Shown here: piece by piece, positions 1 to 64,000 of the stretch
Layout: every line of letters begins with the position of its first letter
Numbering within the stretch: position 1 is the first letter of the stretch
NCBI GenBank assembly: GCA_035299385.1
Contig: DATGWQ010000075.1
Span: 11,633 to 75,632 of the forward strand
DNA from: Bacteroidales bacterium
GTDB lineage: Bacteria; Bacteroidota; Bacteroidia; Bacteroidales; VadinHA17
Direction of reading: 5' to 3'
Length of the DNA stretch: 64,000 nt
The notes under the pieces: model-generated
What the model was told of the DNA's origin: nothing
Seen by the model: the letters and a program-made list of their open reading frames with translations, nothing else
The model's database searches: none
Position numbers and translations under genes: made by a program

Positions 1-1
1 T

Positions 2-124
2 AAGCAAAATGAACTTTATGTTTGGGCGGTATTTACTGATATGTCTGTAAAAAAAGAATGGAACGATCAGATTCTGCCACCGGAGAATGTTCAGAAAGAT
101 TCTATCAGCAGAATAAATCAATAA
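2..124 (+). CDS. 3' end of an upstream CDS cut by the window edge (product unknown)
   Basis: Frame 2 is open from the window edge to TAA at 122-124 (..KKEWNDQILPPENVQKDSISRINQ*). No motif recognised. Absent from the ORF track because it has no start in the window. Confidence 0.3.
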   Translation, partial: KQNELYVWAVFTDMSVKKEWNDQILPPENVQKDSISRINQ

Positions 125-125
125 T

Positions 126-3100
126 ATGTCAATAAAAGTCAGGTTGCTAAAATTCCTATGGTTGCTGCCATTTTTCTGTTATTCCTGTAACAAACAGACT
201 GGGTACCGTTTGTTTACTCTGATGCCTGCCTCTGTAACTCATTGTGATTTTGTAAACAGGTTAGATTATGACACTCAGCTTAAAAAGAAGTTCAATATTT
301 ACACCTTCCGTAACTTTTACAATGGAGGCGGTGTGGCTTTGGGTGATATTAATAACGATGGCCTCGAGGACATATTCATGACCTCAAATATGGGTACTAA
401 TAAACTTTATGTGAACAAAGGTAACTTTAAGTTTGAAGATATTTCAGTGAAAGCCGGTATTGAGGGTCATGGCTGGTCGACAGGCGTCAGTTTTGCTGAT
501 GTTAACGGTGACGGATTACCGGATATTTATGTATGCAAGTCAGGCAATGAGACTGGAGTTAAAAATCATAATGAGCTGTATATTAACAATGGTGATTTGT
601 CCTTCTCAGAAAAAGCAAAAGAATATGGACTGGATGAGTCATGCGGAAATTCAACAGAAGGAGTGTTCTTTGATTATGACAAGGATGGCGATCTGGATAT
701 GTATTTGTTAAAAAACTTCCCAATTGCTATCGGCAATTTTAATCTGAAGGAAAATAAGCGGCTGGAACGCGATTCTGCCGGAGGGGACAAACTTTTCAGA
801 AACGATCTGAATAAATTTACAGATGTTAGCGCTTCAGCAGGAATTTATGGAAGCTCAATCGGTTTTGGAATGGGTGTTTCGGTTGGCGACATAAATCAGG
901 ATGGCTGGATGGATATCTATGTATCAAATGATTTTTTTGAACGTGACTACCTGTATATTAATAATCATGACGGAACATTTAAGGAAACGCTTTTGAATAT
1001 GATTAAATCTACTCCCATTTCATCAATGGGAAGTGATATGGCAGATCTGAATAATGATCATTATCCCGAGATATTTGCAACGGATATGCTCCCTGAACAT
1101 AATGACCGGCTTAAAACAAAAACGACTTTTGAAGATTGGAGCAATTATAACTCAAATGTTGATAACGGTTATTACCATCAGTTTACCAGGAACATGCTGC
1201 AACTAAACAATTCCGACGGAACCTTCAGTGAAATCGGAAGGTATGCGGGCGTTTCTGCTACTGACTGGTCGTGGGGTTCGTTAATTACAGATCTCGATAA
1301 TGATGGCCTGAAAGATATTTTTGTGGCAAATGGCATATATAAGGATCTTACTGATCAGGATTATATCAGGTATTTCTCGAACCGCGATGTTATTATGTCA
1401 ATCCTAACAGGAAATAATGTTGATTATAAAAAGCTTATCGATGCAATTCCATCAGTTAAACTTTCAAATTATGCCTTCAAGAATATTGGAAATTACAGGT
1501 TTAAGAATATGTCGTCAGAATGGGGACTCGGGGATCCGGGGTTTTCAAACGGAGCTGCCTATGGTGACCTGGACAATGATGGAGACCTGGACCTTGTGAT
1601 TAACAATGTCAATTTACCCATGTCGATTTACAGGAATGAAACCAATAAACGCCTCCCGGGAAATCATTATCTAAAAGTTATCTTAAAAGGTAAGCCGGGG
1701 AATACACAGGCGATTGGGGCAAAAGTGACTGTTAAAAACAAAGGAAAGTATATTTATATTGAGCAGATGCCAATGCGTGGATATTTATCCACAATTGATC
1801 CACGCCCCAACCTGGGCCTGGGTCCATTGACGATGGTTGACTCTCTCATTATTGAATGGCCGGAAGGACAAACTACACTTTTAACTAATGTTGCCGCAGA
1901 TCAAACCTTGACGTTATTTCAAAAAGACGCCGGTTCGAGCTCATTTCAAGTGGAACCTGCTATTCAAAAAACTGGATATTTTGAAGATATCAGTAATGAG
2001 AACCGCATAAGCTTTATGCACAGGGAAAGTGCTTTCAATGAGTTCGTGCAGCAGCCTTTGTTGTACCAGATGATGTCGACAGAGGGACCGAGAATGTGCA
2101 AAGGCGACGCTAACGGAGACGGACGTGAAGATATTTTTATAACGGGCGCTAAGGGACAGCCCGGTGCTTTGTTGATACAACGTCAGGACGGCACATTTGA
2201 ATCAGTCGGAGAGCCATTTTTTGAGAAGGATAAGATATCGGAAGGAACTGATTGTGACATGTTTGATGCAAACGGAGACGGCTATCAGGATCTTTATGTG
2301 GCGAGCGGAGGTAATGAATTCCCTGCCAGTTCATCTGCACTCAGCGATCATCTGTACTTCAATGATGGCACGGGAAAATTTACAAGTTCTCAGCAGATAC
2401 TGCCTGTCGGAAAATATGAAAGCAGTTCATGTATCCGTCATTCTGACTTTGACAAAGACGGTGTCATGGAATTATTCGTTGGAATCCGTCTTAAACCATT
2501 TGAATATGGAGTACCGTGTAACGGTTACCTGCTTGAGAATGATGGAAAAGGAAATTTCACCGATGTGACGATGAAAATAGCACCACAATTACTTAACATT
2601 GGCATGATCCATGACATGTTGTGGGCGGATGTTGACGGGGACGACGATCCTGATATGATAATAGCAGGCGATTGGATGCCTTTGAAAGTATTGATTAACG
2701 ACAATGGATTCTTCATTGACAAAACTAATACATTCTTACCGGAAAAAACTCAGGGATGGTGGAACTGTCTTGCCACCGGCGACTTTAACGGTGATGGTGC
2801 GGTGGATTTTATAGCAGGGAATCACGGTCTGAACTCAGGATTCAATGCATCGACTGAAAAGCCCGTAACAATGTATGTAAGCGATTTTGATCTGAATGGT
2901 ACAGTTGAACAGGAAGTATGCACTTATAACGATGATAAATCATACCCTGTATCTCTGAGGCATGATCTGCTACGGCAGATCCCATACCTGGAGAGAAAGT
3001 ATCCGACTTACGAATCATATAAAGATCAACAGATTACAGATATCTTTACTCCTGACCAATTGAAAAATGCAATCTGTCTCGAGGCATCGTTGCTTGAGAC

Positions 3101-3464
3101 ATCTGTTTTCATTAATGATGGTAAAGGACATTTTTCAAGGAAACCGTTGCCGGTTGAAGTGCAGTTTTCACCTGTTTATTCTGTGGAGACGGGAGATTTC
3201 AACGGTGACAGGAATACCGATATCCTGCTTGGAGGGAACCTTTATAATGTAAAGCCTGAGCTGGGGAGATGCGATGCCAGCTACGGTGCATTACTGGCAG
3301 GTGACGGTGAGGGTAATTTCAGTTATGTTCCACCTAAAACCTCAGGCCTATTTCTGGACGGTGAGATAAGGGATTTTTTGCAGGTAAGAACTTCAGAAGG
3401 TATTATCCTGGTGGTAGCTCGAAACAACGATTCTTTAATGGTGTTTAAAGTATCAGGTCGATAA
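126..3464 (+). CDS. FG-GAP/VCBS-repeat plus ASPIC/UnbV-type (CRTAC1-like) lipoprotein, paralog 1
   Basis: 1112-aa ORF. N-terminal signal with Cys (FFCYSCNK). Many Ca-binding FG-GAP-like repeats (GDINNDGLEDIF, DVNGDGLPDIY, GDLDNDGDLDLV). Central UnbV/ASPIC-like stretch (IGAKVTV..MPMRGYLSTIDPRPNLGLG). Confidence 0.85.
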   Translation: MSIKVRLLKFLWLLPFFCYSCNKQTGYRLFTLMPASVTHCDFVNRLDYDTQLKKKFNIYTFRNFYNGGGVALGDINNDGLEDIFMTSNMGTNKLYVNKGNFKFEDISVKAGIEGHGWSTGVSFADVNGDGLPDIYVCKSGNETGVKNHNELYINNGDLSFSEKAKEYGLDESCGNSTEGVFFDYDKDGDLDMYLLKNFPIAIGNFNLKENKRLERDSAGGDKLFRNDLNKFTDVSASAGIYGSSIGFGMGVSVGDINQDGWMDIYVSNDFFERDYLYINNHDGTFKETLLNMIKSTPISSMGSDMADLNNDHYPEIFATDMLPEHNDRLKTKTTFEDWSNYNSNVDNGYYHQFTRNMLQLNNSDGTFSEIGRYAGVSATDWSWGSLITDLDNDGLKDIFVANGIYKDLTDQDYIRYFSNRDVIMSILTGNNVDYKKLIDAIPSVKLSNYAFKNIGNYRFKNMSSEWGLGDPGFSNGAAYGDLDNDGDLDLVINNVNLPMSIYRNETNKRLPGNHYLKVILKGKPGNTQAIGAKVTVKNKGKYIYIEQMPMRGYLSTIDPRPNLGLGPLTMVDSLIIEWPEGQTTLLTNVAADQTLTLFQKDAGSSSFQVEPAIQKTGYFEDISNENRISFMHRESAFNEFVQQPLLYQMMSTEGPRMCKGDANGDGREDIFITGAKGQPGALLIQRQDGTFESVGEPFFEKDKISEGTDCDMFDANGDGYQDLYVASGGNEFPASSSALSDHLYFNDGTGKFTSSQQILPVGKYESSSCIRHSDFDKDGVMELFVGIRLKPFEYGVPCNGYLLENDGKGNFTDVTMKIAPQLLNIGMIHDMLWADVDGDDDPDMIIAGDWMPLKVLINDNGFFIDKTNTFLPEKTQGWWNCLATGDFNGDGAVDFIAGNHGLNSGFNASTEKPVTMYVSDFDLNGTVEQEVCTYNDDKSYPVSLRHDLLRQIPYLERKYPTYESYKDQQITDIFTPDQLKNAICLEASLLETSVFINDGKGHFSRKPLPVEVQFSPVYSVETGDFNGDRNTDILLGGNLYNVKPELGRCDASYGALLAGDGEGNFSYVPPKTSGLFLDGEIRDFLQVRTSEGIILVVARNNDSLMVFKVSGR

Positions 3465-3473
3465 GGCTTATTT

Positions 3474-6400
3474 ATGAAGAAATCTGTTTCGGTTTTATTT
3501 CTTATTCTTCTGCTAGCTTCCTGTAACCCTGATGTAAGAAAAGGAGAACATTTGTTCACTTTGCTTCCCTCCTCGTCCACTCATATTCACTTTAATAATC
3601 AGCTTACGGAAACTGAGCAATACAATATTATTGAATACCTGTATTTCAATAATGGTGCAGGAGTGGCCGCCGGTGATATTAATAATGACGGGCTGGTTGA
3701 TCTTTATTTTACTTCAAACCAGCTTCCTGACAAGTTATATCTCAACAAAGGGGATCTAAAATTTGAGGATATTACTCAAAATGCAGGAGTTGCCGGAACA
3801 GGAGACTGGAAAACCGGTGTCACTATGGCTGATGTAAATGCCGACGGGCTGCTTGATATTTACGTGTGCGGCGTCGGCAATTACAAGAATTTTCATACAA
3901 GGAACCAGCTTTATATTAATAATGGTGATCTCACCTTTACTGAAAAGGCATCAGAGTATGGTCTTGATTTCAGCGGTCTTTCCACGCAGGCAGCGTTTTT
4001 TGATTATGATCTTGATGGGGATATCGACATGTACCTTCTCAACCATTCTGTTCATACCGTCTCCAGCTATGGAAATGCTTCACTTCGCAATGCGTCAGAC
4101 TCAATTGCAGGCGACAGGCTGTACCGGAACGATTCAAGGGAAGGAACCACAAAGTTCAGCAATGTAACAAAGAGGGCCGGAATTTTTAATAGCCAGATAG
4201 GCTATGGCCTGGGAATAAGCACATGTGATATCAACAATGATGGCTACCCTGATATATATATTTCAAACGATTTTCATGAAAATGATTACCTGTATATAAA
4301 TAATGGGAACGGAACCTTTTCCGAACGCCTCACTGAAATGATCCGCCACACAAGCAGATCCTCGATGGGTAATGATGCCGGAGATCTAAATAATGACGGA
4401 TTCAACGATATCATTGTCCTTGATATGCTGCCCGTTGAAGAGAAAATACGAAAGAGCGCTGGTGGTGAGGATGACTTAGATTTGTATGAATTCAAGCAAC
4501 AGATGGGCTACAATAAGCAGTTCGTGAGGAACACACTGCAGCTCAACCTGGATTGCGGTCTTTTCAGCGAAATAGGAGCCTATGCGGGCATCTGTTCAAC
4601 GGACTGGAGCTGGTCACCGCTTATTTTTGACATGGATAATGATGGACTCAAAGATATCTTCATTTCCACCGGTATCTACAGAAGGGCCAATGACTTGGAT
4701 TACATTAGCTTCCTTACAGGCGGAAACAGGTATTTCCCTGAAAAAGATAACAGCTCGCTAACAGATAAAGATCTATATGATAAAATGCCCGTTTTTCCGA
4801 ATTGTAACTATTTCTACAGGAATAATGGCGACCTGACATTCACCAATATGTCAGGGAAATGGGGCCTGAAGACAGCATCATTCTCGAACGGAGCTGTTTA
4901 CGCAGATCTTGATAACGATGGTGACATGGATGTTGTAACAAATAATATTAACGATAAAGCATTCATTTACAGGAACAACTCGGAAAGAAAGTATGGTAAT
5001 CATTACCTCGAAATTTTGCTCAGGGCCCCATCACCAAACTCTTCAGCTGTCGGATCAAGAGTCACAATCTATGCCGGAGGTCAGATTCAGATGAAAGAGC
5101 AATTCACAACCAGGGGATTTATGTCAGGTTCATCCGGCGTAGTACATTTTGGACTTAGCAGTGAAGCTGAAGCTGATTCACTGGTTATCAGATGGCCCGA
5201 CAGATCAGAACAAAAGATGGCAAATATCAATGCCAACCAGAGGCTGACAATTGTTAAAGATGATATAAAAGCATCTCCATACAAAAATGAATTAAAACCT
5301 GCAAAGAGATTTCAGTCAGCGGCTCCTGAAGGACTGAACTTCATCCATAAGGAAGATCCGTACAATGATATGCTGCAGCAAAATTTCCTGGTGCCGTTCA
5401 GTTTCTCGGCTGAAGGACCGGCCTTAGCTGTAGGCGACCTTAATGGCGACAAACTTGACGACCTGTTCGCGGGCGGTGCCAGAGATTGCACTTCAGCCAT
5501 CTTTTTTCAAAATAAAGACGGGTCATTCAGGAGATTTGACATTCCAATAAGATTAGAGGATAATTTCTCAGACGATGTTGATGCAGTGATCTTTGACGCT
5601 GATGGTGATAATGACAATGATATTTACATTGTGCACGGCGGCAATCAACTGGTTCCGGGAAATCCCTTCCTCACTGATAATCTTCTCATCAATGATGGAA
5701 ACGGGAACTTCGCGAGAAGAAAATTACCCTTCATCTCTCACAATGGATCATGTGTAAAACCCTGCGATTTTGATAATGACGGGGATATTGATCTCCTGGT
5801 GTGCTCAATATCAGTTCCGGGCGTATTCGGGTTGTCCCCTGCCAGCTACCTGCTGGAGAATACCGGAAGTGGCGAATTCAGAGATGTGACCCCGTTAAGA
5901 GCAAAAGGACTCGGGAATGCAGGCATGGTATCCGGGGCTGACTGGCTGGATTATGACCTTGACGGTGATATGGATTTTGCAATAGCCGGACCATGGATGA
6001 GAATAAAGGTTTTTGAAAATATTTCAGGTCATTTCGCAGAAACTGATTCAGTAAAAGGTCTTGAAAACACTTACGGATGGTGGAGCTGCCTGAAAACGAT
6101 AGACATAGATAATGACGGCGACATGGACATGATAGCCGGAAATCTAGGACTCAATTCCATGCTGCACGCATCACCTTCCAAACCTGTTGAACTTTACCTT
6201 GCCGATTTTGATAATAACGGAATCCCCGATCCTATTATATGTTCATACAATGACGGGATAAGCTATCCTTTTTCATCACTGGATGAACTCACCAGTCAGA
6301 TACCTGATCTGAAAAAGGAATTCAGGAGCTATTCCGATTTTGGTAAAAAGACAGTCGTGGATATCTTCGGCTCAAATGTTCTTGAAAAAAGCATACATCT

Positions 6401-6782
6401 TAAAATCACACTTTTTGAAAGTTGTCTTATTCAGAATAACGGAAAAGGAAATTTTGAAGTCATTAAACTCCCTGCGCCTGCACAGTTTTCAGAACTAAGA
6501 GATGTGGTTGTCCTTGCTCCGGATGAAGAGGGGAAAACAGAACTCGTTCTCGCTGGAAACAACAATGCAATACGACCTTCCATTGGCATCCAGGATGCCA
6601 GTTATGGTTTGTTTCTGCAATATGACGCTGAGAATGGATTTATTCCCTTCGGCTCATATCTCAGTGGACTGGTCATAAAGGGAGATGCAAGAAAGCTTGC
6701 TTGCATAATGATCAAAGGAAAGCAGTATGTTGTTGCCGGAATAAACAATGGAGACCTGCAAATAATTTCTCCAGGAAGATGA
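3474..6782 (+). CDS. FG-GAP/VCBS-repeat plus ASPIC/UnbV-type (CRTAC1-like) lipoprotein, paralog 2
   Basis: 1102-aa ORF starting 10 nt after paralog 1. Lipobox LLLASCN. Same repeat architecture (GDINNDGLVDLY, DVNADGLLDIY, ADLDNDGDMDVV; VGSRVTIY..TTRGFMSGSSGVVHFGLS). Collinear with paralog 1, roughly half the residues identical by eye. Confidence 0.85.
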   Translation: MKKSVSVLFLILLLASCNPDVRKGEHLFTLLPSSSTHIHFNNQLTETEQYNIIEYLYFNNGAGVAAGDINNDGLVDLYFTSNQLPDKLYLNKGDLKFEDITQNAGVAGTGDWKTGVTMADVNADGLLDIYVCGVGNYKNFHTRNQLYINNGDLTFTEKASEYGLDFSGLSTQAAFFDYDLDGDIDMYLLNHSVHTVSSYGNASLRNASDSIAGDRLYRNDSREGTTKFSNVTKRAGIFNSQIGYGLGISTCDINNDGYPDIYISNDFHENDYLYINNGNGTFSERLTEMIRHTSRSSMGNDAGDLNNDGFNDIIVLDMLPVEEKIRKSAGGEDDLDLYEFKQQMGYNKQFVRNTLQLNLDCGLFSEIGAYAGICSTDWSWSPLIFDMDNDGLKDIFISTGIYRRANDLDYISFLTGGNRYFPEKDNSSLTDKDLYDKMPVFPNCNYFYRNNGDLTFTNMSGKWGLKTASFSNGAVYADLDNDGDMDVVTNNINDKAFIYRNNSERKYGNHYLEILLRAPSPNSSAVGSRVTIYAGGQIQMKEQFTTRGFMSGSSGVVHFGLSSEAEADSLVIRWPDRSEQKMANINANQRLTIVKDDIKASPYKNELKPAKRFQSAAPEGLNFIHKEDPYNDMLQQNFLVPFSFSAEGPALAVGDLNGDKLDDLFAGGARDCTSAIFFQNKDGSFRRFDIPIRLEDNFSDDVDAVIFDADGDNDNDIYIVHGGNQLVPGNPFLTDNLLINDGNGNFARRKLPFISHNGSCVKPCDFDNDGDIDLLVCSISVPGVFGLSPASYLLENTGSGEFRDVTPLRAKGLGNAGMVSGADWLDYDLDGDMDFAIAGPWMRIKVFENISGHFAETDSVKGLENTYGWWSCLKTIDIDNDGDMDMIAGNLGLNSMLHASPSKPVELYLADFDNNGIPDPIICSYNDGISYPFSSLDELTSQIPDLKKEFRSYSDFGKKTVVDIFGSNVLEKSIHLKITLFESCLIQNNGKGNFEVIKLPAPAQFSELRDVVVLAPDEEGKTELVLAGNNNAIRPSIGIQDASYGLFLQYDAENGFIPFGSYLSGLVIKGDARKLACIMIKGKQYVVAGINNGDLQIISPGR

Positions 6783-6790
6783 ATAAAGGC

Positions 6791-7903
6791 TTACCGCCAG
6801 GTTTTGCCTTCAAGAAATCTATTAAGATCATTCAATTCAGGACTATGCCCGCTCTGAATGTAGAAGCCGGTCACTGCATTGGCAAGGAGAAGGGACTGAT
6901 AAAGGTCCAGGTTGAAGAAGGTAGAGTAGCAAAATCCTGCGTTAAAGTTATCTCCTCCCCCTGTAAGTATTTTGGGATCCTTGCAAAAGAAAGTTTCACA
7001 GGAATTATACTCAGAACCATCAAAAGCTATTGAGTCCTTTATCCTGTGGATAAGCAGTAAATCGCAGTTGCATGCATAGTGAAGCTCTTTTATAAACGAT
7101 TCGTCCGGAAGATGGTGGGATATGCCGAGCGCTTTAGCAACGATAATCGATTCATTCACATTAAGGCTGAGTATCACCCTGAAGTATTTCCTGAATTTCC
7201 AAAGCAGGGACATGACTTCCCTTATTTGTTCCTTTGATTTCCTTGAGCAATCAGACAAATCGGTGAAGAAGACACGCCCTTTAACCGGAGATATCCGGGG
7301 AAATATTGCATTGAGAAACCATGTCCATATTTCGGTTGAATTCTCAATCTCGCTCCAGTTCAGGAATGCAGTGAGAAATTTCCCTTCGGCCATCTTCCTG
7401 ATGCTTTCTGTTCCCAGCACTTCCCTCAGAGTCTTACTATCCAGGCATTTGTAAGGGCCTGGATCGAACATGATCACTTTCGAAACATCAAACTCGAGGG
7501 CTGTGGCTGTAATGGTATCGGCAACGCTGGACAGCGAGCAGTTAGGTGAAATATTCCTGAAGACAGGTAAAATCTCCGGGTAACCGAAAGTCCCGATACA
7601 ATCAGACCTGACGCCGAGTAATCCGAGTGCATTGGCAGTAATTACCATGTTGCCGCCGGGCCTTGAAACCTTGGTTTCGAGCTCAAGGCCGCAGCTTCTG
7701 GTGCCCAGGTTTTTAAGAAAATCACCGAGTTCAGCAGTGGAGTTGAAGTAACCGGCAGTATCATCTTCATTCCTGTAACTGATTATCCTTACCAGTGTAT
7801 CAATACAGGCATCGAAACCCATCAATGCAGGAACATCTTTCCTGTCGAAATTCTCAACCTCTGAGATGATCTTCAAAACTGAATTCCTGAATTTTCCTTC
7901 CAC
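6791..7903 (-). CDS. PfkB/ribokinase-superfamily carbohydrate kinase (substrate unknown)
   Basis: 370-aa ORF. C-terminal TGGGDNFNAGF resembles the PfkB GAGD ATP/anion-hole signature. N-terminal GFDACIDTLV resembles ADP/ATP sugar-kinase beta1. Lies next to a NagB-like gene. Confidence 0.5.
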   Translation of the reverse strand: MEGKFRNSVLKIISEVENFDRKDVPALMGFDACIDTLVRIISYRNEDDTAGYFNSTAELGDFLKNLGTRSCGLELETKVSRPGGNMVITANALGLLGVRSDCIGTFGYPEILPVFRNISPNCSLSSVADTITATALEFDVSKVIMFDPGPYKCLDSKTLREVLGTESIRKMAEGKFLTAFLNWSEIENSTEIWTWFLNAIFPRISPVKGRVFFTDLSDCSRKSKEQIREVMSLLWKFRKYFRVILSLNVNESIIVAKALGISHHLPDESFIKELHYACNCDLLLIHRIKDSIAFDGSEYNSCETFFCKDPKILTGGGDNFNAGFCYSTFFNLDLYQSLLLANAVTGFYIQSGHSPELNDLNRFLEGKTWR

Positions 7904-7914
7904 TGTGAAATCTT

Positions 7915-8634
7915 TTAGATCCCGGCTGCCTCCTCGTCAATGACAAGAAAAGAATTAGGATGAAGCTTCATGGCAGAAGCAGGAAGTGATTCAGACGGGT
8001 CTTCATTCAAAAGCCTCGATGCGACAGCAGCTTTCCTCACACCCGAAAGCTGGAGAATAGCTGTTTTGGATTCCAGGATATGCTTTATGCCAAGTGTTAT
8101 CCCCCTTGTCAGCCTGGCACTGCCGGAAAAATACTTCTGTCCCACGGATTTAGTTGTATCGTCAAGCGTCACAATATGAGAATACAGCCCGAAAGAAGTC
8201 CCAGGTTCATTCAGTCCAAGGTGCCCGTTCATGCCTGCACCGAGTAAGATCATGTCAACCGGCCCATGTTCTTTAATGAAGCTGTCGGTTTTCCTGCATT
8301 CTGATTCGAGATCATCCGACTCACCGTCAAAAAAGCAGAAATTCTTTTCTGAGAATTTAATCTTGCTGAAAAAATGCTTCTTAAGAAACGAATAGCAGTT
8401 TTCGGATTTCATCTTCCCGAGACCTACCCATTCATCCAGCCCAACGATCTTTGATTTTTTAAAGCTTACTTTCTTTTCTTTTTCCAGGCGAACAAGCTGT
8501 TCAAAAGTTCCGATCGATGTTTCGCCGGCAGGAAAGCAGAGCAGTGCTTCAGGTTTACTGTTAATAATTTCACAGATCATCCAGGCGCTTTTCTGAGAAA
8601 GCTCCGAATAGTCTTTGCAGGTTATAATTTTCAT
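7915..8634 (-). CDS. Glucosamine-6-phosphate deaminase / 6-phosphogluconolactonase family (NagB-like) protein
   Basis: 239-aa ORF. FPAGETSIGTF, LGAGMNGHLGLNEPG and ITLGIKHIL match the NagB/SugarP_isomerase family layout. Confidence 0.8.
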   Translation of the reverse strand: MKIITCKDYSELSQKSAWMICEIINSKPEALLCFPAGETSIGTFEQLVRLEKEKKVSFKKSKIVGLDEWVGLGKMKSENCYSFLKKHFFSKIKFSEKNFCFFDGESDDLESECRKTDSFIKEHGPVDMILLGAGMNGHLGLNEPGTSFGLYSHIVTLDDTTKSVGQKYFSGSARLTRGITLGIKHILESKTAILQLSGVRKAAVASRLLNEDPSESLPASAMKLHPNSFLVIDEEAAGI

Positions 8635-8644
8635 AGTTTTTATT

Positions 8645-8710
8645 TTTAACTCAAAGAGCGCAGAGAAATTTTTGCGTTCCCTGCGTAACTTCTTTGCGTA
8701 CTCTGGTTAA
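8645..8710. repeat. Degenerate short-period (about 8 nt) TTTGCGT-type repeat patch between two minus-strand genes
   Basis: Reads ..caaagagcgcagagaaatttttgcgttccctgcgtaacttctttgcgtactctgg.. with repeated TGCGT units. Same flavour as the array at 52778-52850. Confidence 0.4.
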
Positions 8711-8716
8711 ATGGTT

Positions 8717-10237
8717 TTAGATTTTTAATTCTTCCCAGCCTTTACGGTACTCCCGTTTAACGAACTGGTTTGCCTGTTCAAAGTTGGTGATCCTCATGTT
8801 TTCGCCGTCCCATTTGTAGTTAATGTACCTTCCCGGGAAAACATATCCCTCCATCTGGCCATAAACCGGGTCCTGTCGCTTAATTTTCTCCTGGATATTG
8901 AAACATCTCAGGAGCAGGTTCCCCATGAGAACCGTTTCGGAAAGTGGGCCCGAATACCCGACAAACGGAGAGTCAACTTCCATGTTACCGTAACCGGCAA
9001 TGCATGCGTCTATCCATTGCCACCAGTGTCCGTCCATGTCACCTTCGACACGCGGGTATTTTTTAGGCACATTTATTTCCTTGTTCCTCGAAATCGGAAG
9101 AAGCACGGGGTTCCTCCCACCCCAACCGCAACCGGCCTTTCCTTTGGTTCCTATGAATAATGTCCCGCCTTCATAATCGCCCAGGTTCGGCCAGTCCGCA
9201 AGGACTTCATTCATATTATCCTTATCATCCAGCTCAAGAGGACGTTCGGGTGTGATGCCGCCATCCATCCAGTAAAGATCGAGGTCTTTGCCGTTTTTGA
9301 GCTTGTACCTGAACCTTATTGAACTCGAAACAGGACCGCTTTCCGGGTAAATGCCTTCTATGAATATACCTTTGTATACAGTACTTGCGCTGCCGGAAAC
9401 TTCAGTAGGATAGCCTAGATTAAGCAGCTTGAAAGGCGGTCCCATTATATGGCATCCCATGTCGCCGAGAGCGCCGGTGCCGAACATCCACCATCCCCTC
9501 CAGTTGAAAGGGACAAGGTTATCAATATAGCCCGGATCTTCGGCGGTGCCGAGCCAGAGGTCCCAGTTAAGCTCCTTCGGTACGGGCGGCCTCGATGAAG
9601 GCCATGCAATGCCTTGCGGCCACACGGGCCTGTCCGTCCAGCAGTACACTTTGGTTATGTCACCGAGAACATCAGCCTCTATCCACTCCCGCAGCGTTCT
9701 CATCCCATCACATGAAGCCCCCTGGTCACCCATCTGTGTAACGACCCGGTACTTTTCCGATGCCTGGGTAAGAATACGTGCTTCATAAATATCATGAGTA
9801 AGGGGTTTCTGAAGGTAAAGATGTTTTTTCAGCTGCATGGCAGCGAGTCCGACGACTGCATGATTATGATCGGGGATTGCGACGGATACAGCATCAAAGT
9901 TTTTGCTTTCCTTATCAAACATCTCCCTCCAGTCATGATAGTATCCTGCTTTCGGGAATTTCTTCCTTGTGTCTGCAGCCCTCCTGTCATCGACATCGCA
10001 GAGAAATGCAACCTCCGCATTCTTTTTGGGCGCGATTGAATAATGGCGGATGTCATCAGCCCCTTCACCCCCGCAACCGACAGCTGCAATCAGGAGCTTG
10101 TCACTTGGAACAACATGGCCCAGCCCGGAAACTGCAAATGAAGGGATAATGGTGAGTGCTGCCGCTCCTGTGGCTGCTTCCCGGACAAATTCCCTGCGGG
10201 TAACTGTCCTTTTTTCTGATCCTGGATTCTTTTTCAT
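8717..10237 (-). CDS. Gfo/Idh/MocA-family NAD-dependent oxidoreductase with twin-arginine (TAT) signal
   Basis: 506-aa ORF. N-terminal TRREFVREAATGAAALTIIP is a TAT motif. Rossmann start LLIAAVGCGGEG. Typical GFO_IDH_MocA central region (PDHNHAVV..LQKPL). Confidence 0.8.
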   Translation of the reverse strand: MKKNPGSEKRTVTRREFVREAATGAAALTIIPSFAVSGLGHVVPSDKLLIAAVGCGGEGADDIRHYSIAPKKNAEVAFLCDVDDRRAADTRKKFPKAGYYHDWREMFDKESKNFDAVSVAIPDHNHAVVGLAAMQLKKHLYLQKPLTHDIYEARILTQASEKYRVVTQMGDQGASCDGMRTLREWIEADVLGDITKVYCWTDRPVWPQGIAWPSSRPPVPKELNWDLWLGTAEDPGYIDNLVPFNWRGWWMFGTGALGDMGCHIMGPPFKLLNLGYPTEVSGSASTVYKGIFIEGIYPESGPVSSSIRFRYKLKNGKDLDLYWMDGGITPERPLELDDKDNMNEVLADWPNLGDYEGGTLFIGTKGKAGCGWGGRNPVLLPISRNKEINVPKKYPRVEGDMDGHWWQWIDACIAGYGNMEVDSPFVGYSGPLSETVLMGNLLLRCFNIQEKIKRQDPVYGQMEGYVFPGRYINYKWDGENMRITNFEQANQFVKREYRKGWEELKI

Positions 10238-10254
10238 CTGATCGGACTTAATCG

Positions 10255-11010
10255 TTATTTCTTCCTGGCTGGTTTTGCAACAGGTTTGCCCAGCTGCCTT
10301 GCGGGAGCCTTCTTCAGTGGCTTGACTGCTATCTCTTTAAAGAAGACCACATCCTTGTCGCTGTGATTCTGCACACCCATATAGCCTGCATTGGGCCTCG
10401 GCCCCCTCTGAGGTTCGAAATCGAATTTCCTGTCGGGGACAGGATCACCTTCTTTGTAATCGGTGACTTTTTCGCCATTCACATAGACAATGGTACGCGG
10501 ACCATCGAGCGTTATCTCAAAGGTGTTCCACTCCGGTCCGGGCTTCCCGTTTTTGACAAGCGGCTTAGTGAGCGAATAGATAGTTCCCGTGTAATGATAT
10601 TCATCCTCATCGGACAATTCGGGCTTATTATCGATCTGTATCTCATAGCCATAATGCACAGGCATCCATTCTTCGCGGGGTTCGACGGGGATACGCACGA
10701 AAACTCCTGAATTGCTGTTTTCATCCCTCATCCTCCACACTATCCTGAAGGTGCAATCGCCGAATTTCTCGGCTGTCCAGTACAGCAGTCCCATGCCACC
10801 CGTGGATTTCAGCAACCCGTCTTCAACATAATGAGTACCGGGTCCCGCCTGCTTCCAGCCCTTAAGGTCCTTGCCATTGAAGAGCTGCCTCCATTCACCA
10901 TCGCTTTTTCCCTGTCCTGATGCCGCAAAACAGATCAGAAACATAAAACCGAGCGTTGTAATGCGGTTCCATGTCAATGTTCCGCGACTGCTTTCATTTT
11001 TCGTTTTCAT
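10255..11010 (-). CDS. DUF1080 (3-keto-disaccharide hydrolase-like, concanavalin-type) secreted protein
   Basis: 251-aa ORF with signal peptide. WRQLFNGKDLKGWKQ.., NSGVFVRIP, YEIQIDN and GYMGVQNH..VFFKEI are characteristic of DUF1080. Lys/Pro-rich basic tail. Confidence 0.75.
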   Translation of the reverse strand: MKTKNESSRGTLTWNRITTLGFMFLICFAASGQGKSDGEWRQLFNGKDLKGWKQAGPGTHYVEDGLLKSTGGMGLLYWTAEKFGDCTFRIVWRMRDENSNSGVFVRIPVEPREEWMPVHYGYEIQIDNKPELSDEDEYHYTGTIYSLTKPLVKNGKPGPEWNTFEITLDGPRTIVYVNGEKVTDYKEGDPVPDRKFDFEPQRGPRPNAGYMGVQNHSDKDVVFFKEIAVKPLKKAPARQLGKPVAKPARKK

Positions 11011-11020
11011 GATATAATTC

Positions 11021-12265
11021 TTAAGTGTTAATATTATTTTTTATCGTAGCGTTCTGAATCAAAGGTTTTGCCTTATAACTTACTATCAGCACATAAATCA
11101 AAGGGATGTACAGAACAAGCATCCCCGGCCTCAGTCCGATCATATCCTTCAATTTGCCTATCAGAAGTGAAAACACAGCCCCTCCTGCAATTGCCGTGCA
11201 TAGTATTCCTGAAAAGGATCCGTGAAACCTTTCGATGCTGTTGAGCGCCAATGAGAATATTATACCGTACATTACAGAAAGGCAGAATCCCAGTGCCGGG
11301 AAACCTATCAGTGCCGTCTGCCTGTTGCCGAACAAGGTTATTCCGAGGATCAGAAAAGCAGAAAAAGTAAAGATCCTTAAAACAATCTTGCTGTCGATTA
11401 TCCTAAGCAGGAATAAGCCCGGAATACATCCGACTGTCATCATGCCCCAGAAAAGGCCAACGGTGGCAGCTCCCCTGGTTTCGGGAACAAGCCCGTGATA
11501 GGTCCTCAGGAATTCGGATATCCAGTTTGCAATGCCCTGTTCCAGTGCGACATATGAAAATATGCCGAAGAAAAAAAAGATTACCACTCCCCTTCTGAAA
11601 AGATCCGCATGCGTCTTCCATGGCCCGACTATCTCATCCTCTTTACGGGTAACGGAGGGGAATCTGACTGATGCAACAACAATTACCAGGAGAATGCTTA
11701 TCAGAACAAAAAGAAGATACATGGAAACCCATGGCATTTGTTCCGGTACACCGCCAGATATTATATTGAATATTCCATTTTTATTACCTGAAGCAAGATT
11801 CGTTACCAGCCAAGAATAGACGAACGGGCTGATGAATGATGCAAGGCCGAAAACCAGCTGCACTATGAGGTTATTGAAAGCAAAATGCCGCTCCCCGCCT
11901 GTTACCCGCAGGAGCGGAAAAAGCGCCACCTGCAGCATGGCCATGCCGCTACCGATCAGGAACAGGGAAAAAAGGAATACCGGGAAGACGGGTCTAAGAG
12001 AGAAAAGAAGTGAACCTGCAAATGCGAGGATCCATGCCCCCGTAAGGCTCTTCCTTTCACCGAACCTCTGCACTATCATTCCTGAAGGAATTGACATCAG
12101 TGCATAAGCTATGAAGAATGAGAAAGGCAGAAGGCCTGTCATGGTCCCGGTGAGATTGAAGCTGTCGCTTACGTTCGGATTGATCGATCCGAGAATATTC
12201 GTAAGGAACGAAATGGCAAAAAATATCAAAAATATAAGCGAGACAAGAAAATATCTTTTTTCCAT
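11021..12265 (-). CDS. MFS sugar transporter (FucP / glucose-galactose transporter-like)
   Basis: 414-aa ORF, about 12 hydrophobic segments. N-terminal FFAISFLTNILGSINPNV..LLPFSFFIAYALMSIPSGMIVQRFGERK resembles the FucP/GluP family. Confidence 0.8.
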   Translation of the reverse strand: MEKRYFLVSLIFLIFFAISFLTNILGSINPNVSDSFNLTGTMTGLLPFSFFIAYALMSIPSGMIVQRFGERKSLTGAWILAFAGSLLFSLRPVFPVFLFSLFLIGSGMAMLQVALFPLLRVTGGERHFAFNNLIVQLVFGLASFISPFVYSWLVTNLASGNKNGIFNIISGGVPEQMPWVSMYLLFVLISILLVIVVASVRFPSVTRKEDEIVGPWKTHADLFRRGVVIFFFFGIFSYVALEQGIANWISEFLRTYHGLVPETRGAATVGLFWGMMTVGCIPGLFLLRIIDSKIVLRIFTFSAFLILGITLFGNRQTALIGFPALGFCLSVMYGIIFSLALNSIERFHGSFSGILCTAIAGGAVFSLLIGKLKDMIGLRPGMLVLYIPLIYVLIVSYKAKPLIQNATIKNNINT

Positions 12266-12389
12266 GAGATTCTCTGCCTTTTTTGAATGAAAAACAGGAT
12301 TAACTGCCTATGACCTATTGATTTATAAAGTTAATCAATTTTAAGGCATCATGAGCATTTTTTTGAATAACTTGCGAAAAACTTGAATA

Positions 12390-12866
12390 ATGGAGCAGAT
12401 GTATTTTCCATTGGGGAGCAATGATGATAACAGGTTTGTGAAAATAATCAGGATCCTGTTCGGTTTTGCATGTATTGCCATGGCCGTCTACTGGGGACTT
12501 TTCAACATGAGGTCAGATGAGGCACGAAAGGCAATGTGGGCGACCATCATCTTCATGCTGGGGTTTGGTTTATACCAGGTATGGGCAGGTCTCGGAAAAA
12601 CAAGCCGTTTCATTATAATCGGCAACGATTTTATCAGGATGAAACAGCATTCCCTTATTCATCCTCAGACTTTTCATTCAGATGATCTCAGCAAAATTGA
12701 AATTCATCCTCTCAGCATAATTTTCTTCTTCAAAAGGGGAAAAAAAACAATCCTCAGGCTTGGTGCAATCAATTACGAGACAAACGAGGACATCGCTAAC
12801 AGCATAGCATCGTTCTGCGAGAGCAGCAATATCCCTTACGAGGTGAAGGAGGAAAAAATATTCTGA
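12390..12866 (+). CDS. Hypothetical small membrane protein (two TM helices plus soluble C-terminal domain)
   Basis: 158-aa ORF in a clean intergenic slot. Two hydrophobic helices (ILFGFACIAMAVYWGLF, ATIIFMLGFGLYQVWAGL). No catalytic motif. Confidence 0.5.
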   Translation: MEQMYFPLGSNDDNRFVKIIRILFGFACIAMAVYWGLFNMRSDEARKAMWATIIFMLGFGLYQVWAGLGKTSRFIIIGNDFIRMKQHSLIHPQTFHSDDLSKIEIHPLSIIFFFKRGKKTILRLGAINYETNEDIANSIASFCESSNIPYEVKEEKIF

Positions 12867-12872
12867 TAAAAC

Positions 12873-12918
12873 GTAGAGACAAGGCATGCCTTGTCTCTAA
12901 CGCATGCCTTGTCTCTAC
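12873..12918. terminator. Bidirectional terminator-like structure with alternative hairpins between convergent genes
   Basis: Perfect 24-nt palindrome AGAGACAAGGCATGCCTTGTCTCT (12875-12898). A third copy of the right arm, GCATGCCTTGTCTCTAC (12902-12918), follows and can also pair with the first arm. The structure overlaps the stop of the minus-strand gene. Confidence 0.6.
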
Positions 12919-13928
12919 AGGGTCAATATTTTTTCCCATATATCTTTTTTTACGGGAATTCCGTTCTTTTGATTATCCTCCCGTATCGATGCGATGTTTT
13001 CGCCCGGATACCTCACCTTTGATCCTTTTGCTGGAACCGACCTGTGGAGATTATTGATGATCCTTTTAATTGTTCCCTGGTAAGTTGCAGAATTACTTAG
13101 CTTTGAAGGATCTATGGCGATGAAAACCTGAGAAATCTTCGTCTCTGAAATGCACGATTTCACTTCATGGGTCGACAGTCCGCCGGATAAGACAGCTGCC
13201 AGGATATCGAGCATCAAAGACAATCCCGAACCTTTCCAGAATCCGGTGGGAAGTATTCTCCAAGATTCAAGTATTTCCACAGGATCCGATGTAAGCTCGC
13301 CGGATTTGCTGTAACCACCTGGATAAGGGAGCTTTTTACCCGCATCACGGTACGATTCCAGCTTTCCATAAGAAAACTGGGACATTGCAAAATCAAAAAC
13401 GATCGCATCATTTCCATACGGAACTGCAATGACCATGGGATTATTCCCAAGTCGTGGATCAGCAGCTCCCCATGCCGGCATATTGGGGCATGTGTTGGTC
13501 CAGCAGATAAAAATGAATCCCTTTCTTGCAGCCTGCCAGCCATATGTTCCTGCTCTCATCCAGTGATTTGTGTTTGCGAGCGCAACCAGCCCGATTGTAC
13601 TTTCAGCCGCAAGCGCTGTAGCCCTGTTAGTCGCAAAAGCGGCGTTGAGCGGTCCGGGGCCTCTGTTTCCGTCCCATTGCTCGACATGACCGGTCTTATG
13701 GACCAGGGTTGGGAAATTTGCCGGGATAACATAGCCTTCGCGTATATTCTTAACAAACCTTGGAAACCTGTTTACCCCATGGGAGTACACGCCTTCGAGG
13801 CTGTTGTCGAGGAATATTTCAGCGCATTGGATGGCTTTTTCACGTGTGAAGCCATGCGAAAGAAGAATCCTTTCAAATTCGGATCTCATCTTTCCGGAGT
13901 CAATCCTGGTATAATCATCATTATTCAT
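12915..13928 (-). CDS. Ldh_2 family (malate/L-lactate/2,3-diketo-L-gulonate reductase-type) NAD(P)H oxidoreductase
   Basis: 337-aa ORF. SHGVNRFPRFV, NTNHWMRAGTYGW, GNNPMVIAVP and FDFAMSQFSYGKLE match type-2 malate/lactate dehydrogenase family features. Confidence 0.75.
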   Translation of the reverse strand: MNNDDYTRIDSGKMRSEFERILLSHGFTREKAIQCAEIFLDNSLEGVYSHGVNRFPRFVKNIREGYVIPANFPTLVHKTGHVEQWDGNRGPGPLNAAFATNRATALAAESTIGLVALANTNHWMRAGTYGWQAARKGFIFICWTNTCPNMPAWGAADPRLGNNPMVIAVPYGNDAIVFDFAMSQFSYGKLESYRDAGKKLPYPGGYSKSGELTSDPVEILESWRILPTGFWKGSGLSLMLDILAAVLSGGLSTHEVKSCISETKISQVFIAIDPSKLSNSATYQGTIKRIINNLHRSVPAKGSKVRYPGENIASIREDNQKNGIPVKKDIWEKILTL

Positions 13929-13948
13929 AGATTCAGATCATATGATAT

Positions 13949-16900
13949 TTATTTCCAAACCCTGTCAGCAAAATCCATAAACCGATTCCAGTCCTTAAGA
14001 AGCAGGTTATGGCCACCATCGCGGACATGAAATCCGACATTCCCGCTTATCACCTGGCTGTTCAAAGGAGGCATTACTGAAGAAATAGAGGATTTTTTAC
14101 CAAGAAAGTTAAATACCGGGACGGCATTGCAAAGTGAAATGTAAGAACCTTTCGGGTCTCCCCACAGGTCATCTGATGCACATGCTACATACAAAGGACG
14201 CGGGGCGGAAAGAGCCAGGAGCATGTGCATGTCTACGGGAAGTGCATTCTCATTCCCGCTGTACTTCCTGTAATTAGTACAAAACCAGTGCGGAAAGGAT
14301 TTATTTATTCTTTCGATGGTCTCTCCATAGCATCTTCTCGCAATTGCAGCTCCGGTGCAGCCCGACTCGTTCGAGATGACCATCCCGAACCTTGTATCCT
14401 CAGCCCCTGCCCACAAGGCTGTTTTCCCTCCTCTCGAATGACCAACAACAGCAACCTTTGCCGGATCTATTTTATTATCGGTGACCAGGTAATCGAGGCA
14501 CCTGCTGGCACCCCAGGCCCAGGCAGAAATAGTTCCCCACGACTCGCCATCACGGTTTTCGTCCAGCACGCCATGGATGCCATTTTTAAAATCGTCGAAA
14601 CTGTCGGGGTCCACATCCGAATTGTTGAAAGCTGCTATGGCATAACCTCTCGCAATGACCTCTTCAGCCGGCCAGAACTCGCTTTTTTGATTCCGTGTCG
14701 GATCTGTATTTGTCTTCGCCCGGTTATTGATGAGGAGAAATGCAGGAACAGGCTTCTTTACTTTATTGGGTGTGAATAGTGAAAGATGAATTACAAGCGA
14801 CCGGTCCTCACGGCTGATCTCCACTTCAACCTGCCTGAGAGTAGCTGCGCCTCCCATGGCGTTTTCATCAGTGTTGACAATTCTGAAGGTTTCCTTGTAC
14901 CTGGTTGAAGGCACTCTCCCGAATACTTCTGAGCGGAACAGGTCGATGATCTCATTCCTCCTTGAATCCCAACCCGCCGTACTTATTGGCTTCCCATTTT
15001 TCCCGGCAAGCGGATCCGGCAAAGTGTATGAAGGCACATTTTCTTCATAATAGTTTATCTCCGGCCTCTCTGCCGACAGTTTCTTCGCCAATAAAGCAGA
15101 AGCTTCCCAGCCTTGTTCCTGGGGTTGTTCACTAATAACCCCGTTGTGTACCTCAGGAATAGTGAAAAATATGCCTCCCCTGGTTTTGTTCACGGGAACC
15201 GTCAGCTGCTTTCCTGACTCCATTAGATATAATTTTTTGTACCTGAACGGAAGGGTGATCTTAACCGGCTGATTTGAATTTATTATCAATTCCTTCCCTT
15301 TTATCTGAAGGTTTGCTGATCCGCTGTCAACATCTGATTGAATGGAATAACCGCCAAAATTTATCTCTTTGCCTTTACCGAGATAGAGTGAGCTCAGCTT
15401 ATTGTTTTTTATATCCGCAACACCGAAATAGCCTGTTATGGAACCGCCTGCTGCTGTAAAGGTCTTCGCTGGTGAAACAGACTGGTAGATGATCTGTACG
15501 GAATTGTTTTTCCCGGTAACTTTCAGTGCGGTGAATTCTTTGCCGTCTTTTCGTTTTTCGACGTTTATTCTCTCGATTGAATAGCCTTTTTCACCACTGA
15601 AGGGCTCAAACACGACAATAAACGGTTTGCTTTCAGATTCGGCGTTATCGATCATGGTAAAGACGGGCAGCTTGTCATCGGAATAATTCCAGGCTGCCGT
15701 TTCGGCTTTCAATGACCGGGCCTGGTAATAAGTGCGGTTCTCCTTTGCCGGGATAAGAAGCTGCATGTTTACCGGTTCCGACTTCGCATTTTTCCCACGG
15801 AATACAGCTATCAGGCTGTTGTTCCATTTCTCAACCTTCCTGACATCAGAATAGAACCGAAAGCCGGGAATATCCTTCCCCACAAGCGGGTATTCTGCCG
15901 GTGAAGATGATACCGGTTCCCTCCTCTCATTCAAAAAAATAAGCTCATCGCCCAGATTATGGTAAACGTAATCATTTCTGCTCGGGTTGTCAGATCTGTA
16001 AATATCAACATAATACCCGCTTGTATCTGAGGTTCTTATAAGTGCAAGAGTCCGGGATTGTTTTGTTCCTGTGGATTGCTCGTTGTAGCGTGTGTCGGTG
16101 AAGGAAAAAGCAGGCGACACAGCATTCCTGCCCGGCATAGGCTCCATCGCTGCAAGCGCGATCTCACCGATATTTTTTCTGCCGGCACTTCCTGAAACAG
16201 GCACTGAACCGGATGATCCTTCAGCTACAACAGTATTATGGGCAGCCCACTGGCTGTAATAATTAACATGAAGCGGGTGCTCGTAAGTGGGGCCTTTCCC
16301 CGCATCGATGCCAAGAACCGTACCTCTGCCATACAGCTCCATGGCCATCCCGTTGCAGTGATTATGGTTATAACTTGCACCCTGCACCGAATACATAAGG
16401 CCATTCACCGGATCCATGCCATTGCGCTGCAGGAAGAATTTTGCAAAATCAAGAGTGCCGCTCCTGGGCCATGAGTAGGATGACTTTACCACAGGGAGTT
16501 CGCCGGGGAAGCAAAGCAATCCGATGTAACCCGAGTTTTCGCGTTCATACCGTCCCCCCGAAATAAGCTTTGTCAGAGATGCGATCATCTCGGGTAATTC
16601 AGGCTGATTATAGGTGATGGCTCCGAGTATCCCGGTTTCAAGCGAACGTGCATCCTGAAGGGCTCTTCCGGTATCACCAAATGCTGATACGGTAAGATCG
16701 GGGAATGAGTATTTCAGCATAGCATACGAGGCCCTGAACAAGGCAGGAAATTTCCGGAATACATCATACCCGTTCTTTTCAAGGGCCATGGCAGCAGTGA
16801 GCAGGTTTGAAACAGGGAAGTTGTGATATCCTCCCGGCTCTTTCCAGTGACCGTCGGGAGTAAGCCATTTTTCAACAGTCGAAGGTAAGGCCAACTGCCC

Positions 16901-17836
16901 GCATGCACCGTTTATTGTGTCTTTTGAAAGATAGTACTGCAGATAGTATTCCCTTTTCACTGGGTTTTCCAGGCTCAGGCAGGCATAGACGAACGTCGAG
17001 CTTTCGGCCGCATACCAGTTGTTGTTCCAGAACCCCCTGAATGCTAGTGTGGATGCGATTTTCTCAAACACACTTTCATAATATGACAGGTCATAGCCTT
17101 TACCCTGCATGTAGTCGTGAAGGAAATCATATGCGAGAATAAGTCCCGAATACTGGGACTCCCCAAGGGTTTGCATGTTCAGAAACCCTGTCCTGCAGGG
17201 ACCGATAATCGGTTCCATATAGTAAGCCCCTTTCACCCATTGATCGAGAATATCTGCAGCAAACTTTGCATATTTTTCATCACCCTTCATCCAGTACACA
17301 ATGGCTGACTGCAATGCAAGCTGGTTTATCCTGCTGTTGATATCGCCTGTAAAGGATTGCGGATCTATCCACTCTTTCTGCTTTGTCTCACTGTTATAAA
17401 GGTACATGAGCCTCGATGTATCATACGGAACAATCTCCTCGAGAGCCGGTCTCCTGTAGGAAGCCCCGGATGCAGTAACAGGCACCCTGATGTGCGATCC
17501 CACCCTTACCGTCGGAACAGGTGCATCCCCTTCGTACCTGGTGACCTTCAGTCCTCCTGCATCCGAAAATACTTTCGTGTATCGTTTGCCGGGAACACGG
17601 TTCATCTGGTACCTGCTAAGTATCCACTCAGGATCAGAAACATGCCTTTCGACATAAGGCGTTACCTCCTCAGACATCCCCGACCATATGCTTTTTGCCC
17701 ATGCTTGTTCGCGGATCTTTTCATCTATTGCAGCTCTGTCTCGGTCATTTACAAGAATATGCGGCCTTGTCACCTGTGCCCTGCTGTTCACGGCGAAAGA
17801 GCTGAATGCAATCAGGATAATCAGTATTCTTTTCAT
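13949..17836 (-). CDS. Secreted fusion protein: heparinase-II/III-like polysaccharide lyase region plus C-terminal CE15-type glucuronoyl esterase domain
   Basis: 1295-aa ORF with signal peptide. The N-terminal about 550 aa look like an alpha/alpha-toroid lyase (DILDQWV.., NNNWYAAES, HWKEPGGYHNFP, NHNHCNGMAMELY). A beta-rich middle follows. The C-terminal about 400 aa carry CE15 hallmarks (PSYTLPDPL, VVGHSRGGKTALWAGAEDTRF nucleophile elbow, DDLWGDPKG, GGHN). Confidence 0.8.
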   Translation of the reverse strand: MKRILIILIAFSSFAVNSRAQVTRPHILVNDRDRAAIDEKIREQAWAKSIWSGMSEEVTPYVERHVSDPEWILSRYQMNRVPGKRYTKVFSDAGGLKVTRYEGDAPVPTVRVGSHIRVPVTASGASYRRPALEEIVPYDTSRLMYLYNSETKQKEWIDPQSFTGDINSRINQLALQSAIVYWMKGDEKYAKFAADILDQWVKGAYYMEPIIGPCRTGFLNMQTLGESQYSGLILAYDFLHDYMQGKGYDLSYYESVFEKIASTLAFRGFWNNNWYAAESSTFVYACLSLENPVKREYYLQYYLSKDTINGACGQLALPSTVEKWLTPDGHWKEPGGYHNFPVSNLLTAAMALEKNGYDVFRKFPALFRASYAMLKYSFPDLTVSAFGDTGRALQDARSLETGILGAITYNQPELPEMIASLTKLISGGRYERENSGYIGLLCFPGELPVVKSSYSWPRSGTLDFAKFFLQRNGMDPVNGLMYSVQGASYNHNHCNGMAMELYGRGTVLGIDAGKGPTYEHPLHVNYYSQWAAHNTVVAEGSSGSVPVSGSAGRKNIGEIALAAMEPMPGRNAVSPAFSFTDTRYNEQSTGTKQSRTLALIRTSDTSGYYVDIYRSDNPSRNDYVYHNLGDELIFLNERREPVSSSPAEYPLVGKDIPGFRFYSDVRKVEKWNNSLIAVFRGKNAKSEPVNMQLLIPAKENRTYYQARSLKAETAAWNYSDDKLPVFTMIDNAESESKPFIVVFEPFSGEKGYSIERINVEKRKDGKEFTALKVTGKNNSVQIIYQSVSPAKTFTAAGGSITGYFGVADIKNNKLSSLYLGKGKEINFGGYSIQSDVDSGSANLQIKGKELIINSNQPVKITLPFRYKKLYLMESGKQLTVPVNKTRGGIFFTIPEVHNGVISEQPQEQGWEASALLAKKLSAERPEINYYEENVPSYTLPDPLAGKNGKPISTAGWDSRRNEIIDLFRSEVFGRVPSTRYKETFRIVNTDENAMGGAATLRQVEVEISREDRSLVIHLSLFTPNKVKKPVPAFLLINNRAKTNTDPTRNQKSEFWPAEEVIARGYAIAAFNNSDVDPDSFDDFKNGIHGVLDENRDGESWGTISAWAWGASRCLDYLVTDNKIDPAKVAVVGHSRGGKTALWAGAEDTRFGMVISNESGCTGAAIARRCYGETIERINKSFPHWFCTNYRKYSGNENALPVDMHMLLALSAPRPLYVACASDDLWGDPKGSYISLCNAVPVFNFLGKKSSISSVMPPLNSQVISGNVGFHVRDGGHNLLLKDWNRFMDFADRVWK

Positions 17837-17869
17837 AGTATCATAATGGTTGTTCTTTCAGGTTAATTT

Positions 17870-19756
17870 TTACCAGCTTGCCAGTGGGTATACCGGGGCT
17901 GAATATGAACTTTCACCAGACCAGTCGGGGGACAGCATAAGGACCATCCTTACCTGTCCAGTTCTGCCGGCAAGAAGGACTTCGAGCCTTTTTACGCCGG
18001 CATTGGTTTTCTGAGGCGGGGCCTGCTCAGCCGTGGAAACCGTAAAGGAAGCATCGGGCGGATCCAGTATCTTTGCGGTAAGAGTCTTTCCATTCAGGGT
18101 TAACCTGGCTTTTTGTGAAGTGACAAGGGTTATGGATGCATCGGTCGTGATGCCGCTCATCACATTGCATGCTTTTGAAAGTGTGAACTCATCCTGGATT
18201 ATCACTGACTTTTTCCCGTCCACCACCTTCACCCCTCTTTTTGCTGATGATGCATAATCCTTATAAGCCTCGGTAAGATCGATTATTCCAAACGGCTCAG
18301 CCACATCAACGGAAGTTGAAATAAAATGCGAGGTGGCATAGATGTTCTGGTTAGCCCCACCGAGAACCGGTACGTTATGGCTTAATGAACTTATCCTGTA
18401 ATAGGTCCATCTTTTGCCGGTCGTTCCCGTACTGAAGTACCCGGGCAGATTATAATCATCAGAACCAAGATCTCTTACCCATCTCTCGCCAAGTGCATCA
18501 AATTCGAAATTGCCAATATCGAGATGAGCATGATTCGCCTGGTTATATCCTGCCTTCACGCCGATAAAAAGAGCATTCGTATTGTTCCATTCGCTTCTTG
18601 AACAGAACAATGACACTTTCCCGTTCAGAAACATGTCGGTCTTTGCGGTAAAAGCAGTTGAAGGAAAAGGCCTGTACCATATTATGTGCCACACATCGGG
18701 AGACCTGGATGATAATTGGTTTTCCACAAAATCTGAAAAGACAGGATTGGTATATGCATTTGCCAGCCACATCAGTTCCGAGGGAGCACCAAGCTTCGAT
18801 CGTTCTCCGGCGTCGGCATAATTTAGCAGGTACCCGGCTGGCCCGGCAGTATATAATGGAAAATATCCTGTTTCTGACATGCCTTCATAATCAGTAAGGC
18901 CGAATGTGCTTCCCAATGCCGTTTTAAGTGCCCATACAGCATAAGCCGTATAGCTTGTTGCATAGCCCCAGTAGCCCGGACCCTCCGGCCACACTCCGTC
19001 CGGCGCATAACTTGCAAGGGCGTAATGCAGATTATCTATTGACTTCGGAACCATCGACAGAGCATAAGTTGAATCTGATTCGGCAACAGCCAGGGCTCCG
19101 ATGAGAAGTCCCCCGTTGCAAACCTGGTTCCAGTTATGATCGACAGTTCTCCACCAGTTGTAAGGATATGATGTAAAATAAGCTTTCCTGCCTTCTTCAA
19201 GACCAAGCTTAATAAGGCCCGCCCTGATAAATTCTCTTGATTCGGAATCCATGTCATTATAAAGCCAGTCGTATCCGATTGCCACAGCATGCGTCATTTC
19301 AGCAACATCGAGGAAATGTGAAGGGTTCCAGTCTGCAAAGCTGCATACAGTTTTCATATTGTTCACGGCAGATACCAAATATTTCTCATTGCGGGTCCAC
19401 CTGTATGCGAAAGAAAGATTGTAGATGCGCCTTAGCGCTTCCCTGCTTTTATCAAGTAGCCTGGGCCCGATAAGGACATGTTCGATTGGCGGCTTGGGTA
19501 TTTCACTGTCTGCCTTCGATGTGATCTTACTGATATAAGAGGCCAACCGTGAATCGGACTTGATCATCGTTTTCAATTCATCCAGCCGTGAATCATTAAG
19601 CAGAAGCCTTGGATGATCCGTGCGCAATGTTTTCAGGATACCGGAGAAATGAGTTTCCGGTTCCTCCTCCTCATTAATCTCTTTCCTGCATGAACATGTT
19701 GTTGCAAGCAATACAAGGATTATAAGGCAAAGATGATCTTTAAGATTCTTCTCCAA
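17870..19756 (-). CDS. Heparinase II/III-family polysaccharide lyase-like lipoprotein
   Basis: 628-aa ORF, lipoprotein-type N-terminus (LLATTCSC). HNWNQVCNGGLLIGALAV, GPGYWGYATSY and NHAHLDIGNFEFDALGERW resemble the heparinase II/III N- and C-domains. Confidence 0.8.
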   Translation of the reverse strand: MEKNLKDHLCLIILVLLATTCSCRKEINEEEEPETHFSGILKTLRTDHPRLLLNDSRLDELKTMIKSDSRLASYISKITSKADSEIPKPPIEHVLIGPRLLDKSREALRRIYNLSFAYRWTRNEKYLVSAVNNMKTVCSFADWNPSHFLDVAEMTHAVAIGYDWLYNDMDSESREFIRAGLIKLGLEEGRKAYFTSYPYNWWRTVDHNWNQVCNGGLLIGALAVAESDSTYALSMVPKSIDNLHYALASYAPDGVWPEGPGYWGYATSYTAYAVWALKTALGSTFGLTDYEGMSETGYFPLYTAGPAGYLLNYADAGERSKLGAPSELMWLANAYTNPVFSDFVENQLSSRSPDVWHIIWYRPFPSTAFTAKTDMFLNGKVSLFCSRSEWNNTNALFIGVKAGYNQANHAHLDIGNFEFDALGERWVRDLGSDDYNLPGYFSTGTTGKRWTYYRISSLSHNVPVLGGANQNIYATSHFISTSVDVAEPFGIIDLTEAYKDYASSAKRGVKVVDGKKSVIIQDEFTLSKACNVMSGITTDASITLVTSQKARLTLNGKTLTAKILDPPDASFTVSTAEQAPPQKTNAGVKRLEVLLAGRTGQVRMVLMLSPDWSGESSYSAPVYPLASW

Positions 19757-19890
19757 ATTTTCAGGATTAGAAATTCTTTCACCAATATACTTTGTTTTCG
19801 GTTAAAACCTAATGGGACCTATTTTTAAATGCCGGATGAACTTTAACGGCAATCGCCGGTTTAGCCTGAAAAGACTAACTTTATCCTGTA

Positions 19891-20904
19891 ATGGGTTCAT
19901 ATTTCGAAAAATCAGGTGACAGGCTTCAATGCCTGGTTTGTCCTCACAACTGCAGGATAGCAGAAGGAAAGACGGGAATATGCGGTGTAAGAAAGAACAA
20001 CGGGGAAGAGATAGAACTGATAACGTATGGCGTCATATCAGGTTACTCGGCCGATCCTGTTGAAAAGAAACCATTATATCATTTTTTTCCGGGGTATAAG
20101 ATATTGTCAATCGGTTCTTATGGCTGCAACATGAGGTGCGATTTCTGCCAGAATTATCAAATCTCGCAAACTGTTCCTAAATCTGGGCACGATGACATGC
20201 CGCCTGAGGAAATTGTGTCCGCAGCCCTGCGTACTCCAAAAAATATCGGAATAGCTTTTACATATAATGAACCGACCATATGGTTCGAATTCATAAGGGA
20301 TGTGTCCATCTCAGCTCGGAATGCAGGACTAAATACAGTTGTTGTCAGCAATGGCTATGTAAACCCGGAGCCTTTGAAAGAGATAACAGGCTTCATTGAT
20401 GCGTTCAATATAGACCTGAAGTCGTTCAATGACAATTCATACAGGACACTCACAGGGGCACACCTTGAACCTGTGCTGAATTCTTTGAAGATAATTGCAG
20501 GATCAGGAAAGCACCTCGAAGTCACATCCCTGATAATCCCAGGGCACAACGACAATCTTGGAGAAATGGAGAAACAGTCAGAATGGATTGCCGGGGAGCT
20601 GGGGAAAGATGTGCCCCTTCACCTGAGCAGGTATTACCCGATGTACAAGCGTGATGATCCTGCGACATCGACTGAGACGCTTCTCAGGCTTTATGAGAAA
20701 GCTTCGGAGAAGCTTGATTTTGTATATATGGGAAACCTGCATTCAGGCGAAGGACAGGATACAAAATGTCCATCCTGTGGAACTGTTGTCACGCAGAGAT
20801 CGGGTTACAGCACGACCCTGAAAAATATTGATGAAGGGAAATGCACCGGTTGCGGCACCCTGATCTATAAGTATTTCACTTTTTCTTTGGCGCAAGAGCG
20901 CTGA
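19891..20904 (+). CDS. AmmeMemoRadiSam-system radical SAM enzyme (PflA-like activase fold)
   Basis: 337-aa ORF. N-terminal Cys cluster LQCLVCPHNCRIAEGKTGICGVR. Radical-SAM CNMRCDFCQN (CxxxCxxC). C-terminal CPSCG..CTGCG zinc-ribbon-like pair. Confidence 0.8.
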   Translation: MGSYFEKSGDRLQCLVCPHNCRIAEGKTGICGVRKNNGEEIELITYGVISGYSADPVEKKPLYHFFPGYKILSIGSYGCNMRCDFCQNYQISQTVPKSGHDDMPPEEIVSAALRTPKNIGIAFTYNEPTIWFEFIRDVSISARNAGLNTVVVSNGYVNPEPLKEITGFIDAFNIDLKSFNDNSYRTLTGAHLEPVLNSLKIIAGSGKHLEVTSLIIPGHNDNLGEMEKQSEWIAGELGKDVPLHLSRYYPMYKRDDPATSTETLLRLYEKASEKLDFVYMGNLHSGEGQDTKCPSCGTVVTQRSGYSTTLKNIDEGKCTGCGTLIYKYFTFSLAQER

Positions 20905-21169
20905 GCCTTTCAAACAGATTATCCACTCCTGACAGAAGATCTTTATTCACGTTCCTGTAAAAAGACCTGACAATTTTCGGATTATCCTTGCCGTCGGGAT
21001 TGTTCACCCTTGCGACAAGATCGTTTCTGAGGTTGACCGCATCGTTCAGTATTGCCTTAACCTCATCATCTTTTGAATCAGGGTGAACAGCTGCAAAGGC
21101 AAAACAATCTGATATAACTTCAAACACCAGATAATCGATATCTTTCTTAAGATTTTTTATACTTGACAT
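20876..21169 (-). CDS. Hypothetical small helical protein
   Basis: 97-aa ORF in otherwise empty space. Its 3' end overlaps the convergent radical-SAM gene by 29 nt. No motif recognised. Confidence 0.4.
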   Translation of the reverse strand: MSSIKNLKKDIDYLVFEVISDCFAFAAVHPDSKDDEVKAILNDAVNLRNDLVARVNNPDGKDNPKIVRSFYRNVNKDLLSGVDNLFERLSALAPKKK

Positions 21170-21226
21170 AACAAGGGCGAATTGAATTATTAATATTCAA
21201 AGATACGAAAAAACCGTGTTTGAAAT

Positions 21227-22063
21227 TCAACTTCCGGTGCTGTTTTTGAATTGATTGATACTATCATTGACACGACTCAGATACTCATTTCTGAGCTTTT
21301 CAAATACGGGAAAACCTGAATTGAAATGCACATCGTTTATGCAGCAGAAAGGAAGAACCATGGGTGAAGTGCCCGTCATGAATACGGCATCATATTTCGC
21401 AATATCATCGGCATCTGCACACCGGAACTCCATTCTTATCCCCTGTTCCCTGCAGATTTCAAGAATGTGCTTCCGGGTTACACCCTTAAGTATCACTTCA
21501 TCGGGAGCAGTTACAAGAAGATCATCCTTAAGGAAGAAGATGTTTGACTTGCTACCTTCCGTTACCAGGTTCTCATCGTTGACAAGGAGGGCTTCATAAG
21601 CGCCTTCATTCATAAGCTCCTGGTGTATGTCAGACCTGAGCTTGTAATTGATGACTTTTGAGTGCGGATTTTTCCTTTCGGCATAAAAAAGGACCCCCTT
21701 GACTCCTTTCCTGTACTGTTCAGGGGTAGGATATATGGATTCAATATAATATGCCAGGTAATTATCATTGCCTTCATTATAATTGAAAACAAGTTTTATG
21801 TTTATCTCCTTCCTCCTGTCACTGTTCACCAGGGCAACTATGTCTTTCTTCAACTTATCAAAATCTGCAAGCGAACTGAAATGCTGGAGGGAGAGGCTGT
21901 TTTCCAGTCTTTTGAAGTGATCGTCGAAGAAGATGGGGACTCCGCCTGTAACCCGGATGACTTCGTAAACCGAATCACCTTTGTAAACCAGTGAATTGTC
22001 GAACTCTGCAGAAGGCTCCAGTTTCCCGTTGAGAATAAAGTAGTTTCCAATACATTCCTTCAT
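21227..22063 (-). CDS. Class IV aminotransferase (branched-chain/D-amino-acid aminotransferase or ADC lyase-like)
   Basis: 278-aa ORF. DSVYEVIRVTGGVPIFFDDHFKRLENS, EGSKSNIFF, ILKGVTRKHIL and FMTGT follow the fold-type IV PLP enzyme pattern. Confidence 0.75.
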   Translation of the reverse strand: MKECIGNYFILNGKLEPSAEFDNSLVYKGDSVYEVIRVTGGVPIFFDDHFKRLENSLSLQHFSSLADFDKLKKDIVALVNSDRRKEINIKLVFNYNEGNDNYLAYYIESIYPTPEQYRKGVKGVLFYAERKNPHSKVINYKLRSDIHQELMNEGAYEALLVNDENLVTEGSKSNIFFLKDDLLVTAPDEVILKGVTRKHILEICREQGIRMEFRCADADDIAKYDAVFMTGTSPMVLPFCCINDVHFNSGFPVFEKLRNEYLSRVNDSINQFKNSTGS

Positions 22064-22155
22064 CTTGACACAGGTTAAAACTCAAAATTAACAATAATGC
22101 TGATATGAATTTCTGATTATATTCACAGGCGGAATTTCTTGTGCCGCCCTGACCT

Positions 22156-23529
22156 ATGTATGCTATAATTGATATTGAAACCACCGGAGGTTCGTCGAGG
22201 CTGGAAAAGATAACCGAGATAGCCATTTACCAGCACGACGGGGAGAACATTACCGGAGAATTTGCTTCCCTTATCAACCCGGAAAGGAATATCCCTTACT
22301 TCATTACAAGCCTTACGGGAATAACAAATGAGATGGTCGAAAATGCACCGAGGTTTTATGAGGTTGCACGCAAAATTGTGGAGTTTACTGAAGGTAGGAC
22401 ATTCGTGGCACACAATGCAAGATTCGATTATTCATTTATTCGCGAGGAATTCAAATCTCTGGGTTTCAATTTCCGCCGTCCCCTGCTCGATACTGTCACT
22501 CTGAGCCGGAAACTTCTGCCCGGACACACCTCGTACAGTCTTGGAAACATATGCAAGGATCTTCATATTGTCATCAACGGCAGGCACCGGGCTGCAGGGG
22601 ATGCACTCGCAACCGTGAAGCTTTTCGAGATGCTCCTTGAAAAAGATCGTGAGCTGGCGCTCTCCGGGAAGAACATCATGAAGAGCACAAGGGTGTCGAA
22701 GCTTAATCCAAACCTCGACCTTGAAAAGCTGGAGAACATCCCGGAGGAGCCGGGAGTGTACTATTTCTACAATGACAGGCATGATCTGATCTACATCGGA
22801 AAGAGCCGCAACCTTCAGCAAAGGATCAGCACGCATCTTTCAAACAATACCACCAACAGAGCGATGGAGATGCGCGATCTCATCTCTGATATCGACTGGG
22901 AAACAACAGGAAGCGAGCTGATTGCACTACTTAAGGAATCAGCTGAGATCAAGAAGAACAAACCTGTTTATAACCGCGCCCAGAGGTCTTCGGGTTTCCA
23001 GTGGGGCATTTTCAGCTTCGTTGATGAAAAAGGATACATAAACTTCAGGTTCGGTCGTGTCATCAATCTTGATGAAATACCTGTCTCCGTCTATACTTCA
23101 AAAGAGAAGGCAAGGACAAAGCTTGCCATAATGGTCGAAAAATTCAACCTGTGCCAGAAGCTGTGCGGCTTATACGATACTGACAGTGCCTGTTTTCACC
23201 AGCAGGTCGGAATGTGCCGGGGGGCATGCTGCGGAAAAGAATCGCCGGAAGAATACAACGGGAGAGCATCAAAGGCTGCCGATGAGTTCACCTTTACGAG
23301 GAAGAACTTTTTTATCGTCGACAAGGGTCGCGAATGCGATGAGAGATGTGCCGTGAAGATCATCAACGGCAAATATGCCGGTTACGGGTATTTCAACATA
23401 AACGACATGGGATTCGGCCTCTCCGCACTTCATGAATGCATCAGGACTTCGCAGGACAACAGCGATATACATTCCATTCTCAAGCAATACCTGAGGGCAA
23501 ATAAGGTGGAGAAGATAATCGAATTCTGA
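22156..23529 (+). CDS. DnaQ-like 3'-5' exonuclease fused to GIY-YIG / UvrC-N-terminal-half (Cho-like) nuclease
   Basis: 457-aa ORF. ExoI YAIIDIETTG, ExoII FVAHNARFDYSF, ExoIII HRAAGDALAT. Then GIY-YIG (PGVYYFYNDRHDLIYIGKSRNLQQRISTH). Then a UvrC-like Cys-rich segment (CQKLCG..ACFHQQVGMCRGACCG). Confidence 0.85.
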   Translation: MYAIIDIETTGGSSRLEKITEIAIYQHDGENITGEFASLINPERNIPYFITSLTGITNEMVENAPRFYEVARKIVEFTEGRTFVAHNARFDYSFIREEFKSLGFNFRRPLLDTVTLSRKLLPGHTSYSLGNICKDLHIVINGRHRAAGDALATVKLFEMLLEKDRELALSGKNIMKSTRVSKLNPNLDLEKLENIPEEPGVYYFYNDRHDLIYIGKSRNLQQRISTHLSNNTTNRAMEMRDLISDIDWETTGSELIALLKESAEIKKNKPVYNRAQRSSGFQWGIFSFVDEKGYINFRFGRVINLDEIPVSVYTSKEKARTKLAIMVEKFNLCQKLCGLYDTDSACFHQQVGMCRGACCGKESPEEYNGRASKAADEFTFTRKNFFIVDKGRECDERCAVKIINGKYAGYGYFNINDMGFGLSALHECIRTSQDNSDIHSILKQYLRANKVEKIIEF

Positions 23530-23530
23530 C

Positions 23531-23690
23531 CTCTCCTCCTGAATCCTCCTCCTGCTTCTCACCGCCGTCCTCACCCACTGAATCCCCCTCCCGCTAAAGG
23601 GGAGGAGGACATTCGTAAACATGAATTATATTACATTTTGAATCCAGCCCCTCCCACTTTAGGGGAGGGGCCGGGGAGAGGTTTACGATC
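23531..23690. repeat. Pair of inverted GC-rich hairpin elements flanking an AT-rich core (BIME/MITE-like), between convergent genes
   Basis: Left copy in reverse orientation: CTCACCCACTGAATCCCCCTCCCgctaaaGGGGAGG. Core: ..catgaattatattacattttgaatc.. Right copy: CCCCTCCCactttaGGGGAGGGGCCGGGGAGAGGTT, with a 9-bp stem. Same family as 26848, 28699, 41384, 41580 and 58752-58957. Confidence 0.6.
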
Positions 23691-23699
23691 ACAAACAAT

Positions 23700-25760
23700 T
23701 TAATTTTCCACCGGCAAATACGAATAATTCTTACCGTAATACAGCATCTGCCCCAGGTAGTCATCAGTATATTCGACCACAATGTCGGTTATATTTCCGT
23801 TTGCATCGTATTTCGGGAAGAGATATGGGTTTACAAAACCGGTGTATGGCGCAAGGTTAAGCTTCGCATACCGGTCAAGCATCTGCTGGTGAAGCTGCGG
23901 ATCGATCTTCACACCGTAGTTTTCGACCAGGTTTTTACCTGCTTCATAGTCACCTTCCGACTTTATTCTCTGGATTTCCTTAAGCAGGTCCCCGAACAAT
24001 GCCTGCAGCTTTTTGTAATCGTTTATTTTTACATATGTTTTGCCGTCACGGTCAAAAATTTCAACGACATTGTCAGGCTTGCCCCTTTCATAAACCCATT
24101 GACAGATAAGAGCGCGGTTGCGCATGTGAGCCTCCTCAATATCCCTGCCCGGCTTGACCCGGACAATCTGCGTGAGAAGTCCGTTTCTGATATAAGTGTC
24201 GTATTCGGCTTTTGCAGCATCATCGTCAGGAATGAGTCCGAGGTCTGACAATTTCTTATCCATCATATAGTAGAGGGCAAAAAGATCAGCCCTTGCCTCC
24301 TCCAGCGTTGATGCATAATTCCTGAGTGCATTCGGGTCTGTCCCGGGAGCCAGCTTTCCGCTGGCATGCCCGACACATTCATGAAGGTCGGTGTGAAGCT
24401 CTCCTGACAAAGAACCATATTTTTTCACCCGTTCGACTTCCTCCGGGCTTGCTGCAAACTCCTCAAGAAAGCCGTTTCCCCTTGATGCGACATCATACGC
24501 ATTAGTAATATTGGCCAGCGTGACGGACTTGGAGCCGACTTCCTTTCTTATCCAGTCTGCATTGGGAAGGTTGATGCCGAGGGGTGAAGCGGGATAAACA
24601 GCTCCGCCGAGCATTGCAATGTTGATGACCTTGGCATTTATTCCGGTAACCTTCTCTTTCCGGTACTCCGGCTGAATGGGCGAATTGTCTTCAAACCACT
24701 GTGCATTTGCAGTGATGATCTTTGTCCGCTTTGTTGCCTCCGGATCAGTGTATTCGACCGAAGCTTCCCATGTTGCCTTCATCCCAAGCGGATCGTCATA
24801 ATTTTCTATGAAGCCATTTATATAATCCACAACAGGGTCGGCATCTTTCGCCCAGGCGACATTGTATTCGTCCCAGGTATGAAGGTCGCCTGTCCTGTAA
24901 TAATCTATAAGGAGTCCCAGTTCATTTTTCTGGGCATCGGTTTCCGCAACTTCCCTTGCTTTTCCGAGCCATTTGATTATGCTGTCGATAGCCTGACCGT
25001 ACTTGCCTCCCGATTTATAGACCTCTTCGGTTACCTTCCCGTTTTTCTTTGTAAGCTTTGAATTGAGGCCCGCAGAGACGGGATGCGGATCATCCTTTTT
25101 GATCTGACCTTTATAGAAATCCTCAGCTTCCTTCTCGGTGACACCTTCATAAAAGTTTACAGCAGATTCACTGACCATGTCCACTCCGGCTTTCTGCTCA
25201 ACCTTGCGGGCGAACAGCTTTTCGTCAAAAAGAACCGGGGTGAGCATATCAGCCAATTCTGATGGCGACTGGTTGCGCACAAGAGGAAGTGCCGATGAAT
25301 CGGACCCTGAAATCAGCTTTGCAAAATAATCTTCGGAGAATTCAGGTTTGAACTTATCCTGTGAATAATGGTGATGTATTCCGTTGGCAAAGAATACTTT
25401 TTTCGCATATTTCAGAAAAGCCTTGTAGTCATTTGATTCCTTGTCGCCATTGTAGGTGTTCAGGATGGTCTCTATGGTTTTCCTTATCAGAAGGTTGTAT
25501 TTGAAGTTCTGATCCCAGAATATATCCCTTCCGGACAGCGCTGCCTGGCTAAGGTAATATGCATATTCCTTTTGCCTGAGTGTCAGGGAGTCGAAATCGG
25601 GAAGCTTGTATCTGAGTACCCTTATGTCGTCGAATTGACCGACAAAATATTTGAAATCGTCCTCTTTCTCGTTCCCGGCTTGAGGTTTTTCTTCTTTACA
25701 TGATGCTGACAAGAGTGTAATCATAAGAAAAGGTATGATGAATTTTCGGAATGTTTTCAT
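23700..25760 (-). CDS. Dipeptidyl-peptidase III (M49 family zinc metallopeptidase), secreted lipoprotein form
   Basis: 686-aa ORF, lipobox LLSASC. M49 zinc motifs HECVGH (HExxGH) and EEARADLFALY (EExR[AK][DE]). Confidence 0.85.
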   Translation of the reverse strand: MKTFRKFIIPFLMITLLSASCKEEKPQAGNEKEDDFKYFVGQFDDIRVLRYKLPDFDSLTLRQKEYAYYLSQAALSGRDIFWDQNFKYNLLIRKTIETILNTYNGDKESNDYKAFLKYAKKVFFANGIHHHYSQDKFKPEFSEDYFAKLISGSDSSALPLVRNQSPSELADMLTPVLFDEKLFARKVEQKAGVDMVSESAVNFYEGVTEKEAEDFYKGQIKKDDPHPVSAGLNSKLTKKNGKVTEEVYKSGGKYGQAIDSIIKWLGKAREVAETDAQKNELGLLIDYYRTGDLHTWDEYNVAWAKDADPVVDYINGFIENYDDPLGMKATWEASVEYTDPEATKRTKIITANAQWFEDNSPIQPEYRKEKVTGINAKVINIAMLGGAVYPASPLGINLPNADWIRKEVGSKSVTLANITNAYDVASRGNGFLEEFAASPEEVERVKKYGSLSGELHTDLHECVGHASGKLAPGTDPNALRNYASTLEEARADLFALYYMMDKKLSDLGLIPDDDAAKAEYDTYIRNGLLTQIVRVKPGRDIEEAHMRNRALICQWVYERGKPDNVVEIFDRDGKTYVKINDYKKLQALFGDLLKEIQRIKSEGDYEAGKNLVENYGVKIDPQLHQQMLDRYAKLNLAPYTGFVNPYLFPKYDANGNITDIVVEYTDDYLGQMLYYGKNYSYLPVEN

Positions 25761-25835
25761 GTCAATGTATTAAAATGTTCTGTATCAACTAAGTCTAACA
25801 CCGGTATTATTTTTTGGTTCAATGAAAACCATTTA

Positions 25836-25919
25836 CACAGAGGTGCACAGAGTTGCACAGAGGTGCACAGAGGTTATACTCTGTGGTTCTCTGTGCTTCT
25901 CTGTGTTTCTCTGTGTAAC
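25836..25919. repeat. Multi-stem inverted tandem repeat: 4x CACAGAGNNN followed by 4x CTCTGTGNNN
   Basis: Reads cacagaggtg cacagagttg cacagaggtg cacagaggtt ata ctctgtggtt ctctgtgctt ctctgtgttt ctctgtgtaac. Four 7-bp stems are separated by 3x3 internal loops. It lies in a divergent intergenic region. ORF 25819..26103 is its translation artefact. Confidence 0.75.
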
Positions 25920-25956
25920 AAAAAATTAAATTATATTGCATTACATTAATAAGAAC

Positions 25957-26664
25957 ATGGAAAAAATTCTGCACTCCATCAGAGCCGAGCTTCTCAGCAA
26001 TGCTAATGAGAAGGACAGGATTTCCGGTCAGAGGTTTTTTAAGGAGGAAGTGAAGCTTTTGGGCATTAAAACTGCTGTTGTAACGGCAATCGGGAAAAAA
26101 CACTTCAACAATCTGCCGGATAAATCAAAACCATTTGTATTTCAGATCTGCGATGAGCTGCTGAAAAGCGGCGTAATGGAGGAATGTTTCATTGCCTGTG
26201 AATGGTCATATTTTGTTCATAAAGAGTATGTTCCTGAAGATATTGAAGTTTTTGGCAAATGGGTGAACACTTATGTGAATAACTGGGCTGTATGCGACAC
26301 ATTATGCAACCACTCTGCCGGTGAACTTGTTGAAATGTATCCACGGTTGATAAAGAGGCTCAGGAAATGGGCTGGAGCGCCGAACCGCTGGATGAAGCGT
26401 GCATCAGCCGTAACACTTATCATTCCTGCCAGGAAAGGATTATTCCTCAACGATATTTTTGAAATTGCCGGTATCCTGCTCATGGATAAGGACGATATGG
26501 TGCAGAAAGGTTACGGCTGGATGCTTAAAGCTGCAAGCCAGGCCCACCAGAACGAAGTATTTGACTTTGTTATGAAGCACAGATCCGTGATGCCCAGGAC
26601 AGCGCTGAGGTATGCCATTGAGAAGATGCCGGCGGAGATGAAGAAAGAGGCGATGGGGAGATAG
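25957..26664 (+). CDS. DNA alkylation repair enzyme family (AlkD/AlkC-like HEAT-repeat) protein
   Basis: ORF-track start 25936 is TTG. The first ATG at 25957 (MEKILHSIRAEL) is preferred. ..FKEEVKLLGIKT.., WAVCDTLC, NRWMKRASAVTLI and GYGWMLK resemble the DNA_alkylation family. Confidence 0.7.
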   Translation: MEKILHSIRAELLSNANEKDRISGQRFFKEEVKLLGIKTAVVTAIGKKHFNNLPDKSKPFVFQICDELLKSGVMEECFIACEWSYFVHKEYVPEDIEVFGKWVNTYVNNWAVCDTLCNHSAGELVEMYPRLIKRLRKWAGAPNRWMKRASAVTLIIPARKGLFLNDIFEIAGILLMDKDDMVQKGYGWMLKAASQAHQNEVFDFVMKHRSVMPRTALRYAIEKMPAEMKKEAMGR

Positions 26665-26806
26665 GGCGAGAGGGCGAGGGGGCGAGGGGGCGAGGGGGCG
26701 ACAGGGCGAGGGAGCGAAGGGGCGATAGGACGAGGGGGCCAAGGGGCGATAGGGCAAGAGGGCGAGGGGGCGAAAAGTCGAGGGGGCGAAGGGGCGATAG
26801 GGCGAA
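26647..26806 (+). repeat. Tandem array, about 20 units of an 8-nt G-rich repeat (AGGGGGCG consensus)
   Basis: Reads aagaggcg atggggag atagggcg agagggcg agggggcg x3 acagggcg ... atagggcg. It starts inside the last codons of the AlkD-like CDS and runs 140 nt past its stop. Minus-strand ORFs 26440..26757 and 26511..26840 (PLAPSPPR periodicity) are artefacts of it. Confidence 0.85.
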
Positions 26807-26837
26807 AGAAAGGCTTATCGAAATGATGAAGTAAAGG

Positions 26838-26882
26838 CATGCGCGAAGGAATTCCCCTCCCTGGAGGGGGCAGGGGTGGGTT
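26838..26882 (+). repeat. 45-nt conserved element, copy 1 (GCATGYGCG..GGAATTCCCCTCCCYGGAGGGGGCAGGGGTGGGTT)
   Basis: gcatgcgcgaaggaattcccctccctggagggggcaggggtgggtt. Near-identical (about 4 mismatches) direct copy at 28689-28733. Contains the small hairpin CCCCT..AGGGG plus a G-rich tail. Confidence 0.8.
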
Positions 26883-26925
26883 CCATGTGAAAATTTCTTA
26901 TTTTTATACAGCCATATTCAATGAA

Positions 26926-28614
26926 ATGAAAAGGACAGTTCTTTTGTTTTTATTGTTTGTTATCTCTTTGGTTTCAAAAAGCCAGGACAGGATCACGGGA
27001 AGGGATTTTGCAACCCGGTCCGAAGTGATCGCCAGGAACGGGATGGCTGCGACAAGCCATCCGCTGGCAACCCAAACAGCCCTCGACATCCTTAAGCGCG
27101 GCGGCAATGCCATCGATGCTGCAATAGCCGCAAATGCCGTTCTCGGCGTCGTCGAGCCGACCGGGTCGGGTATCGGCGGTGACCTTTTCGCCATTATCTG
27201 GGTTGCCGACAGGGGCAAATTGTATGGTCTGAATGCCAGCGGCAGGTCACCACGATCACTCAAGCTTGAGTATTTCAGGGATAAAGGCCTGGAATTTATT
27301 CCATCATATGGCCCCCTGCCCGTATCTGTCCCGGGTTGTGTCGACGGATGGTTCGAAATGCACGATATGTTCGGGAAGCTTCCGATGTTAGACCTGTTGC
27401 AACCTGCAATCAGCTATGCACGCGACGGATTCCCGATGACAGAGGTTATTGGCTTCACCCTTGACCGGAATACTCAACTGCTTAAGGATTATCCCAACAT
27501 CAAGGAAGTTTATATGCCAAACGGCAAATCACCGGCAAAGGGAGAGATCTTCAGGAATCCTGCACTTGCAAATACTCTTTCAAAAATAGCCAAAGGCGGA
27601 AGGAACGAATTTTACAGGGGATCGATCGCACGCGATATTGAGGCCTTCATGAAGAAACAGGGTGGATTTCTCAGCTACGATGACCTTGCGAGGCATCATT
27701 CCGAATGGATAGAGCCGGTAAGCACCAACTACAGAGGTTATGATATCTGGGAGCTGCCGCCAAACGGCCAGGGTATCGCCGCACTTCAGATACTGAACAT
27801 ACTTGAAGGATACGATATATCATCAATGGGCTTTGGCTCTGCGGAGTACATGCATGCATTCACCGAAGCAAAAAAAGTAGCCTTCGAGGACAGGGCAAAA
27901 TATTATGCAGATCCTCTCTTCAGCGAAACACCTGTAAACCAGCTCATATCAAAAAAATATGCTGCCGAGAGAAGAAAGCTGATAGATCTGAATCATGCGG
28001 CTAAGGTTTATGACGCAGGCAGAATCGAAGCCGGAAACACAATCTACATGACAGTCGCTGACAGGTTCGGCAATATGGTCTCACTAATACAGAGCAATTA
28101 TCGTGGCATGGGTTCAGGCATGTGCCCAACAGGCATGGGCTTTGTCCTGCAGGACAGGGGTGAGATGTTCTCTTTGCAGGAAGGACATAATAATGTTTAT
28201 GCTCCGGGCAAAAGGCCATTTCATACAATTATCCCAGCCTTCATCACAAAAGATGGCAAACCACTGATCAGCTTCGGTGTCATGGGCGGTGACATGCAGC
28301 CGCAGGGTCATGTTCAGGTTGTTGTAAACCTGATCGATTTCAAAATGAACCTGCAGGAAGCCGGTGATGCCCCGAGAATGTACCATACAGGCTCTTCCGA
28401 ACCTACAGGCCAGCAAATGACGAACGGCGGTATTCTCCATCTCGAAAGCGGCTTCAGGACCGATGTCATCCAGAAATTGATGTCAATGGGCCATACGATC
28501 CAATGGGACCTGGGTGATTACGGTGGTTACCAGGCTATTATGTGGGACGAAAAGAATAAGGTCTATTTCGGCGCCTCAGAGTCGAGGAAAGATGGCCAGG
28601 CGGCGGGGTATTGA
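26926..28614 (+). CDS. ggt: Gamma-glutamyltransferase (Ntn-hydrolase), secreted
   Basis: The ORF opens at 26839, but its first 29 codons translate the repeat element (PLPGGGRGGF). The likely start is MKRTVLLFLLF at 26926, with a signal peptide. GGT hallmarks: GMAATSHPLATQ, GGNAIDAA, TGSGIGGD, autoprocessing region GNTIYMTVADRFGNMVSLIQS, and MGGDMQPQGHVQ. Confidence 0.9.
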   Translation: MKRTVLLFLLFVISLVSKSQDRITGRDFATRSEVIARNGMAATSHPLATQTALDILKRGGNAIDAAIAANAVLGVVEPTGSGIGGDLFAIIWVADRGKLYGLNASGRSPRSLKLEYFRDKGLEFIPSYGPLPVSVPGCVDGWFEMHDMFGKLPMLDLLQPAISYARDGFPMTEVIGFTLDRNTQLLKDYPNIKEVYMPNGKSPAKGEIFRNPALANTLSKIAKGGRNEFYRGSIARDIEAFMKKQGGFLSYDDLARHHSEWIEPVSTNYRGYDIWELPPNGQGIAALQILNILEGYDISSMGFGSAEYMHAFTEAKKVAFEDRAKYYADPLFSETPVNQLISKKYAAERRKLIDLNHAAKVYDAGRIEAGNTIYMTVADRFGNMVSLIQSNYRGMGSGMCPTGMGFVLQDRGEMFSLQEGHNNVYAPGKRPFHTIIPAFITKDGKPLISFGVMGGDMQPQGHVQVVVNLIDFKMNLQEAGDAPRMYHTGSSEPTGQQMTNGGILHLESGFRTDVIQKLMSMGHTIQWDLGDYGGYQAIMWDEKNKVYFGASESRKDGQAAGY

Positions 28615-28692
28615 GCATGGAGCAGGGAGCATGGAGCAGTGAGCATGGGGCAGGGAGCGTGGGGCATGGGGCAAGGACAGAGAATGAGCATG
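28613..28692 (+). repeat. Tandem array, about 11 units of a 7-nt repeat (GAGCATG/GAGCAGG)
   Basis: Reads gagcatg gagcagg gagcatg gagcagt gagcatg gggcagg gagcgtg gggcatg gggcaag... It begins on the ggt stop codon. ORF 28563..28757 (HAPCPMLTAPCSLLHA) is its artefact. Confidence 0.8.
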
Positions 28693-28733
28693 TGCGCCGG
28701 AATTCCCCTCCCCGGAGGGGGCAGGGGTGGGTT
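28689..28733 (+). repeat. 45-nt conserved element, copy 2
   Basis: gcatgtgcgccggaattcccctccccggagggggcaggggtgggtt. Direct repeat of 26838-26882. Its 3' end overlaps the stop codon of the minus-strand gene 28732..29493. Confidence 0.8.
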
Positions 28734-29493
28734 ATTGCTGTAAGACCTTAATTCCAAGCAAATCCATTACCCCGTTGATGAATGTCAACGGATGCACCGG
28801 GTTTCCGGGGACGTAAAGATCAATCTGATGTTCCTCTAAAAAGCTCCTGTCGAGCGCCGGGCTGCCGGCAAAAATCCCGCCGCTGATCGCATCGGTTCCG
28901 GCAAGAATTATTATACGCGGCGAGGGTATTGCTTCCCATGTGAGCAGGAGAGCCTCTGCCATGTTCTTCGAAATGGGCCCGGTAATCACAATCCCGTCAG
29001 CATGCCTTGGCGAGGCTACAAACTCGATGCCGTATCTTCCCATATCGAAATTGACGTTGCCCGCGGCATTCAGCTCCATTTCGCAGCTGTTGTCGCCACC
29101 GGCAGAGACCTGCCTGAGCTTCAGCGATCCCCTGAAAAGTTTCCTTATCTCCTTCCTGACAAGTTCAGGATCAACGATAATATCCTGTTCCGGCCCCTCT
29201 GCAATGATAAGCCTTTTGCGCTCATTAGTGGCAAACCTGTAGCTGGTTGTAAATTGGATCTTTTCAGGAAAGAGCCTTGCACATTCACCGCAAAAAACAC
29301 ATTTTCCAAGGTCTATACTGACAGGTGCGGTTGATATTGCATCGGTGGGACAACACCCCCCCAAAGCTTTTTCATCCACCTTAACGCTACTGATTACCGG
29401 CAGTCCCCTGAATATCCCGGGGACCCTGGCTTTGGACAGGTCGGGAATGTATTGTTTTCCCTGGTGATATAATATTTTGAGCGTGTTCAGCAT
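28732..29493 (-). CDS. Fused ferredoxin-like (HyfH/HycF-type) plus NuoB/HycG-like small-subunit homolog with degenerate FeS ligands
   Basis: 253-aa ORF. The N-terminal part has GGCCPTDAI and CVFCGECARLFP. The C-terminal part aligns by eye to NuoB/HycG (ASPRHADGIVITGPISKNM). The expected Cys positions read GGDNSCEME, GTDAISGG and PGNPVHP. Confidence 0.7.
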   Translation of the reverse strand: MLNTLKILYHQGKQYIPDLSKARVPGIFRGLPVISSVKVDEKALGGCCPTDAISTAPVSIDLGKCVFCGECARLFPEKIQFTTSYRFATNERKRLIIAEGPEQDIIVDPELVRKEIRKLFRGSLKLRQVSAGGDNSCEMELNAAGNVNFDMGRYGIEFVASPRHADGIVITGPISKNMAEALLLTWEAIPSPRIIILAGTDAISGGIFAGSPALDRSFLEEHQIDLYVPGNPVHPLTFINGVMDLLGIKVLQQ

Positions 29494-29502
29494 ATTTTCT
29501 TT

Positions 29503-30996
29503 CTAAAGATCATGCCCGCAATATGACAGGTTGAAGCTTTTATTGCAGACAGGGAAATCTGAAATCTCGTTGTATCTTACGGCAAGGGCAAGGGCCAGCC
29601 AGTTATGGAAGGATGGATCTTTCACCCTGTAAACTTTAATTTCGCCATCAGAGTCAGTAATTGCCGCATGGCAGGTCTCCCCTCTCCAGCCTTCATTCAT
29701 CGAAATTGCGAATGAATCCGGCTTCGGATTTAAACTGGCTTCACCAGCTGGATCCGGCAAACTGCTGATCAGCTTTCTCACGTAAGCAATTGATTGCAGG
29801 GTCTCTTCCTTCCTTATCTGCACCCTTGAATAAACGTCCCCATGATGCTTGATTACAGGCTTATGATCCAGTTCCGGATAAAGTCCGTACGGATGCGACA
29901 CTCTGATATCTCTTTCGAGGGCATTCATCCTGGCAGCCATTCCGACGGTACCAATCGAAAGCAGTTGTTCATAACTGAGGGCGCCGGTCCTCTCGAATCT
30001 CGAAAGTGCACTGGGAAGTTTCGAAACCTCCCTGTTCATTTCGATGAAATCGGGCTCGAAATTATCAAGTACTGAATTCAGCCTGTCAGCAAGCTCATTA
30101 TTGAAGGCATAAGCATTGTATCCCGGCCTTATCAATCCTTTTCCCAGCCTGTTCCCGCACCATTCCTGCATGAAATTGATTACCGGCGTACGGAGTCTTC
30201 CGAATACCGCGCTGCCGAGCTGATAGGCGATGTCCGTGCAAAGCGCGCTCAGGTCACCCGTGTGAACAGCAATTCTTTCAAGTTCCTGCGCCAGTGTACG
30301 CGCAAAAAGTACTTCCCTCTGCTGCTTTACCCCCGAAAGCGCTTCCGCCAGGAAAGCATATGATGATGCATGTCCCGCGACGCTGTCCCCTGCAATTGAT
30401 TCGGAAAGTACAATTCTCTGGATCGCTTTCTTCTTTTCGAGGAAAAGATTTTCAATCCCCCGGTGCTGGTAGCCAAGCTGTATTTCGAGATGAAGTATCT
30501 GTTCACCCTTGCACACAAACCTGAAATGACCAGGTTCGATTATCCCGGCATGAACAGGCCCCACTCCCACTTCATGCAGCTCCTCACTGTCTATCCTGAA
30601 AAACGGATAGTCGTACATTGAAAGTTTTTTATCGAACCTGTTTTCAGCATACCGGGCCGGTTTGAGCCACGGGTGATCAGAATAATTCAGCCCGAAGCTC
30701 TCATTCAAAACCCTCTCGAATTTCTCAAAATTGAAATTCACCGATGAAAATGATTCCAATGCTGAATCCTGTTCTGCAAGCGCAGAAGAAACCAGTATGT
30801 TATGATTCCGGTCATCGGCAATGCAGCATACAAGCTTTATATGACCCCCTTCATGATATCCAAAATATAATAGGCAATGTCTCTCCGGGTGATCTGTCAT
30901 AAGATCGAGATTTGCTTTCCTGAACTCGCCGTAAGGCATGACAGGTATCAGTGCAACACCCGCGGACTCATTATTATATATAGTTAAAAAGCTCAT
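29503..30996 (-). CDS. NuoC-NuoD / HycE(HyfG)-like large-subunit homolog lacking the canonical NiFe cysteine motifs
   Basis: 497-aa ORF. NuoC-like N-terminus, then GPVHAGIIEPGHFRFVCKGEQILHLEIQLGYQHRGIE (group-4 hydrogenase/NuoD signature). The L1 position reads SESIAGDSVAGH rather than CGICxxxH. The C-terminus reads DFPVCNKSFNLSYCGHDL rather than DPCxxC. Confidence 0.75.
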   Translation of the reverse strand: MSFLTIYNNESAGVALIPVMPYGEFRKANLDLMTDHPERHCLLYFGYHEGGHIKLVCCIADDRNHNILVSSALAEQDSALESFSSVNFNFEKFERVLNESFGLNYSDHPWLKPARYAENRFDKKLSMYDYPFFRIDSEELHEVGVGPVHAGIIEPGHFRFVCKGEQILHLEIQLGYQHRGIENLFLEKKKAIQRIVLSESIAGDSVAGHASSYAFLAEALSGVKQQREVLFARTLAQELERIAVHTGDLSALCTDIAYQLGSAVFGRLRTPVINFMQEWCGNRLGKGLIRPGYNAYAFNNELADRLNSVLDNFEPDFIEMNREVSKLPSALSRFERTGALSYEQLLSIGTVGMAARMNALERDIRVSHPYGLYPELDHKPVIKHHGDVYSRVQIRKEETLQSIAYVRKLISSLPDPAGEASLNPKPDSFAISMNEGWRGETCHAAITDSDGEIKVYRVKDPSFHNWLALALAVRYNEISDFPVCNKSFNLSYCGHDL

Positions 30997-30998
30997 TG

Positions 30999-32429
30999 TC
31001 AGTTTGGCAAAATACTTACAACATCCCTGATCAGCCTGACAAAAACATCAGGAGGATTAAGACCAAGCCAGACAGCAGCGGCAAGAAGCAGGTACTGCGA
31101 AAGCGATTCCCATGGGCTGGTCGCCTGAACAGCGCTGTCATCAAAACCATTTGCAGGTATGAAAAGTATCCTCATTATGTTTTTTCCGAATGCATAAATG
31201 ATGATCGTGAGGAGCAGAAGAACAAGAACAAGCAAAAGAATATGATTGCCTTCAAAGAGTGACCTGAAAATAAGGAATTCACTCACGAACAGCCCTGAGG
31301 GAGGCATCGCAGCAGCACAGACAAACCCGGCAAGCAGTACAATTGCACCGGCAGAATTGTATTTGAAATAATTCCCGGTGTCTTCCATGTTTTTGCTTCC
31401 GAAAACCCTGTAAACCTGGTTGAACTGGAAGAACAGCGATGACTTCACAAAAGCATGCAGAACGATATGCAGTATTGCTGCATAATAACCGATGCCGCCT
31501 GCAGCAATGCCGAGCATAACAATGCCCATATGCTCGATGCCTGAATAGGCGAACATCCTTTTGATATTTGTAACCCTCGACATGTACACTGCAGCAACAA
31601 AAACTGACAGCACCGCGGCGACGATGATCACAAGATTCGCCCAGTTATGAAGGCTTGTAGATGAGATAACGGCATAAAATCTGAAGACGCCGGCAAAGCC
31701 AAGATTCATCAGCACGCTGGCAAGAAGTGCGCCTGCAGGAGCGGGAGCCTTGTCCTTTGCGTCGATACCGGCCGTGTACATCGGCACAAGTCCGAGCTTT
31801 GCGGTAAAGCCTGTGAATATGAACAGGAACGCAAGCCTTAACCAGAATGGGTTCAGCCTGTCCCTCGATGCCATCAGGTTGCTGAATGAAAGATCCCGGG
31901 AACCTGCACCCTGAAGAGATAAACTGAGGAAGAGAATCCCGATAAAGACAAATGTGATGCTTATTGCGCAAATGAAGATGTATTTCCATGTCCCTTCAAG
32001 CGCCAGCTTGTTCCTGTGATGATAGATAAGCGCCGAAGCTGACAGCGTGGTAAGCTCGGTAAATATCCATATCACGGCGATGTGATTCGCGAGATAACCT
32101 GCCGTAATGGAAGAAATCAGGACTATCAATGCAGTAAAATAAATTGCCCTTGACTGAGTTGTGCCTGAATGCCTTTTGATGTAAAGCCAGCTGTGAAACA
32201 CTGCAGGAATGACTATTATGCTGAGCGTGACAAGAAGCAGGATCCCGAGTGAATCAAAGGTGAAATAGGTGAATACGGTTTCATTGTACGACATGCATGC
32301 CCATACAGTGAAGCCGGCTTGCAGCAAAGTAAAAAGAATAACAAGAATATAGTTGGTTTTGGTCTTCCTGTTTATGAAAACCAGCCCGGCAATAAGGTAA
32401 GATGCTATAAGGTATGCTGCAATCATCAT
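30999..32429 (-). CDS. Antiporter-like membrane subunit (HyfF / NuoN-NuoM family)
   Basis: 476-aa polytopic ORF. Proton_antipo_M-type segments (FTGFTAKLGLVPMYTAGIDAKDKAPAPAGALLASV, FAYSGIEHMGIV, HAFVKSSLFF). Confidence 0.8.
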   Translation of the reverse strand: MMIAAYLIASYLIAGLVFINRKTKTNYILVILFTLLQAGFTVWACMSYNETVFTYFTFDSLGILLLVTLSIIVIPAVFHSWLYIKRHSGTTQSRAIYFTALIVLISSITAGYLANHIAVIWIFTELTTLSASALIYHHRNKLALEGTWKYIFICAISITFVFIGILFLSLSLQGAGSRDLSFSNLMASRDRLNPFWLRLAFLFIFTGFTAKLGLVPMYTAGIDAKDKAPAPAGALLASVLMNLGFAGVFRFYAVISSTSLHNWANLVIIVAAVLSVFVAAVYMSRVTNIKRMFAYSGIEHMGIVMLGIAAGGIGYYAAILHIVLHAFVKSSLFFQFNQVYRVFGSKNMEDTGNYFKYNSAGAIVLLAGFVCAAAMPPSGLFVSEFLIFRSLFEGNHILLLVLVLLLLTIIIYAFGKNIMRILFIPANGFDDSAVQATSPWESLSQYLLLAAAVWLGLNPPDVFVRLIRDVVSILPN

Positions 32430-32435
32430 TTCATT

Positions 32436-33068
32436 TTAAAAATCCTTCAGGTTGCTCAGCTGATCCACATCCGCATCCCTGAACACATCGCCGATCTTGT
32501 TCAGGAAAATACCCAGTATCAGCACACTCGCAAACACGTCGAGCATCACTCCGAGGTTGACAAGCCCGGGCATCTCATTGCCCACAGCCAGTGATAATAC
32601 GAAAACACCGTTTTCTATCATCATATAACCCATCACATGAGTTATGATCTTTTTTCTTGAAGCTATTAAGTACAACCCTGTGAAAAGTGTGGACAGGGAA
32701 ACAATGAAGAAGAGCTTGTCAAGGTTTGTATCCTTTACCGAACCTGCAAGCAGCACCGTAACAACCACGATCAGTGTTGTGATCAGCAGAGATATGAAAT
32801 TGGGCAGATAGGGCTCTGCATCCCTCGTGATTTTATTTCTCTTTATCAGGTAACCGAGAAATACCGGTACTGCCACAGCCTTGAAGACAACCGTCTCCAG
32901 AAGGATCAGTACCAGGTTGACCGTATTCATTTCGGACAGTTGCATGAAGGCAACCGAAAACAGCAGTAAACCCTGAAGCGCCAGCACTCTCACATAGGTG
33001 ATGATCCTGTTTGCAATTGAGACATAAAACAGTGTTATTATAAATATTATCAGTAAAACGTCTGTCAT
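32436..33068 (-). CDS. Small polytopic membrane subunit (HyfE-like)
   Basis: 210-aa ORF with about 6-7 TM helices. It sits at the HyfE position between HycD-like and HyfF-like genes. Called from position and hydrophobicity only. Confidence 0.55.
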   Translation of the reverse strand: MTDVLLIIFIITLFYVSIANRIITYVRVLALQGLLLFSVAFMQLSEMNTVNLVLILLETVVFKAVAVPVFLGYLIKRNKITRDAEPYLPNFISLLITTLIVVVTVLLAGSVKDTNLDKLFFIVSLSTLFTGLYLIASRKKIITHVMGYMMIENGVFVLSLAVGNEMPGLVNLGVMLDVFASVLILGIFLNKIGDVFRDADVDQLSNLKDF

Positions 33069-33079
33069 TCTGGCATTGA

Positions 33080-33991
33080 TTATGCAAATTTCCCGAGAAC
33101 GAGCAATGCTCCCAGGAAGATTATGAAACTAACTGATGAAAGTGCGAGGATAAACTGTGGATTATGGCTCATCCTGAAACGGGCCATGAACGATTCTATT
33201 AATCCCGCAGTAACGGCAAACATTAGCTGGATGCCGATAAATACCGGGACAGCAACCGCAAGTTGCAGCCCGGTTATGAAGAAATTTGCTATAAGTGCGC
33301 CGTAGATAGCAAACTTCAGATAACCGGCCGTAAGTATAAGTCCGAGATCGAACCCGCTGTTATCGAGTATCATCACCTCGTGGACCATTGTAAGCTCGAG
33401 GTGTGTTTTCGGATCATCGACAGGCATCCTGCTGTTCTCGATCATGGCGATCATTATCAGCACGAATGCAGCCAGGCCACCGAGCAGGTAGGTCACATAT
33501 GAACCCAGGTGTAGGCTGGCAAAAATTTCCCGGAACGATGCATGTCCTGAGATAAGCGCGAATGATCCGATGAGCACAAAGAAAGCAGGCTCGGCAAAGA
33601 GCGAGTACAAAGCTTCCCTGCTTGCCCCCATTCCCTCGAAGCTGCTGCCCGTATCCATTGCAGCAATGATGCTGAAGAATTTTCCCAATGCCAGCATGTA
33701 TGCAAAAAAAACAAAATCACCGTCAAAGCTCATTATCCCTTTTTCACCGCTGAAAGGAATTACAAGGGCGGCCATCAAAACCGTGCTAATGTAAATTGAA
33801 GGTGCAATCCTGAAAATAACGCCGGTCGTGTCGCTTATGACAGCTCCCTTCCTGAATAACCTTATGACATCCTTTACCGGCTGGATAATTCCGGGCCCTT
33901 TTCTGCCTGATGCAAGGCTTTTTGTCCGGTTCACAGTGCCTGTGAAGAAAACTGCGGAAAATAATATCAGCGTTAAACTCAGCATTGTCAT
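33080..33991 (-). CDS. NuoH / HycD(HyfC)-like membrane subunit
   Basis: 303-aa polytopic ORF. N-terminal region ..GRKGPGIIQPVKDVIRLFRKG.. and ..SSFEGMGASRE.. fit the NADHdh (NuoH/HycD) family. Its ATG overlaps the upstream stop (ATGA at 33988-33991). Confidence 0.75.
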   Translation of the reverse strand: MTMLSLTLILFSAVFFTGTVNRTKSLASGRKGPGIIQPVKDVIRLFRKGAVISDTTGVIFRIAPSIYISTVLMAALVIPFSGEKGIMSFDGDFVFFAYMLALGKFFSIIAAMDTGSSFEGMGASREALYSLFAEPAFFVLIGSFALISGHASFREIFASLHLGSYVTYLLGGLAAFVLIMIAMIENSRMPVDDPKTHLELTMVHEVMILDNSGFDLGLILTAGYLKFAIYGALIANFFITGLQLAVAVPVFIGIQLMFAVTAGLIESFMARFRMSHNPQFILALSSVSFIIFLGALLVLGKFA

Positions 33992-36024
33992 AAAGATTTT
34001 AAGATATGAAGAGCCGACATTATCTTATCCCAGAGCAGCGGAAGCAGCAGGACGGTTGTAATAAAGATGATACCATAAAGAATGTACCGCTGCAGCCTCC
34101 CGTTCTGAAGAAAGCGGAAAGCATCAGTGATCCGGTTGATGAGCTTCAGGGATCTGTCAATCAGAACCTTTTCAACCTTGTCGTAGGGATGCGTCTCATA
34201 ATGCTTTTCACCCGGGAAAATTTCAGTTACTTCATCTTCGTGCTTTTCAATTTCGAGCACAGGCCTGGCCAGCTTCGAATATGTGCGCACATATGATGTT
34301 GCCGTGTACTGCAGCTTGCTGTCAGCAGCAGGATAACCGCATCCCCATGTCGGGCCTGTCCTGACCTCCGATTTCCTCGTGGCAACCTTCCTTATGCCGA
34401 TGATGAGAAGGACAAGGACAATGAACAACGCTGAGAGCCTGCTGATGCTGGTAAGGGAATCCAGGGCTTCGATCCTTGCAAAACGGGTGCTGACGGAGCC
34501 ACCGGCTGTCAGAAGATTCACAGGCTGCTTCAATGCCCCGATGAAGAATGAAGGGAACAAACCGATAAGTATGATAAGCCCTCCGGTAAAATACATCGGA
34601 ATAAGGCCGCTTTTTGAAGTTTCTGTAATGTTACCGTAATCGGAACGTGCGGTGCCGAGGAAGACTATGCTGAAAGCTTTCGTAAAGCAAAGTATGGCGA
34701 GCCCGCCGATAAGCGCCAGTCCCGTCAGTGCGAAAACGACTGCAACCTGCGAGATCACTCCTGCACTGAACAGCCAGTTGTAGAGTGAGCCATAGATGAT
34801 AAATTCCGAAATAAAACCATTGAGTGGCGGCAGCCCGCATATTGCAAGGGCTGCCAGAAGAAAGAGCAAGGCAGTAGATGGCATTTTTTTCATTATTCCT
34901 CCCAGCTTTTCAATATTCATCGAATGTACTGCCTGCAGGATATTTCCCGCGCTGTAAAACAGCAGTGATTTGAACAAAGAATGATTGAGCGTATGAAGAA
35001 GGGCGCCGGAAAAACCAAGCACAGCCATCCAGGTATTGCCTGTTCCCATGCCGATGCAACCTGCACCGATGCCAATACCTATAATGCCGATGTTTTCAAT
35101 ACTGTGGTAAGCCAGAAGACGCTTAAGATCATGCTGAATTGTGGCAAGCATAACCCCATACACACCCGAAACCAGTGAAATGACAAGGATAAAACATCCG
35201 GCAGTGAACCAGTCTACCTTCATCACCAGCAGAATCCTGAGAATCCCGTAAATGCCTATTTTTATAACAACGCCCGACATTATTCCTGAAACATGCGAAG
35301 GCGCTGCAGGATGTGCAAGCGGCAGCCAGGTATGGAATGGTATAAAGCCCGCTTTCAGCGCAAAACCTGCAAAGAAGAGGATGAAGAGCGCGGTGCCGTC
35401 GAGAGAGGGACGTGACGAAGAATACTGAGTTATTGCATCAAAATCATATGACCCTGCCTTAACTGCATAATACATAAAGCCGAGCATAAGAAGGACAATG
35501 CTGATATGAGACTGGACAAGGTAATTGATGCCCGCTTTTATCACAGACGGATTGCTGCTTTCAAATATCACGAGGATGAAAACTGCAAGAGCCATCACCT
35601 CCCATAAAAGAAGGAAGATGAAGCTGTTTCTCACCAGGCATACTCCGACAAGCGAAAAATGAACAAGGATGAAAGCAATTGTGTGAAGGGTTATGGCATT
35701 TTTCCTCTCACTGTATTTCCTCATGTAGTTGAAGCCATAAAAGGCTCCTGTAAGCATGGTGAAATTGATAACAAGGATGAACCATGCTGACAACGAATCC
35801 AGCTCAACACTTACCGGGCCAAACATTGCCGGTCCCGCAAGATCGGCACTGAAAGGAACGGAGATGAGTGATTTAAAGGAAAAAAACGACGTTACCGCAG
35901 ACAGGATGACTATTGCCGAAAGTGCAACAAGACCTTTTGCTCCAACCTTTTTCAGAAGTATAATTGAAACAATGGAGATAAAAAGAACAGCAATAAGTGC
36001 ATTTACCCAGCCTGCAAAGTTCAT
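33988..36024 (-). CDS. Antiporter-like membrane subunit (HyfB / NuoL family)
   Basis: 678-aa polytopic ORF. WEVMALAVFILV, FAGFALKAGFIPFHTWLPLAHPAAPSHVSGIMSGV, LAYHSIENIGII and HSLFKSLLFYSAG are Proton_antipo_M hallmarks. It is the first gene of the minus-strand cluster. Confidence 0.8.
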   Translation of the reverse strand: MNFAGWVNALIAVLFISIVSIILLKKVGAKGLVALSAIVILSAVTSFFSFKSLISVPFSADLAGPAMFGPVSVELDSLSAWFILVINFTMLTGAFYGFNYMRKYSERKNAITLHTIAFILVHFSLVGVCLVRNSFIFLLLWEVMALAVFILVIFESSNPSVIKAGINYLVQSHISIVLLMLGFMYYAVKAGSYDFDAITQYSSSRPSLDGTALFILFFAGFALKAGFIPFHTWLPLAHPAAPSHVSGIMSGVVIKIGIYGILRILLVMKVDWFTAGCFILVISLVSGVYGVMLATIQHDLKRLLAYHSIENIGIIGIGIGAGCIGMGTGNTWMAVLGFSGALLHTLNHSLFKSLLFYSAGNILQAVHSMNIEKLGGIMKKMPSTALLFLLAALAICGLPPLNGFISEFIIYGSLYNWLFSAGVISQVAVVFALTGLALIGGLAILCFTKAFSIVFLGTARSDYGNITETSKSGLIPMYFTGGLIILIGLFPSFFIGALKQPVNLLTAGGSVSTRFARIEALDSLTSISRLSALFIVLVLLIIGIRKVATRKSEVRTGPTWGCGYPAADSKLQYTATSYVRTYSKLARPVLEIEKHEDEVTEIFPGEKHYETHPYDKVEKVLIDRSLKLINRITDAFRFLQNGRLQRYILYGIIFITTVLLLPLLWDKIMSALHILKSL

Positions 36025-36193
36025 CTCAAATTCTCACGAGGGATTAAAAAAAACGGTGGCAAAGAAAAGAAAAAATATTCAATAGTGGGGTTAATGGTGA
36101 TAAAAACCTGTTCTCAGTAAAAATTATTCCACAAAAATCTTATTAGGATCCTGCATGTACAAGGGCAGGTTTCAGGTAAATTATCCACATCAT

Positions 36194-36235
36194 AAGAATT
36201 ACGTAATTAATTCCGTAATTAATTACGTAATTCTT
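36194..36235. promoter_or_regulatory. Perfect 19-bp inverted repeat (4-nt loop) carrying two TTACGTAA palindromes; operator or terminator candidate
   Basis: AAGAATTACGTAATTAATT ccgt AATTAATTACGTAATTCTT, checked base by base. It lies about 170 nt upstream of the Hyf-like cluster start (36024) and 17 nt downstream of the stop of gene 36252..37319. Confidence 0.6.
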
Positions 36236-36251
36236 TTAAGCGGGTAGTTTT

Positions 36252-37319
36252 TTATTTTCTTTTGATCGAATTGATAAAGGTGTATGAAATAGAAGCGCCC
36301 ATTTCAAACTTATTCATTTTCAATTCATTGTCCTGGTAATAATAATCATTCAGCAAAAATTCCTTCTGCCTTCCATTGCCGGGATTTGCCAGGCTCGTAA
36401 GGCCAAGGTAGTATCTCAGGTCAAGATATAATCCAACATTTTTTATCCTGTACCCGATCCCTGCACCCGCAAGCCATTCAAAATTCAACCTGTTCCGGGC
36501 TTCGATGACGTTTATGCCGTTGACATAATAAGTCATGTTTGCAGCATTGTCAGTCTTGCTTACGTTGGCAGTTGTTTTGGTCAGGTACAATGCACCCAGC
36601 CCTGAAGCAACATATGGTTTGAGATTCTTTGCAATCGTAAAATACTTTTTGGCATATACCGGGATCTCCACGAATTCTGGCCATTCCTGGTAATACAGGT
36701 CAAGGTCGGGTTCCCTTGAATAACTTTTATAATAGTAGGATGTCCACCACATCAGATCTGCGTTCAAAGAAATATTCCTGTCAAATTCTACCTCTGCCCA
36801 GCCGTAATATGAGAAAAAGTATGCTCCGGCTCCATATGGTTCGCTGTTCAGAGAACCATCCGGCAGAGAAAAGACCTTTGTCGTGTTGAAACCTGTCCAG
36901 AGAATGACATTCCTAATGCCAAGAGATAATGCGGGATGAATTTTATATTTCCTGATAAGCCGGTTGTATGATTCAAAATTATCATCTTCATTTAATTCAT
37001 AATGAGGATATTTATGAAGCAATACCTCCGCCGAACGCCTTGCCTGAAGCTCGTCAGGGATCTCGGTGTATGCTTTTGTCAGAAGCTCCAGGGCATGCTC
37101 CCTGTCCTTCCTTGCAAGATCCCTGTTATTCAATAATTTCTGAACCGAAGCGGTGCATTCCTCGTATAATCCCTGTTGATACAATTTTTCTGCATCGGCA
37201 AGTTTTGTTTTGGGATCCGGATTATAAAAGGTAACGGTCTGACTCTGAATGGAGAAACCATTGATCAGAAAGATCAACAGCAAGCATAAGCGTATATATC
37301 CAGAGTTATTTTGAATCAT
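36252..37319 (-). CDS. Secreted protein: TPR-like helical N-domain plus C-terminal outer-membrane beta-barrel-like domain
   Basis: 355-aa ORF. Signal peptide (LCLLLIFLINGFSIQSQ). Helical region (AEKLYQQGLYEECTASVQKLL..ALELLTKAY). Then alternating-hydrophobic, aromatic/Gly-rich strands (AGAGIGYRIKNVGLYLDLRYYLGL, FEMGASISYTF). It starts 5 nt after the upstream stop. Confidence 0.6.
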   Translation of the reverse strand: MIQNNSGYIRLCLLLIFLINGFSIQSQTVTFYNPDPKTKLADAEKLYQQGLYEECTASVQKLLNNRDLARKDREHALELLTKAYTEIPDELQARRSAEVLLHKYPHYELNEDDNFESYNRLIRKYKIHPALSLGIRNVILWTGFNTTKVFSLPDGSLNSEPYGAGAYFFSYYGWAEVEFDRNISLNADLMWWTSYYYKSYSREPDLDLYYQEWPEFVEIPVYAKKYFTIAKNLKPYVASGLGALYLTKTTANVSKTDNAANMTYYVNGINVIEARNRLNFEWLAGAGIGYRIKNVGLYLDLRYYLGLTSLANPGNGRQKEFLLNDYYYQDNELKMNKFEMGASISYTFINSIKRK

Positions 37320-37324
37320 ATAAA

Positions 37325-40159
37325 CTATCTTTTTTGGGTCAGTGTCGTATCGGAGATGATACCCGGTATCTTTTCACGTATCATATCAGCAAGCTTCATA
37401 TATGATGTTTCCCATATCCTTATGCTTTTATCGGATAATCCTGCGACCAGTTTGTCATCCTTTGTAAAAACAAGTGATCTCACCCGTCCGGGAAGGTTTT
37501 TAAAGTGCACCACTCCGCCGTATGTGTTATTCCTTGAAAAATACTCATCGACATAGAACAGGCTTATGGTTCTATCCCGGCTTGCCATAGCCAGCAGCTT
37601 ATTGTCATTGCTGAAAGCCATTTTGTCAATACCGGATTTATTCTGTTCCACCCGGTACTCAAACCGGACCGGATCTTTCCTGCTGAACACACCCATCGAT
37701 CCGGATTGATAACCGACTACGAGCTTCCTGCCTGCCATCCCCATTGATAAAGGTTTATCGTTAAAGGACGCCAGGTTCTCAGTTTTACCGTTCTTCATGA
37801 TATTTACTGATCCGTCACTGCAAGCATAAAATACTGTATCAGGACTGCAAAAAAGGACAGAAAGTACTTCTGAGGAAACCCGGAAGGTTTTCAATAAAAC
37901 GGGAGAATCTGATACATTCCATATTTTAATGATGCTGTCGTTAGCGCCTGTAACGAGGTACCTGCCACGATCACAAAAGTCAGCTGACCTGATGATTCCG
38001 CCTGATGGAATTTTGAAAGGTTCAAATCTGCCGGTTCCCATTTTAGTCAATTTCCATAAACTGATTTCACCGTTATCGCACTGGGTAAGAATGTTTTGAG
38101 ATACTCTGTCAATTTGAACAAACCTCACAGGTGAGCCTGTATTGAGCTGTTCGCTCCCCGATACTTTTCCGTCAGAAGTCCATCTGCAAAATTTGCCGTC
38201 AAGATCAGCGGTTGCGATAAATAAGGAATCATCAGCTATACTCCATATCTCAGATCCTGTTCCCGTAAAAACGGAATGTCTTGCACTGTCCGCGACTATC
38301 CATGCTTTATTCAGGGCTTCATAGATCACCGGGTCGTAATCCGGTCCACCATTGTCAAGGTTGTATTTATATGAAAGGTATGCCAGGGTGCAGCCTATTT
38401 TCGGAGTATTCTCCAGTGAGACGTTACTGAGTGAGCTCAGAGCCAGGTTCTGCGCTTTTGAAAGATTGCTCATCCTGGTGGATGCAGCTTCAGCTTCAAC
38501 AGCTTTCTGCCTTTCATGTTCTGCAACGTTCCGCTGTTCTGTGGCAATTCGTGCCTGTTCAGTTGATTCGATGGTCAGTTTTTCTGCAAGGCTCTTCTGC
38601 TGGATTGCGAGTTCTTTCTGTAAAAGAGCTTCCTTCCTCGACTGCTCGGACTGTGACTGTGCCACGAGGGCAATCTGCTCATTCTTCACTGCCAGGTCCT
38701 TTGACCGGACTGCTTCTTTTCTTGCTGAGTCAGCAACCATCATGGCCCTGACGGCAGAGTTCTTCTGCTGCTCGGCAATATCCTGCTGCACGACGGCATT
38801 CCGCTTTTCGCGCATCGCCCATATCGTAAAGAAAGAGAGTATGGCGATCAGCACAGCCGCTGAAATTATCATCGCATTCTGGCGGCGCCTTTTGGCCTTA
38901 TGAATTATTCTTTTGCTCTGGGAAATAAACTTTGTAAGCTTTTCATTCAGGAACAGCTTGTCCTCGTAAGGGGCAATATATTCCAGATCGTCTGAATTCA
39001 GGTAAAGGTTTCTTCGCTCGAAATTATTCCAGCTGTTTTCAATGAATTGCCTGATCTCCAGAAGCTCTTTTTCGACAAGGGTGATCTTTTCATATATGCA
39101 TGAAGCAAGACTGTCGTGACGAAGCTCGTATCTTCCGTGTTCATCCTTGTCGCGGAGGATCCTGAGCTTTATAAATTTCTGGATGAGGTCTTTCACCTTT
39201 TCATTTCCAAGCTCTTTCCCCAGGGTCCGGGTATATTCGATCACTTCATCCTCTGTTATCTGGTGCTTGGTGCCATGTACCGATACAAAAGATTTGAGGA
39301 TGACCAGGCCTGCATCAGGATCATCGAGCCTGGATATCTGCTCCTCGAGGAAAGCTCCAAGCAGGTCTTTCACATCGCCGATCTTTTCGGTATGTGCAAG
39401 GCTCAGCCTTATTACATCCTCATTCTCCTCAGAAGCTATCCTGAAAAGCTTGTCGAGATAGACCTGGAGGTAAGTCAGCTCGACCTCAGGATTGTCCGGG
39501 TTCAGTTTTTCCAGGATGATCTTTGACAGGCCCTCATCGGTTGCAATCCTGTTTACTTCACAGGGTCCCTCAATGGCTTTTGCAGCATTCTGCCTGGTCA
39601 TTTTCTCGATCCTTATCCTGTTATCGAGGAAATCAGGTATTATCTTTTCAAATTCCGTGAAACCGGCAAGATACTCCTCACGCATGGAGAAAATCAGCCG
39701 GCACTGGATATCCGAATCTATGATCTTCTTTACTGTCTGAATGAATTCCTCCCTTTCGGCACGGGACCCGAATATGAATACTTCCTCAAACTGGTCAAGA
39801 ATGAGAAAAATGGGTTTGAAATGATCGAGATAAACTGACCTGAGGAGCTTAAAGATGCTTTTCGAATTTTCACCGGGAATACTCGAAAGCATATTCCGTT
39901 TCAGCGATTCATAAAGGCTCAGGTTTATGTTCGATCCCCTCCTGATATTTACAGGGAGCCAGTCGGAATCGTTGAACTTGTTTGCAAGGCCGCAATTTAT
40001 CAATGATGATTTTCCGGTTCCTGAAATTCCGTATACAACAAGTATCCTGCTCTGAAAGACTCTTGAGTGAAGCTCTTCGATCTCATTGTCGCGGCCAAAG
40101 AAAACATTACGGTCTTCTTTGGAATAGCTGTCCAGGAATTTGAACGGGCTCTTTTTCAT
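37325..40159 (-). CDS. STAND-like P-loop NTPase, single TM helix, long coiled coil, C-terminal WD40 beta-propeller
   Basis: 944-aa ORF. FFGRDNEIEELHSRV..ILVVYGISGTGKSSLINCGL (Walker A) and PIFLILDQFEEVF (Walker B). TM at about aa 430-452 (KAKRRRQNAMIISAAVLIAILSFFTIWAMREKRN). About 110 aa Q/E/K/A-rich coiled coil. WD40-like blades (ISLWKL, IKIWNV, SIRIWET). Confidence 0.8.
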   Translation of the reverse strand: MKKSPFKFLDSYSKEDRNVFFGRDNEIEELHSRVFQSRILVVYGISGTGKSSLINCGLANKFNDSDWLPVNIRRGSNINLSLYESLKRNMLSSIPGENSKSIFKLLRSVYLDHFKPIFLILDQFEEVFIFGSRAEREEFIQTVKKIIDSDIQCRLIFSMREEYLAGFTEFEKIIPDFLDNRIRIEKMTRQNAAKAIEGPCEVNRIATDEGLSKIILEKLNPDNPEVELTYLQVYLDKLFRIASEENEDVIRLSLAHTEKIGDVKDLLGAFLEEQISRLDDPDAGLVILKSFVSVHGTKHQITEDEVIEYTRTLGKELGNEKVKDLIQKFIKLRILRDKDEHGRYELRHDSLASCIYEKITLVEKELLEIRQFIENSWNNFERRNLYLNSDDLEYIAPYEDKLFLNEKLTKFISQSKRIIHKAKRRRQNAMIISAAVLIAILSFFTIWAMREKRNAVVQQDIAEQQKNSAVRAMMVADSARKEAVRSKDLAVKNEQIALVAQSQSEQSRKEALLQKELAIQQKSLAEKLTIESTEQARIATEQRNVAEHERQKAVEAEAASTRMSNLSKAQNLALSSLSNVSLENTPKIGCTLAYLSYKYNLDNGGPDYDPVIYEALNKAWIVADSARHSVFTGTGSEIWSIADDSLFIATADLDGKFCRWTSDGKVSGSEQLNTGSPVRFVQIDRVSQNILTQCDNGEISLWKLTKMGTGRFEPFKIPSGGIIRSADFCDRGRYLVTGANDSIIKIWNVSDSPVLLKTFRVSSEVLSVLFCSPDTVFYACSDGSVNIMKNGKTENLASFNDKPLSMGMAGRKLVVGYQSGSMGVFSRKDPVRFEYRVEQNKSGIDKMAFSNDNKLLAMASRDRTISLFYVDEYFSRNNTYGGVVHFKNLPGRVRSLVFTKDDKLVAGLSDKSIRIWETSYMKLADMIREKIPGIISDTTLTQKR

Positions 40160-40168
40160 TTCAACATA

Positions 40169-41251
40169 TCATAATGCGCCCGGTGATATAAGCGAAACCA
40201 TCTGCCTGAATTCGGTCAGGAGTATGTCGTAATTCTTCAATGACCTGAGATCCACTTTCTCCGTTACTTCGGTTCCCAGGTACATCAGCTGGTCATTCCG
40301 GAATTTGGAATACATGAAGATGTCCTTTTTAATATCGAATTTCTCCTTTGAATCGAGTATTTCCGTGCTTGTGTCAATGATCAGCGGAGAAAGATTTAGA
40401 TAAGTGTCGATTGATTTTATACTCTTCAGGAGAAGCACTGAGTGGCTGTCTGTATAAGTTGATTCGTCAAACTCATTAGCCTTGAAATCGGAATCGGAGC
40501 TGTTGAGCAGATCGAAGATATGATGGAATGAAGCTTTTGTCATTTTCGATTTGAAGACTTTGATTTCCTTCACTGAAACCAGCCTGTATTTTGCAAGGAA
40601 TGATATCCTGGATAAAATAAAGGTCAGCTTTTCTTCATATTCGACGCATCTCTTTTCGATTTCCTCCTGGGTAAGGTTGATCTGGTAATGGCCTATTTCG
40701 TTCCGTTCCGGGACCCAGAAATCCAGCGCGGCATAAAATTTATCATCACAGCAGCCGGAAAGCTCGGGCATAAACCATTCTATCTTCTGGGAAGAAAACA
40801 TGTTTCCCATAGCCCTTATCATCCAGGAATAATTGCCGAGGCTAAGAACAAGGAACCTGTTTTTGAATTCCTTAGCAAAGCTTTCACTGATCTTTATGCT
40901 GCCTTCCTCGCACATTTTTGAAAGCTGCGAGAGCATAACGAATGACAGGAACTGCATTGACCTCTCAATAGTTTTGAAAATCTGGTCAAGGCGCATCCTG
41001 TCGAGCTGCCGCATGGACCCTGAGAAGAGCCTCCTGAGCTCCACTCCTACCGGCCACGGAAAATTCTTGATAATCAGGTCTGCAAGTATCCTGTAATCAG
41101 GCAGGTCGCCTTCATCTTCATCGGTAAGGACCATTTTTGACAGAGATGCCTTATGTTTCAGCATTTCATCAAAAACTTTCCTTATAAGGTCTTCATTTAT
41201 GCTTGCCATCCCCTTATTATGACTAGCTAAATTTATAACTTTTTTATTCAA
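40169..41251 (-). CDS. Hypothetical 360-aa protein, first gene of the STAND cassette (no recognisable domain)
   Basis: The ORF-track start at 41251 is TTG; an ATG alternative lies at 41209 (MASINEDL). No signal peptide or TM. Helical N-half, mixed C-half. Its stop lies 9 nt before the NTPase start. Confidence 0.6.
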   Translation of the reverse strand: MNKKVINLASHNKGMASINEDLIRKVFDEMLKHKASLSKMVLTDEDEGDLPDYRILADLIIKNFPWPVGVELRRLFSGSMRQLDRMRLDQIFKTIERSMQFLSFVMLSQLSKMCEEGSIKISESFAKEFKNRFLVLSLGNYSWMIRAMGNMFSSQKIEWFMPELSGCCDDKFYAALDFWVPERNEIGHYQINLTQEEIEKRCVEYEEKLTFILSRISFLAKYRLVSVKEIKVFKSKMTKASFHHIFDLLNSSDSDFKANEFDESTYTDSHSVLLLKSIKSIDTYLNLSPLIIDTSTEILDSKEKFDIKKDIFMYSKFRNDQLMYLGTEVTEKVDLRSLKNYDILLTEFRQMVSLISPGAL

Positions 41252-41383
41252 CCAAGCAAATTAGATGATTTAATTGATTTTCTGAAAAAAAATTCCCTTG
41301 CACTGCACCCCTGCCCCCAGGGGCATAGCATCAAACTAAAAGATCGCGATTTTATGTATTAGGTTGATTATCATTCTGTTATT

Positions 41384-41410
41384 CTCCCTCCTTTTGAAGG
41401 AGGGGTGGCC
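41384..41410 (+). repeat. GC-rich hairpin element (CCCTCCTT ttg AAGGAGGG + GTGG tail)
   Basis: ctccctccttttgaaggaggggtggcc. 8-bp stem. Same family as the elements at 26848 and 28699. Confidence 0.5.
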
Positions 41411-41579
41411 AGACTGAAATCTTTTTACTTCAGGAAGAATGCAATACTGGACGGGGTGGTTGATTATCAGAAGGAATCCCCAGTTACATGTAGGATTATA
41501 GCAGGTCTATAAAAGAAGTGTATAAAGATTAGCTTAAAAAATAAGGGGAGGGCAAGACCTCAGAAACAATGAGATCTCA

Positions 41580-41623
41580 CCCTTTCCCTTATTGTTTTAA
41601 AGGGAAAGGGCAGGGATAGGGTT
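41580..41623 (+). repeat. GC-rich hairpin element with 11-bp stem and CAGGGATAGGGTT tail
   Basis: CCCTTTCCCTT attgtttta AAGGGAAAGGG cagggatagggtt. The tail resembles GCAGGGGTGGGTT of the 45-nt element. Confidence 0.6.
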
Positions 41624-41669
41624 AAGATGAGAGATATTTTTTCTTAAATTTCCCCTCAAATGATCCAGA

Positions 41670-43517
41670 ATGGATGCTCAGAAAAGAATAAGAACAGCTG
41701 TTGATAAGGTCAATGAAGCCGTCTGGGCCCAACGCTACAGCGATCCGGGATCACTGCAGGGCACAATCAGCAGCAATCTTGCAAAGGCCGAAAAAGCAGG
41801 ATATGAGAGGGGAATAGCCTATGCAAATCTTAATACAGCTTCTGTTCTCTTTCACTCCTCACAGAACGATCAGGCATTAATACATCTGAATAAAGCTCTT
41901 CAGTGGTTCAGCAGGCACGAGAATGAAAACGGATACGTGAGGGCCATCCTCCTGCAGGGCAATGTACATGAAAGCTATGGTGACTATGAACAAACACTTA
42001 CGCTGTGGCTCCTCGCCCTGAAAAAATCGAAACAGATAAATTACAGGGAAGCAGAATCTGAAGCCTGCAACCAGCTTGGGATTGTCTATTTCAGGCTTGC
42101 AGATTATGAGAAATCGCTCGATTACCTGACGACAGCACTGAAAATAAGGGAAAAGGAAAATGATGAAAACGGGATGGCCTCTTCCCTCAACAGGATCGGA
42201 ATGGTGCTGAGACAAACGAAAAAATATTCCGAATCTCTTCAATATTATTTTAAAAGTCTTGAGATAAGGGAAAAGAACAGGCAATTCTCGGCCATTCTCT
42301 GGACAATGCTTGGCATAGCGAGCACCTGCGAGGAATCAGGAAATCTTGATGAAGCGCTGGAATATTACACAAAGGGAATGGAGAGCAAGGATCTCCCCTG
42401 TTTTGTACAATGCCTTATGGGAGCCGGAAGGATCCATAGCCGGAGGGGTGAAAATGTGCTAGCGGAAGGAATGCTTGAAGAGGCATCAAAGAAAGCTGAG
42501 CAATCGGGCACACTATATCTTCTTGCTGATGCATATTATTCGCTTGCAGCACATTATGAAAGAACAGGAAAGTTTTCCGGGGCGCTTGACCATTACAAAT
42601 TATACCAGAAAACGAAGGAATCACAGCTTAGTGAGGAATCGCAGCGAAAACTCAGGAACATAGAGATTTCGCATGCTATTGAAAAATCAGAGCAGGAAAA
42701 AGAGATCTTCCGCTTGCGGAATGTCGAGCTGAAGCAGGCATATGACATAATCGAGGAGAAGAACAAGGACATAACCTCAAGCATAAACTATGCCAGCAGG
42801 ATCCAGGGTGCGATACTCCCCAGGTTATCGGATATAAAGGGCCTTTCTGGGCATGTTTTCGTACTTTATCTGCCCAAGGATATCATAAGCGGGGATTTTT
42901 ACTGGTTTTCAAGGATGAAGGATCAGATAGTCCTCGTTGCCGGCGACTGTACAGGTCACGGTGTTCCCGGGGCCCTGATGAGCATGCTTGGTATTTCTTT
43001 CCTTGAAGAGATAGTGAACCGGCAGGGGATCAATGAACCAAATGTGATCCTCGATGAACTGGGAAAGGAGATCAGGAGAGCACTCAGGCAGAAATCAGGT
43101 GAAACGAAAGACGGGATGGACATGTCGCTCTGCCGCATTGATACGAAATCGGGCAGGCTTCTGTTTTCAGGGGCTAATAACAATCTTTACCTTGTGAGGG
43201 ATAACCAGCTTATCGAGATCAAGTCCGACAGGATGGCTGTTGGCTTTAATGAGGATGTCAACAGGAAATTCAGCCTGCAGGAGGTTAACCTTGCCGGCGG
43301 GGACATGCTGTACATGTTCTCAGATGGCTTTGCCGACCAGTTCGGCGGCGAGCATAACAAAAAATACAAATATTCAGCTTTCAAGGAATTCCTTCTGGGT
43401 ATCCATAATCAGCCGCTCAGCGAGCAGAAATTATGCCTGAGGAAGGAGTTTTTTTCCTGGAAAGCTGAATATGAGCAGGTGGACGATGTGCTCGTAATGG
43501 GCTACAGGTTCAAATAG
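41670..43517 (+). CDS. TPR-repeat plus coiled-coil plus PP2C/SpoIIE-type serine phosphatase (RsbU-like)
   Basis: 615-aa ORF. N-terminal about 300 aa of TPR-like repeats (..LGIVYFRLADYEKSLDYLTTALKI.., ..IGMVLRQTKKYSESLQYYFKSLEI..). Then YASRIQGAILP, GDFYWF, VAGDCTGHGVPGALMS, SDGFADQFG and QVDDVLVMGYRF (SpoIIE motifs). Confidence 0.85.
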   Translation: MDAQKRIRTAVDKVNEAVWAQRYSDPGSLQGTISSNLAKAEKAGYERGIAYANLNTASVLFHSSQNDQALIHLNKALQWFSRHENENGYVRAILLQGNVHESYGDYEQTLTLWLLALKKSKQINYREAESEACNQLGIVYFRLADYEKSLDYLTTALKIREKENDENGMASSLNRIGMVLRQTKKYSESLQYYFKSLEIREKNRQFSAILWTMLGIASTCEESGNLDEALEYYTKGMESKDLPCFVQCLMGAGRIHSRRGENVLAEGMLEEASKKAEQSGTLYLLADAYYSLAAHYERTGKFSGALDHYKLYQKTKESQLSEESQRKLRNIEISHAIEKSEQEKEIFRLRNVELKQAYDIIEEKNKDITSSINYASRIQGAILPRLSDIKGLSGHVFVLYLPKDIISGDFYWFSRMKDQIVLVAGDCTGHGVPGALMSMLGISFLEEIVNRQGINEPNVILDELGKEIRRALRQKSGETKDGMDMSLCRIDTKSGRLLFSGANNNLYLVRDNQLIEIKSDRMAVGFNEDVNRKFSLQEVNLAGGDMLYMFSDGFADQFGGEHNKKYKYSAFKEFLLGIHNQPLSEQKLCLRKEFFSWKAEYEQVDDVLVMGYRFK

Positions 43518-45014
43518 CTACTTTACATTAAGCTGCATCTCCGGTTTTGACTCGGAAACCTCCAGCACCTTTGTCGTGCCACCGGTCTCAAGATTTATCC
43601 CGTGAGGTTTGTTGGTCTTCCACGATCCGCCTGTGAAATCCGGTACGTCAATAGATTGTGAGCGGTTGGCGACTGACCATTCGCTTAACGGTGCAACCGA
43701 GCTCCAAACGGCGCCGTCGTAGACATCCTGGTCGAGAGGCAGCCCGTTTCTGAGGCAGTCGATCAGTCTCCAGTCCATAATGAAATCCATTCCCCCGTGA
43801 CCGCCTACTTTCTTTGCCAGCTCACCTACCCTTTTCACTATTTCAGGAGTGTATTTTTCTGTTATGGCTTTCATTTCTTCATCGTTGGCCCATGCTTCAC
43901 CGAGAGCAATACGTTCTTCCGGGTATTTCCTGACCATTCCCTGGGTACCTTTTACAAGATGTATCCTGGAGTAAGGCTGGGTGGAAGAAACATCATGCTG
44001 GATCATGATTGTCTTTCCGAGTGTCGTATGAACCATTGTGGTATTGAGATTGCCGCGGAATTTTGAATTTTTCCAGTCATTGTAGAAAGGATCGTTTGCC
44101 GAAAGCTGTTTCTCAGTGGGAGCCATGCTGTAATCGTTTGTCGACATGGAAGTGAGGTATTCCATCTTGTCACCCCTGTTGATGCTGAGAGCCTGGCACA
44201 CGGGACCGAGTCCGTGGGTGGGATAAAGGTTCCCGTTTCTCGTGGCGTTTTCCCTGAGGCGCCACATGTTTGTATATGCGCCGTCGGCCTGCTTGCTGTC
44301 ATCGGGTTTCTTGAAATTCATTCCGAGAAGATTGTGTATGTAGGCGCCTTCTCCATGTATGATTTCGCCAAACAGGCCGTTTCTCGCCATGTTCAGGGTA
44401 AGCAGCTCAAAAAAGTCGTAGCAGCAGTTCTCGAGCATCATGCAATGCTTCTTCGTTCTTTCGGAAGTCTCGACAAGCTGCCATGCCTCGTCTATTGTCT
44501 TTGCTATAGGCACTTCACTTGCAGCATGCTTTCCATGTTCCATCGCATAAACGCATATGGGGGTATGAAGCTCCCAGGGAGTACACGTATATATAAGGTC
44601 AAGATCAGGCAATTCAACAAGTTTTTTCCATGCGTCATTCGAGCCTGTAAATTCCTGTGCGGCAGCTCGTCCGATACTTTTCAGGTATTTCTGTGAGCCA
44701 TCGACGGCTGCCTGGCGCATATCGCAGAGGGCTTTTATTTCAACGCCCTCAATGTACGACAGCCTCTGTACTGCACCGCTTCCACGGTCGCCGAGCCCGA
44801 TGATCCCTATTCTTACAACAGGAATTGCCGGCGCCGCATACCCGCTCATGTTGAATCTCTGGCTATGGGTCTTTTTGACTGATTCAAGAATACCTGCAAG
44901 GTTAGACTCGGCAACGGGCTGCTTGCCGTTGCAACCGGATAAGAACCCACTGGTAAGAGCCCCTGCCCCGGCGAACGAGGCTGCCTTAAGAAAATTTCTG
45001 CGGTTTGTAGTCAT
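43518..45014 (-). CDS. TAT-secreted Gfo/Idh/MocA oxidoreductase-fold protein, GH109 (alpha-N-acetylgalactosaminidase)-like
   Basis: 498-aa ORF. TAT signal NRRNFLKAASFAGAGAL. Rossmann VRIGIIGLGDRG. Length and layout are typical of NAD-dependent GH109-like enzymes. Confidence 0.75.
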   Translation of the reverse strand: MTTNRRNFLKAASFAGAGALTSGFLSGCNGKQPVAESNLAGILESVKKTHSQRFNMSGYAAPAIPVVRIGIIGLGDRGSGAVQRLSYIEGVEIKALCDMRQAAVDGSQKYLKSIGRAAAQEFTGSNDAWKKLVELPDLDLIYTCTPWELHTPICVYAMEHGKHAASEVPIAKTIDEAWQLVETSERTKKHCMMLENCCYDFFELLTLNMARNGLFGEIIHGEGAYIHNLLGMNFKKPDDSKQADGAYTNMWRLRENATRNGNLYPTHGLGPVCQALSINRGDKMEYLTSMSTNDYSMAPTEKQLSANDPFYNDWKNSKFRGNLNTTMVHTTLGKTIMIQHDVSSTQPYSRIHLVKGTQGMVRKYPEERIALGEAWANDEEMKAITEKYTPEIVKRVGELAKKVGGHGGMDFIMDWRLIDCLRNGLPLDQDVYDGAVWSSVAPLSEWSVANRSQSIDVPDFTGGSWKTNKPHGINLETGGTTKVLEVSESKPEMQLNVK

Positions 45015-45074
45015 GATCTTATATCTGTTAATTTGATTTCACTCCGGCAAATGTATCTCATTTTTATTTTAGAA

Positions 45075-45638
45075 TCACATCATACCCGGACGTTTATTCT
45101 TCTCAGAAAGCTCTACAATTTTCACGATGCGTCTCTGTCTTGTCTCAGGCCTTTTTGCACTCCGGAGCCAGAAAAGGTACATCCTCCTTCCTGAAAGTGA
45201 AAAGTTCATGAAATTGTCGTATGCTTTCCTGTTCTTTTTAAGAGACCCGAGAAGGTCTTCCGGGACAACCGGCTCATCATCATCTTTGTTGTCGTACACA
45301 ATAGAAGGATCGGCTAGGGCTCTTTCGTACTCTCTTAAACCTGCAGGTTGCATCAGCCCCTGTTCGATCAACTTCTTCGCCCTTTGCAGGTTCAGCTTCG
45401 ACCAGAGGCTCCTTTTCCTTCTTGGGGTAAAGTGCTGGATATAATAATCTTCATTCACGCTTTTCAGCTTGCTGTCTATCCACCCGAAACAGAGTGCCTC
45501 CTCCACTGCATCATCGTATTTAATCCTTGGCTTGCCCGATTTGGGCTTGTAGTAAATAACCCATATGCCATCTGAGCCGGAATGATTTTCTTCAAGCCAT
45601 TTTCTCCATTCCTCCCTTGTGGCAAAATACAGTTCCAT
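45075..45638 (-). CDS. YdeI/OmpD-associated family protein
   Basis: 187-aa ORF. FATREEWRKWLEENH..GIWVIYYKPKSGKPRIKYDDAVEEALCFGWIDS.. is characteristic of this family. Confidence 0.7.
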   Translation of the reverse strand: MELYFATREEWRKWLEENHSGSDGIWVIYYKPKSGKPRIKYDDAVEEALCFGWIDSKLKSVNEDYYIQHFTPRRKRSLWSKLNLQRAKKLIEQGLMQPAGLREYERALADPSIVYDNKDDDEPVVPEDLLGSLKKNRKAYDNFMNFSLSGRRMYLFWLRSAKRPETRQRRIVKIVELSEKNKRPGMM

Positions 45639-45775
45639 ATTTGTTTATCAGTTAATGTCATGATAAAATTATATAAAACTCATCATTTTATAAATATAAA
45701 GATTCTGCTCTTTATTTGCTATCTTTAAGGCCTGTTCGCCAGATCCGAATCACTTAAAACTCAATAAGTAAGGCA

Positions 45776-46792
45776 ATGAAAATTGAAGAAAATGTTTCAT
45801 TGAAAAACTATAATACTTTCCATCTGGAATATATTGCTGACTGTATAATCCACCTTTTCACGGAAAAAGCGACGACTGACCTGTTCAGAAAGGATCACAG
45901 GTGGAAAGAGCCGATGTTCATCCTTGGAAGCGGCAGCAATTTGTTGTTCAGGGGAGATTTCAGGGGTACAATTTTACATCCCCGGTTCGGAGGCATTGAG
46001 ATCGAATCAGAAAATAATGATCATGTTGTAATTTCAGCAGGTGCCGGCATAAACTGGGATGATCTTGTGGAATGGACTGTCGAAAATGGGCTCAGCGGTC
46101 TTGAAAACCTGTCACTCATTCCCGGATGTGTCGGAGCCAGCCCGGTTCAGAATATAGGAGCCTACGGGAGGGAAGTAAGGGAAAGCATAGAAAAAGTGGA
46201 GGCAGTCAGCATAAGCGATGGCACGTTCACCGTTTTCAGTAATCCCGAATGCGAATTCAGGTACCGTTACAGCATATTCAAGGGCAGAGAAAAAGGAAGA
46301 TACCTTGTTACCAGGGTTTATTTCAGGTTAAGCAGGAAGCCGGACCTGATGCTTGATTACGGGATGCTGAAGGATGAAGTGAAAAGGCTCGGAGCTGAAT
46401 CTGTCCATAATGTCAGGAAAGCGGTGATCAATATCAGGAGAAACAAACTTCCGGATCCCGATCAGACAGGGAATGCCGGCAGCTTTTTCAAGAATCCCGT
46501 CATTCCTGAAAAGCAAGCCCTCGAAATCAAAAGGAATTACGCGATGATGCCTGCTTTCCTTGAGAGTGAAGGAATGATAAAAGTGCCTGCTGCATGGCTC
46601 ATAGAGCAGTGCGGATGGAAAGGGAAAAGAGTCGGGAATGCCGGGGTGCATGAAAAACATGCCCTCATACTCATAAACCTTGGGAATGCAACAGGAGATG
46701 ATATTTTCCTGCTCTCGGAGGAAATAAGAAAATCAGTAAAGGAAAAATTCGATATCGGGCTCGAAAGAGAAGTTGAAGTTATCCCGAACTAA
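45776..46792 (+). CDS. murB: UDP-N-acetylenolpyruvoylglucosamine reductase
   Basis: 338-aa ORF. LKNYNTFHL, ILGSGSNLLF, PGCVGASPVQNIGAYG, GNAGSFFKNP and HALILINLGNATG are MurB type II features. Confidence 0.9.
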   Translation: MKIEENVSLKNYNTFHLEYIADCIIHLFTEKATTDLFRKDHRWKEPMFILGSGSNLLFRGDFRGTILHPRFGGIEIESENNDHVVISAGAGINWDDLVEWTVENGLSGLENLSLIPGCVGASPVQNIGAYGREVRESIEKVEAVSISDGTFTVFSNPECEFRYRYSIFKGREKGRYLVTRVYFRLSRKPDLMLDYGMLKDEVKRLGAESVHNVRKAVINIRRNKLPDPDQTGNAGSFFKNPVIPEKQALEIKRNYAMMPAFLESEGMIKVPAAWLIEQCGWKGKRVGNAGVHEKHALILINLGNATGDDIFLLSEEIRKSVKEKFDIGLEREVEVIPN

Positions 46793-47814
46793 TCAAAGAT
46801 CTTTCTCCTGTTCAGCTCTGCCTGGTACTGTGCTGCATAACGGTTATGCTCGCTGAGAGTCCTGGAAAAGTTGTGATATCCTGAAAAATCAGCCTTCGCT
46901 GCAAAATAAAGATAATCGTTATTCTCAGCATTCAGTACGGCCTCGATGCCCTGTATCGAAGGACACCCGACAGGTCCGGGGGGTAGACCTTTATATTTAT
47001 ACGTATTATAAGGTGACTCGACAACAAGGTGCTTCCTGAGCACCCGGGTGATCGTAAAATCATTCAACGCAAACTTAATGGTGGGACATGACTGAAGAAG
47101 CATTCCCCTTTTCAGCCTGTTGAGGTATACACCTGCAATGCGTGGCTTCTCGTCCCCTTTGGCAACTTCATCGTCCACTATTGAGGCGAGTATTGAAACA
47201 TCGAGGGGGGTCAATCCCTTTGCTTTTGCACGTGCGATCCTGTCCTGGTTCCAGAAATTATGATACTCCTTCAGCATCCGTGAATAGAAGCCCTTTGCAT
47301 CTGTATTCCAGAAAATCTGGTAAGTGTTAGGCAAGAAAACCGAAATTATTGTTGCCCGGTTGAAGCCATCGGAAGCATAGTTTCTTTCATCATTGAAAAA
47401 AGCCATCAGGCTTGAAGAATCACCTTCAATCCTTCCGCCCAATCTTCCTGCAAGCTGGGCAAGCGTTCGTATGTTATTGAATGTGACATTTACGGGTTTT
47501 TGCCTGCCTGCCCTCAGCATATCGATGAGCCCTGAATAGTTCACACCCGGATCGATCATGTATCTCCCCGCTTTTACATGCTGCGGATAACCTTTCCTGT
47601 CCGCAATCCAGTCAAAAACCTTCTGGTTCTCTATTCTCGTGACTGTATTAATGCTGTCTATAACATCCTGGTATGTCGAGCCGGTAGGAATAAGAAGAAC
47701 CTTGCTCTCGTCCCCGGTGTTAAGCCTGAGCCCTGAATAGCCCTTCCACATAAAGAAGAGAGCTATCAACAGCAGTGATGCTGCAGCTGCAAGTATGATT
47801 CTTCCTTTTTTCAT
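46789..47814 (-). CDS. mltG: Endolytic murein transglycosylase MltG (YceG-like)
   Basis: 341-aa ORF. N-terminal TM anchor. ILASIVDDEV, GVYLNRLKRGMLLQSCPT and SPYNTYKYKGLPPGPVGCPS match the YceG family. It overlaps the convergent murB end by 4 nt. Confidence 0.85.
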   Translation of the reverse strand: MKKGRIILAAAASLLLIALFFMWKGYSGLRLNTGDESKVLLIPTGSTYQDVIDSINTVTRIENQKVFDWIADRKGYPQHVKAGRYMIDPGVNYSGLIDMLRAGRQKPVNVTFNNIRTLAQLAGRLGGRIEGDSSSLMAFFNDERNYASDGFNRATIISVFLPNTYQIFWNTDAKGFYSRMLKEYHNFWNQDRIARAKAKGLTPLDVSILASIVDDEVAKGDEKPRIAGVYLNRLKRGMLLQSCPTIKFALNDFTITRVLRKHLVVESPYNTYKYKGLPPGPVGCPSIQGIEAVLNAENNDYLYFAAKADFSGYHNFSRTLSEHNRYAAQYQAELNRRKIFD

Positions 47815-47872
47815 TCTGAATCAGCAGGAGGCAAATGTAGGCAATTATTCATATAGTTTCTTAAATTTGCTT

Positions 47873-48262
47873 ATGACAGTTAATATGAAGGATATGACGA
47901 CAGCAACATTGCTTATACTTGTGGGGATAGGCGTACTTACCGGATTTTTTGCAGGAATGCTTGGCATCGGGGGAGCAATAATAATGGTTCCTGCCCTCGT
48001 ATTCATACTTGGGCTGACTCAGCAGAATGCACAGGGCACAAGCATTGCCGTAATGTTGCCCCCGATAGGCATAATCGCAGCATTGAATTATTACAAACAG
48101 GGCCAGGTGAATCTCAAATTCGCTTTGATCCTGGCTGTCTTCTTTATTGCAGGGTCATATTTCGGGTCAAAGTTTGCCCTTTCCGTCCCTGAAAACATGC
48201 TGAAAAAGATCTTCGGAGTGCTACTTCTGGCCGTTGCACTAAAGATGCTTCTCTCCAAATAA
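47873..48262 (+). CDS. Small TauE/SafE (DUF81)-type membrane protein
   Basis: The ORF opens at 47795 and overlaps the mltG start. The internal start MTVNMKDMTT (47873) is preferred. GVLTGFFAGMLGIGGAIIMVPALVF is the TauE-family signature. 4 TM helices. Confidence 0.6.
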   Translation: MTVNMKDMTTATLLILVGIGVLTGFFAGMLGIGGAIIMVPALVFILGLTQQNAQGTSIAVMLPPIGIIAALNYYKQGQVNLKFALILAVFFIAGSYFGSKFALSVPENMLKKIFGVLLLAVALKMLLSK

Positions 48263-48270
48263 TAAAATAA

Positions 48271-48330
48271 CACAGAGAATGAACAGGGGCTCTGTGATCC
48301 ACTGTGCACCTCTGTGTAACTATGTGTAAC
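48271..48330. repeat. CACAGAG/CTCTGTG-family hairpin patch between convergent genes (terminator candidate)
   Basis: CACAGAG aatgaacagggg CTCTGTG atccactgtgcac CTCTGTGTAAC tatgtgtaac. Shares the CTCTGTGTAAC end with the 25836-25919 element. Confidence 0.55.
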
Positions 48331-48338
48331 TGGTTTCC

Positions 48339-48956
48339 TCAGAACATTATCCCGAGACTCAGCGAGATCGAGGGCTGCCGGTTATCGAGCCTGAATGTCT
48401 GGCTGCCTATATTTACAGAGTTGCCGAATTCCTTGGCAAGGCTGCCGTTATACCTGGCGTCAATTGTAAGGGTATTAAGTATATCCACACCAATACCAGC
48501 CTGGTAGCCAAATGTCGTCCCCCTGTAAAGATCATTGAAGCTGGGATCATTGACAAGAGCCTTCGGTGACCCGATCGGAACAGTAGCCGACGGACCTGCA
48601 TTGAGTCTCAGCGGACCAAGCTTCAACCCAACCAGAACCGGAATTTCCAGCCTGTTGAATTTCTGGGTTTTGACAACATCAGCGACACCTGTTGTCTGAA
48701 TCTTGTAATCATAAGAGTTTGAACCAAAAACTGCTTCTGGCTGGAGATAAACAGGACCTATCCCTGCCCTGATAAAAATGCCTGCGTGAAAACCCCACGC
48801 TGCTGTCTTAAGAGAGCTGATCGATGTCGTTCCGGTGGTTGCGTTGTATTTCGGTACCGTCGTAGTCGAGGCGCCAGCCTTAATTCCGAACTTTACCTGC
48901 GAAAATGCCGGAATCACCAACATCACAGCAAATAGTACTGCAAATAACTTTTTCAT
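48339..48956 (-). CDS. Small outer-membrane beta-barrel protein (OmpW/PorT-like porin family)
   Basis: The ORF opens at 48995; the start MKKLFAVLFAVMLVIPAFSQ (48956) gives a clean signal peptide. Alternating strands, with the C-terminal ..SLSLGIMF ending in Phe. Confidence 0.65.
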   Translation of the reverse strand: MKKLFAVLFAVMLVIPAFSQVKFGIKAGASTTTVPKYNATTGTTSISSLKTAAWGFHAGIFIRAGIGPVYLQPEAVFGSNSYDYKIQTTGVADVVKTQKFNRLEIPVLVGLKLGPLRLNAGPSATVPIGSPKALVNDPSFNDLYRGTTFGYQAGIGVDILNTLTIDARYNGSLAKEFGNSVNIGSQTFRLDNRQPSISLSLGIMF

Positions 48957-49089
48957 GACTTTCATTATTAAAATTTTTGTTAAAACATTGACCATATTAA
49001 TGATCGGCGGTAATTAAACCCCATATTAATAACATAATTTTAAGCCAAAAGGTTGCACAAAACAGCATTTGCCATTACCCTGCCTGAGA

Positions 49090-49620
49090 TCATTTTTTCT
49101 CAAGCTCAGCAAAAATAACCTTCTTCATGCTGTCGAATTCAGTACGGTCAAACAGCCTCGTAACAAAAATGATCTTTCCCTTTCTGTCAACAATTACATT
49201 CCTGGTAACTCCAGCATCCTTCTGTGCATACAAACCGAATATGTCTGCGCCCGGATCAAGAGCAAGGGGGTAAGTGATCTTCATGTCTTTCTGAAACTTA
49301 AGGACCTTGTCAGCCGGCTCATCCCTGTCTATTCCCACAACTGCAAGTCCAGAATTCTTCTTTTCCTTCCATATCTCACTTTCTATGAAGGGCATCTCCT
49401 TGCGACACACACTGCACCAGCTCGCCGTGAACTGAAGCATTACCACCTTTCCCCGGAGCTCGGATAACCTGTAAGTTTTCCCTCCTGCTTCCTTTATGGT
49501 AAAATCCGGCGCCATATCACCGTGTTTCACAAGATAACCGTTCTCATAAACAGCCTTCCCCTGTCCAAATGCAAGGATCCCAATGAAAAACATCAACGCT
49601 GCAACAGAATATTTCCCCAT
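49090..49620 (-). CDS. TlpA-like thiol:disulfide oxidoreductase / redoxin
   Basis: 176-aa ORF, signal peptide, thioredoxin-fold CxxC (FTASWCSVCRKEMP). Confidence 0.8.
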   Translation of the reverse strand: MGKYSVAALMFFIGILAFGQGKAVYENGYLVKHGDMAPDFTIKEAGGKTYRLSELRGKVVMLQFTASWCSVCRKEMPFIESEIWKEKKNSGLAVVGIDRDEPADKVLKFQKDMKITYPLALDPGADIFGLYAQKDAGVTRNVIVDRKGKIIFVTRLFDRTEFDSMKKVIFAELEKK

Positions 49621-49717
49621 ACTATCTATTTTAATTTTTCAAATATATAACGCAGCATCCAATAACAAGAAATACTAACTTAGTAAATTCATTGCAAAAA
49701 CCGTACAATTTTCAATT

Positions 49718-51268
49718 GTGAAAAAGACATCGATAAACATCTTTTCATTACTGACCTTGTTTTCAGCTGTTATCTATGGACAGGAAACGTCTGAATTTAA
49801 AGGGTTTAAAACAATTAACGAATCGGTTATCAGGGCACAGCTAGAATTTCTTTCCTCCGACTGGATGGAAGGAAGAAGGGCCGGTGACAAGGGAGAGCTT
49901 CTCTCCTCTGATTATATAGCCAGTATGCTGAGGCTTTATGGGGTGAAGCCATGGGGAGATGACAAATCGTATTTCCAGAAATTCACACTTATAAAATCTA
50001 CTCCCGGAGCTGTTCAGCGCATGAAACTGACATCTGAAGATGAAAATACTACAAAGGAAAAGGAGTTTACTTACGGAGTTGATTTCAGCCTGTGGCCTCC
50101 TTACTCTGCAGAGATAAAAGCACCGGTCGTGTTCGCCGGATATGCCTTAATAAGTAAATATCCCGGGGCAAATGAGCTATCAGGTCTGGATGTAAGTGGA
50201 AAGTTCATCCTGAAGATAGCAGGTTTCCCCGCATGGGCATCAGGCAAGCTTTCACCGGAAGAAATGAAAGAAGCACGAGATGCACTTGACCGGTTTGCAA
50301 TGGAGAACGGAGCCGCCGGAATTATTGAATTCAATCCTACATTACCCGTTTTAAGAACCCCCGGCAGGGATCTGCGGGATCCTTCGCCTTCTGAAAGGAA
50401 CCCGCGGCCGGCGGATGTGTATTCGGAATATTCAATTGCTGGGAGTGAGCAGGAGCCTGATTTATTAAGGATAGTCGTCTCATCTTCCGTTGCAGAGGCA
50501 ATTCTTGAAGGCACAGAAGTAAATTACCGCGATTATATAAATAAAGCAGGAAAGAATGAAAAATACGTCATTCCTCCGCTTGAAAACAAATTGATAACCA
50601 TAAAGACACAGGTCGGCACATCGGCGGTCAATGTCAGGAACGTCCTGGGAATCATTGAAGGAAACAACACGAAAGAATTCATCGTGCTGGGCGCCCATTA
50701 CGATCATATGGGCAGCAATAATGGATATATCTGGAATGGCGCAGACGACAATGCTTCAGGCACAGTCGGTGTTATGACTCTGGCAAAAGCATTTATGGAA
50801 ACAGGAAAGAAGCCTGAGAAATCAATCGTCATTGCTCTATGGACAGCTGAAGAGGAAGGGCTGCTGGGTTCACGGTATTTTGTAGAGAGCTTTGACAAAT
50901 CATCTGGAAAAATAATTCTGAACGTGAATTTCGACATGATATCGAGATATGTCTCAGAGGAAGAAAAGAACAAGGCAGTAATGACTTATTCTTCATCACA
51001 GGCAGGTTTCCGCGAAATGACCGCGGGCAATCTCAAAAAGTACGGCATAGACCTGGATGTGAATTACCAGCCTTCTGATAATCCTCCCGGCGGATCTGAC
51101 CACAGGTCCTTTGTTGCAGCCGGAATACCGGTAATGAGGTTCAAACCAGGCCACAGGGAGGAATATCATACACCGGCTGATGAGATCAGTACCATCGACT
51201 GGGATATAATGGAAAAGATAATCAGAATAAGTTATGCAAATATCTGGCAATTAGCCAATAGCAAATAG
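49718..51268 (+). CDS. M28-family aminopeptidase with PA domain
   Basis: 516-aa ORF (GTG start in the track). Signal peptide. GAHYDHMG..GADDNASGTVGV, WTAEEEGLLGS, FDMIS and SDHRSF are M28 zinc-ligand motifs. Confidence 0.85.
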   Translation: MKKTSINIFSLLTLFSAVIYGQETSEFKGFKTINESVIRAQLEFLSSDWMEGRRAGDKGELLSSDYIASMLRLYGVKPWGDDKSYFQKFTLIKSTPGAVQRMKLTSEDENTTKEKEFTYGVDFSLWPPYSAEIKAPVVFAGYALISKYPGANELSGLDVSGKFILKIAGFPAWASGKLSPEEMKEARDALDRFAMENGAAGIIEFNPTLPVLRTPGRDLRDPSPSERNPRPADVYSEYSIAGSEQEPDLLRIVVSSSVAEAILEGTEVNYRDYINKAGKNEKYVIPPLENKLITIKTQVGTSAVNVRNVLGIIEGNNTKEFIVLGAHYDHMGSNNGYIWNGADDNASGTVGVMTLAKAFMETGKKPEKSIVIALWTAEEEGLLGSRYFVESFDKSSGKIILNVNFDMISRYVSEEEKNKAVMTYSSSQAGFREMTAGNLKKYGIDLDVNYQPSDNPPGGSDHRSFVAAGIPVMRFKPGHREEYHTPADEISTIDWDIMEKIIRISYANIWQLANSK

Positions 51269-51289
51269 TTTAACTAAAAACAACGAAAT

Positions 51290-52183
51290 ATGAAATCACT
51301 TTATTCATTATTCTGTTTAGCGCTCCTTTTTGCGCTGATGCCTTCATTAAAGGCTCAGGACAAGCAGGGCAACAAGCTTAATGTAATTATTATCGGGGCG
51401 CACCCAGACGATCCCGATAAAGCTGCGGGAACCGCCTATAAATGGGCGCAGCTGGGATATAATGTTGAGATGGTTTCCCTCACGAATGGCGATGCAGGCC
51501 ATCAGTCGATCCCGCCTGACGAGCTTGCAAAGATTCGCAGGGAAGAAGCACGGCGGGCCGGCGAGGTGATCGGGGTAAAATATATCACCCTCGATAACCA
51601 TGACGGCCAGCTCATGCCAACATATGAGAACCGCCTCCAGGTGATCAGGCTTATCCGTGAACAGAAAGCTGACATTGTCATCTTCCCGCGTCCTTATGAT
51701 TATCACCCGGATCACAGGTATACCGGCGTGCTCGTCCTGGATGCAGCATACATGGTTACTGTACCGAGAATACTGCCGGAGGTTCCGTTCCTTGAAAAGA
51801 ACCCGATGTTTCTTTTTATGAGTGATGGATTTATACATCCCGAGCCCTTCAAGGCAGACGTGTGTGTACCAATTGATGATGTTATTGAGAAGAAGGTGGA
51901 CATGTATCACCAGCATACATCGCAAATGTATGAATGGCTTCCATTCAACAGGGGTGAGCTTGACAAGGTGCCAAAAACAGATGCTGAAAGACGGGCATGG
52001 CTTGGAAAAACGAGAGTTATCGGTTCAGGCGCTGAGCCTTACAGGGCAAAGCTTATCGAAATGTTCGGAAAGGAGAAAGGCTCAAAAATTAAATATTGTG
52101 AGGCTTACCAGGATTCCGGTTACGGAACAAAGCTCACAAAGGATAACCTGTATTACTATTTCCCTTTCCTGAAAAATCAATAG
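51290..52183 (+). CDS. PIG-L/LmbE-family N-acetylglucosaminyl deacetylase
   Basis: 297-aa ORF, signal peptide. IIIGAHPDDPD and YDYHPDHRYTG are zinc-binding motifs of the PIG-L family. Confidence 0.8.
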   Translation: MKSLYSLFCLALLFALMPSLKAQDKQGNKLNVIIIGAHPDDPDKAAGTAYKWAQLGYNVEMVSLTNGDAGHQSIPPDELAKIRREEARRAGEVIGVKYITLDNHDGQLMPTYENRLQVIRLIREQKADIVIFPRPYDYHPDHRYTGVLVLDAAYMVTVPRILPEVPFLEKNPMFLFMSDGFIHPEPFKADVCVPIDDVIEKKVDMYHQHTSQMYEWLPFNRGELDKVPKTDAERRAWLGKTRVIGSGAEPYRAKLIEMFGKEKGSKIKYCEAYQDSGYGTKLTKDNLYYYFPFLKNQ

Positions 52184-52245
52184 GTTCGTCAGGCTCCCTA
52201 TGGCATGAATTTTGAGTTGTTGAAAGGGTATAAAACCCTTCTGCA

Positions 52246-52764
52246 ATGAAAAATTTATATTATATACTCTCAGTCTTTTCAATACTGCTCATCAGTTCAT
52301 GTTCAGTATCCAGGGAAGCTGGTGAAAGTCAGCTTGATGAAGCTGTTGTAAGACAGGCCATCGAATCACGACGATTTATAGTAAAGCTCGACAGGCTCTA
52401 TACATATGGCGGCATGATGTTCCTTCGGCCAAGGGCGAACTATATCATAGTTGATGGTGAGAAGGCCATAATTAGCACGGCATATGTCGGCAGGCAATAT
52501 GACATCAGGCCCATCGCCGGCATAAACATGCATGGCCTTACAAGCGATTACAGGATCACAGGCAGGGAATCACGCGGCACTTATGAAATAAGCATGAAAG
52601 TGGGGAACCAGGCAAGTTCGTTCGACATATACCTCACTGTCGGCAAGACGGGTTCAGTAAGCGCATCAGTAAACAGCATCAGGATAGAAAGCGCCAGGTA
52701 CTCGGGTTACATAGTTCCGATCGGGGAACGGCCGGAGAATAGTGAGCCAGGTGAGTTGATCTAG
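52246..52764 (+). CDS. Hypothetical lipoprotein (possibly DUF4251-like)
   Basis: 172-aa ORF, lipobox LLISSCS. The family assignment is from memory of similar Bacteroidota lipoproteins and is unverified. Confidence 0.45.
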   Translation: MKNLYYILSVFSILLISSCSVSREAGESQLDEAVVRQAIESRRFIVKLDRLYTYGGMMFLRPRANYIIVDGEKAIISTAYVGRQYDIRPIAGINMHGLTSDYRITGRESRGTYEISMKVGNQASSFDIYLTVGKTGSVSASVNSIRIESARYSGYIVPIGERPENSEPGELI

Positions 52765-52777
52765 TAAGTAGGACAGA

Positions 52778-52850
52778 TTTTGCGACTGGGCGATTGTGCG
52801 ACTTTGCGACCGTGCGGCTTTGAAACTTTGCGGCTGTGCGTCTTTGCTTG
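52778..52850 (+). repeat. Tandem array, about 9 units of an 8-nt repeat (TTTGCGAC consensus)
   Basis: tttgcgac tgggcgat tgtgcgac tttgcgac cgtgcggc tttgaaac tttgcggc tgtgcgtc tttgcttg. Lies between convergent genes. Confidence 0.75.
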
Positions 52851-52857
52851 AAATTCA

Positions 52858-53223
52858 CTATTGATAATCCAGGTACTGGCTGTTCCTGCTCAGCTCCAGG
52901 AAATCATTGCCCGCCTCCCTGTATCCATACTCAAAACAATAGTGGAATCTTTGTCCGGTGCTCGTTTCGATCACGTGGGTGAAGAAGCTGAAGTTATACC
53001 CCAGGGCAAACAAGGCATCTTTATGCACTTTCGTCCTGCCGTCGGTATAAAGATCTGAAAGTATCCTCCTGTTCTTCCTGAGGAGGCCGTGCACGTTCCT
53101 GACGAAATTGTTCGAATCACGGTTAAGCCTGTTATTGTAATTGTTCCTGCACTGGTCGGAGCAGAATTTCTTGTCGGTTCTACCGTGAATCACATCACCG
53201 CAATCGAGACATTTCCTTTCCAA
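52858..53223 (-). CDS. Hypothetical zinc-ribbon protein
   Basis: 121-aa ORF. N-terminal CLDCGDVIHGRTDKKFCSDQCRNNYNN (CxxC..CxxxC). Confidence 0.5.
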   Translation of the reverse strand: MERKCLDCGDVIHGRTDKKFCSDQCRNNYNNRLNRDSNNFVRNVHGLLRKNRRILSDLYTDGRTKVHKDALFALGYNFSFFTHVIETSTGQRFHYCFEYGYREAGNDFLELSRNSQYLDYQ

Positions 53224-53388
53224 AGCACTTAAACTTTCTATAAAGATATAAAAATAAGATTGACATAACAGGTCTATTTTATATCATATTATATTGATTC
53301 TTAATATAAAAACCGCTTACAAACGGATACAACCGGTTACAAAACGTGTATAAATGATTAACAACCGATACAGGCAGTGGAGGGGGTG

Positions 53389-53396
53389 TAAGTTTG
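53389..53396 (+). promoter_or_regulatory. Bacteroidota -7 promoter box candidate (TAAGTTTG = TAnnTTTG) upstream of ssb
   Basis: Exact match to the TAnnTTTG consensus, 14 to 47 nt upstream of the candidate ssb starts. No clear -33 TTTG seen. Confidence 0.3.
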
Positions 53397-53409
53397 TCTC
53401 ATAAACCAG

Positions 53410-53796
53410 ATGTCAAACTTAAAACTTAAAGACATGAGCACAATGAAAAACAGGGTTACACTGATCGGAAACCTCGGAGTTGATCCGGAAATCAGAACGA
53501 CTGAAAACGGCAAGAAAGTGGTTCACTTCACCCTTGCAACCAAAGACGGGTTTAAAAACGCCGAAGGGCAGAAGGTAACCGAAACAACATGGCACAATAT
53601 TGTGGCATGGAACGGACTGGCAGAAACAGCTACAAAGTTCCTTAAGAAAGGAAATGAAGTTGCTGTCGAGGGCAGGATCGTATACCGCACTTATGAAGAT
53701 AAGAAGGGTGTTACGAAACAGTCAACTGATATCGTCCTCAGCGATCTCGCGCTTCTCAGGAACGGTAAAACTGAAACTGAAAGCCCCAAAAAGTAG
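53410..53796 (+). CDS. ssb: Single-stranded DNA-binding protein
   Basis: OB-fold signature NRVTLIGNLGVDPEIRTTENGKKVVHFTLAT..TTWHNIVAW. The true start may be an internal ATG (53434 or 53443). Confidence 0.85.
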   Translation: MSNLKLKDMSTMKNRVTLIGNLGVDPEIRTTENGKKVVHFTLATKDGFKNAEGQKVTETTWHNIVAWNGLAETATKFLKKGNEVAVEGRIVYRTYEDKKGVTKQSTDIVLSDLALLRNGKTETESPKK

Positions 53797-53829
53797 CCGG
53801 CCGGACCGCGCTGCATTTTCCCGTGCGGA

Positions 53830-53858
53830 GGGCTGCCGTTAAAGGCGGCCCTTTTTAT
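53830..53858 (+). terminator. Rho-independent terminator after ssb
   Basis: GGGCTGCC gttaaa GGCGGCCC (8-bp stem with one G-U pair), followed by TTTTTATTATT. Confidence 0.7.
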
Positions 53859-53920
53859 TATTAATAGTTCAGGGTTTACCGGAGATTGATATCTTTATTC
53901 CCTGAATTTACCTGACCGAA

Positions 53921-54916
53921 ATGAAGAAGACCATTCTTGTAACACTGACTGCTTTATTTTGCATTTATACTGTTTGTTCACAAAATATTATACGCGCTAA
54001 GCCTATAACCGAGATATTTGCTGATTTTCATTATTTTCCTGATAATGATTCTTCCACAACCACCGGATTTGCCGTGAACAGAGCTTATCTTGGCTGCAAC
54101 TTCACAACTGACACAAGGTTTACGGGCAGTGTCATTGTCAATGTTGCAAATCCATCTGAGCTTGCTCCCGGTGCGAAGTCGAGGAGGGTTGCCTATTTCA
54201 GGGAAGCATCAGTCACCTGGAACGGAGACAGGCTTACGCTATCAGGGGGAATGACTACAACAAAAGGTACGATCTTCCAGCAGAGGTTTATAGGGAAAAG
54301 ATATGTTGCGGAAAACTTCGAGGCGCTCGACGGATATATAAGTGTCGCTGACCTTGGGTTCACGGTAGAGTATAAGATCAATGACCGTCTGAAAGCGGAT
54401 ATGAGCCTGATGAACGGGGAAGGATACTCCGAGCTTCATCTTGACAACAGCATAAGGGGTTCAGTCGGTTTAACAATAGTACCTCTGAAAAATACGGTGA
54501 TCAGGTTGTATGGAGATATGGATCGCCCGGGAGGGATCCGGCAAAACATGCTTCTGTGCTTTATCGGTTATAAAAACAACAGGGTAAACCTTGCAGCGGA
54601 AGTGGCCGGCAGGACCAGCCTGGACAAAATTCCCGGACATAATGCATGGGGATTTTCTTCAACATGCAGTGTGAAAATCTTCGAAAAGACAGAATTATTC
54701 GGAAGGTTTGATCATACGGCCTCGAAAACTGTACCAAATGAAGATCTTCCATGGAACTACGACAGCGACAGGCAGTTTGCTGTAACAGGAATACAATACT
54801 CATTCACCGATGCCTTCAGGATAGCGCTGGATTACCAGGGAATATTTCCTTCATCCCCGGAATTTCCTTATCAGCATGGAATTTATCTTAATGCCCATTT
54901 CAGGCTGCTGGACTGA
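53921..54916 (+). CDS. Putative outer-membrane beta-barrel (porin-like) protein
   Basis: 331-aa ORF, signal peptide, alternating amphipathic strands, near-terminal ..GIYLNAHFRLL. Confidence 0.45.
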   Translation: MKKTILVTLTALFCIYTVCSQNIIRAKPITEIFADFHYFPDNDSSTTTGFAVNRAYLGCNFTTDTRFTGSVIVNVANPSELAPGAKSRRVAYFREASVTWNGDRLTLSGGMTTTKGTIFQQRFIGKRYVAENFEALDGYISVADLGFTVEYKINDRLKADMSLMNGEGYSELHLDNSIRGSVGLTIVPLKNTVIRLYGDMDRPGGIRQNMLLCFIGYKNNRVNLAAEVAGRTSLDKIPGHNAWGFSSTCSVKIFEKTELFGRFDHTASKTVPNEDLPWNYDSDRQFAVTGIQYSFTDAFRIALDYQGIFPSSPEFPYQHGIYLNAHFRLLD

Positions 54917-54918
54917 AA

Positions 54919-55500
54919 TCACATCATACGTGAGGCGTATTGTCTTCCTGCGTCGAGGGCTTTAATATTTATCGAGACCACCTCCTCCCCTTTTCTCTCA
55001 AAAAGCTTTTTAACAGCATTCTCCAGGGTTGAAAAGGGCACACTGATGAAGTGCGACCCGGCTCCAAGCATCACTATATTCCCTGCGCGTGCCGAGCCTG
55101 CTTCCTTTGCGACAAGGTCAGCATCTATGATGATGTGATTCCTGACTTTCCTTATTTCTTTCAGAATGTCTTCGACAGGAGGATAATCAGGGATATTTAT
55201 GAACGGGGCTGAATTCGTGACTATCCATCCTTTATGCGACAGCCAGGGAAGATACCTGAGGGATTCCATCGGTTCGACTGAAAGGATAAGGTCAGCAGAT
55301 CCATCAGGGATGAGATCAGATGCCACAGGCTGATCAGAGAGCCGCAGATGAGACTGGACATCTCCCCCTCTCTGGCTCATTCCATGCACTTCGGATTGCT
55401 TGAGATAAAGATTGTTTTCAATTGCAGCAAGCCCGATTGCAGCCGCAATTGACAATATACCCTGACCGCCGACGCCTGATAAGATAATATCGTTTTTCAT
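54919..55500 (-). CDS. iorB: Indolepyruvate:ferredoxin oxidoreductase beta subunit
   Basis: The ORF opens at 55584 inside iorA. The start MKNDIILSGVGGQGILS at 55500 (8 nt after the iorA stop) is preferred. GVGGQGI and EVHGMSQRGG are POR-gamma/IorB motifs. Confidence 0.85.
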   Translation of the reverse strand: MKNDIILSGVGGQGILSIAAAIGLAAIENNLYLKQSEVHGMSQRGGDVQSHLRLSDQPVASDLIPDGSADLILSVEPMESLRYLPWLSHKGWIVTNSAPFINIPDYPPVEDILKEIRKVRNHIIIDADLVAKEAGSARAGNIVMLGAGSHFISVPFSTLENAVKKLFERKGEEVVSINIKALDAGRQYASRMM

Positions 55501-55507
55501 AATGACT

Positions 55508-57106
55508 TTATTCTGCATTTTCTGATTTCCTGCGTCTGGAAGCAGTCTGGATGCACTCCCTCGAGGCAATAATGACGGAAACACCTTTGTGCTCGAATTC
55601 CTCCTTCATGATACGTATGTTTTCTTCATGGTTTTTACGTAAGGGGGACATAAGTCTTATATGCCCGGGCAGCACTCCTATACCGGAACAGATGTTCTCC
55701 AGCTTTCCGGTCGCCTTTGATCTCTGACCACCTGTCATGCCTGTCGTTGAATTGTCGGAGATAATGACTGTAACATGCGAATTTTTAGTAACAGCATCGA
55801 GCAGGCCTGTCATTCCGGAGTGTGTGAAAGTGGAGTCGCCGATTACTGCAACAGCAGGAAACACACCGGCATCGGCTGCACCGATTGCCATTGTCACCGA
55901 CGCGCCCATATCGACGCATGAGTTTATGGAGCTGTACGGAGGCAAAGCGCCAAGAGTATAACAACCAATATCTGAAAATATTTTTCCCGGTCCATAAGGC
56001 TTCATTGCTTCGATGAGCGCATTGAACATATCTGCATGTCCGCAGCCTTTACAGAATGAAGGGGGACGCATTTTAACAACCGAAGGCACAGGATATCCAT
56101 GATGGACCTCCATTCCGAGGGCTTTTGCGACAATCGAGGGGTTAAGCTCCCCGTCCCTCGGCAATGTTCCGTCCATCCTGCCATAGATCTTCGGACCACA
56201 GTCAAGGTGGCCTCTGAGCATTTCCTCGATTACGGGAGCTCCTTCTTCAAGGACAAGAATTTCCCTGCATCTTGAAACGAGATCTTTTATTGAATCATCA
56301 GCAAACGGGTAAGCCGATATCTTGAGGACAGGAATTTTGCTGTCTGAACCTATATTCTCGATAAGGTAATTATATGCTATACCGCTCGCGATAATGCCAA
56401 GGTCACGGTTATCTGAATCACGGAAGTTGTTGTATTTCGAAATCCTTACGTCGTATCTCACCTTTTCATATACAGAAAGCAGGTTCCGGTATCTTCTGCG
56501 TGCAATAGCCGGGAGAAGGACAAAACGCAGGGGATCGGCAGGCAATGAAATTTTCTTTTGTGGAACAGGTTCACCGATTTCCACATTTGCCCTCGAATGC
56601 GCCAGCCTGGTTGTGATCCTGAAAAGAACAGGTATTTCATATTTTTCCGACAGCTCAAAAGCATCAGAAATCATGTCATAGGCCTCCTGCTGGTTTGAAG
56701 GCTCAAAGCAAGGCACACATGCAAATTTTCCGTAGAAACGTGAATCCTGCTCATTTTGTGATGAGTGCATTGAAGGATCGTCCGCAGAAACTACGACAAG
56801 ACCTCCGTTTACCCCGGTCATGGCAGCATTCACAAAGCCATCGGCTGCGACATTGAGGCCGACATGCTTCATTGCGACCATCGCCCGCTTGCCTGCATAT
56901 GACATGCCAAGCGCCGCCTCCATTGCCGTCTTCTCGTTGGCTGACCATTCACGGTGCACATTTCTTTCAGCTGCAAGAGGTGATCCCTGAATGTATTCCA
57001 TTATTTCAGTGGAGGGAGTACCCGGATATGCATACATTCCGCTAAGTCCTGCATCGAGGGCAGCCTGTGCAATTGCTTCATCACCCAGCAATAATAACCG
57101 CTTCAT
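55508..57106 (-). CDS. iorA: Indolepyruvate:ferredoxin oxidoreductase alpha subunit
   Basis: 532-aa ORF. LLGDEAIAQAALDAG..YPGTPSTEI. TPP motif GDSTFTHSG..N. Cys motif FCKGCGH..GCY. Confidence 0.85.
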   Translation of the reverse strand: MKRLLLLGDEAIAQAALDAGLSGMYAYPGTPSTEIMEYIQGSPLAAERNVHREWSANEKTAMEAALGMSYAGKRAMVAMKHVGLNVAADGFVNAAMTGVNGGLVVVSADDPSMHSSQNEQDSRFYGKFACVPCFEPSNQQEAYDMISDAFELSEKYEIPVLFRITTRLAHSRANVEIGEPVPQKKISLPADPLRFVLLPAIARRRYRNLLSVYEKVRYDVRISKYNNFRDSDNRDLGIIASGIAYNYLIENIGSDSKIPVLKISAYPFADDSIKDLVSRCREILVLEEGAPVIEEMLRGHLDCGPKIYGRMDGTLPRDGELNPSIVAKALGMEVHHGYPVPSVVKMRPPSFCKGCGHADMFNALIEAMKPYGPGKIFSDIGCYTLGALPPYSSINSCVDMGASVTMAIGAADAGVFPAVAVIGDSTFTHSGMTGLLDAVTKNSHVTVIISDNSTTGMTGGQRSKATGKLENICSGIGVLPGHIRLMSPLRKNHEENIRIMKEEFEHKGVSVIIASRECIQTASRRRKSENAE

Positions 57107-57296
57107 CTTGAATTTTTAAGTGAACAAAAATAAGATTATTAATGCCAAATTAAAATGACACTTCGCATCATCCGCTAACCAAACCACAGCAGGTGCTTTC
57201 CTGTTTCACAGTATTAAAATATAGTTAAATGTTTTACCGTTACGGTCAATATTGCTTACTTTGCATTGTGTTCCTGATAAATGAGAGAGTGGACTT

Positions 57297-57980
57297 TTGA
57301 ACAGGTTTTTATATATAGTTGTTTTCCTCAGTCTCAGCATGACCGACATTTTTGGCCAGGAGCGGGACGAGAGGTATATTCAGGTCAGCGGCATCATAAC
57401 GGATGTCTATCACAGGCCTGTGGCAGGTGTTTCCATTGTTTCAAAAAAACTCAGGCGGGCAACGGCAAGCGAGCCAACCGGAATCTACTCCATAACAAGC
57501 ACACCCGGTGACACAATATTCTTCAGGGCCCTTGGTTATAAGAGATATCATACAGTGATCCCGCAGGATTACACGGAAAGACATGCAAATGCAGACATTA
57601 TGCTGGAACAGGATACCATTGCAATAGGAGAAGTCAGCATTCTTCCGTGGAAAACCTACAGCGAATTCCTGAGGGATGTGACTAAAGAAAGGCCTGTGGA
57701 TCCCAAGATCGAAAACATGAATGAAAATATAGCTTCAATTTATGTTGCAATTGCAAACCAGACAGGAGTCATTTCAAGTCCTGAAGCAGGTTTCAGGTAT
57801 TCCATGCAACAGAATTTCAATGCAACTGCAACAAGAGGACAGTACCCTGTAAACAATCTGCTTAATCCCTTTGCGTGGGCTAAATTTATAAATGGTCTTA
57901 AAACCGGTCTCCTTAAAAACCAGCAACCAATCAAGCCGGCCAAATACGCCAAGGTGAGAAAGAAGAAAAGTAAAGATTAG
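57297..57980 (+). CDS. CarboxypepD_reg-like domain protein
   Basis: 227-aa ORF with a TTG start that gives signal peptide NRFLYIVVFLSLS. VSGIITDVYHRPVAGVSIVSKK..TGIYSITSTPGDTIFFRALGYK is the carboxypeptidase-regulatory-like fold signature. Confidence 0.6.
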   Translation: MNRFLYIVVFLSLSMTDIFGQERDERYIQVSGIITDVYHRPVAGVSIVSKKLRRATASEPTGIYSITSTPGDTIFFRALGYKRYHTVIPQDYTERHANADIMLEQDTIAIGEVSILPWKTYSEFLRDVTKERPVDPKIENMNENIASIYVAIANQTGVISSPEAGFRYSMQQNFNATATRGQYPVNNLLNPFAWAKFINGLKTGLLKNQQPIKPAKYAKVRKKKSKD

Positions 57981-57992
57981 TTGTTTGCAGGG

Positions 57993-58751
57993 ATGAAAAA
58001 ATACGACAGCAGGCTGGTGGGAATTTTGGGGACAGTGATCATTCATCTAATTGCTGCAATCATTTTCATGCTCTTTAAGATCGGCTCACAGCAAAAGATC
58101 ATAAAAGAGCAATTTACCGTTGAGTTTGTTCCCCAGGAAGAGATATATACTCCCGAGAAAAAGGAACAGCCGATAAATCTCCCCACCACATCGGTCGAAA
58201 AAGTATTGAAAGGTGATAATGAGATGCTGAACATCGCCCGTAACCTGGCAAACAAGAGTAATCCCAAAGTGGACGCTCAGGAATATATCGACATGGTCAA
58301 AAATGAATTGATCAAAAGCGGCAAGCTTGGCGTCGATAATTTCATCGATGAGCAGAAAATGAAAGCTGAACAGGGAGACGAAGACATATCAACGGAAAAC
58401 CAGGTAAAGAAAGCAGATCCCCAGTCTGAAAAACCAAGTGCATCACAGGAGCTTGCAGCCAACTACAAAGGGCCGACAAGGATCTATTATGATCTGCAGG
58501 GGAGAAATCACACATACCTTCCTATACCTATTTATATGTGCCAGGGTTCAGGTAAGATCACACTTGCAATCGCAGTCAATCAGAAAGGAGATGTTGAGAG
58601 TGCAAAGGTGATTTCATCTGAAAGCACTACAAGCGATCCCTGCCTGGTTGAGACAGCAGTCAACACAGCATTGATGTCGAGGTTCAACTATGATGAAAAA
58701 GCCCCTAAATCTCAATCAGGAACACTGACGTATCATTTTGTGGCACAGTAG
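57993..58751 (+). CDS. TonB-C-terminal-like membrane-anchored protein
   Basis: The ATG at 57993 (MKKYDSRL) is preferred to the TTG at 57981. N-terminal TM helix, charged linker, C-terminal GSGKITLAIAVNQKGDVESAKVISSES..AVNTALMSRF resembling TonB_C. Confidence 0.5.
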   Translation: MKKYDSRLVGILGTVIIHLIAAIIFMLFKIGSQQKIIKEQFTVEFVPQEEIYTPEKKEQPINLPTTSVEKVLKGDNEMLNIARNLANKSNPKVDAQEYIDMVKNELIKSGKLGVDNFIDEQKMKAEQGDEDISTENQVKKADPQSEKPSASQELAANYKGPTRIYYDLQGRNHTYLPIPIYMCQGSGKITLAIAVNQKGDVESAKVISSESTTSDPCLVETAVNTALMSRFNYDEKAPKSQSGTLTYHFVAQ

Positions 58752-58957
58752 GAACACAAACTCACCCACCGCCCACTATCAAATCTCATGAACTCACCCC
58801 CAACCCCCTCTCTGCAAAGCAAAGAGGGGGCTAGTTTCACAAGGAACTAGATTCTTTAGTTTGCGAAGTGCATTACATCTCAATTACATTGGACACCCCC
58901 TCTCTAAAGCATTAGAGAGGGGGCCGGGGGGGTGAGTTCGTGTGAATTTGAGGGTGG
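58752..58957. repeat. About 200-nt composite element: two inverted about 60-nt copies, each with a CCCCCTCTCT/AGAGAGGGGG hairpin, flanking an AT-rich core
   Basis: Left: ..CAAATCTCATGAACTCACCCCCAACCCCCTCTCTgcaaagcaAAGAGGGGG. Right (reverse complement): ..CAAATTCACACGAACTCACCCCCCCGGCCCCCTCTCTaatgctttAGAGAGGGGG. The core contains gcattacatctcaattacatt. It fills the whole gap between convergent genes. Confidence 0.65.
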
Positions 58958-59683
58958 TCAGAACAGTGTATTCTGAATGTAATAATGAAAAGGCCGGATA
59001 ACTTCCGGGGTGTTGCGGTCGGCATTTTTGTCATTGACCAGGGGGCCTATCGTATGAGCCCTCAGTATTCCGTCAGCAAGTGGTTGTAAAAGCCTCATGG
59101 CATCTTCTGAAGATGTATCACCATCAAGCCATATTCGCCCGGATTCCCTGTCAAGGATGGCAGGCATCCTCTTCGTCGAGTTATGGATTTCGGAAAGCAG
59201 CGTGTTAGATTCGGTTGTTATTACGGTAAAGGTGTTAATGAGCTCGCCTGTAACATCAGAGGTCCAGTGGTCGTACAACCCTGCAAGTGACATTATCTCC
59301 TTATCGGGCAGATAAATGTACCAGGGGATTTTTTCCCTCGCCGCATGCTGCCACTCAAAAAAGCCTCTTACCGGGATAATGCATCTTTTGGTCCTGAATG
59401 AGCATGAAAAAGACGGCTTATCTTCGATGCTTTCGCATCTTGCATTGAATGTTTTTGATCTTATGTTTTCAGCATCCTTGGATGTGCGGGTGCGTGCAGG
59501 GATCAATCCCCATCTGAACAGGTTGATCCTGGAAGGATCCTCCGAACAGACTACCGGCAACTCGGGAATGGCAAAAGCATGGTAATAATAGCTTGGCCTG
59601 TACCTCTCGGGATCGATAAGAGTTGCGCCGAACCTGCTTTCGAGCTCCTCTTTTACCAGGTTGACATTTACAGAGAAACACAT
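58958..59683 (-). CDS. SOS-response-associated peptidase (SRAP/YedK, abasic-site DNA-protein crosslinking)
   Basis: 241-aa ORF. The N-terminal Met-Cys (MCFS) would supply the catalytic Cys2. ..WGLIP.., FFEW and KRMPAIL match the SRAP family. Confidence 0.8.
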   Translation of the reverse strand: MCFSVNVNLVKEELESRFGATLIDPERYRPSYYYHAFAIPELPVVCSEDPSRINLFRWGLIPARTRTSKDAENIRSKTFNARCESIEDKPSFSCSFRTKRCIIPVRGFFEWQHAAREKIPWYIYLPDKEIMSLAGLYDHWTSDVTGELINTFTVITTESNTLLSEIHNSTKRMPAILDRESGRIWLDGDTSSEDAMRLLQPLADGILRAHTIGPLVNDKNADRNTPEVIRPFHYYIQNTLF

Positions 59684-59685
59684 GA

Positions 59686-60996
59686 TCAGTTGGGATAAGC
59701 CTCAATACTTGTCTTGAGAGGGACGGGGAGCGAAAGGTTAAAAAGATCATAATCGGGCCACATGTCTATCTGCGCGATTACTTTTGACATCATGTTATTG
59801 ATTGATGAATATACTTCCGGACCATTCCATGCGCTCGAATTGCATAGCACAACCCAGGAATATCCGTCAGGCTGCCTTTTCAGCATTGCCGTTGTACCCG
59901 GGAAATAGCCGGTACGCCACCAGGTGCCATTGTCCACAGTGCTCTTCCATCCCACAGGGGCATAACCGTTTCCGCTGTCTGTCATAAACCTGATGCTTTC
60001 GGTACTGAGAATGTCTGGTCTTGTATCTTTGCCGTCAACCGCCAGCATAAGCCTCATCAGGTCAGGTGCTGTGGCAAGCCATGCGCCCGCAGCGCCAAGA
60101 GTTCTGATATCGTTTCCTCCATAGCTGGAGCGGCACATTACCGAATGATCATAAATCGATGGTTTCATGGGGGCATCGGACGGCTCGTAATACGTTACCT
60201 CCAGGGGAGCCTTCTCCGTCGGAAGGTTGCCTGCAATCTTCATGTCATATATGCCAAGTGGCTCGAATATTGCAGTCCTGATATAATCTTCGTAATTCAT
60301 TCCCGAGACTTTCTCGATAACCATCCCGAGGATGCTGTATCCCAGGTTGGAATATGACCGTCCTGCACCCGGGGTGAAATGCAGTCTCTTATCAAGTGCA
60401 AAGCGGATGATCGTCCTCAGGTCAACAGGGCCTGCGACGCCCATCTTTTCTGCAATAACTGTCGGCATGAACATCTGGTCGCCATATCTCGGGGTCCAGC
60501 CTCCTTCATGACTCAGAAGGTGGGCGACAGTTATATCATAGACGCGTTTATCTTTCGGATTGTCAAAGTATGGATCGTTCAAAATGCCGCCAGGGCCAAA
60601 TACTTTGTCGTCGAGTGAAAGTTTACCCTGTTCTTTCAGCTTCATAATACCTATAGCCGTAACCAGCTTGGAGACACTGGCGATACGGAATTTATTGAAT
60701 GGCTGTGTTTCTGCTTTTCCTGATGTATCTGCATACCCGAATCCATGTGCATAGACAAGCCTGCCGTCCTTGGCAATGGCAACCGATACGCCCTTTATCG
60801 ACCATTTGTGAAGAAATGTGCCGACATTTTTCTCGACGATTGCAAATTCAGTTCCCGACGATGAACTGTTTACAAGCCGTACATTGGCAGGCACGAGCTT
60901 ATCTGTCACAACAGCCAGATTTTCTCTTGCAACAGGATTAATACTCAGGACCAATCCAAGGACAGCTATAAGAATCAGTATTTTTTTCCTCCCCAT
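59686..60996 (-). CDS. Serine hydrolase, class C beta-lactamase/PBP-like family
   Basis: The ORF opens at 61050; the start MGRKKILILIAVL (60996) gives a signal peptide. SxxK (ASVSKLVT) and YxN (YSNLGY) motifs. Confidence 0.8.
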   Translation of the reverse strand: MGRKKILILIAVLGLVLSINPVARENLAVVTDKLVPANVRLVNSSSSGTEFAIVEKNVGTFLHKWSIKGVSVAIAKDGRLVYAHGFGYADTSGKAETQPFNKFRIASVSKLVTAIGIMKLKEQGKLSLDDKVFGPGGILNDPYFDNPKDKRVYDITVAHLLSHEGGWTPRYGDQMFMPTVIAEKMGVAGPVDLRTIIRFALDKRLHFTPGAGRSYSNLGYSILGMVIEKVSGMNYEDYIRTAIFEPLGIYDMKIAGNLPTEKAPLEVTYYEPSDAPMKPSIYDHSVMCRSSYGGNDIRTLGAAGAWLATAPDLMRLMLAVDGKDTRPDILSTESIRFMTDSGNGYAPVGWKSTVDNGTWWRTGYFPGTTAMLKRQPDGYSWVVLCNSSAWNGPEVYSSINNMMSKVIAQIDMWPDYDLFNLSLPVPLKTSIEAYPN

Positions 60997-61256
60997 CAGC
61001 ATTTCTGATTCATTTGCAAATTTAACAAAAAAACATGAAAAAAGACTCATTTTTTAAGCAAACAACATCTCTGTTCATGTAACGTAACATAAAAGCTTAT
61101 ATTATTATAAAATAATTTAAAACAGGAAAATTGTCACAATTTAAACCAGATATTATGCCATTTTGTTGTATTTCAAAACGATAAAGATGTTAAAATTTTC
61201 CTAAAAAATAGTTTATCTCCTTTTTTTATTATGGCGAAAAATAAAAAGCAAAAAGA

Positions 61257-61264
61257 TAACTTTG
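61257..61264 (+). promoter_or_regulatory. Bacteroidota -7 promoter box candidate (TAACTTTG) only 4 nt upstream of the ankyrin-gene ATG
   Basis: Exact TAnnTTTG match at 61257-61264. The ATG is at 61269, which implies a leaderless or near-leaderless mRNA if the box is functional. Confidence 0.3.
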
Positions 61265-61268
61265 CAGG

Positions 61269-62702
61269 ATGTCACCAAAAAGACGAAAACTTCCTGAGCT
61301 GCTTATCCTGTTGTTCATACTCAACACTGGTGCATCTTTTGGCCAGGAACAATTGATCGACACATCCGAATATGTACCGTACATGTTCTCAGATGCGCTG
61401 GAATACAACCTCATGATTGCAGCCTCGAAGGGGTATGTTAAAGAAATAAACAAACTGGTTGCACGGGGCGCTGATGTAAATGCCGAGAACCAGAATGGCG
61501 TTACGCCGCTCATACTTGCAGTTGCAGAAAACAAAGCTGATGCTGTGGCTGCATTGCTTGCCCACGACCCTGATGTTGACAAATTCACGTCCCTTAACGA
61601 GACACCGCTCCTGATCGCAGTTAAAAACAATTTTTTTTCAATTGCAGAAATGCTTTTAAGGGCCGGGGCCGACATTAATCTTGCCGATATGTATGGAGCT
61701 GTTCCTCTTCATTATGCATCGCTTTACGGCCTCACGGGCATGGCTGACATGCTGATCTATTATGATGCAGATCTTAATGCCAGGACACAGGACGGATCAA
61801 CACCACTCATGGCTTCTGTATGGGCGGGAAGTTATCTTTCCTCAGAGCTGCTTATACACAATGGCGCCGGCATGGAAGAAAAAGACAACCAGGGCTTCAC
61901 TCCTTTCCTGCTGGCTTCATGGTTCGGAGATACGGCAACAATGGACCTTCTTTTCATGAACGGCGCCAATTTGTTTGCCAGCACCAACTCGGGACATAAT
62001 GCTATGACACTGGCTGTTATTTCCGGCCAAAGCGAAGCAGTCAGCTTTCTCCTGCGGCTCGATAAACGATGGGAAGGCAAAAAGGGAACAGCTTCCGATC
62101 CCTACCTGGTCGCATCCAAATACGGAAGAATGGATATCCTTGAGATGCTTCAGAAAAGTAACGTGCCCGGAAAGGTCAGGTATGAAGCAGACCAGTTCAC
62201 ATTATCTCTCTCGGAAAGATTTGGGTTTCATGATGCACTCACAGGAATCTCGCTTACCCTCAAGGAGCCTCTGTTTGGAGTCGGTATCGTTGCCGGTTGT
62301 GATTTCAAGCCATGGAGCACCAGGGTACTCATCAAAAACAATGATGATCAGTTCTTTCAGTATTTCGACAGGGGATCTGTCGCATACACAGGCTTATTCA
62401 GGGATTTTGAGATCAAAAAGTACCAGAACACATCCGCCTTTTACCTTTCAACATCCCTGCTTGCCGGGTATTCATTCGGCAACAATCTAAGGGGCACGAC
62501 ATTAACTCCGGAAAATAAATTCAAATTAATACCGTCTGTTTCGCTTAAGTTTAATTACGGGAGTTTTAACTTGTTTGCAGGAACTGAATACATAAAAACT
62601 CCGTTTTATAAGTCCGGACCTGTCTGGTTCCGCATTGGCACGGGTTATACCACCTTCTTCAGCAATATAAGGACAAAGGTCAAACTGCCAAAATGGTACT
62701 GA
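61269..62702 (+). CDS. Secreted ankyrin-repeat protein with C-terminal beta-rich (barrel-like) domain
   Basis: 477-aa ORF, signal peptide. About 7 ANK repeats (GADVNAENQNGVTPLILAV, GADINLADMYGAVPLHYAS, DADLNARTQDGSTPLMASV ..). The C-terminal about 170 aa are alternating-strand sequence ending ..KVKLPKWY. Confidence 0.75.
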   Translation: MSPKRRKLPELLILLFILNTGASFGQEQLIDTSEYVPYMFSDALEYNLMIAASKGYVKEINKLVARGADVNAENQNGVTPLILAVAENKADAVAALLAHDPDVDKFTSLNETPLLIAVKNNFFSIAEMLLRAGADINLADMYGAVPLHYASLYGLTGMADMLIYYDADLNARTQDGSTPLMASVWAGSYLSSELLIHNGAGMEEKDNQGFTPFLLASWFGDTATMDLLFMNGANLFASTNSGHNAMTLAVISGQSEAVSFLLRLDKRWEGKKGTASDPYLVASKYGRMDILEMLQKSNVPGKVRYEADQFTLSLSERFGFHDALTGISLTLKEPLFGVGIVAGCDFKPWSTRVLIKNNDDQFFQYFDRGSVAYTGLFRDFEIKKYQNTSAFYLSTSLLAGYSFGNNLRGTTLTPENKFKLIPSVSLKFNYGSFNLFAGTEYIKTPFYKSGPVWFRIGTGYTTFFSNIRTKVKLPKWY

Positions 62703-62703
62703 G

Positions 62704-63120
62704 ATGAAAAAACCTGTATTTATATTGTTGTTTTTTGCTGCAACGTTTGTCTTTTCATGCGAGAAGATGCCTGTGGTCAATTGTTCTGACTGCCTTGACA
62801 ATGAACCAATCGATGCCGAAATCACCGTGAAGCTGGATGACAGTGCAATGTCAGCTGATATTCTCGTATACGAAGGGGATATCGAGGACAACGTTGTTTT
62901 CAGATCGATAAATTACACCCAGCTCGGTGATGCGACGGTGAAAGTCCCAATCAATAAAAAATTCACTTTCGCCGCCACCTACCGTTATCAGTTCATGAGC
63001 GGAACATACACAGCAGTCGACAGTGCATTCCCGAGGGTAAAATATGATGAAAGCCAGTGCGAGAATCCCTGTTATTATGTATATGATAACAAGGTGAATC
63101 TCGTGATCAAGTATCATTGA
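62704..63120 (+). CDS. Hypothetical lipoprotein
   Basis: 138-aa ORF starting 2 nt after the ankyrin gene. Lipobox FVFSCEK. Beta-rich. Confidence 0.5.
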   Translation: MKKPVFILLFFAATFVFSCEKMPVVNCSDCLDNEPIDAEITVKLDDSAMSADILVYEGDIEDNVVFRSINYTQLGDATVKVPINKKFTFAATYRYQFMSGTYTAVDSAFPRVKYDESQCENPCYYVYDNKVNLVIKYH

Positions 63121-64000
63121 TCATGCTGAAGGATATCTGAACAAAGGAACTCCTTTCATTCCTCTCTCCTTTATTGCCTTTGTTTCTTCTGCAGTGAGAG
63201 GCTGCAGCCTGTCAGAAACCTTCAGAGCTATGCGGAACAATTCTTCCTCGCCGGGTGTCAGTGCCGCAGTTACTGGATGCGAAAGAGTGAATCTCAGGCC
63301 CATCCTTATGTCATCCCCGGAAGTAAGAGGCTCATACCAGCATTTTTTGTACTTTGACCTGTCCGCTCCTTCCTGCCATGGCCCTTTTGCCATTGCCTTA
63401 AGTGCAAGTATCCCCATGTTCTTCTGTTTCGCCCTCTCAAGGACCTGTGGTCCGAAATTTCCTGCATTCCAGGTGGTGAAGTTTACAGGGAAAAGGATTG
63501 TATCGAAATCAAACCTGTCCATAAGAGCCATCGCAGCTTCAACAGAATGTGCAGAGAATCCTATGAATTTAACTTTACCCTCATCCCTTGCTGCCCTGAA
63601 TGTTTCAATAGCTCCGCCCTGCCCGAAGATAGTATCCACATCCTTAAGCGTTGTTACAGCATGAAGCTGGTAAAGATCGAAGTGATCTGTCCTGAGGTTT
63701 TTCAATGACTTCTCAAGCTCATCCCTCGATTTATCTTTAGACCTCTCAGTCGTTTTGCAGGCCAGAAATACATTTTTCCTGTAGGGTTCCAACGCGGGTC
63801 CGAGCTTCAGTTCAGCATCACCGTATGATGGAGCTACGTCAAAATAATTTATTCCGTTATCGATAGCGAGCTTTACGAGTTCAGAAGCTTTGTCGGGTGT
63901 TGCATCTTTCACCAGTATGCCCCCGAAACCTATCATTGAAAGCATCTGTCCTGTTTTTCCAAGTGACCTCTTCTCAACAGATCCCGGGTTTGCAACCCTT
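63121..64000 (-). CDS. Aldo/keto reductase (5' end runs off the window)
   Basis: The frame stays open upstream of the Met at 63945 to the window edge (..VEKRSLGKTGQMLSMIGFGG, the typical AKR N-terminus). DVAPSYGDAE and LYQLH follow. Confidence 0.8.
   Translation of the reverse strand, partial: RVANPGSVEKRSLGKTGQMLSMIGFGGILVKDATPDKASELVKLAIDNGINYFDVAPSYGDAELKLGPALEPYRKNVFLACKTTERSKDKSRDELEKSLKNLRTDHFDLYQLHAVTTLKDVDTIFGQGGAIETFRAARDEGKVKFIGFSAHSVEAAMALMDRFDFDTILFPVNFTTWNAGNFGPQVLERAKQKNMGILALKAMAKGPWQEGADRSKYKKCWYEPLTSGDDIRMGLRFTLSHPVTAALTPGEEELFRIALKVSDRLQPLTAEETKAIKERGMKGVPLFRYPSA

Follow-up and report, generated by a model that had tools for sequence, protein, structure and literature searches.

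The window, that is, the whole stretch of 64,000 nt analysed here, contains a compact cassette of three or four genes, which lie on the minus strand except for a divergent neighbour (coordinates below refer to the minus strand unless stated otherwise). The central gene (37325..40159) is open throughout and encodes a 944-aa protein with an nSTAND1 NTPase, a predicted transmembrane (TM) helix, a helical stalk and a WD40 propeller. It starts 9 nt past the stop codon of an upstream gene (UP; 40169..41209, 346 aa), whose product is a cytoplasmic partner without a known family, and ends 5 nt short of the start of a gene for an outer-membrane protein (OMP; 36252..37319, 355 aa). The UP reading frame is open from a TTG at 41251, and the ATG at 41209 was taken as its start since the homologues begin there. 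On the other side of a 418-nt divergent intergenic region, which presumably holds the promoters (41252..41669), a gene on the plus strand (41670..43517) encodes a TPR-SpoIIE (PP2C) phosphatase of 615 aa, which recurs next to the cassette in other genomes.

The N-terminal module of the 944-aa protein (residues 5-352; 39104..40147), predicted to be cytoplasmic, was assigned to nSTAND1 (PF20703, E 5.3e-43, 148.5 bits against a cut-off of 27.1). Walker A (GISGTGKS, residues 44-51; 40007..40030) and Walker B (LILDQFEE, residues 119-126, within the region FLILDQFEE, residues 118-126; 39782..39808) are intact, and their key residues (G44, S46, G47, G49 and K50; D122, Q123, E125 and E126) are invariant in 39 homologues; we propose that the ATPase is catalytically competent. 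No effector domain is fused to the N-terminus of the NOD, the NTPase model beginning already at residue 5. A helical region follows (residues 353-428; 38876..39103), also predicted to be cytoplasmic, which ends in the Arg-rich juxtamembrane sequence KAKRRRQN. At the other end, residues 638-916 (37412..38248) form a seven-bladed WD40 beta-propeller that is predicted to be periplasmic (PF00400, 70.4 bits; other Pfam propeller families also match the C-terminal region). AlphaFold2 (AF2) models it with 27 strands at a pLDDT of about 85-92, and Foldseek aligns this model to G-beta and PkwA WD40 structures (E about 1e-17, TM-score about 0.7-0.8 on the target, rmsd about 3 A), the kinase PkwA (5yzv) being the closest solved bacterial WD40. 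No solved structure close in sequence was found; the full-length model, in which the NTPase (pLDDT 45-60) and stalk residues 474-508 have low confidence, aligns loosely to Apaf-1 (3j2t, 3shf).

Between the two ends lies the 21-residue hydrophobic helix, flanked by KAKRRRQN and REKRN, that a sequence-only reading of this DNA had pointed out. It is real and corresponds to AMIISAAVLIAILSFFTIWAM (residues 429-449; 38813..38875). Its 19-residue Kyte-Doolittle (KD) mean is 2.41, against 1.28 for the next best window in the protein, and its summed value on the Hessa scale is -2.2 kcal/mol, all other windows being at or above +7. It is thus the single segment of at least 19 residues with adequate hydrophobicity for membrane insertion, and a second candidate is absent from the protein. 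On this one sequence the score is only moderately beyond chance, as 154 of 5000 shuffles (3%) also reach a KD of 2.41; the main weight for a TM helix therefore comes from conservation across homologues and not from the single-sequence score. Absence of the segment from homologues, an outcome that the sequence-only reading had named as speaking against itself, was not observed: one such segment was detected at residues 425-448 in 120 of 120 full-length homologues (47-100% identity). Among the family representatives (the top 149 clusters at 50% identity), 141 have it at a KD of at least 1.8, and five more reach a KD of 1.59-1.78 with the same Arg-rich flank, which gives about 146 of the 149 top clusters. 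The N-terminal flank in the window protein has 7 Lys/Arg and no Asp/Glu, and the net charge of the C-terminal flank is 0 to +1, varying with the flank window used. Family means of the net charge are +6.1 (N) and +1.0 (C), with N exceeding C in 139 of 141 representatives, so that an N-in/C-out orientation is predicted by the positive-inside rule (+6 against +1).

An alternative is that the segment does not span the membrane but forms a helix that is buried or mediates oligomerisation, or else a monotopic anchor, which would leave both halves in the cytoplasm as in an ordinary cytosolic STAND-WD40 protein. WD40 domains are known mostly from cytosolic proteins, a background that fits this alternative, as does the share of shuffled sequences given above. 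TM-less nSTAND1+BetaPropeller forms have also been published, with 427 occurrences in the accessible part of the tables of Kaur et al. 2021 (eLife, PMC8195603). However, 21 uncharged residues with this Hessa sum and an RRRR flank on one side only are hard to reconcile with it, and the position, length and charge asymmetry of the segment are kept while its residues vary. This variation, which in the N-terminal half of the helix is among hydrophobic residues, suggests a lipid-facing helix, and we saw nothing pointing to a buried one; the AF2 model likewise has one continuous helix (residues 406-482) running through the segment. Sister proteins and the neighbouring OMP gene also speak against a cytosolic C-terminus, and we consider this alternative very improbable.

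In these sister proteins, the same NTPase and helix are followed by other C-terminal modules. GldM_1st/3rd/4th domains occupy this place in P0250, P0300, P0354, L022 (two genes) and L038, and GldM/PorM domains are periplasmic parts of the T9SS/gliding motor (PMC5790014). An FGE-sulfatase domain replaces the propeller in L026, and other forms have a multi-propeller or an unassigned C-terminal module. The stalk-plus-single-propeller form is followed by an OMP_b-brl_2 gene with a signal peptide (OMP gene) in unrelated genomic contexts (L001, L004-L006, L030, L032, L033 and L037) and likewise in a paralogous family (L031, L043-L045). A paralogue of the window protein elsewhere in the same genome, 27% identical, has this form as well, and an OMP barrel gene comes next. 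No OMP gene was found by BLAST beside the GldM, FGE-sulfatase, multi-propeller or unassigned C-terminal forms. In the window, the OMP consists of a predicted signal peptide (MIQNNSGYIRLCLLLIFLINGFSIQSQ) with a charged n-region and a hydrophobic core, a helical, TPR-like N-terminal domain (residues about 28-140, with a weak TssQ-like match at 37-112) and an OMP_b-brl_2 barrel that covers residues 143-311 and beyond (PF13568, 37.2 bits against a cut-off of 27). The TPR-like domain, predicted to be periplasmic, and the barrel probably serve as a docking partner of the propeller.

Mean identity among close homologues falls stepwise over the helix, from 69% in the NTPase and 71% in the helical region to 52% in the TM segment, 48% in the stalk, 45% in the cap helices (residues 579-630) and 34% in the propeller. 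We count this drop, together with the charge bias, the GldM swaps and the linked gene for an OMP with a signal peptide, as support for a periplasmic C-terminus. The 944-aa protein is thereby predicted, with good support in silico, to be a single-pass type II (N-in/C-out) inner-membrane protein. The placement put forward by the sequence-only reading, with the ATPase in the cytoplasm and the propeller in the periplasm, is well supported by the same features and by the conservation of the helix.

The stalk (residues 450-581; 38417..38812), about 130 residues long and predicted to be periplasmic, shows a heptad repeat of Ala or Ser that runs from A448 to A553, the Ala register beginning inside the end of the TM helix. 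In-register Ala occupies 14 of 17 heptad positions, a value reached in none of 20000 shuffles; these Ala columns are invariant or almost so in 39 homologues, and the run is 16-18 heptads long in 117 of 120. By eye, the heptads can be made out in the 27%-identical paralogue too. In the AF2 model, a second helix (residues 492-581) follows the one that passes through the membrane segment, with a low-confidence break between them. As a straight rod the stalk would reach up to about 20 nm; the low confidence at residues 474-508 means that it may kink or fold back, and its reach would then be shorter.

UP lacks a TM segment or signal peptide (maximum KD 1.19). Its gene always lies upstream of the NTPase gene, even in relatives in which identity has dropped to 35% for the NTPase and 23% for UP. 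Among close homologues the identity of UP is 76-96%, and across the cassette UP is better conserved (67-80%) than the OMP (33-42%). This is unusual conservation for a conflict-system effector. The AF2 model (pTM 0.86) has a helical domain (residues 1-207) and a beta domain (residues 209-312), and no significant match to a family or fold was obtained in Pfam, NCBIfam, PADLOC, PHROGs, PDB or BFVD; sequence searches of PDB gave no match, and Foldseek gave none at E < 0.1 in PDB or BFVD. UP also contains an Rx4-6H motif of the HEPN type, RNEIGH followed by Tyr (R169-N-x3-H174, an Rx4H signature; 40688..40705). Both R169 and H174 are retained in 90% or more of the aligned sequences, and N170 never varies. 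Homologues that consist of UP only retain the motif, one of them (L025, 27% identical) with RNKLQH at this site. The motif is lost in L027 and L028, in which UP has an N-terminal extension: in L027 this is a Peptidase_C14 caspase with His and Cys motifs present, and in L028 it gives a weak caspase match only. We considered an assignment of UP as a HEPN RNase and did not adopt it, because neither a HEPN fold nor a family model matched. A probable role for UP is that of an output or adaptor protein bound to the NTPase.

The cassette is patchily distributed. It was detected in 9 of 151 genomes of the order and in 16 of 81 genomes of the family; in the same genus, five of ten genomes have any match and three of these carry the window-type gene. 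Copy number ranges from 0 to 8 per genome, with tandem arrays beside RhuM and AAA_14/DUF4143 genes. This pattern suggests a conflict-system flavour. The same genes flank the cassette in the window and in L006, so part of its history is vertical. In PADLOC-DB 2.0, the STAND protein has only a marginal match to mad8 (E 0.0085), and none was obtained for UP or the OMP.

In L001, L006 and L032, the same divergent position is taken by a homologue of the PP2C phosphatase (54-56% identity), and a PP2C (SpoIIE) gene adjoins the cassette in these and in L022, L026, L036, L038 and L040. In L031 and L043-L045, a HAMP-SpoIIE gene lies within the cassette operon. Of just 13 SpoIIE genes in the 5 Mb of this genome (G000), one adjoins each of its two nSTAND1 loci. 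Such recurrence, along with the high conservation of UP, would fit a reading of the cassette not as a conflict system but as a Ser/Thr-phosphorylation pathway in which the STAND protein is a scaffold or sensor for PP2C and UP a phospho-regulated substrate or adaptor of a physiological response. We regard this possibility as quite unlikely: L004 lacks PP2C and none was found in L030 or L033, the cassette showed no kinase, STAS or anti-sigma partner, and the patchy distribution and the caspase-fused relative point elsewhere. A phosphorylation pathway is compatible with the topology proposed here and could be an output branch of it.

We think that the best explanation for the whole is a receptor-like inner-membrane STAND NTPase with a periplasmic propeller, docking to the OMP and output through UP, with a probability of roughly 0.6. 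We infer its topology, direction of signalling, ligand, protein contacts and output from what was computed, namely the order of the domains, the conserved helix, the charge bias of its flanks, the exchange of C-terminal domains, the linkage of the genes and the patchy distribution. One unbroken helix would run from the cytoplasm (residue 406) through the membrane (residues 429-449) into a stalk of fixed length with about 17 Ala heptads, and the stalk would hold the propeller in the periplasm toward the outer membrane. An envelope event, either the binding of a ligand or a disturbed contact between barrel and propeller, for example by a phage or another invader, would alter the packing or oligomeric state of the stalk. 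The single helix would transmit this change to the NTPase, which would switch or oligomerise and engage UP, and the neighbouring PP2C may reset or read out the state. The propeller would thus act as a ligand sensor that relays inward, as the sequence-only reading had also suggested.

The same topology may also work in the opposite direction. In an inside-out arrangement modelled on TolA, TonB and GldM, which couple the inner membrane to outer-membrane partners, the NTPase cycle would drive assembly or remodelling of the link between stalk, propeller and barrel, for envelope maintenance and not for sensing. The fixed length of the stalk and the dedicated outer-membrane partner in two paralogous families are consistent with this, as are the fusions to GldM domains, which move force outward in the T9SS/gliding motor (PMC5790014). 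There is no recognisable effector, and the PP2C association suits regulation better than cell killing. On the other hand, STAND NTPases are known as slow switches and oligomerisation platforms, not motors, and a patchy, copy-variable distribution with tandem arrays is unlike that of a housekeeping envelope machine. The caspase-fused UP of a distant relative points to an effector output, and free swapping of the periplasmic module over a constant cytoplasmic part is typical of sensors. An inside-out machine is therefore rather unlikely in our view. A more specific form of the receptor reading is also doubtful at present, namely that these proteins are outside-in NLR-like receptors of Bacteroidota with exchangeable periplasmic modules that survey the envelope for invaders, the Ala-heptad coiled coil being a ruler-like relay to nSTAND1, UP an effector of an undescribed family (possibly an Rx4H nuclease, a caspase in the distant relative) and PP2C the reset. 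Within such a scheme, the modules may be the OMP-docked WD40 propeller, GldM D1 or D3-D4 copies that serve as integrated decoys for phages, which may exploit the gliding/T9SS motor, and FGE/C-type-lectin-like domains.

STAND/NLR proteins are the standard example of intracellular switches for pattern recognition in animals, plants, fungi and bacteria, and in the accepted mechanism the sensor and the NTPase share one compartment. A large bacterial branch with its sensor predicted to lie across a membrane (in about 146 of the 149 top representative clusters) would follow a different activation logic, with relay through one helix and a coiled coil. If true, NLR-type surveillance would extend to the periplasm and outer membrane, where phages first adsorb and inject their DNA and where contact-dependent toxins and envelope damage first act. 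Since the cassette is compact, topology, partners and output are directly testable, and two unclassified proteins, UP and the TPR-barrel OMP, are offered for characterisation. The layout itself has already been published: nSTAND1+TM+BetaPropeller is tabulated 278 times in the accessible part of the supplement of Kaur et al. 2021, whose Figure 2 source data include a 953-aa Bacteroidales protein of this layout, and the main text names nSTAND1 once and does not discuss the TM form (PMC8195603). The string nSTAND1+TM+GldM is absent from the accessible supplement text, and in the accessible parts of that paper we found neither the OMP partner nor the PP2C link nor the Ala-heptad stalk described (PMC8195603). 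The gene set around the STAND gene appears to be undescribed in the literature that was searched. The topology argument, the partner set and a testable mechanism are thus what gives this work its value, and not the discovery of the architecture.

Several known systems resemble parts of this cassette. nSTAND1 NTPases belong to prokaryotic conflict systems, as far as the accessible parts of these reports go (Kaur, Iyer, Burroughs and Aravind 2021, PMC8195603; Kaur et al. 2020, PMC7159879). The NTPase domain is the same, and a caspase partner occurs here in at least one distant relative; the usual partners in those systems are TIR+DrHyd, caspase or EAD domains, whereas here it is the unclassified UP. 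GldM/PorM has an N-terminal membrane helix and an elongated periplasm-spanning region that extends up to an outer-membrane-associated partner (PMC5790014), but GldM is a proton-driven motor with GldL that lacks a cytoplasmic NTPase, and the window protein itself has no GldM domain. The ParA 'PCTM' receptor-like NTPases have an upstream gene for a presumed effector, which in some is a caspase, and in certain cases an extracytoplasmic protein encoded downstream, and their authors propose sensing of periplasmic or envelope perturbation (bioRxiv 10.64898/2026.10.19.760177). The likeness, a cytoplasmic NTPase, a single TM helix (type II) and a variable periplasmic domain, is one of organisational theme only: the PCTM NTPase is ParA (SIMIBI class), not of the STAND AAA+ type to which nSTAND1 belongs, its periplasmic modules are pentapeptide, TPR and SPOR and not WD40, GldM and FGE, and the outer-membrane barrel partner present here has not been described for PCTM. 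Single-pass receptors with an exported sensor are also known, such as M. tuberculosis PknD (kinase-TM-NHL propeller) and one-component receptors of the ToxR/CadC type. Like the protein proposed here, they have a large catalytic or output domain in the cytoplasm, N-terminal to a single helix, and export the sensor domain that follows, so such a topology is biogenetically feasible; their output is a kinase or DNA-binding domain, unlike the STAND NTPase here. Canonical STAND/NLR proteins (Apaf-1; bacterial Avs and bNACHT) share the P-loop NOD, the helical domains and the C-terminal seven-bladed WD40 sensor. Their tripartite plan has an N-terminal effector, whereas the candidate output here is a separate upstream gene. 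The departure from their layout claimed by the sequence-only reading is supported, as the NOD and the repeats are separated by a predicted TM helix that is conserved and by some 130 residues of stalk; with the compartments as predicted, the repeats could therefore not fold back to autoinhibit the NOD.

Translation, a Pfam search and a hydrophobicity scan confirmed the layout that the sequence-only reading had given for 37325-40159 (-), that is, an open ORF of 944 residues with a hydrophobic helix, AMIISAAVLIAILSFFTIWAM (residues 429-449), flanked by KAKRRRQN on the N side and REKRN on the C side. The nSTAND1 NTPase domain occupies residues 5-352 (PF20703, scoring 148.5 bits where the cut-off is 27.1; E 5.3e-43), and WD40 and beta-propeller families of Pfam match residues about 640-925. 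Both the Walker A (GISGTGKS, residues 44-51) and Walker B (LILDQFEE, residues 119-126) motifs are intact and are invariant among the homologues. The helix is the sole strongly hydrophobic window of the whole protein, with a Kyte-Doolittle (KD) 19-mer mean of 2.41 (runner-up, 1.28) and a summed Hessa value of -2.2 kcal/mol (all other segments, +7 or more). When this protein alone was shuffled, 154 of 5000 shuffles (3%) matched the hydrophobicity of the helix, so the single-sequence signal is modestly beyond chance and weakly significant. Because this test is weak, the case for the helix is based here on conservation and comparative evidence instead.

A word-indexed search with the window protein returned more than 2000 homologues, and the best 120 were analyzed. 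They are full-length (mostly 940-990 aa, 47-100% identity), and metagenome bins of Bacteroidales and Bacteroidia are their main source. Every one of the 120 has a single strong hydrophobic window (residues 425-448, KD at least 2.21) and the common motif KA[KR]RRRQN, a variable hydrophobic stretch, LSFF[TS]IWA and [RK]E[RK]xNA. We also searched exhaustively with NTPase residues 1-428 only, a query that excludes the helix, and obtained 28,809 representative clusters at E <= 1e-3, of which 1,122 reach E <= 1e-30. Among the best 149 representatives, a segment of KD >= 1.8 directly follows the NTPase in 141, and a further five have a segment of KD 1.59-1.78 with the same kind of Arg-rich flank. The homologues thus keep the segment almost without exception; its absence from them had been named by the sequence-only reading as speaking against a membrane span. 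The 15-residue flanks have mean net charges of +6.1 (N side) and +1.0 (C side), and the N flank is the more positive in 139 of the 141; by the positive-inside rule, this predicts an N-in/C-out orientation, consistent with the need of the NTPase for cytoplasmic ATP. The alternative of a helix buried in the protein core was raised at the same time, and the homologue alignment argues against it, since the N-terminal half of the helix varies freely among hydrophobic residues, as in a lipid-facing span.

Further examination of the region after the helix revealed that it is modular within one NTPase subfamily. This position may hold one to several WD40 propellers, GldM_3rd plus GldM_4th domains (family representatives P0300 and P0354, and two genes of a tandem array, L022, in genome G093), GldM_1st, 3rd and 4th together (P0250), GldM_1st alone (locus L038), or an FGE-sulfatase (C-type-lectin-like) domain (locus L026). 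In the type IX secretion and gliding motor, GldM/PorM domains make up the portion that spans the periplasm (PMC5790014), and that they can take the propeller's place is the strongest in silico argument for a periplasmic location of this site. Averaged over 38 homologues, identity to the window protein is 69% for the NTPase, 71% for the cytoplasmic helical region, 52% for the helix, 48% for the stalk, 45% for the cap helices and 34% for the propeller. Across the compared cassettes, each consisting of an upstream partner gene (UP), the STAND gene and a gene for an outer-membrane barrel protein (OMP), identity is 67-80% for UP and 33-42% for OMP. The predicted cytoplasmic parts evolve slowly and the predicted extracytoplasmic parts fast, which fits exposure and a diversifying sensor alike. 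Cys columns of the propeller, inspected as a check for periplasmic disulfides, reach 66-82% Cys in several cases; none is invariant, and most are absent from the window protein. Together, conservation, charge bias and domain swaps give good computational support to the proposed topology of a cytoplasmic STAND NTPase and a periplasmic propeller joined by one helix, and we regard the predicted N-in/C-out arrangement as very probable.

The segment between helix and propeller is a regular stalk. Ala recurs every seventh residue from A448, within the outer end of the helix, to A553, with Ser at two positions of the window protein; Ala occupies 14 of 17 in-register positions, a value reached by none of 20,000 shuffles. 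These heptad Ala columns are invariant or nearly so across 39 homologues, the run comprises 16-18 heptads in 117 of the 120 homologues, and the periodicity can also be seen by eye in a 27%-identical paralogue of the same genome. In the full-length AF2 model (pLDDT 72.6), a single helix (residues 406-482) contains the membrane segment; then come a break of low confidence (474-508, pLDDT <50), a second helix (492-581), a pair of cap helices and a propeller of 27 confidently predicted strands, for which Foldseek matched seven-bladed G-beta-type propellers and the WD40 domain of bacterial PkwA. If straight, residues 450-581 would extend about 20 nm, similar to the width of the Gram-negative periplasm; the low-confidence break in the AF2 model is compatible with a straight as well as a folded-back stalk. 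A PDB sequence search with the NTPase gave P-loop-level UvrA matches only.

The cassette is compact, with 9 nt between the UP stop and the NTPase start and 5 nt between the NTPase stop and the OMP gene (36252-37319). The latter codes for a protein of 355 aa in which a signal peptide precedes a helical TPR-like N-domain, weakly matched as TssQ-like, and an OMP_b-brl_2 barrel. The UP-STAND-OMP order is kept with differing flanking genes in L001, L004/L005, L006, L030, L032, L033 and L037, and L006 has flanking genes in common with the window. The paralogue mentioned above is a second nSTAND1 gene on contig C336 of the same genome (27% identity in the NTPase), which likewise encodes a helix, an Ala-heptad stalk and a WD40 propeller (5365-8430 of locus L031, 1021 aa; the coordinates that follow are of this locus). 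It is preceded by a 2TM-HAMP-SpoIIE phosphatase gene (3404-5368) and followed by a gene for an OMP_b-brl_2 barrel with a signal peptide (8440-9501), then by genes for a 395-aa protein without a family match (9498-10685) and an Ig-like (CHU_C-associated) protein (10709-12000). Three further genomes of this family (L043-L045) have the first four of these genes in the same order. No OMP homologue was found by BLAST beside the GldM, FGE-sulfatase, multi-propeller or unassigned C-terminal forms; the barrel gene thus tracks the module of stalk plus single propeller, which suggests that the barrel interacts with it. A 439-aa protein without a family match lies directly downstream of a double-propeller form (7163-8482 of locus L024, which is on contig C1 of genome G048), and this protein and the 395-aa protein may be further envelope partners.

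The reading frame of UP stays open as far as a TTG at 41251 (-) (360 aa), and its homologues begin at a Met equivalent to the ATG at 41209, so the product is most likely of 346 aa. UP has neither a TM segment nor a signal peptide, and no significant match was obtained in Pfam, NCBIfam, PADLOC or PHROGs, or when PDB sequences were searched with a profile. AF2 models it with confidence (pTM 0.86) as a helical and a beta domain plus a helix at the C-terminus, and Foldseek found no significant structural neighbour in PDB and BFVD; ribosomal protein S12 gave the best resemblances, which are weak and OB-fold-like (probability about 0.5, E > 0.5). The UP gene stays with the NTPase gene at 35-41% NTPase and 23-30% UP identity. 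At L027, a Peptidase_C14 caspase (E 7e-8) with AGHG and DSC motifs precedes the UP-homologous region in a single fusion protein, and L028 has a weaker version of this arrangement; the L027 homologue also matches HSDR_N (E 0.001) and, at E 0.011, a phage endonuclease, both below threshold. The Rx4-6H motif is a hallmark of HEPN RNases. The window's UP has such a motif, RNEIGH(Y) (40688-40705 (-)), and its pattern R169-N-x3-H174-Y is conserved in UP-only proteins and lost in these two distant homologues with N-terminally extended UP. A HEPN RNase is a lead only, because fold and profile searches gave no HEPN support. The pattern fits UP as an output module docking on the NTPase, which would have an activity of its own when alone and an adaptor role when a caspase is attached.

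A TPR-SpoIIE phosphatase (PP2C) gene lies divergently upstream of the cassette (41670-43517 (+)). PP2C genes adjoin the cassette in L001, L006, L022, L026, L032, L036, L038 and L040; the gene is absent at L004, and none was found at L030 and L033. The window's genome has 13 SpoIIE genes, several encoding proteins of >1000 aa, and one adjoins each of its two nSTAND1 loci. This SpoIIE-type PP2C complement is unusually rich; no SpoIIE match was obtained in the genome of Bacteroides thetaiotaomicron used as control. That the phosphatase serves as a reset or read-out is a guess.

With an NTPase-plus-helix query, the gene was detected in 9 of 151 sampled genomes of the order and 16 of 81 of the family. 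Within the same genus, five of ten genomes had a match of any kind, including three with a window-type gene, and a genome may hold between 0 and 8 copies. Such a patchy, copy-variable spread is the hallmark of an accessory system that turns over fast, like conflict and defence systems, and for this reason a housekeeping role was rejected as the principal interpretation. L022 (G093, contig C64, 3000-22154) and L038 (G214, contig C1, 126000-145900) are each a tandem array of four nSTAND1-TM genes, and both have a PP2C gene. Their modules differ (GldM_3rd+4th, GldM_1st, single and double WD40 propellers), and WD40 and GldM forms may be mixed behind one UP gene, as in L022, where RhuM and AAA_14/DUF4143 genes are interleaved.

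In the proposed mechanism, an envelope-side event would be sensed outside the cytoplasm and relayed inward to the STAND switch, with UP as its output and the outer-membrane barrel as periplasmic partner. We consider this whole picture plausible, at a probability of roughly 0.6, its functional part being an inference. The main rival retains the topology and reverses the direction of action. The experimental path for the cassette is clear and cheap.

The literature covered here holds no discussion of nSTAND1 transmembrane topology, or of the OMP partner, UP and the PP2C link. The name nSTAND1 is due to Kaur et al., whose main text mentions it once (PMC8195603). The architecture of nSTAND1, TM and propeller is already catalogued in their supplement: the Figure 2 source data list 'nSTAND1+TM' 412 times and 'nSTAND1+TM+BetaPropeller' 278 times, with rows from Bacteroidales, Cytophagales, Verrucomicrobia, Acidobacteria and actinobacteria among them, usually behind TIR+DrHyd or caspase (PMC8195603). 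The string 'nSTAND1+TM+GldM' is absent from the portion of that supplement covered here. Periplasmic perturbation sensing has been proposed for the PCTM systems in a 2026 preprint (bioRxiv 10.64898/2026.10.19.760177); these share the organisational theme of the window cassette, but are built with ParA NTPases.
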